Source of the DNA: Candidatus Iainarchaeum sp.
GTDB lineage: Archaea > Iainarchaeota > Iainarchaeia > Iainarchaeales > VGJJ01
NCBI GenBank assembly: GCA_030688545.1
Contig: JAUYHT010000006.1
Coordinates: 120,001-152,000, forward strand
Direction of reading: 5' to 3'
DNA length: 32,000 nt
A program made the position numbers and the translations under genes. The notes under the pieces were generated by a model, which saw only the letters and a program-made list of their open reading frames with translations, made no database searches and was not told where the DNA came from. Positions 1 to 32,000 of this stretch are shown here, in pieces (the stretch's first letter is position 1; every line of letters starts with the position of its first letter).

Positions 1-301
1 TCGTTTGAATGGTATCATACGGTTGCTGGATGGATTGCCAGGTATCCGCTTGCGAGGCGAGATGAAACACATACGAATATTCCTCCTCTCGCAGGAGGCG
101 GGCGATACCATTTCCATCCCGTATGTCAAGAGGATGGATTTCAATCGCCTTTCGAATGGAGGAAGTTAAGTTGGGGGCATCAGTTCGACGTGAAATACCA
201 TGCACCCGCGCTCCCCGTTCAATAAGAGAACGAGCAAGATGGCCACCGATAAACCCCGTGATGCCAGTCACGAGCACTTTTTCCCCTTTGAAGCTATCCA
301 T
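1..301 (-). CDS. NAD-dependent epimerase/dehydratase (extended SDR), N-terminal ~100 aa; gene continues past the left window edge
   Basis: Not in the ORF track (no stop inside the window). My reverse-complement translation from the ATG at 301: MDSFKGEKVLVTGITGFIGGHLARSLIERGARVHGISRRTDAPNLTSSIRKAIEIHPLDIRDGNGIARLLREEEYSYVFHLASQADTWQSIQQPYDTIQT. Rossmann GxxGxxG (TGITGFIGG) and the FHLAS motif are typical of sugar-nucleotide epimerases/dehydratases. It starts 14 nt downstream of the glycosyltransferase gene on the same strand. Confidence 0.8.
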   Translation of the reverse strand, partial: MDSFKGEKVLVTGITGFIGGHLARSLIERGARVHGISRRTDAPNLTSSIRKAIEIHPLDIRDGNGIARLLREEEYSYVFHLASQADTWQSIQQPYDTIQT

Positions 302-315
302 ACCTCATTCCTCAC

Positions 316-1722
316 CTAAACCAATAAATGCCCATGCCGGATGCTCCCAGCGAGTCGGGCGACCTTGATGGCCAACGCATAGCCTATCCCGATGAATGTG
401 ATAGCCGCAAAATGGAAAATCCCTCTATTAGAGAGGAATGTCAATCCTCGGGGGGAAGATAATACTGGTTCTTTCTCGTCATCTTCCCATAACCCGGTGG
501 CGACCTTGAAATCCGCCACGGGATCGATGAAAACCTTGCCGCGAACATGGAGAAATGTATCGCAAAGAGGGGTGCGATGTTTTTTGCGGAGCAGCACATC
601 ATTCATGTGATAGCGTAACCGTTGAAGGGTATATCCCAGGATGTTCATTATTCCCTTGGGAGTGACTAGGGTCCTATCTTCCGTATACCGAGCGCCCGTG
701 ATCTTTTGGTAAGCGAATCCCAATTCAATTATGCGAAATGACAGATCGGTGTCCTCCCGGTAATAAAAGAAATCTTCATCATAGCCTCCCAGATGATTCA
801 AAAGATCTTTCTTAAATCCCGTGCTGGTGCCTCCATAATGCCCATACGCGCTGACCGCCCCCACATCGGGGGAATTAAATCCATTCACCATGGTTTGCAA
901 CCAATCCGCATGGGGAATACAGTCATGATCCATATTGATGATCACCTCTCCCGAGGCGGCTTGAATCCCGGTATTGCGTGCCTTACATACCCCGGATCGG
1001 GGGAGAGTAATTATTTTTACTTTTTTGTTTTTTCCGAAATGGTTTCGCAATTGTTGCGGGGTGTTTCCATCAAAGCTCCCGTCATCCACTACGATAATTT
1101 CAAATTTTCCATCGAACTTTTGCCCAAGCATTGCATCCACCGCCCGGATGAGGGGTTCGCCCCCATTGAGGGTGGCAACGACGATGCTCGCGCTCTTTGG
1201 AGGGGTTGATTTTTTTTTCTTTGAGGGTAGTGAACTAAGAAGAGGATTGTTTGTCTCTCGCGCGATCCGTTCGAGGATGCGGGGAATGTACCCGATGGAT
1301 TTTGAAGAGAATTTTATCCATCTTTTTTTTTGGATATGCGCCGCCAGTCCTTCCATGTCTTCAACAACATTCCCAAATTGTTCCACGTGAGATGCATGAG
1401 CGAGTTCAAGTTGATGGTCATCCGTGTGTTCACCCCATTTTTTCAACCGGGGAACGATAATCATCCGTTTCCTCGCGAGAATACCGGTGCCAATGTTCCC
1501 TTCTCCAGCGTGGGTGATGAATAATCGGGCGCGCCGCACGTGATTTTCGAATGCGTCAATGGGAAGGAATGGGATGCACTCCATTTTGGGATGAGTGAAA
1601 GGTGTATGTCCGGTCTGAAATACCACCTTCTCCCGGATAATACCTTGGTCCACCAGCCGTGCCACGGCGTCGGCGAGACGCATGAATGGTTGAGGATGCG
1701 TTCCTACCGAAATAAATATCAT
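316..1722 (-). CDS. Fusion glycosyltransferase: N-terminal Alg13-like (GT28 C-terminal type) domain + GT2 domain + C-terminal TM helix
   Basis: 468-aa ORF. The N-terminal ~135 aa carry IFISVGTHPQPF, ITHAGEGNIGTGI and DDHQLELA (Alg13/MurG-C-like motifs). After a K/S/P linker come GT2 motifs: IVVATLNGGEPL, IIVVDDGS, NMDHDCIP, YYREDTDL. The C-terminal hydrophobic helix is FHFAAITFIGIGYALAI. The start overlaps the upstream stop (ATGA at 1719-1722). Confidence 0.8.
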   Translation of the reverse strand: MIFISVGTHPQPFMRLADAVARLVDQGIIREKVVFQTGHTPFTHPKMECIPFLPIDAFENHVRRARLFITHAGEGNIGTGILARKRMIIVPRLKKWGEHTDDHQLELAHASHVEQFGNVVEDMEGLAAHIQKKRWIKFSSKSIGYIPRILERIARETNNPLLSSLPSKKKKSTPPKSASIVVATLNGGEPLIRAVDAMLGQKFDGKFEIIVVDDGSFDGNTPQQLRNHFGKNKKVKIITLPRSGVCKARNTGIQAASGEVIINMDHDCIPHADWLQTMVNGFNSPDVGAVSAYGHYGGTSTGFKKDLLNHLGGYDEDFFYYREDTDLSFRIIELGFAYQKITGARYTEDRTLVTPKGIMNILGYTLQRLRYHMNDVLLRKKHRTPLCDTFLHVRGKVFIDPVADFKVATGLWEDDEKEPVLSSPRGLTFLSNRGIFHFAAITFIGIGYALAIKVARLAGSIRHGHLLV

Positions 1723-2189
1723 CCCAGATCATCTCCCGGCCGGACGAAAATGCTCCCTCCGAATATGCCCGATGGATACCATTTTTTGAGGGTTTTCCAT
1801 TGATAAATGACATGATCCGCGAGGGGGGATATGATTCTCCCCGTCCATCCGGGAGTGGTGACGCGGCAGAAGCTCTCGATGAATACGATGGGAACCCCTT
1901 TGATTTTGGCCGCGAGGCAAACCGGAACGGTGACATCCGCCCCCGTGCTGATCACCAAATCCGGTTGTTCTTGGGAAATGATTTTCCATGCCCTGAAAAA
2001 AGCCTGTATCGTCTTGATCGGGTGGCGGGCCGGGCGGGAAATAAAATGCACTCTTTCGTATTGGGAAAGGGATAGGGTGTCGTCGCGCTGGAAGGTGACG
2101 AATACATGGTCGTGCTTGGAATAGAAGGGGGCCAGTTGCCGCATCTCAGTGAGGTGTCCGCCGGCCGAGCAGGTGAGGAGCAGCTTCAT
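1719..2189 (-). CDS. Alg14-like oligosaccharide biosynthesis protein (membrane-anchoring partner of Alg13-type UDP-GlcNAc transferase)
   Basis: 156-aa ORF. Motifs SAGGHLTEM (Alg14 GGHT-EM motif) and IVFIESFCRVTTPGWTGRI (ES-aR-...-G motif). ATGA overlaps at both ends (2186-2189 and 1719-1722) indicate translational coupling. Confidence 0.8.
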   Translation of the reverse strand: MKLLLTCSAGGHLTEMRQLAPFYSKHDHVFVTFQRDDTLSLSQYERVHFISRPARHPIKTIQAFFRAWKIISQEQPDLVISTGADVTVPVCLAAKIKGVPIVFIESFCRVTTPGWTGRIISPLADHVIYQWKTLKKWYPSGIFGGSIFVRPGDDLG

Positions 2190-3235
2190 AACATTCCCCG
2201 TGTCCCGCCACCGGTGGCGGTGAAATTGCTCCAGAATACGAAAAGGGCAAATAGGGCCACGATAACCTGCAAGCCCAGGATGATAAGTACCACTTGCTTT
2301 TCTGAAAATTTTCCAAACCGCATCACCACATGCGTTAAACTTCCAATTTTTTCAGGAGATTGGAGCGTGCCGTCCTCTTGGATTATTCCAAAGCTCTGGG
2401 CCTGCATTTTCATACGGGCTTTCAATATGAGTTCGATGAAATAGAGGAGAAATAGCATCAGGCCCAATTTTTCGAGGTTTCCGATGATGGATACGGACGC
2501 GAATGCGGCTCCCATCATGAGGGTGAAAGAGTCTCCCGGGAATACTCTTGCCGGGAACCAGTTGTAGGCCAGAAAAGCCAATATTACTCCGATGAGGGCA
2601 AGCATGAGGATAATCACCTCGATCTCTCCCAACGCTAACCCGACGATGAGGAAAACGATGGCATTAATCAGCCCCATCCCCCCTTCCAGTCCATTCAGTC
2701 CCGCGAGCATGTTCATGGCATTGCTGGCCCCCGTCACCGCAATGGGCACAACGAGGAGCGAATAGAATAGTCCCAGGTTGACGAGTCCCAGGAGGGGAAT
2801 GTCCATGGTAGGATCCCCGATCACTTGAGGCAAAACCATGAGAGGGAGTGCCGCGAACAAGGGAAATAGGGCGTGTTGGTATTGCCGTATTCCTTTGGTC
2901 CAACCAATGACATCGTCCACGATCCCAATCAACCCCACCACGACGATAGTAAGAATGGCCGCCAGGAGAGGGAGCAATTCCAATGGGGCGAATAACCCCA
3001 CATAGGAATGAAAAAAAAGCGCGATCATCACCGCGAAAATAAACCCGAGCAACACGACCGTGCCCCCCATCCCGGCAACAATCGGTTTTCCTTTCTTGTT
3101 GAAATCCCCCCATTCGATTTTCTGGAGATGCATACGGCGGATGAAAAAAGGGTAGACGATGTAGTCGATGAGGAAGGCACTCAGAAGGATCAGCACGTAA
3201 CCCAAGATCAACAAGTAGCCCAAGAATGGTTCCAT
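2186..3235 (-). CDS. aglH: UDP-GlcNAc:dolichyl-phosphate GlcNAc-1-phosphate transferase (AglH/Alg7 type, MraY-like polyprenyl-phosphate transferase family)
   Basis: 349-aa polytopic membrane ORF. Motifs IGIVDDVIGW and ASNAMNMLAGLNGLEGG (the NxxNxxAGxNGLE motif of the Alg7/AglH branch). First gene of the co-directional glycosylation operon. Confidence 0.8.
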   Translation of the reverse strand: MEPFLGYLLILGYVLILLSAFLIDYIVYPFFIRRMHLQKIEWGDFNKKGKPIVAGMGGTVVLLGFIFAVMIALFFHSYVGLFAPLELLPLLAAILTIVVVGLIGIVDDVIGWTKGIRQYQHALFPLFAALPLMVLPQVIGDPTMDIPLLGLVNLGLFYSLLVVPIAVTGASNAMNMLAGLNGLEGGMGLINAIVFLIVGLALGEIEVIILMLALIGVILAFLAYNWFPARVFPGDSFTLMMGAAFASVSIIGNLEKLGLMLFLLYFIELILKARMKMQAQSFGIIQEDGTLQSPEKIGSLTHVVMRFGKFSEKQVVLIILGLQVIVALFALFVFWSNFTATGGGTRGML

Positions 3236-3257
3236 TATATGAAGTCCCCCGTATTCG

Positions 3258-3267
3258 TATTATAATT
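3258..3267. promoter_or_regulatory. Near-symmetric TATA-like box (TATTATAATT) shared by divergent aglH and the methyltransferase gene
   Basis: It is the only A/T block in the 61-nt divergent spacer. Its centre lies ~27 nt from the aglH ATG (3235) and ~35 nt from the ATG at 3297. This is consistent with leaderless or near-leaderless archaeal mRNAs. Confidence 0.4.
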
Positions 3268-3296
3268 CCGATGAAAAGAGGCGAATCCCCGCTTAA

Positions 3297-4082
3297 ATGG
3301 AAATGTGGTTCATCCGTCGAAAGGAAATCTATTTAACTCGGACACTGATGGGAGTTCTTCGTGGTCAAATGGAAAAACAAGAATACGTAAAAATGCAGAG
3401 TCTGGAAAATGAGAATTGGTGGTACCAGTCGCGGAAACATCTCATTCATTTATTGGTGACTAAATTTGCCATGAAAATAGATTACATGATTGACGTGGGG
3501 TGCGGGAATGGAATGATTTTACATTCCTTTTCCAACATAGAAAAAAGGATTGGGATTGAAACCCATCCGTTGGCAGTTTCAAATGCTCGGGAAAAAGGTT
3601 TAACAATCATGGATAGCATCCGGGAAACACCCGATCAAGCAGACCTGGTCCTCCTCATGGATGTCATCGAGCATGTTCCAGATGACGTGACTTTTTTAAA
3701 AGAAGTATTGGCAAAATTAAGCTCGGATGGAAAAGCCATCATCACCGTACCCGCTTTCCAATGGCTGTGGAGCATTCATGATGAAAAAGTGCACCACTTT
3801 CGACGTTACTCCAAAAAAAGTCTAAACGCATGCATCCAGAAAGCCGGTGGGAAAGTGGATCATTTGTCTTATTGGAATGCCATTTTCTTTTTACCCGCGA
3901 TGGCCCGAAAATGGTTTCCGCATGGGAAAGATGAAAGCGATTTGAAACCAATCTGGGGCCCCTTGAATAATTTGATGTATCATTTGGTATGTTTCGAGAA
4001 TTCATTCAGTTCGAAGATTTCCATCCCTTTCGGGACGAGTGTCTATGCGGTAGTATCCAAGGGCGATTCATCAATGGAATAG
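3297..4082 (+). CDS. Class I SAM-dependent methyltransferase
   Basis: 261-aa ORF. Motif I is MIDVGCGNGMIL, the post-I acidic residue is in IGIE, and motif II/III is LVLLMDVIEHVPDD. The N-terminal ENENWWYQSRKHL is typical of methyltransferases found in glycan clusters. In-frame ATGs also occur at 3303, 3348 and 3369. The 3' end overlaps the aglB 3' end by 40 nt (convergent). Confidence 0.75.
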   Translation: MEMWFIRRKEIYLTRTLMGVLRGQMEKQEYVKMQSLENENWWYQSRKHLIHLLVTKFAMKIDYMIDVGCGNGMILHSFSNIEKRIGIETHPLAVSNAREKGLTIMDSIRETPDQADLVLLMDVIEHVPDDVTFLKEVLAKLSSDGKAIITVPAFQWLWSIHDEKVHHFRRYSKKSLNACIQKAGGKVDHLSYWNAIFFLPAMARKWFPHGKDESDLKPIWGPLNNLMYHLVCFENSFSSKISIPFGTSVYAVVSKGDSSME

Positions 4083-6241
4083 ATGCGCACGCCCCCCGCA
4101 TTGCGGTAGACTTCGGTGTAATGAGATTGCACCGAAGCTTCCCCGAACCAGAGGCGCACCAGCATGCTCTCATTGGCCGCGCGGGAGAAGAAATAGACCT
4201 TACGATTATCGAAATCCCGATACATGAACAAGGGGGGGTCCCTATTCGTCTGATTGGGATTACTAGTCCAAGTGGTGGGGGTGGCATTCATCTGGGCCTC
4301 TGAAAATTGGTTGCCCCCGCAATTGTAATTAACCTCTTTTGTCAAAACCGTTTCCTCCCGAGAACAATTCATCACGAAACCCAACACCCCTTGGATGCGG
4401 GGATCATTGATGTTGGTGACTCCATAAGCATAAAATCCGAGGTTGGGAAGTTTCCCTAGCAAATCGTCCCCGAAGATGAGGTGGGTACTCCCATAGTTGG
4501 CGACGATAGCATTGGCCTGGTCCACGTCCCGAGCAAGGATGAACCGCGCCACATCGGAGGTAGCTTTAGTATCTGCATTCCGGTTATCGATGATGACCTT
4601 CCGATTGGCCAGGAAGGATATCCAGTGCCCTTCGTCCCACCAATTGAAGAACTTCGTTTCTCCTGGCAGATTTTCGTCGGCCCAGAACAGGGCTGTTTTC
4701 CATCCGGGGGAAAGTTCGATGTTGGGCACGTTTTGGGTTACAAATAAGGTGCCGATGCCCACGCTCAAGACAATCATGAATCCCATGGCCGCCGTCACCA
4801 TCTTTTTCCGACGGATGGATTTATGGGAGACCCATCGCCAACCAAGCATCATCACGACGGCTCCCATCAAGGCAAGAGGCAACCCCCAATAGTAGGTGAA
4901 CTTGAGTTTTCCCCAGGCCATGAAAAAGGTGACGAGCAACCAAATCAGGGGGATAACCAGGAATTCGAAATGCCTGGATCTCCGCAGGAGCAGATAGCCT
5001 ATCGCGGGAATCCCGATGATGGCAAAGAGGACGAGGAAACTGTATTTGTTTCCGAAATAGTTTTTCCCTTCGCTCTCTTCCCCCACGGTTTGCCCCAACA
5101 CATCCCCTGTTTGCAGACTGAAATTGAACATTGTCACGAGTAATGGGGATAAAATGAGGGCCAGGATGATGAGGATGTACAACCATTTGACAACGGTTCC
5201 CCCCCATTCCATCCGCTTCTTGGTGAACCATAACCCGGCCGATAGGATGGCCATTCCCAGGATGACAAGAATGGTATCCGCATATCCCAGTGTGGGATTT
5301 TTGAGAATCACCCCCAATATCCCCCCAAACTGATCAAGCCAACCCAGATTAGTTTGGATGGTGGCGCTGATGGCCAACAGGATGAATGCGACGAGCCATA
5401 ATCCAGCGTAATGTTTCGCCTTCTCCAATTCATCCTCGCGCACCCAGAGAAGGAACTGCACGAATCCCACGCCAAGGAGGATGGGGATCAACATGTTGAA
5501 TGCCGACCACGTGAAAACCATTAATGAGAAGCTGATGCCAGCGAGGAGGGCATCGGTGATATTTGATCTTTTCCATTCCGGTTCACGCACCGCCCGCACG
5601 AGAAAGACGAATCCAATGACCATCCAGATGAAACCAAGAGAATCATCTTCGAAAAACCCTCCCATGGTGCGGTACACGAATGCGGGGATCACCGCGGCCA
5701 ATATTCCTGTCAATAACCCCGCGGCTTTTTCATGGGATCCTTTGAACAATTCTTTCCCCAGGAAATACATGGCTACAGCGATGAGTGCGCCGTAAAGGGC
5801 GGGCAATATCTTGATGAATAACACCCACACCTCGAAATCGTAGGGGGCATTAAATGTGAAAATTTTGTAGATGGCCGCGGAGATGTACCAGAACAACAGC
5901 GGAACATTTCCCAGCGTGGCCGCGGCGACATTTTGATAATAGCCCAAAGGGTCAATCATGGGAGCAGGAAGCCCTTGCAGAATGTAGGAAACCATGCGTG
6001 CGTGCCAGTACGAATCGAACTCGAAGAATAATTCGTATCGCATCAGCTGGGCGCGGACGATGAAACCAAGGATGAAAACGAGCAGGATGAATAGGAATTC
6101 TTTTCGCCAGAGTAAATGGGAAACCTTTTCTTTCCATTTGGTGAAATGGGATTCCTTTTTTGAGGATTCTTCCGGCACTGGAGAGGGAGGAGATTCTGGA
6201 TGAGGCGCGGAATCCATTTCCATGCCACTACAATAAGCCAT
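4043..6241 (-). CDS. aglB: Oligosaccharyltransferase AglB (STT3 family)
   Basis: 732-aa ORF, multi-TM N-terminal half plus soluble C-terminal half. Contains the WWDxG catalytic motif (FFNWWDEGHWISF) and acidic first-loop motifs (FFEFDSYWHARM, FFEDDSLGF). The likely true start is M7 (ATG at 6223), because a TATA-like box at 6246-6253 lies only ~5 nt upstream of the ATG at 6241. Confidence 0.85.
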   Translation of the reverse strand: MAYCSGMEMDSAPHPESPPSPVPEESSKKESHFTKWKEKVSHLLWRKEFLFILLVFILGFIVRAQLMRYELFFEFDSYWHARMVSYILQGLPAPMIDPLGYYQNVAAATLGNVPLLFWYISAAIYKIFTFNAPYDFEVWVLFIKILPALYGALIAVAMYFLGKELFKGSHEKAAGLLTGILAAVIPAFVYRTMGGFFEDDSLGFIWMVIGFVFLVRAVREPEWKRSNITDALLAGISFSLMVFTWSAFNMLIPILLGVGFVQFLLWVREDELEKAKHYAGLWLVAFILLAISATIQTNLGWLDQFGGILGVILKNPTLGYADTILVILGMAILSAGLWFTKKRMEWGGTVVKWLYILIILALILSPLLVTMFNFSLQTGDVLGQTVGEESEGKNYFGNKYSFLVLFAIIGIPAIGYLLLRRSRHFEFLVIPLIWLLVTFFMAWGKLKFTYYWGLPLALMGAVVMMLGWRWVSHKSIRRKKMVTAAMGFMIVLSVGIGTLFVTQNVPNIELSPGWKTALFWADENLPGETKFFNWWDEGHWISFLANRKVIIDNRNADTKATSDVARFILARDVDQANAIVANYGSTHLIFGDDLLGKLPNLGFYAYGVTNINDPRIQGVLGFVMNCSREETVLTKEVNYNCGGNQFSEAQMNATPTTWTSNPNQTNRDPPLFMYRDFDNRKVYFFSRAANESMLVRLWFGEASVQSHYTEVYRNAGGVRIYSIDESPLDTTA

Positions 6242-6245
6242 TTCG

Positions 6246-6253
6246 TTTTAAAG
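6246..6253 (-). promoter_or_regulatory. Putative TATA box of aglB (CTTTAAAA on the minus strand)
   Basis: Matches the recurring C-TTT(T/A)-AA box seen upstream of other genes here. It lies ~30 nt upstream of the in-frame ATG at 6223 (leaderless geometry) and 13 nt downstream of repeat element D. Confidence 0.4.
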
Positions 6254-6266
6254 GGCCGCTTCCTCG

Positions 6267-6327
6267 GCACGCTTTCGATGGCCGCTTTCGATCGGCCGCC
6301 CCGAACCCGGGGTATCTCCGATACCCC
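6267..6327 (-). repeat. Structured repeat element D (hairpin + CGATCGAAAGCG tail)
   Basis: Minus-strand reading: perfect 8-bp hairpin GGGGTATC-GGA-GATACCCC (6309-6327), then GGGTTCGGGGCGGCCGATCGAAAGCGGCCATCGAAAGCGTGC. The TCGGGGCG, CGATCGAAA and CGTGC blocks are shared with elements A and B at 10921-11060. Confidence 0.8.
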
Positions 6328-6354
6328 TGAAGAAATAACAACGGATAAATCGGG

Positions 6355-6405
6355 CGTGCGTCCCGATGGACGTGGGAGGTCGTTGATCTCCCAGCAGCCG
6401 AAACG
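6355..6405 (-). repeat. Structured repeat element C (51-nt near-copy of element B)
   Basis: Minus-strand reading: CGTTTCGGCTGCTGGGAGATCAACGACCTCCCACGTCCATCGGGACGCACG. The ungapped by-eye alignment to 10997-11047 (+) gives 40/51 identities. The 25-nt core CCTCCCACGTCCATCGGGRCGCACG is 24/25 identical. Mismatches cluster in the apical part of the hairpin. Confidence 0.85.
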
Positions 6406-6430
6406 ATTTCCATTCTCTTGCGTTATAAAT

Positions 6431-6502
6431 CGTTTTTTGATCAAACTTTTTTTAAAAAGAGAGTCGTTTTTTTGATCAAACTTTTTTTAAAAAAAGTTTG
6501 AT
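6431..6502. repeat. Tandem A/T-rich direct repeat (2 copies) ending in a perfect 28-nt palindrome; probable 5S rRNA terminator region
   Basis: CGTTTTTTGATCAAACTTTTTTTAAAAAG (6431-6459) and CGTTTTTTTGATCAAACTTTTTTTAAAAAAAG (6465-6496). ATCAAACTTTTTTT/AAAAAAAGTTTGAT (6475-6502) is a perfect 14+14 palindrome that abuts the 5S 3' end. The minus-strand transcript meets a T7 run within ~10 nt of that end. Confidence 0.75.
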
Positions 6503-6615
6503 TGACAGCGTTGGCACGGCTCCAGGAGAAATCCCAGTGCCATTAACCACCGGTACGCGTTTCACTTCCGGGTTCGAGATGAGTCCGGGTGGGGCCACGC
6601 CCGTATGGCCGTCAA
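6502..6615 (-). rRNA. rrf: 5S ribosomal RNA (ends approximate)
   Basis: Reverse complement: TTGACGGCCATACGGGCGTGGCCCCACCCGGACTCATCTCGAACCCGGAAGTGAAACGCGTACCGGTGGTTAATGGCACTGGGATTTCTCCTGGAGCCGTGCCAACGCTGTCAA. It contains the universal 5S core (CCCGGACTCATCTCGAACCCGGAAGTGAAAC). The termini pair as helix I (TTGACGGC/GCTGTCAA, one G-U). No 16S or 23S rRNA gene is adjacent in the window. Confidence 0.9.
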
Positions 6616-6640
6616 TCGAATGGAATGGGATAAGGAAGGG

Positions 6641-6648
6641 TTAAAAAG
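6641..6648 (-). promoter_or_regulatory. Putative TATA box of the 5S rRNA gene (CTTTTTAA on the minus strand)
   Basis: Centre ~29 nt upstream of the inferred 5S 5' end (6615), in the 52-nt spacer after the TBP stop codon. Confidence 0.5.
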
Positions 6649-6667
6649 GATTGGGCGAAGGCGCGTA

Positions 6668-7381
6668 TCACACGTCTTTTTCCTCTCCCTCTACCGTATC
6701 GTCTTCAGTTTCCTCTTCGTCTTCATCCTCGTCCTCGTCGGGAGCGAGGGGGGATACTTTCTGCGATTTCTTCTTGGTGCCCCCTTTTTCGAGGCCACGA
6801 ACCAAGTCGTCGGCGGTTTCCAGGCCGTGGATCATCTCTTTTTCGGTTTTGGCCCCCGCGCAGATCACTTTCCCGTTCTTGAATAACAGCATCGTCAGTT
6901 TGGGGTTATCCAATCGGAGGATGGCTCCCGGAAACTGCTCCGGCTCGTATTCCACATTGTCCAGTTGCATGGCCGTGGCGAACAGATCCAGATTCTGGTG
7001 CAGATTGCCCGTGGCCACAAGATTAACCACTTCATATTCAATGGTTTTGAGTATTTTCACGGAGGGCTGGATCTCATTGATCATTTTATTGGCTTTTTTG
7101 ATGGCCAAATCAATTTGGGCCTGGGCGCTTGCTCCCGAACAGATGATCTTCCCATTCTTGAATAGGAGCATCGAGACCTTGGGTTCCTTCAGCTTGAGGA
7201 TGGCCCCTGGAAACTGCTCCGGCTCGTATTCGATGTTGGGGATGGACATCGCCAGGTTATAGAGATCCAGATTGGCATTCAATCCCCCGGATGCCACCAG
7301 GTTCACAATAGAATAATCGATCTTCCTTCCCTTGTGGGTGAATGTATGTTGTTCAAAGACCTGTCCTGATCCTTCACTCAT
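6668..7381 (-). CDS. tbp: TATA-box binding protein (TBP) with acidic C-terminal tail
   Basis: Two direct TBP repeats are visible: IVNLVASGGLNANLDL...EYEPEQFPGAILKL...MLLFKNGKIICSGA and VVNLVATGNLHQNLDL...EYEPEQFPGAILRL...MLLFKNGKVICAGA. The tail is DEDEDEDEEETEDD. I place the start at ATG 7381 (MSEGSGQ...), which is preceded by GGAGGAATAAGT. The 26-codon upstream extension of the ORF (to 7459) would run through the TATA-like boxes. Confidence 0.9.
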   Translation of the reverse strand: MSEGSGQVFEQHTFTHKGRKIDYSIVNLVASGGLNANLDLYNLAMSIPNIEYEPEQFPGAILKLKEPKVSMLLFKNGKIICSGASAQAQIDLAIKKANKMINEIQPSVKILKTIEYEVVNLVATGNLHQNLDLFATAMQLDNVEYEPEQFPGAILRLDNPKLTMLLFKNGKVICAGAKTEKEMIHGLETADDLVRGLEKGGTKKKSQKVSPLAPDEDEDEDEEETEDDTVEGEEKDV

Positions 7382-7418
7382 ACTTATTCCTCCAACCCGT
7401 TTTCCCCGAGGCCTCTTC

Positions 7419-7440
7419 TTTAAAAAGGCTTTAAATATAC
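7419..7440 (-). promoter_or_regulatory. Putative tbp promoter (two adjacent TATA-like boxes)
   Basis: Minus-strand reading: GGTATATTTAAAGCCTTTTTAAAGAAG, 40-55 nt upstream of ATG 7381. This leaves a short leader containing GGAGG. Confidence 0.4.
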
Positions 7441-7853
7441 CACCTTGCCCCCAACCCATTTAAAAAGGAAATGCCGGGCCCGTTCACGTGAAAAAGGGGT
7501 TTTGGGGTGCTACTGCAAGAGCTGTTTTCTGTTCCATCGGATGTACATGGGCTAATTTCCCAATTTCATCATTTCCCCTTTTTCGTCGCCAGAAAATGGT
7601 AATTTTAATGGCAGAAATAGGATTTTACGGGAGTCAGAGACGATATTATTTACCCATCAACCACCCATTCCAGGCCCCATCTTAACGTTTCCTCGTCTTA
7701 GATCAATTCCCAAAAATCCCTTTACCAATTCCATCCATCCTATTTCATCCCCTCCTGAGGTTCTTTCCCCAAAAGGCCGCTTTATAAGATTTTCTTTGCC
7801 GGTATCATGGAAAGCCCGCGAGTATATTTTTATCTTTCAGAGGAGCAGCACCC

Positions 7854-8174
7854 ATGGCCAACAAGAAAGCACGAGGATATCGCGCCAACACGCGCGCCAA
7901 GATCCGCGGGGCCGCGACGCGCCCCACGGTGAACCAGCTCCTCCAAACATTCGATGTGGATGAGACGGTGCAGATTGTGATCAATGGAACCATTCATGCG
8001 GGCATGCCCTTCCGCCGCTTCCACGGCCTCACGGGCCAAGTAATAGGGCATCAAGGACGCGCCGTAAAGGTGAAGGCCTATTTGGGTAACCAGACGTGCA
8101 TCGTGATCCTGAATCCTATCCACTTGAAAAGATTGACCACTATTTCAAAGAAAGAAGCCAAGGTGAGCGCATGA
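7854..8174 (+). CDS. rpl21e: 50S ribosomal protein L21e
   Basis: 106-aa ORF, MANKKARGYRANTRAKIRG...FHGLTGQVIG..., the typical L21e N-terminus and SH3-like core. The stop overlaps the rpoF start (ATGA at 8171-8174). Confidence 0.9.
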   Translation: MANKKARGYRANTRAKIRGAATRPTVNQLLQTFDVDETVQIVINGTIHAGMPFRRFHGLTGQVIGHQGRAVKVKAYLGNQTCIVILNPIHLKRLTTISKKEAKVSA

Positions 8175-8506
8175 TAGGGAAAGAGACATTGGAAAAGCAC
8201 CCCATCTCCTTAGCCCACGTGAAGGATTTGCTAGAATCCCGCGAATCCACAAAAGAAGCTTCGTACGAACAGAACCAAACATTGGAGTATGTCACCAAAT
8301 TCGCCAAGCTGAAAAAAGAGGACGCGGAAGGGCTCTATAACAATCTCATGAACATCGAAGGAATGAATGAGGATGCCGCGGTGAAGATCGTGGACTTCCT
8401 TCCCGAGGACGCGGAGGCATTGAAACTCATCCTCCCCAAGTCCTCCAAACTCGAGGAATCCATTTTCCCCGACATTCTTGAGCGGGTAAAGAAATTCCGG
8501 GGCTGA
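8171..8506 (+). CDS. rpoF: DNA-directed RNA polymerase subunit Rpo4/F (Rpb4 homologue)
   Basis: ~111 aa from ATG 8171 (MIGKETLEKHPISLAHVKDLLE...). Size, helical acidic character and the conserved position between rpl21e and DUF655/ksgA support the call. The longer ORF from 8096 is an out-of-frame overlap with rpl21e. Confidence 0.75.
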   Translation: MIGKETLEKHPISLAHVKDLLESRESTKEASYEQNQTLEYVTKFAKLKKEDAEGLYNNLMNIEGMNEDAAVKIVDFLPEDAEALKLILPKSSKLEESIFPDILERVKKFRG

Positions 8507-8592
8507 TCCCATCAAAGTGGGGGTTGGCCGGGGTTTCCAGTTGGACACACCCATAAATACTCGGTCAGCCCTCCCTTCTACGAGTGATAACT

Positions 8593-9168
8593 ATGAATGA
8601 AGAACGGGCTATCATACTGGATTTTCTCCCCCATGGAAAGAGCTCGAGCTTCAAGAGCGAACCCCTGGCTTTAGTCGTGGGAACGGCTTTCTTCACCCTG
8701 CTTGAGGTAGTGCCCAAACCCAATACCGAGCTCAAGCCCTTGGAAGAGGCCTACATTGGAAAGGAGGCCCGGGACAAGATTGACCATATCAAGCAGCGCA
8801 CGACCTACGATAACCTCACCTCCAATGCCCGGGCGGAACTGGATAAGGCCATCGACAAGATCATTGGAATGAACGAAACTAAATTCCTCCAGTTCTTCAA
8901 CAGTGCGGGACCCATCTCCCTCAAGCGGCATCGCCTGGAATTGTTACCGGGAGTAGGCAAGCACCACATGGAATTGATCCTCCGCGAACGCACCACTAAG
9001 CTATTCGATTCATTCACCGAGCTGGAGTCGCGGATAAAATTCCCCACGTCCGTCACCAGTATCCTCCGGCGACGCATCCTCAATGAATTGGAAGGTAAAG
9101 AGAAGCACTTCCTCTTCGTCCGCCCCCCGCAAATCGAGGATGAACGCCACGTCCGCCGATTCAGGTGA
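8593..9168 (+). CDS. DUF655/COG1491-type putative nucleic-acid-binding protein (OB fold + helix-hairpin-helix)
   Basis: MNEERAIILDFLPHGK... N-terminus and LELLPGVGKHHMELIL (HhH-like) motif. Canonical archaeal neighbourhood rpl21e-rpoF-DUF655-ksgA. The ORF track starts at GTG 8584; ATG 8593 is preferred. Confidence 0.7.
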   Translation: MNEERAIILDFLPHGKSSSFKSEPLALVVGTAFFTLLEVVPKPNTELKPLEEAYIGKEARDKIDHIKQRTTYDNLTSNARAELDKAIDKIIGMNETKFLQFFNSAGPISLKRHRLELLPGVGKHHMELILRERTTKLFDSFTELESRIKFPTSVTSILRRRILNELEGKEKHFLFVRPPQIEDERHVRRFR

Positions 9169-10010
9169 TAGGCATGGGCGGCCTGGACGAGCTGCAGCGC
9201 GATATGGTCGCGCACTCCTTTTTTCCCGATAAGAAATTTTCGCAGCATTTTCTGGTGGATGAATCAATAATCCATCTCCTCGTGGATTCGGTGGGGGTGG
9301 GAAAAAAGAATAGTGTTCTCGAGATCGGCGGAGGCACGGGGTTTGTTACTCGGGCCATCCGCGAGACGGGAGCCCGCGTCATTGTGGTGGAAGTCCATGC
9401 TGCTTTGGCCGCGGTTCTTCAAGAAAAATTAGGCGACCAGAACGAGGTGCGAATCATTCAGAATGATATCTTGAAGGTTAATTTGAATCAATTGGACTTT
9501 GATACAGTCATCGCTTCTCCTCCGTATGCCATTTCAGATGACATTATGTATGCATTGTTCGCCCGCGGGTTCGATAATGCGTCATTGGTATGGCAATTGG
9601 AATTCGCCGAGAAGCTGTTGGCCCCCGAAGGAAGCGCGGAGTATAATGCGCTCTCCGTGCTGACCCAATATTTCTTCAATGGGGATATCGTGAAGAAGAT
9701 TTCCCCCAAGGCATTCTACCCCATGCCCCAGCAGTTCTCCTCCATCCTCGTATTGAAGCGGAAAAAAGTTCCCCCCATTCCTAATCATGCCCAATTTGTC
9801 GAGTTTATTCGCACCCTTTTCCGGTTTAAGAACAAAACCCTGGCGAATGCCTTGCGCCTCGCGGCGCGGCATATTCCCACCATCCCCTCTTCCGAACAGT
9901 GTGCCCTACTCTTGCGTCCATTCGACTGGGCGGGGAAAAAGGTGTTCCTCCTTTCTCCAGTGGAGTTCGTGGCATTGTACCATGCGCTTCTACATTTACC
10001 TCAAAAATAA
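9165..10010 (+). CDS. ksgA: 16S rRNA (adenine1518/1519-N6)-dimethyltransferase KsgA/RsmA/Dim1
   Basis: FSQHFLVDESII, SAM motif VLEIGGGTGFVTRAI, catalytic IASPPYAISDDIM. GTG 9165 overlaps the upstream stop (GTGA). An alternative ATG lies at 9174. Confidence 0.9.
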   Translation: MIGMGGLDELQRDMVAHSFFPDKKFSQHFLVDESIIHLLVDSVGVGKKNSVLEIGGGTGFVTRAIRETGARVIVVEVHAALAAVLQEKLGDQNEVRIIQNDILKVNLNQLDFDTVIASPPYAISDDIMYALFARGFDNASLVWQLEFAEKLLAPEGSAEYNALSVLTQYFFNGDIVKKISPKAFYPMPQQFSSILVLKRKKVPPIPNHAQFVEFIRTLFRFKNKTLANALRLAARHIPTIPSSEQCALLLRPFDWAGKKVFLLSPVEFVALYHALLHLPQK

Positions 10011-10030
10011 AATTAATGTCCTCTTTTTAT

Positions 10031-10837
10031 TCAAGGTGTTGAGGCCGCGATGCAGTACGCCCGCGATGTTTCACTGGAAACATTTCCGCACAATGAAGCG
10101 TTTCGGGTGATCCCGGCCACGGCGATGAGACAGGCATCCTTGGCTCCCATGAATACTATGCGATCGCACTCAGACGCTGACCTCCGGGCAATAGCCACTT
10201 CCGTGAAGCAGGTGTCCCGTGCCTCGGTGCGCGGGATAGCATAGCAAATGTCCCCGTCCCGCGCAGAAATAGCAGCCTGGATGTAGCAGGATTCTTTCTT
10301 GTTTCCCAATAACCCATCGATGAACGTGCCCGTGGAAAAGATCTGGGCGCATTCGCTCGAGGACACAGGCGCAATGGGTCTGTCAACCGCCTGGCGGAAT
10401 AAGGGGCCCGTGATGAGCGTGGGGTCACCCGGGTCAAGGACGCGGAATCCAGAAAGGGCGAGCCGAGCGGCATCCGGAGGATACGTGAATAGGCCGAAGA
10501 CGAATGGTTCGGGGCACCCGCACACGGTGCAGGTCACATCCACATTTTGGTAGGCCAATTGGATGTCCAGCACGCGAATGTCCCGCTCTTCATAGAATGC
10601 CCGCACATAGGACAATTCCTCTTCCACGGGGAATTGAGCATAGGGGCGATTGTTCTCAATCCCCCATTGTTCCCTCCAGGGGAGCACGGTACATTTTCCT
10701 GGCTGCAACAACACCCATTCAGGGGCATCCATCGAGGCATCTGGGGCGATGGGCAACTCCCACTGGGTTACCCAGAAGAGAATTCCCAATGATATGAGAA
10801 TGAGTCCCACCACCATGGCCACGGCCCGCTTGTCCAT
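10031..10837 (-). CDS. Hypothetical N-terminally anchored extracytoplasmic protein with a C-terminal Cys-containing ~26-aa repeat region
   Basis: I start it at ATG 10837 (MDKRAVAMVVGLILISLGILFWV = signal anchor). This ATG is preceded ~25 nt upstream by a TATA-like CCTTTCTTAAAG. The ORF track extends it to 11062 through the repeat elements A/B, which I regard as non-coding. The C-terminal repeats follow C-x2-I-x5-6-(R/K)D-x-C-x3-(V/A)A. Confidence 0.6.
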   Translation of the reverse strand: MDKRAVAMVVGLILISLGILFWVTQWELPIAPDASMDAPEWVLLQPGKCTVLPWREQWGIENNRPYAQFPVEEELSYVRAFYEERDIRVLDIQLAYQNVDVTCTVCGCPEPFVFGLFTYPPDAARLALSGFRVLDPGDPTLITGPLFRQAVDRPIAPVSSSECAQIFSTGTFIDGLLGNKKESCYIQAAISARDGDICYAIPRTEARDTCFTEVAIARRSASECDRIVFMGAKDACLIAVAGITRNASLCGNVSSETSRAYCIAASTP

Positions 10838-10856
10838 GAGCCCTTTTGGCGCTCCC

Positions 10857-10866
10857 TCTTTAAGAA
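10857..10866. promoter_or_regulatory. TATA-like box (CTTTAAGAAA / TTTCTTAAAG), candidate promoter for the minus-strand membrane protein and possibly for a plus-strand transcript covering elements A/B
   Basis: Quasi-symmetric A/T box ~25 nt from ATG 10837 (minus) and ~55 nt upstream of element A (plus). Confidence 0.35.
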
Positions 10867-10920
10867 AGGCCGCTACCCCCCCTTGCATAAAAGGACGGAA
10901 TTTGACTCCTGTCGGCCGCC

Positions 10921-10970
10921 GGGGGATTGAAGAATCCCCCTCGTCCCTCGGAGCGCACGATCGAAAGCGA
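10921..10970 (+). repeat. Structured repeat element A (hairpin + CGATCGAAAGCG tail)
   Basis: Perfect 8-bp hairpin GGGGGATT-GAAG-AATCCCCC (10921-10940), followed by TCGTCCCTCGGAGCGCACGATCGAAAGCGA. Confidence 0.8.
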
Positions 10971-10996
10971 TTATCATCGTCGTGTGGATTCAGAGT

Positions 10997-11060
10997 CGTT
11001 CCGGCCGCTGGGAGGGTGTAACCCTCCCACGTCCATCGGGGCGCACGATCGAAATCGTGC
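10997..11060 (+). repeat. Structured repeat element B (hairpin + inverted-repeat tail)
   Basis: CGTTCCGGCCGCTG, then the perfect 8-bp hairpin GGGAGGGT-GTA-ACCCTCCC (11010-11028), then ACGTCCATCGGGGCGCACGATCGAAATCGTGC. The last 18 nt form GCACGAT-CGAA-ATCGTGC (7-bp inverted repeat). It ends 15 nt before the TATA-like box at 11076. Confidence 0.85.
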
Positions 11061-11075
11061 ATGTGCAGGGGTAGG

Positions 11076-11083
11076 ATTTAATA
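11076..11083 (+). promoter_or_regulatory. Putative ftsZ TATA box (ATTTAATA)
   Basis: The only A/T box between element B and the ftsZ start codons. It lies 38 nt upstream of ATG 11114 and 80 nt upstream of the SD-preceded ATG 11156. Confidence 0.4.
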
Positions 11084-11155
11084 CCTTGCACCCGGTAGTA
11101 TGGTGCATAACCCATGCTCCGGGGGCATTGGGGAACAATGAGGGGTGATGTGGGA

Positions 11156-12331
11156 ATGGAGAGCATTTTTCAACGGGGGGTTCAGCGCGCCGCGTCCAAC
11201 CAATCCGGTTTCATGCCCAGTGGGGCCGTTAATCCCGATTCGATTACCCAAACGCAACCCCCTCAACCTATTCGGAATGATTTCACCGCCAAGGATGAGG
11301 AGTCCATCCGCCAATTCCTCAATGAATCCCAGGCCAAGATCGCCGTGGTCGGTGTCGGGGGCGGGGGAACCAATACGGTGCAGCGCCTCAATGAAGTGGG
11401 TTTGGATGGCGGGGAAACCTACGCCGTGAACACGGATGCGCAGGCTTTGTTGCATATCCATGCGACCCGGAAAATTTTGATTGGAAAGCAGCTTACGCGT
11501 GGATTGGGAGCGGGATCCGATCCGTCAGTAGGAGAGGCGGCCGCGCGCGAGAGTGAGGGAGAATTGAAGGAGTTGTTGCAAGGCTCCGATTTGGTTTTCA
11601 TTACGTGTGGTATGGGTGGAGGTACGGGAACAGGAGCGGCCCCCGTCATTGCGAGCGTGGCGAAAGGGTTGAACGCCCTCACTGTGGGAGTGGTTACCCT
11701 CCCTTTCACTGTGGAGGGGCGCACGCGCATCGAGAATGCGTTAGAAGGATTGAACCGCTTGCGCAAGGAAGCGGATACCGTTATCATCATTCCCAACGAC
11801 AAGATTTTGGAGATCGCTCCTGATTTGCCAGTGAACGCGGCCTTCAAGGTGGCCGATGAGGTGTTGGTGAATGCGGTGAAGGGAATCACCGAGATGGTCA
11901 CCAAACCAGGATTGATCAACTTGGATTTTGCGGATTTGCGCACCATCCTTTCGCGAGGGGGAGCGGCGCTAATTGGGTTGGGGGAGAGCCGGGCTGACAA
12001 AGCGAGCGACGCGCGCGCGTTGGAAGCGGTGGAGAATGCTCTTACTTCACCCTTGCTGGATGTGGATATCTCCCACGCCACGAAAGCATTGATTAATGTC
12101 ATTGGGGGCACGGATATGACCCTTCGCGAGGCCGAGATGATCGTGGAAGTGGTGGGCTCGCGCATTGATGGTAACGCCCATATCATTTGGGGGGCGATGA
12201 TCGATGAGAGTATTCCCCGGTCGCAGATCCAAGCCATGGTTGTTGTGGCGGGGGGAAAAATCCCTTTCCTCGACAGCGTGCCCACTCAAGGGGCTGAACG
12301 GGTGGATTTGGATATCGAGTTTACGGAGTGA
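11156..12331 (+). CDS. ftsZ: Cell division protein FtsZ
   Basis: Tubulin/FtsZ signature GMGGGTGTGAAPVIASVAK, plus IAVVGVGGGGTNTV and NTDAQAL. ATG 11156 is preceded by AGGGGTGAT. In-frame upstream ATGs at 11114 and 11138 are alternatives. Confidence 0.9.
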   Translation: MESIFQRGVQRAASNQSGFMPSGAVNPDSITQTQPPQPIRNDFTAKDEESIRQFLNESQAKIAVVGVGGGGTNTVQRLNEVGLDGGETYAVNTDAQALLHIHATRKILIGKQLTRGLGAGSDPSVGEAAARESEGELKELLQGSDLVFITCGMGGGTGTGAAPVIASVAKGLNALTVGVVTLPFTVEGRTRIENALEGLNRLRKEADTVIIIPNDKILEIAPDLPVNAAFKVADEVLVNAVKGITEMVTKPGLINLDFADLRTILSRGGAALIGLGESRADKASDARALEAVENALTSPLLDVDISHATKALINVIGGTDMTLREAEMIVEVVGSRIDGNAHIIWGAMIDESIPRSQIQAMVVVAGGKIPFLDSVPTQGAERVDLDIEFTE

Positions 12332-12337
12332 TAAAAC

Positions 12338-12526
12338 ATGTTCAATCTCAAGGAGCGCTGGAATGATTTTCTCACGGGCGCCCAACGCGTGCTCACGGTG
12401 AGCAAGAAACCGGATGGGAATCAGTACAAGAGCATGGCCCGCATTACCGCGTTAGGAATCCTGGTGTTGGGGATCATCGGATTCGCCGTGGAATTAGTGA
12501 GTTTTTTGATCAAGAATCTCCTTTGA
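12338..12526 (+). CDS. secE: Preprotein translocase subunit SecE (Sec61-gamma)
   Basis: 62 aa with a single C-terminal TM (ITALGILVLGIIGFAVELVSFLI). N-terminal FLTGAQRVLTVSKKPDGNQY is typical of archaeal SecE. Canonical ftsZ-secE-nusG linkage. Confidence 0.85.
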   Translation: MFNLKERWNDFLTGAQRVLTVSKKPDGNQYKSMARITALGILVLGIIGFAVELVSFLIKNLL

Positions 12527-12598
12527 GGCGTCCTTTTTAAAGGCTTGTGGGGCCCATCCTCTCATACGATTTATCCATTTCCAGGGGAAGAGAAACCT

Positions 12599-13039
12599 AT
12601 GATCTACACGGTGCGCACCACGGTGGGACAGGAGACCATGCTCATGGACCTCGTGGCCGCCAAATCCAAGAAAGAAGGGTTGGAAATTTACAGCATCGTC
12701 GTCATGCCCGGGTTAAAGGGGTATGTCCTGATCGAGGGGGATCATGAGAATACCGTCCAGCGAGCCATCGCCGGCCTCTCATTAGTAAAGGGCCGCGGGG
12801 TCGTGGCGGGAAAAATAAACATCGAGGAATTGAGCGCGGTGTTCGCGAGCAAACCCCTCATGGAAAGCATCAAACCCGATCAGAAAGTGGAGCTCATCTC
12901 CGGACCATTCAAAGGAGAGAAAGCCCGCGTCATCCGCGTGAATGATACCAAGGAAGAGGTCACCGTGGAATTGCTCGAGGCCACGGTGAAGATCCCGGTG
13001 ACCATCAAAGCGGAGCACATCCGCGTGATCAAGGAATGA
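12599..13039 (+). CDS. spt5: Transcription elongation factor Spt5 (NusG)
   Basis: MIYTVRTTVGQE... NGN domain and KOW motif (VELISGPFKGEKARVIRV). ATG 12599 is preferred over the longer ORF from 12545. Confidence 0.9.
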   Translation: MIYTVRTTVGQETMLMDLVAAKSKKEGLEIYSIVVMPGLKGYVLIEGDHENTVQRAIAGLSLVKGRGVVAGKINIEELSAVFASKPLMESIKPDQKVELISGPFKGEKARVIRVNDTKEEVTVELLEATVKIPVTIKAEHIRVIKE

Positions 13040-13051
13040 AGGATTTGTTTT

Positions 13052-14059
13052 ATGGTCCGCCCGACCAAAGGAGAGAAGAAACCTCTCATCAGCGTAGTAA
13101 TCGCAGGCCATAACCGCCCGGATTCGTTACGCGAGACCCTTCGCGCGCTACGCGAGCAGACCCTTCCCGCGTCCCAATATGAAGTATTGGTGATCGGGTT
13201 CCCCCCAACGACATTGCAAGCTGTTGCCGACGAAAACAAAAAACTGGCCAAGCACGCATTTCATTATCACGAAATAGGTTCTCGCTGGCCTGATGCTAAA
13301 CGCAATGAGGGCATTCGCCGGGCGCTGGGTAACATCGTGGCGTTCACGGATGATGATGTGGTGCCGGCTCCCGATTGGCTGGAAAAAATAAAGGATTTTT
13401 TCCATTCTCATCCGGATGCGGTGGGAGTAGAGGGCCGAACTACCGGGAATAACACCCCCCTCCTCTCGCATGCGACGCGAAATGAAAAAGGATTTGAGTT
13501 TCCGGCCTGCAACTATGCGTTTCGTAAGGGCATTTTAGAAAAAATAGGGGGCTTTGATGAGGCATATCATTTCTTCCGCGAGGATACCGATCTCGCCTAC
13601 AAGGCTATGCAGTTTGGAAAGGTGCCCTTCGATCCCCACATCCTTGTTTTCCATCCCACCCGTTTCACCCAACCGGCAGCCATCCTTCGAGAATTGGGAA
13701 TGACGCGGGGTGAGATTCGCTTGGCCAAGAAGTTTCCCAAAACCTACTATCGGAAATACGGAATCGTCGGAAAGGGGGGATGGAAGCAGGCGCTCATTAC
13801 CTGGGTGGCCGTAGGCGCGATCTTTTTCTTTCTGATGAAAGAATTTTGGTTGTTGGCACTCGTCATATTGTCCATCCTTTTCCTGATTCGATATTTAATT
13901 TCATTCAGAGGGAGAACATTCACCTTTTCCCAAGCCCTTTGGGTTTTTGCCTACATGGGAATTCGAGACCTCGCCTACCCATTCTTCTTTACCTATTATT
14001 GGTTCACCGAGCACCCTAAAGTAGAGGAAGCGGCGGGAAGCGAGCAATTGGCTTTATAA
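13052..14059 (+). CDS. GT2-family glycosyltransferase with C-terminal TM helices, inserted between spt5 and rpl11
   Basis: ISVVIAGHNRPDSL, AFTDDDVVPAPDWL (DxD), GGFDEAYHFFREDTDLAY. The REDTDL block is shared with the GT2 half of 316-1722. The C-terminal helices are WVAVGAIFFFLM and LLALVILSILFLI. The usual first VVDDGS motif is replaced by VLVIGFPP. Confidence 0.75.
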   Translation: MVRPTKGEKKPLISVVIAGHNRPDSLRETLRALREQTLPASQYEVLVIGFPPTTLQAVADENKKLAKHAFHYHEIGSRWPDAKRNEGIRRALGNIVAFTDDDVVPAPDWLEKIKDFFHSHPDAVGVEGRTTGNNTPLLSHATRNEKGFEFPACNYAFRKGILEKIGGFDEAYHFFREDTDLAYKAMQFGKVPFDPHILVFHPTRFTQPAAILRELGMTRGEIRLAKKFPKTYYRKYGIVGKGGWKQALITWVAVGAIFFFLMKEFWLLALVILSILFLIRYLISFRGRTFTFSQALWVFAYMGIRDLAYPFFFTYYWFTEHPKVEEAAGSEQLAL

Positions 14060-14076
14060 GTGTTTTTTGGGGGAAG

Positions 14077-14553
14077 ATGGGAATGCCCGAAGTGAAAGTG
14101 TTGATCGATGGGGGAAAGGCCACGGCCGCGCCCCCTTTAGGGCCCGCGCTGGCCCCTTTGGGATTGAACGTGGGTAAAATCGTTTCTGAGATTAATGAAA
14201 AAACCAAATCCTTTTCCGGGATGAAGGTGCCCGTCACCATTGATATTGACGTGTCCAAGAAATATACTATTTCTGTCGGGAGCCCACCCACAAGTGCGTT
14301 AATAACCAAGGAAGCCGGCATCCCCAAAGGAACGGGCAACCCTAAGACCACGATGGTGGGAAATCTAACCTTCGACCAGGTGAAGAAGATTGCGGAGATG
14401 AAGTTGGGAAAAATCAATTCGTATGACGTGCGTAGTGCGTGCCGGGAGATCATCGGCACGTGCCATTCCATGGGCGTCACCATTGATGGGGTGCACCCGA
14501 AGCAGGCCCAGCAGGACTTCGCGGCTGGCAAATACGATGCGCAATTGGTATGA
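14077..14553 (+). CDS. rpl11: 50S ribosomal protein L11 (uL11)
   Basis: 158 aa: VKVLIDGGKATAAPPLGPALAPLGLNVGKIV...ISVGSPPTSALI... Confidence 0.92.
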   Translation: MGMPEVKVLIDGGKATAAPPLGPALAPLGLNVGKIVSEINEKTKSFSGMKVPVTIDIDVSKKYTISVGSPPTSALITKEAGIPKGTGNPKTTMVGNLTFDQVKKIAEMKLGKINSYDVRSACREIIGTCHSMGVTIDGVHPKQAQQDFAAGKYDAQLV

Positions 14554-14570
14554 TGGCGTGTCCCGAATAT

Positions 14571-14580
14571 TTTATTTTTT
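14571..14580 (+). terminator. Oligo-T tract (TTTATTTTTT) downstream of rpl11
   Basis: Archaeal-type T-run 18 nt after the rpl11 stop, at the start of an A/T-rich convergent spacer. Confidence 0.4.
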
Positions 14581-14788
14581 AGTTTCATTCAATCCTCTCC
14601 TTTCACAAAAAACTAAAAGCCAAGAGTCATGAACGATAAAGCAATTATCCATTTTTGGCAAAACTATTTTTCAAATGGTATTCATTTTTTGATCGAACTT
14701 CATCGTAAACACTATTTTTCCGTCAACGCTTTTTCCAGTGGAAAAAGGGTTGTTACGATGCCCGCAAAACATGGTTTTGCTTGGTTTC

Positions 14789-15640
14789 TTAAAAAGTTCG
14801 TTTGGTGAGCGTGCGCGCTTCTTCAAGAATATCGCTGGCGATGTACCCGTACCATTTTTTTCTTTTCAATCTATCACTCATTCGTCCATTCAACCATGCG
14901 GCGCACGCGGCGGCTTCGAATGGGGGCATTCCTTGCGCCCAGAAGCTCGCGGTGAATCCGGCCAGGACATCCCCGAATCCCCCTTTGGTCATCCCGGGGT
15001 TGCCTGTCTTATTGATATAAGTTTTTGTTCCCCCCACGATCACGGAACGCCAATCCTTGAGATTGATGACCAGGTCATTCTTCCCAATCATGTCCCGCAC
15101 CCTTTTTTTGCGGGCGGGAATTGAAAGACCCCGCACATCCATACCCGTCCAGAGGTGAAATTCTTTCACATGTGGAAGGGCGATGCAGTGGTTCAACCCT
15201 TTCAATCCTCGAGGCATGGCGTGGAAGGCATGCGCATCCACGACGAGCCGGGTGCCATCCCGCACGAGCATGGGAATGAGTTTTCGGAGCGCCGGTAGGC
15301 TTTGGTCCCCCGCCCCATTCCCCACCAGGACCACGTCGTTTTCCCTGGCAAGGGAGCGGATATGAGACACGTGACGAGAATTTATGTATAAGCCAGGGAG
15401 GGGGGCTCCTAATATGTCAGGAAAACCCGCATTGGCGCTTTGAACAATAGCCTGTGGCGCGCAGAGCGTGACCAAATCCCCTCCTCCGCGTAATACGGCC
15501 ATGCTGGCTAGGATAGGCGCCCCGGCGTAGGGGGGAGAACCCCCTACGACGAGCACCCGCCCATGGTTTCCTTTATGGGCATTCCTTTTCCTCCGTGTCC
15601 AAAAATGGGTGATTTTCTTTTGGGGATTAAACCCTTTCAT
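14789..15640 (-). CDS. nnrD: ADP-dependent NAD(P)H-hydrate dehydratase (YjeF C-terminal/carbohydrate-kinase domain)
   Basis: HKGNHGRVLVVGGSPPYAGAPILASMAVLRGGGDL, GNGAGD, GNPGMTKGGFGDVLAG. The ORF extends in frame to 15730. ATG 15640 leaves ~21 aa before the HKG motif, which fits the family. Confidence 0.8.
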   Translation of the reverse strand: MKGFNPQKKITHFWTRRKRNAHKGNHGRVLVVGGSPPYAGAPILASMAVLRGGGDLVTLCAPQAIVQSANAGFPDILGAPLPGLYINSRHVSHIRSLARENDVVLVGNGAGDQSLPALRKLIPMLVRDGTRLVVDAHAFHAMPRGLKGLNHCIALPHVKEFHLWTGMDVRGLSIPARKKRVRDMIGKNDLVINLKDWRSVIVGGTKTYINKTGNPGMTKGGFGDVLAGFTASFWAQGMPPFEAAACAAWLNGRMSDRLKRKKWYGYIASDILEEARTLTKRTF

Positions 15641-15661
15641 GAAGGGGATGCCAGGGCCCGG

Positions 15662-15670
15662 CTTTTTAAT
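15662..15670. promoter_or_regulatory. TATA-like box (CTTTTTAAT) in the nnrD/rpl1 divergent spacer
   Basis: In plus orientation it matches the local CTTTTTAA consensus ~85 nt upstream of the rpl1 ATG (SD GGGAGGT at 15738-15744). In reverse it is centred ~26 nt from ATG 15640. Confidence 0.35.
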
Positions 15671-15753
15671 CCTTACCAATCGCAATTGGCTCACTTTCTG
15701 GTTCTCGCAATCGGGAAGCCGCTTCACCACTCGAGAGTGGGAGGTTTATCCGC

Positions 15754-16434
15754 ATGCAAAAGCAGGCCGTGATCAAGACGCTGCAGCAGCTCCGCCAGAC
15801 GGCGAAACCCCGCCAATTCAAGCAGACCATTGACATGACCATTAATTTCAAGAATATCGATTTCAAGAAGCTCGACAACCAGGTGGATGTGGATGTTCAG
15901 CTCCCTCATCCTGTTAAATCGGGACAAGGAAAAGTTCTATTGTTCGTCCGTGACAAGCAGTTCGCGGAGGAAGCCAAGGGGATTGTGGATATGATCATCC
16001 TGGAAGACCAGATCAAATCCATTTCCAAGAAGAAGGCCTCCGAGCTCGTGAACCAATACGCGGGTTTCCTCGCGGAGGGGCCCGTGATGTTGACAGTTGG
16101 AAAATATTTAGGTCAAATTCTCGCTCCCAAGGGCAAGATGCCCGCCCCTATCCCCCTGGACAAACAGAAACTCCAATCCCTGACCAGCCAGATGCGATCC
16201 GTGGTGAAGGTTTCCAATCGTAAAGGAAAGTCGATGCCTCTCGTGCATATTTCAGTGGGTAAGGAGGAGATGCCCGATGAGGATATCGCGGAGAATGCGC
16301 TGGCCGTTTATCAGGCTGTGCTCCCGGCCATAGGAAATAAGGAGACCAACATCAAAAGTGTGCTGATCAAGATGACCATGTCTCCCGCTCTCATGGTTGG
16401 GGCCAAAACCGTTCCAGCGGAGGCGACTTCATGA
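15754..16434 (+). CDS. rpl1: 50S ribosomal protein L1 (uL1)
   Basis: 226 aa: FKQTIDMTINFKNIDFKK...VKVSNRKGKSMPLVHISVGK. The stop overlaps the P0 start (ATGA at 16431-16434). Confidence 0.9.
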   Translation: MQKQAVIKTLQQLRQTAKPRQFKQTIDMTINFKNIDFKKLDNQVDVDVQLPHPVKSGQGKVLLFVRDKQFAEEAKGIVDMIILEDQIKSISKKKASELVNQYAGFLAEGPVMLTVGKYLGQILAPKGKMPAPIPLDKQKLQSLTSQMRSVVKVSNRKGKSMPLVHISVGKEEMPDEDIAENALAVYQAVLPAIGNKETNIKSVLIKMTMSPALMVGAKTVPAEATS

Positions 16435-17279
16435 CTCGCCACACCCGTGCATGGAAGGAAGGAGAGGTCACGCGCCTCGTGACGCTGGCGAAAGAATACC
16501 CGGTCATCGCCGTCGCTGACCTGAAGGATTTTCCAGCCAACCTGTATGGATCTCTCAAAACCCGACTCGCGGGAAAAGCAGTGGTAACTGTTTCCAAACG
16601 CAAGATGATGCACCGTGCCCTGGAGCAAGCGGGGGTCGAATCTAAGCTCAAGGAAAATGTGCAAGGAAACGCGGCCCTCATATTCAGCCGGGTGAATCCA
16701 TTCGAATTATTTTCTCTCATCAAGCAATCCTCGGGAAAGGTTTCCGCACGAGTCGGCCAACTGGCTCCCGAAGACATCACCATTCCGGCCGGGGACACGG
16801 GTCTGCCACCCGGTCCCGCGCTATCGGATTTGAAAGCGGCCGGGTTGGTTGTGAAGGTGCAGGGGGCCACCATCGCCATCGTTTCTGATAAGCTGGTGGC
16901 CAAAAAGGGCGAACCCATTTCCGCCCCCGTGGCTAACGTATTGGGAAAATTGGGGATCAAGCCCATCCGTTTACGTCTCAATGTCATGTCCGCCCTGGAA
17001 GGAAACCAACTTTATCCCGCCAACTTACTGGACATCGATGAAGACGCCGTCTTCGCGTCGTTCATTCGCGCCGAGCAGGACGCCTTTAACCTGGCATTCA
17101 ACGCCCGCGTATACAGCCCGCGCGTCACCGAGATGTTGCTCATGCAGGCCTTCCGCGAATCCAAAGCGGTGGCATTGGAAGGCAACATCCTCACCCCCGA
17201 CACGGTGGGAGCTGTTTTGGGAAAAGCCCAGCGTGCTGCGCAGGGAATTAAATCTCAACTCCCGGAGGAACACGGATAA
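16431..17279 (+). CDS. rplP0: Ribosomal stalk protein P0 (uL10), short form lacking the acidic/LFG tail
   Basis: 282 aa: WKEGEVTRLVTLAKEYPVIAVADLKDFPANLYGSLKTRL... N-terminal L10 domain. Ends ...KSQLPEEHG. Confidence 0.88.
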   Translation: MTRHTRAWKEGEVTRLVTLAKEYPVIAVADLKDFPANLYGSLKTRLAGKAVVTVSKRKMMHRALEQAGVESKLKENVQGNAALIFSRVNPFELFSLIKQSSGKVSARVGQLAPEDITIPAGDTGLPPGPALSDLKAAGLVVKVQGATIAIVSDKLVAKKGEPISAPVANVLGKLGIKPIRLRLNVMSALEGNQLYPANLLDIDEDAVFASFIRAEQDAFNLAFNARVYSPRVTEMLLMQAFRESKAVALEGNILTPDTVGAVLGKAQRAAQGIKSQLPEEHG

Positions 17280-17366
17280 GGATTTCCTTTCCTCTCCTTT
17301 ATTACAGTCATCCATCAATCAAAAATGAAAAAAAGGATCGACAACCAAAAACCGAGGTGACACGCC

Positions 17367-17669
17367 ATGGAATACGTATATGCCGCCATGCTGCTGCATT
17401 CGGCCAAGCAGGAGATCAACGAGAGCGCTGTCATGAAGGTGCTGGAAGCCGCTGGTATCACGGCGGATGCCGCCCGCGTGAAAGCTTTGGTCGCCAGCTT
17501 GCAGAATGTCAACATCGACGAGGCGATTTCAAAGGCCGCCGTCGTGGCCGCCCCAGCCTCCGCACCGGCTGCCGGAGGGGACGCGAAAGCGGAAGCCAAA
17601 GCCGAACCCAAGGAAGAGAAGAAAACCGAGGAAGAGGCCGCGGCCGGACTGGCATCCCTATTTGGGTAA
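17367..17669 (+). CDS. rpl12: Ribosomal stalk protein P1 (archaeal L12)
   Basis: 100 aa: [19 protein letters not shown]..., an Ala/Pro hinge, and the acidic tail ending [22 protein letters not shown] lies upstream. Confidence 0.92.
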
Positions 17670-17676
17670 TGCCGGC

Positions 17677-17710
17677 GGGGGAGGGAAACCCTCCCCCATA
17701 CTCTTTTTTC
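17677..17710. terminator. GC-rich hairpin + T-tract between convergent rpl12 and the protease gene
   Basis: GGGGGAGGG-AAA-CCCTCCCCC (perfect 9-bp stem, 17677-17697), followed by ATACTCTTTTTTC. The stem sequence resembles the hairpin of repeat element B. Confidence 0.6.
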
Positions 17711-20015
17711 ATCCAGATTTTTTAGATGAAGAAGTCGGGTAATTTTGAGTCTTATTTTTGGGCCACTGTTTCCGAGTATTTTTCCCCACGGAAGGGGGGC
17801 GGATGGTTTTTCCTTTCTCTCCCGCGCGCAGGGCGATCATTCCGCTCCGCAATTGGGTGCTGATGTCCCTGATTTGCGTCTGGTAATGCTTGGCAAGCAC
17901 CGCATACTCTTTCTCGGGCATCTTTCCTTGTGCCCGCTGGAATTGGGCGTGCCGCATCCCCTGCTTGGCGGCGAATAGCCGCGCTTCCAATTCATCCACG
18001 CGATATAAGGCACTCTCCGGGGGTAAGATGGTAGAGGCCGCGGCATAGTGGTGAGGTCCCCGACGGGTCTTGTAAATGGATATCCCCACCAGAAAAACCG
18101 CCAACACCACTCCCACCATGAGGAGCACAGTCACCAAGTCCAGGACCTTCCCCCCTGGAATAGTTACACTTCCTTTCCCATCCGGCCCTACAGTAAGGGG
18201 AAGGGGGGCAATCCCATTCAATAAATCAGAGGACAATGGCGTAAACCGGGAGGAGGGCAATGACTGATAGTATTTGGTCACATCCTCGGTGACGGTGTAG
18301 GTATAGTCAGCCAAGAGCGCGAGGGTTAATCCACTCCGGATGTTGCTCGCGGAAAGCGTTCCCTGTCCCTCCTCTCGATAATGATCGGCCGAATTGAGAT
18401 AGAAGCGGGCATGGTCCAGGTAAAGCCTGGGCCACGCGAAATCCTTACCAGTCATCTTTTTCTCCAGATCAGCAATGTGATTCTCCAGCTCCGAACGCAA
18501 ATCCGTGTTAGGGTCCTGGGCCATGAGCTCGGCGTTGACCAGGGCCAGGGCCGAAGCCCCATTCATGGCCGCGGACAAATGCCTTCCCATTTCCCTGTCC
18601 AAGATGGCTGCGTTCAATCGTCGTTGGGCGTCCGTGGCATCCCCCTGGATGAGCGTCAACCCCTGCGTGGCGTTGTCCACGAAATCGGCATAGTAATCCA
18701 TGAAGGGCGATTGAGTCGTGATCCCATTTCGGGATTGTTGCACCCCAATGCGATAGAATTCCTGGGAGGATTCCCCCCAGGCGCGGGCAAACTCATAATC
18801 CTGCACGCGTTGCACCGATTGCACATATTGGGCATCTTCCGTAACGACAATAATAATTTCCCCGCTGCGCAAATCAATCAATTGTTCCTGCGCCCACGTC
18901 AACCGTTGCTGGGCCGCAATATACCATTCCACTCCCTCCACGGGGATGATTTGATCCAGTATTTTCTGTTGTTTCTCCACCCGATCTAACATCTCCCCTA
19001 TTTTCACATCCAATTCGTCCGATTCCTTATCCAAAAGTTCAGGATTCGCCGCCACATCCAATACGAAATAGGCATTCACCTTGGCAAGAAAAGCGAAGTT
19101 CCCAGCGGAATAATAATACCCGTTCTGCGTGAGCAATTCCGCCTCGTTAATGGTTTTTTCTGAATCCGAAAGACTGCGATGCAGCACATCAATGAGCCCT
19201 GGATCATCGAGCAGGGAATTGGATAGGGCGGTCCGCGCCTCCAATATGACCGCGCGGGTCTGAGCAATCATGCGGGTGTTCATTTCCCCTAGGGGTTGGA
19301 TAGAGGAAGATACATCTATCCTAGGAGGGATAAAAGTCTCTGGTTCTGGTGGGTTTATTTCCGATATATCAAGATCGTCCGGATCGGTATAGGCAAACTG
19401 GAGCACCTCATCCAACGTGGCCACTTCAATCACTTTCATCCCCCATTCTTCCAATGCGTAATCGGGTAGGTTGATGGTGCGTACCCCCCCGGGGAGTTTA
19501 ACGACTTGCCGCGATTCCCCACTGGGGATTAGGAATAGTTTAACCCCATTCGCATGGGCTTCTTTCGCCTTCTCAAACACCCCACCCACCGGTCCCACTT
19601 CCCCTTTGATAGTAATGGTGCCCGTCAATCCCACGTGAATGGGAATAGGTTTGTCCTGGAGAGCGGCGATGACCAGCAAGGCCATGGCGCTCCCCGCGCT
19701 CGGCCCATCTACCACAGAGGCCTCGCTCTTGATGGAGAAAAAATAATCAAAATTTTTGGCGGTGGGAGAATAGTTCTGCGCCACCCGCACGGCAATTTTC
19801 TCCGTGCTCTGCGTGGCTGTTCCCACTAAAGGGCCTGAGACGGATGACCATATCTGTCCAGACCCGGGAACGACTTGCAATTGCAGATCCGCCGTGAGCG
19901 CGGTGCCATCCGGGGCCACGGCGAATACAGGAATAGAAGAACTGCTCAGCACCCCCTGCACCGGTACGGTTGTGAGGAGAAGCAGTCCCAAAACGAGCCA
20001 AAAAAAACGATTCAT
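17709..20015 (-). CDS. Membrane-anchored extracytoplasmic Lon-like serine protease (S16 proteolytic domain only, no AAA+ module) with a long helical ectodomain
   Basis: Signal peptide MNRFFWLVLGLLLLTTVPVQG. S16 Ser-Lys dyad context VDGPSAGSAMALLV ... GEVGPVGGVFEKAKEAHANG. ~400 aa of helical region follow, then the TM LVTVLLMVGVVLAVFLVGISIY, KTRRG, and a ~110-aa basic/coiled cytoplasmic tail. ATG 20015 (GTG 20018 in the track). Confidence 0.75.
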   Translation of the reverse strand: MNRFFWLVLGLLLLTTVPVQGVLSSSSIPVFAVAPDGTALTADLQLQVVPGSGQIWSSVSGPLVGTATQSTEKIAVRVAQNYSPTAKNFDYFFSIKSEASVVDGPSAGSAMALLVIAALQDKPIPIHVGLTGTITIKGEVGPVGGVFEKAKEAHANGVKLFLIPSGESRQVVKLPGGVRTINLPDYALEEWGMKVIEVATLDEVLQFAYTDPDDLDISEINPPEPETFIPPRIDVSSSIQPLGEMNTRMIAQTRAVILEARTALSNSLLDDPGLIDVLHRSLSDSEKTINEAELLTQNGYYYSAGNFAFLAKVNAYFVLDVAANPELLDKESDELDVKIGEMLDRVEKQQKILDQIIPVEGVEWYIAAQQRLTWAQEQLIDLRSGEIIIVVTEDAQYVQSVQRVQDYEFARAWGESSQEFYRIGVQQSRNGITTQSPFMDYYADFVDNATQGLTLIQGDATDAQRRLNAAILDREMGRHLSAAMNGASALALVNAELMAQDPNTDLRSELENHIADLEKKMTGKDFAWPRLYLDHARFYLNSADHYREEGQGTLSASNIRSGLTLALLADYTYTVTEDVTKYYQSLPSSRFTPLSSDLLNGIAPLPLTVGPDGKGSVTIPGGKVLDLVTVLLMVGVVLAVFLVGISIYKTRRGPHHYAAASTILPPESALYRVDELEARLFAAKQGMRHAQFQRAQGKMPEKEYAVLAKHYQTQIRDISTQLRSGMIALRAGEKGKTIRPPSVGKNTRKQWPKNKTQNYPTSSSKKSG

Positions 20016-20038
20016 CACCCTCCAAGAACGTTCCGGGG

Positions 20039-20049
20039 TTTTATATATT
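20039..20049 (-). promoter_or_regulatory. Putative TATA box of the protease gene (AATATATAAAA on the minus strand)
   Basis: Centre ~29 nt upstream of ATG 20015; leaderless geometry. Confidence 0.45.
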
Positions 20050-20190
20050 CTCCTGATTCCCCAGGGGATTGACGCCCTCTATGCAGAGACATGGACCCGC
20101 CTAGATCATCGATGAATCAACTTCCCAGGACGACTAAAGAGGAAGGTATATCCCCTTTTTTTGACGAAACTTTTTCCTAAAAAGTCCGGG

Positions 20191-21150
20191 CTATTCTTTC
20201 AACCCATGCCCTCCGAGGATAACAATGGTTTTTCCTTTCCACGGATGATCATTCAAAACCGCATAGGTCGCGGCCCCCGAGTACTCACTATACAACCCTT
20301 CTCTTTCCGCCAATTGAACCTTAGCCTGTTTCAACCGCGCCTCTGAAACCGTGAAAATAGTTCCCCCGCTCGCATTCACGCTCATGAGGGCTTCCTGCCC
20401 ATAGATGGGGTTGCCGCAGGCGATGGCACCCGCCATGGTTTTGGGGCGCGAAATGGGATCAAACCGAAGGGTTTTCTTTTTCCAGGCGTGATAGAGGGGA
20501 GCGCACGCCGCGGCCTGCACCCCTATAAGTCGAGGCATCTCAGGAATGGTTTTTCGCTCCTTCATCTCTCGAAAACCCGCGAAAAGCGCCGTGATCAGAG
20601 TCCCATTTCCGATGGGAACGATAATTTGTCGGGGAATTTTCCCCCGACATTGGTCAACCAATTCATAAGCCAATGTCTTCTGCCCCTCCATGCGGAGGGG
20701 ATAATCTCCCGTGAGCATGGCGTTCTTCTTGTGGGAGGCCAACGCCCATGTTTTCTTAAGTGCTTGATTATAATCCCCTTTAACTTTCACCAGGCGCGCG
20801 CCATAGGCCTGGATCTGACTAATCTTATGGAGTGGCACGTTTTCAGGCAAGCAAATGGTCGCTTTAATCCCTGCGCGGGCCGCGTACGCGGCGATGCTCG
20901 CCCCCATGTTTCCGGTGCTGGCACAGATGACCTCATCATATTTACCTTGACGGGCGAAAGACACCTCCACCGTGGATCCACGATCTTTGAAGCTCCCCGT
21001 GGGGTTGGCAAACTCTAGTTTGAATGATGTTTTTCCATCAAATATGGATGGAACAAGAGGAGTATTCCCTTCCCCCATGGAGACAATATTCCTTTTCCCT
21101 GGATCGGGAAGATGAGGGGCATATCGCCAGATGCCGGGGGCGGTGGACAT
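20191..21150 (-). CDS. thrC: Threonine synthase-like PLP enzyme (tryptophan synthase beta superfamily)
   Basis: N-terminal GIWRYAPHLP, GEGNTPLVPS, and PLP-lysine motif FANPTGSFKDRGS. At 319 aa it is short for ThrC, so the functional assignment within the fold family is tentative. Confidence 0.7.
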   Translation of the reverse strand: MSTAPGIWRYAPHLPDPGKRNIVSMGEGNTPLVPSIFDGKTSFKLEFANPTGSFKDRGSTVEVSFARQGKYDEVICASTGNMGASIAAYAARAGIKATICLPENVPLHKISQIQAYGARLVKVKGDYNQALKKTWALASHKKNAMLTGDYPLRMEGQKTLAYELVDQCRGKIPRQIIVPIGNGTLITALFAGFREMKERKTIPEMPRLIGVQAAACAPLYHAWKKKTLRFDPISRPKTMAGAIACGNPIYGQEALMSVNASGGTIFTVSEARLKQAKVQLAEREGLYSEYSGAATYAVLNDHPWKGKTIVILGGHGLKE

Positions 21151-21234
21151 ATACCTGGGAGGATTGACCTCTTTTTAATGGCGATCAAAACATTTCCCTC
21201 CCCCATTAAATAGGAAAACCCTTTCCTCTTCCCC

Positions 21235-21765
21235 ATGGGCACACCTAAAAGAAGGGTTTACTCCCCCCGCGCTCAGAAAGCTATCATCGAACGTCATCTC
21301 GGGGGAAGTTCCCATCCCCCGGGATTGTATGAAGCGGTTCACAATCGGTTATTGGCCTCCTCTCGTTCTTCAGGCAGCAGGGGCAACAAACCCATGACCC
21401 CCAAGAAAGCAAGTAAACTAACGGAACGCGAACGAGCGCGCATACCTAAAGGGGCTTATTTCCCTCCACGCGAGCAACTTGATCTTGAAGGGGTGCGCCG
21501 ACTTTATTTTCGCCGGTTTGCCACCAAATCTTCTTTGGAAGAAGCGGGAATTCCGCGTCGTTCGGATGTAGGTCGACGGGTCACCTTGGCCATGATGACC
21601 GAAGAGGCCGATGCCTTCGCCCAGGATTACATCCGGGAGAGCAAAGACAGACTGACCCCCACCAGGGAATTCATCTTTGAGATGAATAAGACGATCGGCG
21701 ACGCCACCGCAAGCCAGAAATTCTTCATAGCATTCAAGCGTGCCTACCGCGCCCTGGCGGAATGA
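21235..21765 (+). CDS. Hypothetical basic protein
   Basis: 176-aa ORF, Arg/Lys/Ser-rich N-terminal half and a more helical C-terminal half. I recognise no motif beyond a weak HTH-like stretch (SSLEEAGIPRRSDVGRRV). An antisense ORF (21418-21807) competes with it. Confidence 0.4.
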   Translation: MGTPKRRVYSPRAQKAIIERHLGGSSHPPGLYEAVHNRLLASSRSSGSRGNKPMTPKKASKLTERERARIPKGAYFPPREQLDLEGVRRLYFRRFATKSSLEEAGIPRRSDVGRRVTLAMMTEEADAFAQDYIRESKDRLTPTREFIFEMNKTIGDATASQKFFIAFKRAYRALAE

Positions 21766-21846
21766 GCCTATGTCTCGCGTCCACTCATCTCTCCCCCCAC
21801 TGACCAAAACCCGCTCTTTTTAATATTTGGAATAGGTGATTAGCCC

Positions 21847-22116
21847 ATGGTTCCTAGACGCAGGCGCAGAATTCCTTTGGGAGCAGCCCATCATCAAGCA
21901 TTAGAAACCGTCTCCCTCGGGAAGAGTAATATAGTATGGATAAGAAAAGGCGTCCAATTAAGGTCGCTGCTAGCAACAAAAGGCGGACGAGATTTTCTGG
22001 CGCGACGGAACACGCAAGATTCCAGGTTGTTCACCCAAGCAGTGAGTAAAGTTTTCAGTCGAGAAGATTGGGCTCGATTGTATTTGGCTCAACTCCGTTC
22101 AAACTACCCGCGATGA
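21847..22116 (+). CDS. Hypothetical small basic protein
   Basis: 89-aa ORF beginning MVPRRRRRIPLG. No recognisable motif. Confidence 0.3.
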   Translation: MVPRRRRRIPLGAAHHQALETVSLGKSNIVWIRKGVQLRSLLATKGGRDFLARRNTQDSRLFTQAVSKVFSREDWARLYLAQLRSNYPR

Positions 22117-22240
22117 TTCCCCTCCTCTGTAAGGCGGGATATCCTCCATTTACCCAGACTATGATTTTTGAAAATAAGTTGTTATTGATAAAACCTTTGG
22201 AAAAAAGTGATCGAACTTTTTAATAAAAAAAAAAGTCGAA

Positions 22241-23911
22241 TTATGGATGCGTGAACCATAGCCCTATTTTTCCGTCCGCTTTGGAGTCGATTCGGCCATA
22301 CCCCCTATGAGGGAAATATACTGTGTCGTCCACTTGAAGGTTGAGGATGGGGGGCCCGGCCACGCCGTATTGTATGGTGGCGTCGGGCATGGTGATTTCC
22401 ACATCCACCCCTTCGATGAGCCAGGGCACTTGGTGCGTGTGGGCGATTTTGGCGGTGCTCACGAAGGCGGCGTTCCATTTGTAATCGTCCATTTGGTTGA
22501 TTTTCACGATGTAGGCCCCGCGCAATCGGAGAGTGGCATCCATTTTCACATTGGCCAAATCCGATTTGGGAACCAAAAAGGATTGGGTTCCCTCTTTCAA
22601 TGTGTAGGTCTGTTGATCCACTTCCACTTCCATTTGGGGAACAAAATCCACGTTCAATTGGATGGGATCTTGTATGAATGGGATGGAAGGACTATTCTCA
22701 ACGTATGGTTTGTTGAATGTCGCCAATAGTTGAAGATCCAGATGGGTGTCGCTGGGCTTCACTCCCAGATCCAAGATAAGATCCTCAATCCCCTTGGGAT
22801 GGAATCCTTTCCGGTGGAGCGCGCGGATGGTGAACAAACGAGGATCATCCCACCCGGTGTATTTCCCGTTCAGAATCCCTTCGAGCATCTTGCTCTTGCT
22901 CAAATCCGTTCCCGTCATGAGCAATCGTCCATGGTGGAAGGAATGAGGATACGCCCACCCAAAATGGGTGTAGACCCATTTTTGTTTGAGCATGTTCTGA
23001 TAATGTTCTTGTCCCCGGATGATGAGGGTGATGTTCAACACATGGTCATCGATGGCCGAGGCGAAATTGTAGGAGGGCCACAGGTATTGGTCCTTCACCC
23101 GGTAGTGGTGGGGATTGTCCACAATTCGGGCGGCCCACCAGTCCCTCTGGGAGGGATCATCCAGGGTCAAATCCGTTTTGATGCGGAGGACCGCTTCTCC
23201 TTGTTTGAAGGAATGGGTGAGCATCTGCTCCAGTTTTTGGGATTGGATTCCTGCTTCTTCCTCCCGGCAGGGGCAGGCTTTTTTAGCTAAAGTCAACTTC
23301 CGCCATCCCTCGATGGCGCAGGTGCACACGTAGGCGTGGCCCATTCCCACGAGCTGGCGCATGTAATCGTGATACAACCCTAACCTATCAGAGGCCCGCA
23401 CCACCTGGTCGGGGGCAATCCCAAACCAGGCGAGATCCTCCAAGTACATCTGTTCACCCCCCGCGATGGGCTTCTTGAGCTTGGGGTCGGTGTCATCGAA
23501 GCGGAGGAGGAATGTTCCCCCGTATTTGGACGCATAGCGATGGCTCAATAAAGCCGGGCGTAAGTGACCCAAGTGACCGGGAGCGCTGGGGTTGGGAGCA
23601 TAGCGCGTGTTCACGGGCTCATGATCCGCCCATGCCAAATCCTCCAATCCCCCCTTCTTCTCGGGGATGTGGAGTTCAAACCCTTCGCTTTCGAAACGGG
23701 TATATTCTCCCGATATTGCTGATGAGTCCATTGAATTGACCCGCGCCACGGCCTCCTGGGCGATGGGAACCAATTGTTTCACGTCTGTTTGAGGATGCAA
23801 GGCCTTGAGCTTCCCTATGAGCGCCCCCACCTCCGCTTTTCCAGAATGGGCATGGGCATTGCGGATGGCATACCGGTAGGCGTCCTCATCCAGCATGGGC
23901 ATAAACTTCAT
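22241..23911 (-). CDS. gltX: Glutamyl-tRNA synthetase, archaeal/eukaryal type
   Basis: HIGH-type motif (PNPSAPGHLGHLRPAL), KMSKS-type motif (DLSKSKM), and FLLRFDDTDP, WPSYNFASAIDDH. Confidence 0.9.
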   Translation of the reverse strand: MKFMPMLDEDAYRYAIRNAHAHSGKAEVGALIGKLKALHPQTDVKQLVPIAQEAVARVNSMDSSAISGEYTRFESEGFELHIPEKKGGLEDLAWADHEPVNTRYAPNPSAPGHLGHLRPALLSHRYASKYGGTFLLRFDDTDPKLKKPIAGGEQMYLEDLAWFGIAPDQVVRASDRLGLYHDYMRQLVGMGHAYVCTCAIEGWRKLTLAKKACPCREEEAGIQSQKLEQMLTHSFKQGEAVLRIKTDLTLDDPSQRDWWAARIVDNPHHYRVKDQYLWPSYNFASAIDDHVLNITLIIRGQEHYQNMLKQKWVYTHFGWAYPHSFHHGRLLMTGTDLSKSKMLEGILNGKYTGWDDPRLFTIRALHRKGFHPKGIEDLILDLGVKPSDTHLDLQLLATFNKPYVENSPSIPFIQDPIQLNVDFVPQMEVEVDQQTYTLKEGTQSFLVPKSDLANVKMDATLRLRGAYIVKINQMDDYKWNAAFVSTAKIAHTHQVPWLIEGVDVEITMPDATIQYGVAGPPILNLQVDDTVYFPHRGYGRIDSKADGKIGLWFTHP

Positions 23912-23940
23912 TCACCCCCATAGGTAATTAACCCAATCCC

Positions 23941-24786
23941 TCAGATGGGGGCTGGGGGGTTCCAGACCCGATCGAATTGGTGGCGGAGGGTTTCCGCGAG
24001 GGGGGGATGGTGGTTCCAGATACTGAAATGGTACTCAGGTTGGTCTTTTTTTATGTCGGAGAGCATCATAACCACTTTCTTCCCATCGATGATGTAGGCG
24101 TGCAGTCCATGGTGGGCGTGTTGGGCGTGTATTTTATGGTCAGCCCCTAAATGGGGGAGGGCCTCCAGAAAACTATTGGGGTGTTCCCCCGCGAGCTTAA
24201 CCTCCACATCCCTTTGAGCGGCGCGGCGGAGCGAATCATGGAGAATGGGATGATGCACATCCAGGGCGGTTAGCCCGATGACTTCCTGGTGGGCGGTATC
24301 TATCTCCTGCGCCAAAATCTTGTAGAAGTCTCCCCTCGATTTCACTTTGAATATATTTTCCTCATTTTGAGCGGATGACGTGGTTTGATTAGCCAGAGTG
24401 GCTTCCCATTCCTTTGCGCGGTTTTCCAGGACTTCCAATTGACCGCGCTTCGCCTGCATGAGTTTGGTGAACACCTCGCGCGTGTCGAGAGCGCGGTATT
24501 TTTTGGGACGTGAAAAAATGGGAATAGCCAATCCCCGTTCGACGAGTTTATCTAATACATCATACACCCGTGTTTTGGGCACCTGAGCGGCCCGGCTCAC
24601 TTCGGGAGATTCGGCTTCCTTCAGATGAAAAAGCGCCGCGAGGGTCTTGGCCTCGTACTCGGTGAGGCCCATTTCGGAAAGGAAGGAAGCCAATGGTTGA
24701 TTCATTTTGTTACCCGAAGCAGTTACTGCATGAGAAGGGGATTCCCCATATTTAAACCAACCTTCCTCTTGGGTCGCGACCCTCAT
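23941..24786 (-). CDS. TrmB-family transcriptional regulator
   Basis: Winged-HTH LTEYEAKTLAALFHLKEAESPEVSRAAQVPKTRVYDVLDKLVERGLA, followed by a coiled-coil and a C-terminal domain. ATG 24786 overlaps the upstream stop (ATGA at 24783-24786). An alternative start is ATG 24705 (MNQPLASF...). Confidence 0.8.
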   Translation of the reverse strand: MRVATQEEGWFKYGESPSHAVTASGNKMNQPLASFLSEMGLTEYEAKTLAALFHLKEAESPEVSRAAQVPKTRVYDVLDKLVERGLAIPIFSRPKKYRALDTREVFTKLMQAKRGQLEVLENRAKEWEATLANQTTSSAQNEENIFKVKSRGDFYKILAQEIDTAHQEVIGLTALDVHHPILHDSLRRAAQRDVEVKLAGEHPNSFLEALPHLGADHKIHAQHAHHGLHAYIIDGKKVVMMLSDIKKDQPEYHFSIWNHHPPLAETLRHQFDRVWNPPAPI

Positions 24787-25244
24787 CCCCCATGCTTGGG
24801 CCCGAATCCCAGGAAGTCTTTGGCGATGATCACCAATGTCGTTCCTGACAGGGTGGCCAACACGATGGATACAAACCAGAGTGAGGCAAAAATCTCCCCA
24901 TACTTGAAGACGAGGATGTACACCAAAATTCCCGTGATGAGCCAGGTGAGGGAACTATCCCCCAGGAATTCCCTGACAAAGGAATAGATTCCAAAAATCA
25001 TGACGAGCTTGATGATCAGCCCCAATTGGGGGAAGATGAATTCGAGAGCATGCGGCACCAACATGAGGAGAATGATCAGGAAGATGACCCCAATGATGAG
25101 GTTGTTCTTGAGCCCTTCTAAAAAACTAGGTTGGCGCGGACGGAAAGGTCGTTCTTCTTCCTCGCGCGGACGCCCTTCCTCTTGACTCTCCCGCCGGCTA
25201 TATTCTTCCCGCGATGGGATCTTTCTGAATTCATCCCGTGACAT
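24783..25244 (-). CDS. Small polytopic membrane protein (paralogue 2) with a charged N-terminal tail
   Basis: 153 aa. The N-terminus is R/E-rich (SREEYSRRESQEEGRPREEEERP), followed by ~4 hydrophobic helices. Shares the K-[IL]-V...SFVR and FLG-F blocks with the upstream ORF. Confidence 0.65.
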   Translation of the reverse strand: MSRDEFRKIPSREEYSRRESQEEGRPREEEERPFRPRQPSFLEGLKNNLIIGVIFLIILLMLVPHALEFIFPQLGLIIKLVMIFGIYSFVREFLGDSSLTWLITGILVYILVFKYGEIFASLWFVSIVLATLSGTTLVIIAKDFLGFGPKHGG

Positions 25245-25247
25245 AGG

Positions 25248-25655
25248 TTATCGTCCCCGGGGTTGGCGCATCATTTGGTACGCGGTGGAGACGGGTTTCC
25301 CTCCTCCACCTGGTTTAGCCTGCATGGATTTCCCTAACCCTTTGGCATGCTTCTCCATTCCCTGCATGGGTTTGGAAAAACCTCCCAAAAAACCCAAGTC
25401 GATGAACAATCCCGTGGCTCCGAATAGGACCAATATATAGAGAAAGACCCCGGATCCGAAAAGCCTCCAGAAATCGAACAGCAGGAAAACGCTCAACCCG
25501 ATAATCAATCCCAACGCCAGCAAAGGATGAGGCACATGATTGCGCACAAATGATACGATGAAAAGCAATCCCACGATCTTGAGCACCAATTCCAGGTCCC
25601 CAAACAAATTGGTTTGCAGAAGAAGGGGAATGGCTAAATCGAGGGTTATGGACAT
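25248..25655 (-). CDS. Small polytopic membrane protein (paralogue 1) with a basic Gly-rich C-terminal tail
   Basis: 135 aa, ~4 hydrophobic helices, tail KPGGGGKPVSTAYQMMRQPRGR. Only 3 nt separate it from the next ORF. Confidence 0.65.
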   Translation of the reverse strand: MSITLDLAIPLLLQTNLFGDLELVLKIVGLLFIVSFVRNHVPHPLLALGLIIGLSVFLLFDFWRLFGSGVFLYILVLFGATGLFIDLGFLGGFSKPMQGMEKHAKGLGKSMQAKPGGGGKPVSTAYQMMRQPRGR

Positions 25656-25724
25656 GCGTCTCGTAGGGCGGGGGAGGATAAAAAGAAAACGTGTTATGTA
25701 GCAGATTGCTTACTATTATTCTCA

Positions 25725-28700
25725 TCATTGCGTGGGCGCGCCCACGCAGGTTTGTCCTGCCACAAGATTATTGGTCAATGCGCTGATGCTCGTCTGGGCC
25801 GTCTGCTTGTACAATTTCTCCGGATTCCAGAAGAATTGGGCTTTTACCCCGGAATCCGCCAGGCAAATGGTCTGATCCGCCACCAGGTCAAAGACATCCT
25901 GCAACGAATCAATGGTGGTGCTGGCATTGTTGTAGGGGAGAGTGGTAATTCCATCCAGGGATACCGCGTTGGAGGGGGTCGCATGATTGCTCGTGATAAA
26001 TTGTACATTCCCCTGCGTCGCCTGCATCGCATAATCCGCTTGGGTGGGGGTATAGAAAATGGTGCGCAGGAACTCATTCCCTCCCACGCGGGCGTTTTCC
26101 CAATCCAATCCATACGTGAAGGGGAATGCCGTCACCCGATCCTCCGGGGTGGCGACGCGGTCGGGGGTGAAATTAAACCGCTCCCATACCGGGACACCCG
26201 TATAATCATAGCAGTTTCCCGCCCCCTCCCAGAATGTCAAATTATTTCCCGTCTGCACGGGCGCACCCTCCTTGGACAACTGGTAAAATATGGAGAATGG
26301 TTCCGTGCTCGCGGCATGATTAATCTTCATCATCAGCGGGGTCGCCAGGGATGGAGTGAAAACCAATCGTTGCGCGGTGTTCCCTCCCGGAGCCACTACT
26401 TCCAACACACTTCCCCGCGTGGAGGGCAAACTATTCATCTGCCGGATATCATCATTCCGCTCCACCGTCAATTTGGCCAGGGCCGTGCTCCCCTCTCCCG
26501 AATGGGTCTGCTCCAGCCCATCATTCACCCGAATGGGGGGCGTTCCCTGGTTGATGAATTCCAACCCGTACCCCACCCGGTCATATCGTGTATTCTGCAA
26601 CCCCACCCCCCCGTCGAAGGGGAGTTTGTAGAACGGACTATTGGGGCTGGGGTTCTCCAGATGATAGAAGTCCACCCCCACACTTGCATTTGGGCTCCCA
26701 TTGGCATCGAATAACGTCCAATCTTCCCCGAAGAACACCGACACATCCACGGTATATTTTCCGGGGGCAGGGAGGGTGGTGTCACTGAAATATTTGTTGC
26801 TGAACCCTAATCTATCGTCGCTCCCGTAATAGGCCGCCAGACCAAATGTCCCCTGGCTCCCGGTGAACCACGAGGGGGCGTCCGCAAAGGAGGTGTTCAC
26901 ATAATACTCACGGAAATCCGATTCGAAATCCGCCGAGTACCCATCTCGGATGAGGTAGGCCTCAAAATGGAACAATTCATTGAGCGTCTGAACATCCGGG
27001 ATGCGGGATGTGAATTGAACGTTCGCGTTCACATGTTGGCCGAACACCGGATCATCCTTGTCTATCCACCGGTTGATGGCCGGCTTCCCCCCCAGAATAG
27101 CCGTCGTCTTGGGGAGCGTCTCGCAGGTTCCCAGGGCCGCATCCGAATAGCTCGCCACATCAATCCCCACAACATTGTTCGAAAAAGCGATGTTGGCGGT
27201 GGTGGTGCTCGTGAGATCGAAGCGCGTGCTGTAAAAATGAGGCAACACCCCCGATAGGGAGCACTCGATTCGCTGTGCGGTCCCGGCGGGAATAGTTGCA
27301 TTGTTCCCGCAGGTCAGAGTCGGGGGATTAATCCCCCCCGAACCAATACCTTCTGCATCCTGGGGGGTCATCGTTCCATTAAACCCAACATCCTGCGTTA
27401 TCGTCGTATTGTTCTGCACCACCCCGTGCAGCGTAATGGAATCCACGGAATCAAAGCGATACCCCGTCTCCGTGAATCCAATGAATCCTTCCGGCACCGT
27501 GTCCTGGTTGGCAAAACTCCCATCTCCCGGTTGAGCGTGGGGGTTGTCGGGGCAGGCGAATGAAAAGGTGTTCACCGATAGGAATTCCTGGAAGGCATTC
27601 ACCCGTTTCATCAAATCGATATTGAATTGGGTGGCATCGCAGAAAATGGATTGGTCATTCCCCGCGTCGCACGCATAGAGGGGAATGCCCGTGGTGTCAT
27701 TCCAGTTCCACGTGAGGGCGATTCGGGGCAGAGTGCCTTTCCCCGTCTGCCCCAATGTGTTGCCGCTCACACAGGCCACGCTGTCGAATTGCAAGGGAGG
27801 GAGAGACTGGTTGATATCTTGCGTCCTGAATTTGAGATGAAATTTCTCCTCCCTCACCCTATCTTCCGCGGGGGAACAATTCCCCTGACCCGGGGAAGGA
27901 CCGATTCGAAGGTTCCCAAAATTCCCATTGCGGCATTCCACGGATGCCCGGCCCGCGTGGGCAAAATCCCCGTGGATGTGTTCCAATGCGCGCAGGGAAA
28001 CCGTACCGAACAATGGATTAGGATTAGTATACCCGGATACATTGGTGAAAACCACTCCCGCTTGCTGGAAGGTATCCTCTCCCTTCGAGATCAAACCCGC
28101 GGCATCCAGTGCCCATTCTCCTGTGATATGATCTCGTACGTTAGGCGAAAGACGTATATCAATGGCATCCGGGGGAAGCGCTTGCTGGTCCGATCCCCCT
28201 GTGAGGTTGATGATGTAATCCATGAGCGTTTCCGTTTGATCCTTGTCGCATTCGTCCTCGAACAATGAATACAGCACGGCAATGGCTACAATGACGGCGG
28301 CGCAGGGAGCGCATATGCTGGCAGCGTACTTGGCCGCTATGATATAGGTAATAGCCCCCGCTCCGGCCGCCGCCCCCACATTCTGATAGGCTTTGGCGGA
28401 TGCTTTCCCCCCAAACAAAGGATGAATGTCCACCCAGAACTTGGGATCCCAGGGCACCCCATCATACACATCCTTCCAATCACAGATACTGGCCTTCACA
28501 CGTACCTGTTCGAGGAACAGCCTATTCAGTACCGTGGTGGCGTCTTTGGCATCCTGCTGGTAGAGGCTGAATCCTCCCTTGTCTAATTCGAACGCATAAC
28601 TCAAGTCGCTATCCACTTGTACTTCCAGCGCGGCCACCCGTTTGTAGCTCGTTCCCGGCACCCGCGCATCCACTGTCAAATCATACGTCCCGGGCAGCGT

Positions 28701-31700
28701 GCCCCCCCGCCTTTCAACGGTGATCTCCCGGCTTCCTTTCAAATCGGTGATGCTAAACTGTGAGAGATATAATCTTCCTTCCGGGGCGCCCCCCGAGCAG
28801 TTGCTGTTATTGGCCCCCGCGCAGAAGAGAATATCCACCGGCACGTCCCCGCAATTAGTTGTATTAATTGTAAACCGTGCCTCATCCTCTTCCGATTCAA
28901 TACGGATACCCCGCTCGGGTTCGGGATCCAGCACGATGCAGGTCTCCAGATTGGTTATTTGCACCCTCACGTCGAACGATTTTTCAATAGTCCTTCGTGC
29001 GTTCCCGCTCCCTATTTCAGCCCCGATGATGATGGTGAATTCGGCCGTGTTCCCTATATTTTGGGGGAAGGGAGTAAATGTCATCACGCTCGCGTACACC
29101 GTGTCTTCCGCGGGTTTAAAGCTCCCGAAGAGGGGCACGAAGGCATTGCTCCTCAGGGTTTCCGATGATTGGCTGCTTCCCCCAATGTCTGTGGTGGACA
29201 ATTCCACATTCCCTATGGGGTTGCTGGTCCACACGATCTTGGCTTTCAGATTCTGTAACGTATATGGTTGCCCGTCCACCAGGCAGATGTTGGAAATTTG
29301 AAATTGGGTTTGGTTCTTGTTGTCGAAGGCGGTCGTATCAATTTTCCCCGTTGCTGGGGCTCCCGTGAATTGGATGGCTTCCCCGTCGCAGGCCCCCACT
29401 ACATTAAGCGCAATGGTCATGGGAACCTGCTGCACCCACCTCTGCTGCGTGTCCTGGGTGGCAAAGGTTAGCAAGAGACTCCCCCTCAAGGTTTGGCCCG
29501 TGAAGGAGGCCGCGCTCGGGGTCGTGGCGGCTTTCACCTGAATCGTCTTCGTCTCCAGGGGCGCGATCACGGTGACATTAGCATACTGTTGTACAAAATT
29601 CTGCATCTCCCCATTCGCCAACAACCCTTGGAAGTCTCCTGTAATGCGGGCATCCATCAGGATAAGTGTCTGTTGGGTCTTATTGGTTATCCGGAGGGGA
29701 AGAAATTGTTCCGCATCCCCCGTGAGGGGCATCTGGAAGGACAGCGTGGCCGGATCAAAAAAAGCCACGTTCTCATCCACGATGATGGTAATGGGTTGGC
29801 TCGCCAGCCCCGCTTTCACGGCATCGAACACCAACCGCGTGCGGGGCAAGGAAGGGGGACCAATAAGGCTGGTTTTCCCCGCGATGTCGGTGAACTGCCT
29901 TGAAATGATTTGCTGGTGTTTGGAAGGGTCAATTTTGAGTAGGGTCACCATGGCATCTTGGACATCAAATCCTTTATCGTCCGTCACGGTAATGGCGAAT
30001 GTGGTGGGGATGAATGCGGCGGCCATACTGGGATCCACAGTCACCCTAAGTTCTCCCGATTTCCCGATGCTGATTCCCGCCGTGTGCTCAAATACGATTT
30101 CCCCTTCATTGATGAGTTGAACCTTTATTTGCGTGGCTTTATCCTGTTTGGTCAAGAGCTCAACTTTCCCTGAGATCGTTTGGTATTGTTCGAGCGTTCC
30201 TACGGACAACCCCTGCCCTTCTCCCCCGGGCACATCATTCGTGGCTAATCCGGTGGATCGCAATACCCGGCCATCCGTTCCCACTACTTCATATCCCGTC
30301 AGTTGAACCTCCCCACTAGGGATGAATCCATCGTTGGCAATGAACACGCGGAGTTTGGGATCCGCGTACAGGGTGGGGGAGGTGCTGGTGATGACGAACG
30401 AATAATCATACGATTTGTTGACTTGCGTAGTGAAGGGTGGTCCCTCCACGAGTAGTTGGTCGTTCTCGTTAAACAATTGTTCTCCCGAGAAGCAGAACAG
30501 GTCATCGCACACGATGGGTTTTCCCTGGAAGTAGATCTGGTGGTAGGTCTCCGCGTACTGCCCTTCTTTCCCCGGGATGGAGGCACTCGTTCCCAGGGCA
30601 CTATCATACGGGTCCCGCAGCCATTCGCTGCCTCGGATGGCCCATCCCCGATAATAGATAGGCAAACTGGTGAGGGCACCTGCCTGCGGGGAAATGCGGA
30701 CATCAACCCCTATTTCATATACCCCGGGCCCAGGATTATCCCATTCCGCGTTAGCCCATTTAGCCTCACCAAACGTAAGGTTTTGGGCATCGTCATCAAA
30801 CCCCAATGAGGGTTGGTAGGTGGTGCCCTTCACCACGTGCCCATTGGGGGTGTTGAGAGAGAGGATGGCCAGCACATCATTCTCCAAAAAGGCCTCATCC
30901 CCCACTCGAATATGTATCCCCGCTTTATCCAGATTAGTGAGAGGAGTGGGAATGCTCCATTCGAGCACCAGGGTGTACGTTTTCCCAGCCTTGAGTTCGT
31001 TCGCCCGGGTTTGCGTGAGGGGATTACGAACCTCCTTGAGTCGAATGAAAGGAGTATCTCCCAAAATGGTGGTAGGGAGGCGGACCACAATATTCTTAGT
31101 TTCTCCGGGATAGAGCTGGTGGCTCATACTGGCGTAGGTCGCAAACCCGCTCGCTCCCACGCGAACAAATACTTTTCGATCGGCCTTGAACGATTGCGAC
31201 ACTTTTCCCACGGAATCCGTTTGAACCTGGCAAGCGCCCGCCACACATTCATCAGTGCCATCGGTGAGGAATTCCACCGTGGCAAAAGGAATGGGTTGGC
31301 CTTCCAAATCCATCACCGAAACTTCAAGGGTTCCCGTCCCCAGACGCAGGGTTATTCCTGCCTGCGTGGCGGCTCGTGTATCCGAAGTGAAAATGGGCGA
31401 ATCGCTTGGTCCCGCCGGGTATTTGGTGGCCCGCGCGAAATAGCTCCCGCTCTGCACCCCAGTGAAGGCAGCATTCCCATTGGCATCCGTGGTGCGCACG
31501 GGATATTGGTGGGCGATGAAAGAAGAGGCCGCATCATAGAGCAATACCTGCGCATTGTCCACGGGAAACCCATCTTCGTCCTGCACATGAATGGTCACGC
31601 GTCCCGAATTCTGGGGGGTCAATTTCTCCATTCCGAATACAATAGTAGGCATCCCCATTTGGATGAGCCCAATATCCTGCGTCTCACTCAAGTAATCCGG

Positions 31701-32000: not shown

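Follow-up and report, generated by a model that had tools for sequence, protein, structure and literature searches.

A near-identical 51-mer occurs on opposite strands of the window (the whole 32,000-nt stretch of DNA analysed here), once upstream of the oligosaccharyltransferase gene aglB and once upstream of the cell-division gene ftsZ. At each place the 51-mer belongs to one of two adjacent hairpin-bearing elements, C and D at aglB and A and B at ftsZ. The original prediction held that this shared architecture links the promoters or leaders of the two genes. The question raised by the locus is therefore whether the elements are a common control device of aglB and ftsZ or whether their similarity has another origin.

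The elements A, B, C and D were found to constitute one repeat family at two loci, with C and D on the minus strand and A and B on the plus strand. The ungapped alignment of C (6405-6355, read on the minus strand as CGTTTCGGCTGCTGGGAGATCAACGACCTCCCACGTCCATCGGGACGCACG) with B (10997-11047, plus strand) gave 40 identities in 51 positions. The core shared by B and C, CCTCCCACGTCCATCGGGRCGCACG, was identical at 24 of 25 positions, and 8 of the 11 mismatches were located in the apical part of the hairpin; the formal alignment thus reproduced all of the values predicted. We compared this similarity with the best 51-nt matches in 40 dinucleotide-preserving shuffles of the 32-kb window. These ranged from 31 to 36 identities (mean 32.4), and since no shuffle exceeded 36/51, the similarity lies far beyond chance, as had been proposed. 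In the real window, only an internal duplication of the TBP gene provided a better 51-mer pair, and a repeat search ranked the B-C pair as the top inverted repeat (30 nt, 90%). If gaps are allowed, the similarity of B and C extends over ~130 nt and includes an upstream GATC(G/A)AAA(G/A)CGATT(T)AT segment with TATA-like boxes.

The relatedness of all four elements, also part of the original prediction, was borne out with nhmmer, for which the four units served as the profile (A, ~10897-10985; B, 10986-11060; C, 6405-6340; D, 6327-6254). A search of the window and ~6 kb of leftward extension with this profile returned exactly these four copies (E values, 1e-12 to 1e-16) and no other. Four copies at two loci are therefore known from the ~38 kb of genome scanned. 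The identity between copies was 70-88%. At both loci two units are arranged in tandem, with a period of about 88 nt (80-89). For D, the hairpin and the sequence following it were as previously described, and the 13-nt gap to CTTTAAAA (6253-6246) was correct. No open reading frame was common to the copies in any frame; the conserved stretch of the element encodes only ~11 residues.

Elements A and B were also present in L133 (GCA_034375545.1), an independent assembly of the window's species that is identical at 4131 of 4132 nt, indicating that A and B are not an assembly artefact. The sole SNP in these 4.1 kb lies in the H1 hairpin of B (11025). Furthermore, two Logan (de Bruijn-graph) contigs of the window's species end within the conserved cores of B (11031) and D (6302). 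These contig ends, together with the H1 SNP of B, hint at more copies or at instability. The contigs of two related species, L124 and L135, likewise stop at most ~100 nt downstream of their 5S gene. Low coverage or strain variation could equally have produced all of these signs. The coordinates of the elements and of the neighbouring features are given in Table 1.

Table 1. Positions of the repeat units and of the surrounding genes and promoter features in the window.
Feature	Position	Strand	Sequence or remark
5S rRNA gene	6500-6616	minus	Rfam RF00001, 64.2 bits, E 1.7e-11
Two tandem 35-nt T/A-rich palindromic units	6431-6497	minus	TTTTTAAAAAAAGTTTGATCAAAAAA; directly after 5S
Strong TATA-like box	6432-6421	minus	CGATTTATAACG; after the 35-nt T/A-rich units
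Element C	6340-6405	minus	5' segment, H1 and core; no H2 hairpin
C 5' segment	6405-6398	minus	CGTTTCGG
C hairpin H1	6392-6374	minus	GGGAG-ATCAACGAC-CTCCC
C core	6373-6355	minus	ACGTCCATCGGGACGCACG
C 3' end	6352-6342	minus	runs into CGATTTATCCG
Element D	6254-6327	minus	copy conserved behind 5S in relatives
D hairpin H1	6327-6309	minus	GGGGTATC-GGA-GATACCCC, then GGGTTCGGGGCGGCCGATCGAAAGCGGCC
D linker		minus	GGGTTCGGGGC; between H1 and H2
D hairpin H2	6297-6280	minus	GGCCG-AUCGAAAG-CGGCC
D tail	6279-6254	minus	ATCGAAAGCGTGCCGAGGAAGCGGCC; weak, non-significant likeness to 5S 3' end
aglB TATA box	6244-6253	minus	CTTTAAAACG
aglB	4043-6241	minus	STT3-type oligosaccharyltransferase; longest ORF starts at 6241
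Divergent 268-aa gene	10031-10837	minus	gene call from L133
TATA box of divergent gene	10858-10867	minus	TTTCTTAAAG
Element A	10897-10985	plus	H1, core and extended H2
A hairpin H1	10921-10940	plus	GGGGGATT-GAAG-AATCCCCC
A core	10941-10959	plus	TCGTCCCTCGGAGCGCACG
A extended H2	10955-10985	plus	
Element B	10986-11060	plus	nearest copy to consensus
B 5' segment	10997-11009	plus	CGTTCCGGCCGCT
B hairpin H1	11010-11028	plus	GGGAGGG-TGTAA-CCCTCCC
B core	11029-11047	plus	ACGTCCATCGGGGCGCACG
B hairpin H2	11043-11060	plus	GCACGAT-CGAA-ATCGTGC
ftsZ TATA box	11075-11085	plus	GATTTAATACC; conserved in relatives without A and B
ftsZ	11157-12331	plus	391 aa; preceded by GAGGGGTGAT at 11140-11149

The plan of a unit comprises four parts: a 5' segment, a hairpin (H1), a linker or core, and a second hairpin (H2). 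The 5' segment CGTTYCGGCYGCT is common to A, B and C. H1 is a G+C-rich perfect hairpin, formed by palindromes of 19-31 nt, and its sequence varies from copy to copy. Over seven such hairpins, all 60 base pairs were Watson-Crick pairs and none was G-U. The GGG/CCC at the base of H1 was invariant; positions 4-8 varied in almost every copy, with compensating changes that fully kept the pairing. Judged from the sequences, the absence of G-U pairs fits either a palindrome maintained at the DNA level or a constraint acting on both strands.

The linker/core reads ACGTCCATCGGGRCGCACG in B and C and is shorter, TYCGG(G/T)GC, in D and its counterparts in relatives. H2 was present in all copies except C. 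Its stem is GCACG/CGUGC in B versus GGCCG/CGGCC in D and in the related species L124 and L129. Despite this change of stem the loop AUCGAAAN, which can be read as C-GNRA-G, was kept. In the 20-nt H2 block, the window and L124 differ by a single substitution (GAAA to GGAA), and both forms are GNRA. A closing stem, CGUUYCGG/UCGGGRCG, is possible in B and C and competes with a small hairpin, CGUCC-AUCG-GGRCG. Written as DNA (CGTTYCGG/TCGGGRCG), this stem has three G-T pairs among eight and is thus no terminal inverted repeat. Compared with shuffled sequences, B folded markedly better (z = -3.8); A, C and D folded no better (z from -0.6 to -1.4).

We then identified the genes on either side of the elements. 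C and D lie directly downstream of, and on the same strand as, a 5S rRNA gene that had been absent from the original prediction. On the minus strand the order is TBP (6668-7459), 5S rRNA, the two 35-nt units, C, D, the aglB TATA box and aglB. The 35-nt T/A-rich palindromic units probably represent the 5S terminator region. The R1 repeat (6452-6459), one of the two 'A/T boxes' previously thought to precede the element pairs at both loci, belongs to these units and hence to the probable 5S terminator. The aglB ATG at 6223 is 30 nt from the first T of the TATA box, a spacing equal to that in L129, and aglB is probably leaderless from 6223.

At the ftsZ locus, the upstream alignments placed A and B in a block that only the window has, an insertion that separates two divergent promoters which are themselves conserved. 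The spacer upstream of ftsZ is 318 nt in the window versus 76-238 nt in the nine relatives examined. The ftsZ TATA box, the Shine-Dalgarno-like GAGGGGG and the ATG at 11157 were conserved in the five relatives that were aligned. In the divergent gene (10837-10031), the first T of the TATA box is 31 nt before the ATG, a spacing that suggests a probably leaderless mRNA. The second of the supposed A/T boxes (10857-10866) is the TATA box of this divergent gene.

The history of the elements was followed in nine related species (L123, L124/125, L126/127, L128, L129, L130, L131/132, L135 and L136/137), whose FtsZ proteins are 77-86% identical to that of the window (~80% in L124 and L129). By its FtsZ homologues, the window's organism belongs among DPANN archaea labelled 'Candidatus Diapherotrites'. 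The synteny aglB ... 5S-TBP-L21e-Rpb4-DUF655-KsgA-unknown gene-ftsZ-SecE-Spt5 was kept in all nine. An A/B-type element upstream of ftsZ was absent from nine of nine species, and L123, L131 and L136 had no such element upstream of aglB and no module behind the 5S gene. Conservation of the element upstream of orthologous genes, on which the original prediction depended, was accordingly missing for ftsZ and largely missing for aglB.

A counterpart of D was found behind the 5S gene of two relatives. L124 has TTTGGGTACCAAT-CTCAA-ATTGGTACCCAAA, then ...CGGTGCGGCCGATCGGAAGCGGCC, and L129 has GGGTACCAT-ACA-ATGGTACCC, then ...TTCGGTGCGGCCGGGCGAAAACGGCC. The alignment of D with these modules gave 22/24 identities for L124 and 22/26 for L129, and in both cases the score was reached by none of 500 shuffles. 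By sequence, D is orthologous to the post-5S modules of L124 and L129. At the same place L135 has a D/A-like hairpin, CGGGATTC-GGA-GAATCCCG, whose similarity to A was borderline (3/500). Outside the module, the post-5S spacers of the window, L124 and L129 could not be aligned. The 92% conservation of H2 in an otherwise unalignable spacer argues for a sequence-specific function of the ancestral module rather than junk. The 3' end of 5S recurs, together with its terminator, after the module: as an exact 33-nt repeat in L129 and in diverged form in L124. Alignment of the L129 and L124 modules to 5S was confined to their final 20-29 nt (~25 nt with a 5S profile). Adjacency of 5S and aglB is ancestral, as evidenced by L129, L131 and L136. 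It occurs with the module in the window and L129 and without it in L131 and L136, indicating that the module tracks the 5S spacer and not aglB. In ~150 kb of syntenic DNA from the nine relatives, the modules of L124 and L129 were the only members of the family detected.

Given these observations, we weighed several explanations for the family. If the pairs were upstream regulatory sites through which a common factor or leader RNA co-ordinates ftsZ and aglB, their position 13-15 nt upstream of both TATA boxes would be explained, as would their orientation, since each pair does point toward its downstream gene as originally stated; the conserved blocks CGTCCATCGGGRCGCACG and GATCGAAAGCG are possible protein-binding sites. 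However, the elements are absent at the ftsZ promoters of all nine relatives and at the aglB promoters of three, with the core promoters conserved where aligned, and D follows the 5S gene rather than aglB. The two A/T boxes that had been taken as common to both loci are features of different kinds. Since the core promoters of aglB and ftsZ lie downstream of all four elements, the leaders made from those promoters do not include them, and H1, which differs in each copy, cannot be the palindromic site of one factor. The link between the aglB and ftsZ promoters or leaders is contradicted by the 5S context, the relatives and the core-promoter positions; we consider such co-regulation highly improbable, and A-D are not a conserved control element common to cell-division and glycosylation genes. 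The 5S context would also fit another role, in which the modules are transcription punctuation, that is, fail-safe terminators or insulators, with the duplicated 5S terminator as part of the device. At aglB they would protect the gene from the very strong 5S promoter, and at ftsZ they would keep the two divergent promoters apart. Several T-runs are present in the spacer between 5S and the co-directional aglB in all species, and the L129 module has T5 after H1 and, at its end, another exact copy of the 5S terminator. The terminator unit itself is duplicated in the window, where a similar hairpin followed by T6 (GGGGGAGGG-AAA-CCCTCCCCC, 17677-17697) also lies between the convergent P1/rpl12 and lon genes, and perfectly symmetric hairpins would fold on transcripts of either strand. 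Termination in archaea is driven by oligo-T and does not need hairpins, which counts against this role, as does the lack of T-runs following A, B, C and D. A consensus scan for a G+C-rich hairpin with a direct T-run found none at A-D, and only the L129 copy has this form (H1 then T5). Moreover, there is no need for termination at ftsZ because the neighbouring gene is divergent, and the conserved linker and H2 sequence would be left unexplained. Thus, we hold a punctuation role to be very unlikely.

Could the units instead be paralogous genes for a small structured RNA, each with its own TATA-like box and with an ancestor next to 5S? Such a transcript would form H1, perhaps with CGUUYCGG/UCGGGRCG as a closing stem, as well as H2, the loop of which would be of the GNRA type. 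TATA-like boxes are located 20-30 nt before the units (CGATTTATAACG for C, CGATTTATCCG for D, CGATTATCATCG for B and GCATAAAAGG for A), and the core of CGATTTATAACG is identical to the aglB TATA boxes of L129 and L131. The compensating changes in H1, the H2 stem that differs between B and D around a constant loop, the linker and H2 conserved across species, and the sole H2-block substitution against L124, which stays GNRA, all agree with a structured RNA. So do the folding of B and the 5S-like 3' end plus T-run in which the modules of L124 and L129 end. On the other hand, A, C and D fold like shuffles, the 60 H1 pairs include no G-U, and no T-run terminator follows any of the four elements. 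The upstream T-rich tract lies 32 nt from H1 in L124 and 21 nt from it in L129; with this inconsistent spacing the tracts look like 5S terminators and not like promoters. The module is also missing in L123, L131 and L136. No Rfam family matched the elements, even with E values up to 10: the sole match in the window at the gathering threshold was the 5S gene, and when the two spacers of the window and those of L124 and L129 were scanned permissively, nothing above noise emerged. The earlier statement that no described element matches is thereby upheld for RNA families. We regard small RNA genes as rather unlikely. In a narrower form, the post-5S module (H1, linker and GNRA-looped H2, with an end that mimics the 5S 3' end) would be an undescribed, clade-specific structured RNA of Diapherotrites-like DPANN archaea that is functionally tied to 5S rRNA; the window's species would have an expanded set of paralogues with promoters of their own, two of them before ftsZ. 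Such an RNA might, for instance, help to form 3' ends or take part in the biology of the 5S RNP. This form seems to us quite unlikely.

The units were also compared with known classes of repeats. The REP/BIME and SPRITE-like repeats resemble them as short, G+C-rich, hairpin-forming, non-coding intergenic units (PMC10969869), and in clustering, species-specificity and places beside terminators and promoters. A review of MITEs lists terminator-like repeats such as SPRITE, and archaeal MITEs in Sulfolobus, Halobacterium and Haloquadratum (PMC10969869). REP/BIME elements are imperfect palindromes of ~20-40 nt with a high copy number and an associated RAYT (IS200/IS605-like) transposase. In contrast, the present family has four copies at two loci in the ~38 kb scanned, its units are in direct tandem and not in alternating orientation, a GTAG-type motif is lacking at the 5' end, and a RAYT gene was not observed. 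Its oldest copy, moreover, is at a fixed orthologous post-5S position. Among the window genes tested and the genes listed for the syntenic loci of the relatives, none had a transposase-like Pfam domain. The units are MITE-like in being small (~70-90 nt, below ~500 bp), non-coding, intergenic and present or absent between close relatives, and in their possible short flanking direct repeats. They differ from MITEs in having no terminal inverted repeats (the only inverted repeats within the units are H1 and H2), no convincing target-site duplications and no known parent IS element. The 7-nt CCTTGCA at 10881 and 11084 around A-B is within chance, and a TATA-like 12-mer (10/12) that flanks C-D is at chance level or reflects promoter similarity. 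Typical target-site duplications are 2-10 bp long, and the exact 33-nt flanking repeat of L129 is longer.

Where archaeal integrative elements have inserted into tRNA genes, the 3' end of the RNA gene is partly duplicated. The modules of L129 and L124 resemble this arrangement, since they are bracketed by the 5S 3' end (with the terminator) and a second copy of it. Unlike integrative elements, they have only ~60-70 nt between the repeats, no integrase or element body, and 5S rather than a tRNA as the target, and in the window the duplicated tail is barely recognisable. The units are similar to archaeal sRNAs (C/D box, H/ACA and other Rfam families) in size, hairpins and possible promoters of their own, but C/D and ACA boxes, a K-turn and an Rfam match are all lacking. 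H/ACA or C/D sRNAs, tRNA-like elements and small ORFs were ruled out by the anatomy of the units. 'Mini-5S' genes, or degenerate 5S copies, were rejected, as no element of the window aligned to 5S and the Rfam 5S model did not match them.

Several further candidates were rejected. CRISPR arrays have near-identical repeats of 24-48 nt, unique spacers of similar length and cas genes nearby. The units share 70-88% identity with a period of ~88 nt, their 'spacers' are homologous and contain hairpins, and no cas domain was found in the neighbouring gene lists; a CRISPR array or remnant was therefore discarded. Archaeal replication origins have ORB repeats on both sides of an A/T-rich unwinding element, next to orc1/cdc6. 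Neither the tested genes of the window nor those listed for the syntenic loci have a Cdc6/Orc1 domain, the A/T-rich tract directly follows 5S, where a terminator is expected, and the composition profile (5000-12500) had no obvious feature at this tract. An invertible 4.6-kb segment bounded by B and C was also rejected: gene order and orientation are constant in all relatives, and there is no recombinase. A contig scan with the degenerate CGTCCNTCGGRRCGCACG returned at least 120 stretches, almost all from G+C-rich bacteria; among the matches listed, one was archaeal (L022, Thermoplasmata) and consisted of just a CGTCC-TTCG-GGACG hairpin. With CCACGTCCATCGGGRCGCACG, a metagenome scan produced a single match, a chance one that falls in a bacterial ORF, and no match was found in the viral contigs scanned.

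We favour, with a confidence only slightly above even, the explanation that the elements are small, species-specific, hairpin-bearing spacer repeats of a REP/MITE-like nature whose home is behind the 5S gene, with D as the resident and C, A and B as extra copies. Like the small palindromic intergenic repeats of other prokaryotes (REP/MITE-like or terminator-like), the copies are non-coding, occur only in promoter-distal intergenic DNA, are present or absent between close relatives and tend to duplicate locally. In the absence of terminal inverted repeats, convincing target-site duplications and a transposase, the resemblance to REP and MITE sequences is a functional one and we do not claim membership of either class. 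Several points run counter to a DNA-repeat reading: there are only four copies at two loci in ~38 kb, terminal inverted repeats are lacking, flanking direct repeats are at chance level, neither the window nor the syntenic loci of the relatives has a transposase or RAYT gene, and the conservation of H2 speaks for a sequence-specific function.

Under the spacer-repeat explanation, the post-5S spacer of this DPANN clade would have a resident module, represented in the window by D; the module is found in at least three lineages and missing from three others. The ancestral module would have consisted of a variable, perfect, G+C-rich H1, the linker TYCGG(G/T)GC, and an H2 with a stem of 5-7 bp and the loop AUCGRAAG, with a tail that in two relatives repeats the 5S 3' end and terminator. 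In the window's species, a tandem duplication with a period of ~88 nt may have placed C beside D. One copy, inverted, would have entered the intergenic DNA upstream of ftsZ that separates the divergent promoters, and a second duplication there could have produced the tandem pair A/B. We infer that the family spread from the 5S spacer to ftsZ by copying at the DNA level and that any effect on the expression of aglB or ftsZ is incidental. The kind of object is familiar, a short species-specific intergenic hairpin repeat; no described family matches it, and in the literature searched we found no description of such repeats in DPANN archaea.

If this explanation is true, it calls for caution, because a near-identical 51-mer shared by the upstream regions of two genes would have arisen incidentally, as repeats turned over in a 5S spacer, and would not reflect a regulatory link. 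It would also document a small repeat family in a DPANN archaeon, and would show that, in this clade, duplications and assembly breaks cluster behind the 5S gene. Finally, an undescribed RNA or a protein-binding site may be marked by the block of 20-26 nt that three species share in conserved form behind 5S.

A stand-alone 5S rRNA gene, missing from the original prediction, is flanked by the TBP gene and aglB. The neighbourhood formed by the 5S rRNA gene and aglB is common to the window and to the related-species loci L129, L131 and L136. Behind the 5S rRNA gene, L129 and a further related locus, L124, carry a counterpart of the window's element D (hairpin H1, linker, H2), termed here the post-5S module. 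After the module, the 3' end of the 5S gene and its terminator occur a second time, as an exact 33-nt copy in L129 and as a diverged one in L124. Such second copies might have arisen by partial tandem duplication, or they could be what remains of an insertion that entered the end of the 5S gene.

Coordinates of the features in the window and, where named, in related-species loci
Feature	Position	Strand	Remark
5S rRNA gene, stand-alone	6500-6616	-	Rfam, 64 bits
Post-5S module + second 5S 3'-end/terminator copy	L129 4990-5126	-	
Post-5S module + second 5S 3'-end/terminator copy	L124 1-152	-	
T/A-rich palindromic motif TTTTTTGATCAAACTTTTTTTAAAAAG, tandem pair	6431-6497		after 5S gene
Internal direct repeat, 143 nt, 71% identity	6852-6994 / 7131-7273		within TBP gene
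Perfect 9-bp hairpin GGGGGAGGG-AAA-CCCTCCCCC, then T6	17677-17697		
Very large ORF, >2088 aa	25725-31991	-	continues past window's right end

The longest aglB ORF begins at 6241, only ~8 nt past the TATA box. Given that the ATG at 6223 has a 30-nt TATA spacing, the same as that in L129, the annotated aglB probably begins 6 codons too early (site 6209-6241). The aglB gene of L131 was called as two ORFs of 574 and 193 aa (2345-4604), suggesting a frameshift or an assembly error. In the related locus L135, an RHH/PemK toxin-antitoxin pair is inserted between DUF655 and KsgA (3656-4205); the gene order is otherwise conserved.

The sole 51-nt pair in the window exceeding the similarity of elements B (upstream of ftsZ) and C (between the 5S rRNA gene and aglB) is located inside the TBP-gene repeat, which reflects the two TBP domain repeats. 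Comparison of the window with an independent assembly of the same species (L133, GCA_034375545.1) revealed 1 difference over 4132 nt, a T>C at window position 11025 (L133 2495). This difference falls in the 3' arm of the G+C-rich H1 hairpin of element B, and one base pair is broken.

The T6-tailed hairpin sits in the short gap between the P1/rpl12 stop (17668) and the convergent lon gene. It is similar to element B's H1 hairpin as well as to an intrinsic terminator of the bacterial type. Weaker copies (66-72%) of the T/A-rich motif were found at 14651-14713, 20157-20185 and 22181-22209, and all three appear to lie within other intergenic spacers. The motif may be one that this organism uses generally, either as a terminator or as a bidirectional promoter.

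Follow-up and report, generated by a model that had tools for sequence, protein, structure and literature searches.

A 32,000-nt stretch of the genome of a Diapherotrites/Iainarchaeota (DPANN) archaeon (hereafter, the window) carries four copies of a non-coding repeat unit made of two hairpins joined by a conserved linker, two of them in tandem upstream of ftsZ and two between the 5S rRNA gene and aglB. We conclude, with moderate confidence, that this unit is a small duplicative module whose stems must fold, that its place of residence is the trailer of 5S rRNA, and that it has newly been copied into the spacer upstream of ftsZ.

Organization of the ftsZ Upstream Region

Each unit consists of a first hairpin (hp1), a conserved linker, a second hairpin (hp2), and a short tail. 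A preliminary description of this region had reported two tandem elements, at 10921-10970 and 10997-11060, and a direct reading of 10921-11083 agrees with the sequence it gave. The elements belong to the units called A1 and B1 below, which lie between the following features.

10031-10838, minus strand: membrane-protein gene, 268 aa, starting at M76 of a 343-codon open reading frame (ORF)
10857-10866, minus strand: A/T box TTTCTTAAAG, ~24 nt upstream of the ATG at 10838
10886-10893, plus strand: TATA-like CATAAAAG, 27 nt 5' of A1 hp1; candidate promoter for sense transcription of A1-B1
10897-10985, plus strand: unit A1 (5' flank, hp1, linker, degenerate hp2 region, tail)
10897-10920, plus strand: A1 5' flank GGAATTTGACTCCTGTCGGCCGCC
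10921-10940, plus strand: A1 hp1, perfect, 8 bp, GGGGGATT-GAAG-AATCCCCC
10941-10970, plus strand: A1 TCGTCCCTCGGAGCGCACGATCGAAAGCGA, directly after hp1
10941-10955, plus strand: A1 linker
10956-10964 and 10977-10984, plus strand: A1 degenerate hp2 region, with an alternative stem CACGATCGA / TCGTCGTG
A1 tail, plus strand: GCGATTATCA
10986-11062, plus strand: unit B1 (5' flank, hp1, linker, hp2)
10986-11009, plus strand: B1 5' flank, including CGTTCCGGCCGCT at 10997-11009
11010-11028, plus strand: B1 hp1, GGGAGGGT-GTA-ACCCTCCC; 9 bp (11009-11029) when the pair T11009-A11029 is counted
11030-11042, plus strand: B1 linker ACGTCCATCGGGGC, between hp1 and hp2
11043-11060, plus strand: B1 hp2, GCACGAT-CGAA-ATCGTGC, 7 bp with a CGAA loop
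11076-11083, plus strand: TATA box ATTTAATA of the ftsZ core promoter, 15 nt after B1
11156-12331, plus strand: ftsZ, 391 aa, start MESIF, with a Shine-Dalgarno-like GAGGGGTGAT in front; database match of 391 aa at 100% identity

The tails of A1 and B1, which had been described as alignable, are identical at 28/32 nt with a spacing of 88 nt, and the 27 nt 5' of the hairpin are 70% identical with a spacing of 89 nt. Since both tails and 5' flanks align, A1-B1 is a tandem repeat with a period of 88-89 nt. The flanks are 70-88% identical, whereas hp1 differs by three fully compensated pair changes: a ~88-nt unit was duplicated, its flanks were kept, and its central hairpin was rewritten. Unit B1 folds with a z-score of -3.2. 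The 14-mer GCGCACGATCGAAA has no significance when taken alone, and the evidence lies in the whole unit. The inverted repeat noted earlier at the end of B1 is present as hp2; one G of B1 had been counted twice in that description, which is trivial.

A Second Pair of Units Between the 5S rRNA Gene and aglB

Four copies had been counted in the window, and a profile built from the four (nhmmer) recovers all of them, with the second pair, B2 and A2, on the minus strand. Their E-values lie between 1e-12 and 1e-19; the rest of the 32 kb gives no score below E = 0.2.

6500-6616, minus strand: 5S rRNA gene (Rfam RF00001, 64 bits)
6423-6429, minus strand: near-consensus archaeal TATA, TTTATAA, 30 nt 5' of B2 hp1, past the 5S terminator
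6332-6404, minus strand: unit B2, with 5' flank CGTTTCGGCTGCT
6392-6374, minus strand: B2 hp1, 8 positions with one A·C mismatch
B2 linker, minus strand: same as that of B1 over CCTCCCACGTCCATCGGG
B2 hp2, minus strand: shifted, TCGGG-ACGCACG-CCCGA
6262-6337, minus strand: unit A2 (hp1, linker, hp2, second ATCGAAAGCG)
6327-6309, minus strand: A2 hp1, GGGGTATC-GGA-GATACCCC
A2 linker, minus strand: GGGTTCGGGGC
6297-6280, minus strand: A2 hp2, GGCCG-ATCGAAAG-CGGCC
4043-6223, minus strand: aglB/STT3 oligosaccharyltransferase, 726 aa as called

The TTTATAA box is similar to the promoters that relatives have for 5S and aglB (CTTTATAAC), which suggests a promoter role, and it occupies the position homologous to the CATAAAAG box before A1. 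TATA-like boxes are found 27-33 nt 5' of hp1 in A1, B1, and B2. The TATA box of aglB, CCTTTAAAAC, follows ~10-15 nt downstream of A2. Each of the four window units is oriented as its downstream gene, and all 12 units known to us (four in the window and eight in relatives) run in the direction of 5S, aglB, or ftsZ.

Anatomy and Covariation of the Two Stems

The hp1 stem is 8-14 bp long, varies in sequence from copy to copy, and closes a 3-5-nt loop, mostly purine-rich. The linker that follows is single-stranded, with the consensus ..TTCGG.GC (CGTCCMTCGGRGCGCACG in this genome), and hp2 has a G+C stem of 5-7 bp with a conserved CGAAA in its loop. Eight of ten hp1 hairpins are perfect, and each perfect hairpin is matched by no more than 7 of 2000 shuffles.

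Covariation, proposed as a check in the preliminary description and carried out here with shuffles, is found in both stems. The two were analyzed on separate alignments, as MAFFT did not align the variable hp1. In the ten-hairpin alignment of hp1, 96% of the cells are paired, all eight pairs have double changes, and 21 cells are compensated; none of 500 shuffles reaches the observed pairing, and slid registers give 25-60%, figures to be read with the caveat that the hairpins were partly picked as hairpins beside the conserved linker. In the eight-unit alignment of hp2, 94% of the cells are paired and four of five pairs have double changes, again with 0/500 shuffles reaching this level; the sequences are related, so that none of these shuffle counts is a probability. 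RNAalifold predicts both stems independently. An outer stem, CGUUCCG/CGGGGCG, can be drawn for B1 and B2 only, and not for A1, A2, or the units of relatives; we left it outside the family consensus.

The way in which hp2 varies bears on what the element is. Across the eight units, its arms read GCACGAT/ATCGTGC, GGCCG/CGGCC, CGCCG/CGGCG, and CGCCC/GGGCG, around a constant CGAAA center and beside the constant TTCGG.GC of the linker. Arms that change around a constant center are the reverse of transcription-factor half-sites, which argues for a stem-loop and against the dimeric DNA-binding palindrome that had been suggested for the B1 repeat. We read the element as one that would be recognized as a folded single strand, either RNA or single-stranded DNA, rather than as a double-stranded operator. 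A structured RNA had been offered earlier as the alternative to an operator, and it fits the covariation.

As to the strand, half of the hp1 loops read as GNA triloops in the sense direction, and these, together with the oligo-T that follows the units of relatives, favor the sense strand. There is no genuine G·U pair in ~75 hp1 pairs, as the two wobble cells both come from A1, whose row is misaligned by one column. Both mismatches in the window copies, one in B2 hp1 and the other in the T-to-C variant of B1 (L121/MAG), are A·C on the sense strand. Taken together, the lack of G·U pairs and the A·C mismatches do not favor a sense-strand RNA.

The 5S rRNA Trailer in Related Genomes

Homologous units are found just downstream of the 5S gene in four of seven related genomes (L123, L134, L135, and L133). 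Counting the genome studied here, the position and orientation in the 5S trailer are conserved in 5/8 genomes, in which other intergenic DNA is unalignable. A profile search of related genomes, which the preliminary description had recommended, covered about 130 kb and found copies in the 5S trailer and none upstream of ftsZ. Since no copy was seen beyond the trailer in those ~130 kb, the element looks resident there, and not dispersed. From these comparisons, the usual home of the family appears to be the 5S rRNA trailer, with the 5S oligo-T terminator on one side and the aglB promoter on the other, and the family itself appears limited to one clade of Diapherotrites (DPANN) archaea.

In three of the four carriers, direct repeats of the 5S 3' end together with its oligo-T terminator enclose the units. 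The trailer of L123 (GCA_043803765.1) contains, after 5S, GGGGTACCAT-aca-ATGGTACCC, gtttttcggtgc, and GGCCG-ggcgaaaa-CGGCC. This unit is homologous to A2 (GGGGTATC-gga-GATACCCC gggttcggggc GGCCG-atcgaaag-CGGCC) and is bracketed by a perfect 33-nt direct repeat made of the last 5S bases and the T-rich terminator. L134 (GCA_964811685.1) has two units in the trailer, each ending in a copy of the 5S end and T7, and one of them has the tail GCGATTATCAT, which it shares with A1. L135 carries a single full unit followed by a copy of the 5S end, plus another hairpin where its contig stops, and L133 has a hairpin after 5S, followed by the contig end. An oligo-T run follows each unit in L123, L134, and L135. 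The tails of L123, L134a, and L135a copy the 5S 3' end significantly; those of the window units do not, and the window units have no oligo-T.

One alternative reading of these arrangements, which we hold to be unlikely, is that each unit is a small RNA gene, or else belongs to the trailer of the 5S precursor, and serves a 5S-linked function, the ftsZ pair being an extra copy. Such RNAs would start at A/T-rich promoters of their own, or arise from read-through, and would terminate at an oligo-T of their own. In relatives the 3' tail of the unit is a copy of one strand of 5S helix I, the 3' one, and might thus base-pair with the 5' strand of 5S. The conserved trailer position and orientation, the strong covariation of both stems, the oligo-T after relatives' units, and the TTTATAA upstream of B2 speak for this reading. 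So does the 5S-end copy of L135, which follows the lineage-specific 5S sequence with two differences (by eye), both of them transitions after which the 5S 5' strand can still be paired by G·U. The element is nonetheless dispensable, being missing from the 5S trailer in three of eight genomes (L126, L131, and L137); units differ in number and order from genome to genome, between 8 and 33 nt separate the A/T box from hp1, and the window copies have lost tail and terminator. The absence of genuine G·U pairs in hp1 and of an Rfam family also speaks against small RNA genes.

It is very doubtful that the units arose as by-products, now decaying, when the 5S 3' region and its terminator were duplicated locally, with one piece copied ectopically upstream of ftsZ. 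By this account, slippage or unequal exchange between T-runs would have generated the units, which would have neither a function nor dedicated mobility, and perfect palindromes would be kept through template-switch 'correction'. The direct repeats of the 5S 3' end around the units are in keeping with such an origin, as are the purely Watson-Crick stems and a 35-nt terminator duplication that adjoins 5S in the window and is absent from the version in GCA_034375545.1. The trailers of L126, L131, and L137 have no full unit and consist of a short hairpin between two T-runs, which would also suit it. Against it stand the 21 compensated cells of hp1 and the conservation of linker and hp2 loop where other spacers have diverged beyond alignment. 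Beyond the tail, moreover, the units bear no resemblance to 5S, and none matches the 5S model at E <= 10.

The linkers and tails of A1, B1, and B2 are closer to each other than to units at the orthologous site elsewhere, and this greater likeness of tails within the genome suggests intragenomic spread or homogenization. We prefer to see the ftsZ pair as a secondary, duplicative insertion of this lineage.

Insertion into the ftsZ Spacer

The assignment of the window to Diapherotrites/Iainarchaeota rests on its FtsZ homologues. The syntenic region (ksgA, membrane protein, ftsZ, secE, and spt5) was compared in ten related genomes, whose FtsZ is 78-86% identical. The spacer between the membrane-protein gene and ftsZ measures 317 nt with 58% GC here, versus 76-197 nt and 38-45% GC in the ten relatives, and in the closest of these (FtsZ 86% identical) it is 123 nt long with two TATA boxes ~30 nt apart. 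Inspection by eye and a profile search found the element in none of the ten ftsZ spacers (0/10), an insertion polymorphism. The A1-B1 block of ~170 nt makes up the excess length and G+C of the spacer and is therefore no conserved piece of the regulatory DNA of the ftsZ promoter. No clear target duplication is seen at the ftsZ site.

The core promoter, in contrast to the element, is shared. A TTTAATA-type box (TT(T/A)AATA) lies 71-88 nt before the ftsZ ATG in 6/11 genomes, the one studied here and five of the ten relatives (L127, L124, L133, L134, and L137), and three further relatives have TTTTAATGA at a similar position. The recurrence of these boxes indicates that the ftsZ core promoter is conserved and bears out the earlier placement of the TATA box. 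On the other side of the spacer, the A/T box at 10857-10866 is the probable promoter of a leaderless membrane-protein gene, and relatives have an analogous TTAATA box at the same place. Because relatives keep the ftsZ TATA box without the element, the ftsZ pair is a lineage-specific insertion and not a conserved operator; among the genomes compared, it appears in this one alone.

The proposal that the element is an ftsZ operator or activator, in which the B1 inverted repeat would bind a dimeric factor just upstream of BRE/TATA, has therefore become highly improbable. In its favor, B1 ends 15 nt before the ftsZ TATA and A2 10-15 nt before that of aglB, and the window does hold a gene for a TrmB-family regulator (23941-24786). 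Yet none of the ten relatives has the element in its ftsZ spacer while the promoter is conserved, the hp2 arms covary around a conserved center, and hp1 stems of 8-14 bp with varying sequence are incompatible with one factor reading fixed half-sites.

That the stretch codes for the first 75 residues of the minus-strand ORF 10031-11062 can hardly be true: the ORF is uninterrupted, but the extension is unique to the window, without counterpart in six orthologues that all start at the residue aligned with M76, the MAG GCA_034375545.1, which carries the same sequence, is annotated with 268 aa, the same repeat occurs in the non-coding 5S trailer, and six-frame peptides of all units had no match among 5.8 billion proteins. 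The preliminary description had rejected the extension for its own reasons, and we concur; with the membrane-protein gene starting at M76, 10839-11155 is a 317-nt spacer between divergent genes.

Searches for Further Copies and Known Families

With Rfam 15, only 5S rRNA exceeded the gathering threshold, and nothing meaningful was found over the elements at E <= 10. Phage and plasmid collections gave no match by blastn, and viral scans returned zero or chance matches within coding regions. The degenerate, G+C-rich pattern CGTCCMTCGGRRCGCACG, scanned against a genome collection, gave at least 120 chance matches in high-GC bacteria, with no Diapherotrites among the matches listed. The only metagenome match to CCCWCGTCCMTCGGRRCGCACG was set aside as chance, as it lies on a bacterial contig of 63-67% GC and has no hairpin. 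The 32-kb window contains no gene for a transposase, an integrase, or a RAYT.

Several known classes of structured element were considered and rejected. ARAGORN finds no tRNA or split-tRNA fragments, and there are no boxes of C/D or H/ACA guide RNAs. The hp2 loop ends in AG and not in the GA of a K-loop; the site is not at the 3' end of a gene, where a DGR target hairpin would be; the R/L box pairing of an integron attC is absent; and domain V of a group II intron was rejected on reading the sequence. A CRISPR array does not apply either, given two units per locus, a variable hp1 (the most repeat-like part), and homologous unit flanks.

Likeness to Known Hairpin Repeats

By analogy, the element would work most like REP/BIME or BOX-type hairpin repeats, and a REP/MITE-like repeat, which the preliminary description had set against its own operator, is closer to the truth than that operator. 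REP and BIME elements are short G+C-rich extragenic hairpins, clustered, with several sequence subtypes in mosaics, and are often transcribed with neighboring genes; a genome has tens to hundreds of them, along with a RAYT gene. The four window units and the eight of relatives are likewise intergenic hairpins. They differ in lacking a GTAG-type tetranucleotide, the 5' neighbors of hp1 being variable (CGCC, GCT, TTCA, GATA, ACGT, and CTTT), and in that adjacent units are direct repeats on one strand and not inverted. Moreover, the unit here includes a second stem-loop and a conserved linker, its hp1 varies within one genome, and no RAYT gene accompanies it in the window. REP-like palindromes have been predicted in archaea as well (PMC12306157).

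MITEs and the PATEs of archaea resemble the unit in being small and non-autonomous. There is no inverted or direct repeat around 10897-11062, only internal hairpins, and without terminal inverted repeats or a short target duplication the element is not a MITE. A PATE derived from IS200/IS605 has distinct left-end and right-end subterminal hairpins, is strand-specific, lacks terminal inverted repeats, inserts on the 3' side of a set tetra- or pentanucleotide, and depends on a TnpA of its genome. Hairpins and strand bias are present here; adjacent units are, however, homologous over their full length and do not form a left-end/right-end pair. In the material examined, neither a conserved target tetranucleotide nor tnpA/tnpB was identified. 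The flanking repeats of relatives, at 20-40 nt, are far longer than the target duplications of transposases.

Pneumococcal BOX and Correia/NEMIS elements are modules of tens of nucleotides, variable in order and number, with stable stem-loops, that insert by promoters and can alter or supply transcripts. Both are found in bacteria, in many copies, and those of the Correia type end in inverted repeats and duplicate their target. The present family differs in having the 5S trailer as its home and in being documented at two loci.

Two further comparisons concern the 3' ends of genes. Integration at the att sites of tRNA genes likewise brackets an insert with a duplicated RNA-gene 3' end (33 nt in L123), but the insert here is 60-110 nt without an integrase, the target is 5S rRNA, and several units form arrays. 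Intrinsic terminators share with relatives' units a G+C hairpin followed by a T-run, whereas the window copies are without a T-run, lie upstream of genes, and include the linker and second stem-loop. Elsewhere in the same genome, a terminator-like hairpin follows the P1 gene at 17677-17697.

Proposed Mechanism and Significance

In the mechanism we favor, the module would be maintained as a folded RNA or single-stranded DNA and would most likely be transcribed in the sense of 5S, aglB, and ftsZ. It may spread by self-duplication together with A/T-rich terminator or promoter spacer sequence. Upstream of ftsZ, it seems to have dropped between two divergent core promoters, that of the membrane protein on the left and that of ftsZ on the right, immediately 5' of the conserved ftsZ TATA. 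The ftsZ pair is probably a passenger with no ftsZ-specific role; at most, it may form a structured upstream transcript or leader, and the insertion may also push the divergent promoters apart. The independent loci seen within the 32-kb window are only two, the ftsZ spacer and the 5S trailer.

It is quite unlikely, though worth stating, that the family represents an undescribed archaeal small RNA tied to 5S or a new hairpin-guided mini mobile element that targets the 5S terminator. In the first version, the 3' tail of relatives' units, which reproduces the 3' strand of helix I, might bind the 5S 5' strand or be a competitor for it while 5S matures. In the second, the element would duplicate 20-40 nt of its target, and this genome would have been caught colonizing a second site, the ftsZ promoter region.

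DPANN genomes are very small and their spacers short, which makes a covarying repeat in the 5S trailers of several genera, now also beside the core promoter of the cell-division gene ftsZ, unusual. If transcribed, it would be a new archaeal RNA family; if mobile, it would be a small element of a new kind, one that targets the terminator of an RNA gene and duplicates an unusually long part of its target. On present evidence, nothing is learned about ftsZ regulation in general. The repeat does explain the false 75-codon N-terminal extension on the neighboring gene.

Breaks in Short-Read Assemblies

The repeat likewise explains why short-read assemblies break at these sites. Contigs end inside elements five times. 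That of L122 starts at 11031, two bases past B1 hp1, and that of L140, from another sequencing run and 100% identical to the window, spans 6289-10943, from the hp2 loop of A2 to three bases after hp1 of A1. The contigs of L133 and L135 each have one end in a trailer hairpin, and the other ends of these contigs are unremarkable. Such breaks would be expected if the genome or the population held further, longer stretches of identical sequence, and also if strong inverted repeats disturbed sequencing or coverage.

Hairpin types and the order of units

Comparison of the repeat units in the window with those downstream of the 5S rRNA gene in four related genomes (L123, L133, L134, and L135) revealed three sequence types for the stem of the variable hairpin (hp1) of each unit, where a and b denote the two units of one trailer:

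alpha, GGGATT-like: A1 (window, ftsZ locus), L134a, L133, L135b
beta, GGGTAYC-like: A2 (window, 5S locus), L123, L135a
gamma, GGGAG-like: B1 (window, ftsZ locus), B2 (window, 5S locus), L134b

Neighboring units are never of the same type in the arrays of the window, L134, and L135. The order is alpha–gamma at the window ftsZ locus and in L134, gamma–beta at the window 5S locus, and beta–alpha in L135. These three orders, each joining unlike neighbors, hint at an ancestral three-unit array.

Variation and duplication around single units

In L123 (GCA_043803765.1), one unit of ~66 nt is bracketed by a direct repeat composed of the 5S rRNA 3′ end and the terminator:

L123 1029–1130, minus strand: perfect 33-nt direct repeat CGCTGTCAACACTCATTCTTTTACTTTTTTTCC

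Over an extended alignment, 39 of 42 nt are identical. The repeat has the appearance of a target duplication, or else of an att-like one at an RNA gene. In B1, a T-to-C substitution in the 3′ arm of hp1 (contig L121, corresponding to window position 11025) introduces an A·C mismatch; over 4.1 kb, the MAG contig departs from the window at this position alone. The substitution could reflect variation in the population or a chimeric consensus drawn from another copy.

Other intergenic motifs

A further hairpin lies between convergent genes, 7 nt past the ribosomal P1 gene's stop codon:

17677–17697: perfect 9-bp G+C hairpin GGGGGAGGG-aaa-CCCTCCCCC, then CTCTTTTTTC

Its stem is like that of B1 hp1 (GGGAGGG/CCCTCCC), but, unlike the element units, it has neither the linker nor the second stem-loop (hp2), and it looks like a terminator.

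The A/T-rich, partly palindromic motif TTTTTTGATCAAACTTTTTTTAAAAA occurs six times in the window, always intergenic and at gene ends:

6433–6502: motif region
14651–14713: motif region
20157–20185: motif region
22181–22209: motif region

Beside the 5S gene, the motif forms a 35-nt tandem duplication in the window and is single-copy at the corresponding locus of the MAG (GCA_034375545.1). The motif probably serves as a bidirectional oligo-T terminator or promoter block.

Other genes

Two other genes of the window have features at the following coordinates:

6223–6241: aglB start region
6245–6254: TATA-like box CCTTTAAAAC
25725–31991, minus strand: giant ORF (≥2088 aa)

The aglB gene (annotated: 726 aa) probably lacks a leader and begins at M7. 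The TATA-like box lies ~23 nt upstream of the M7 ATG and is too near the ORF's first ATG. The giant ORF, which starts ~10 nt from the right edge of the window, carries CarboxypepD_reg and Ig-like domains close to its N-terminus and probably encodes a surface protein. In L133, an RHH antitoxin and PemK toxin pair (3656–4205) is inserted between DUF655 and ksgA; apart from this pair, the neighborhood is strictly syntenic.
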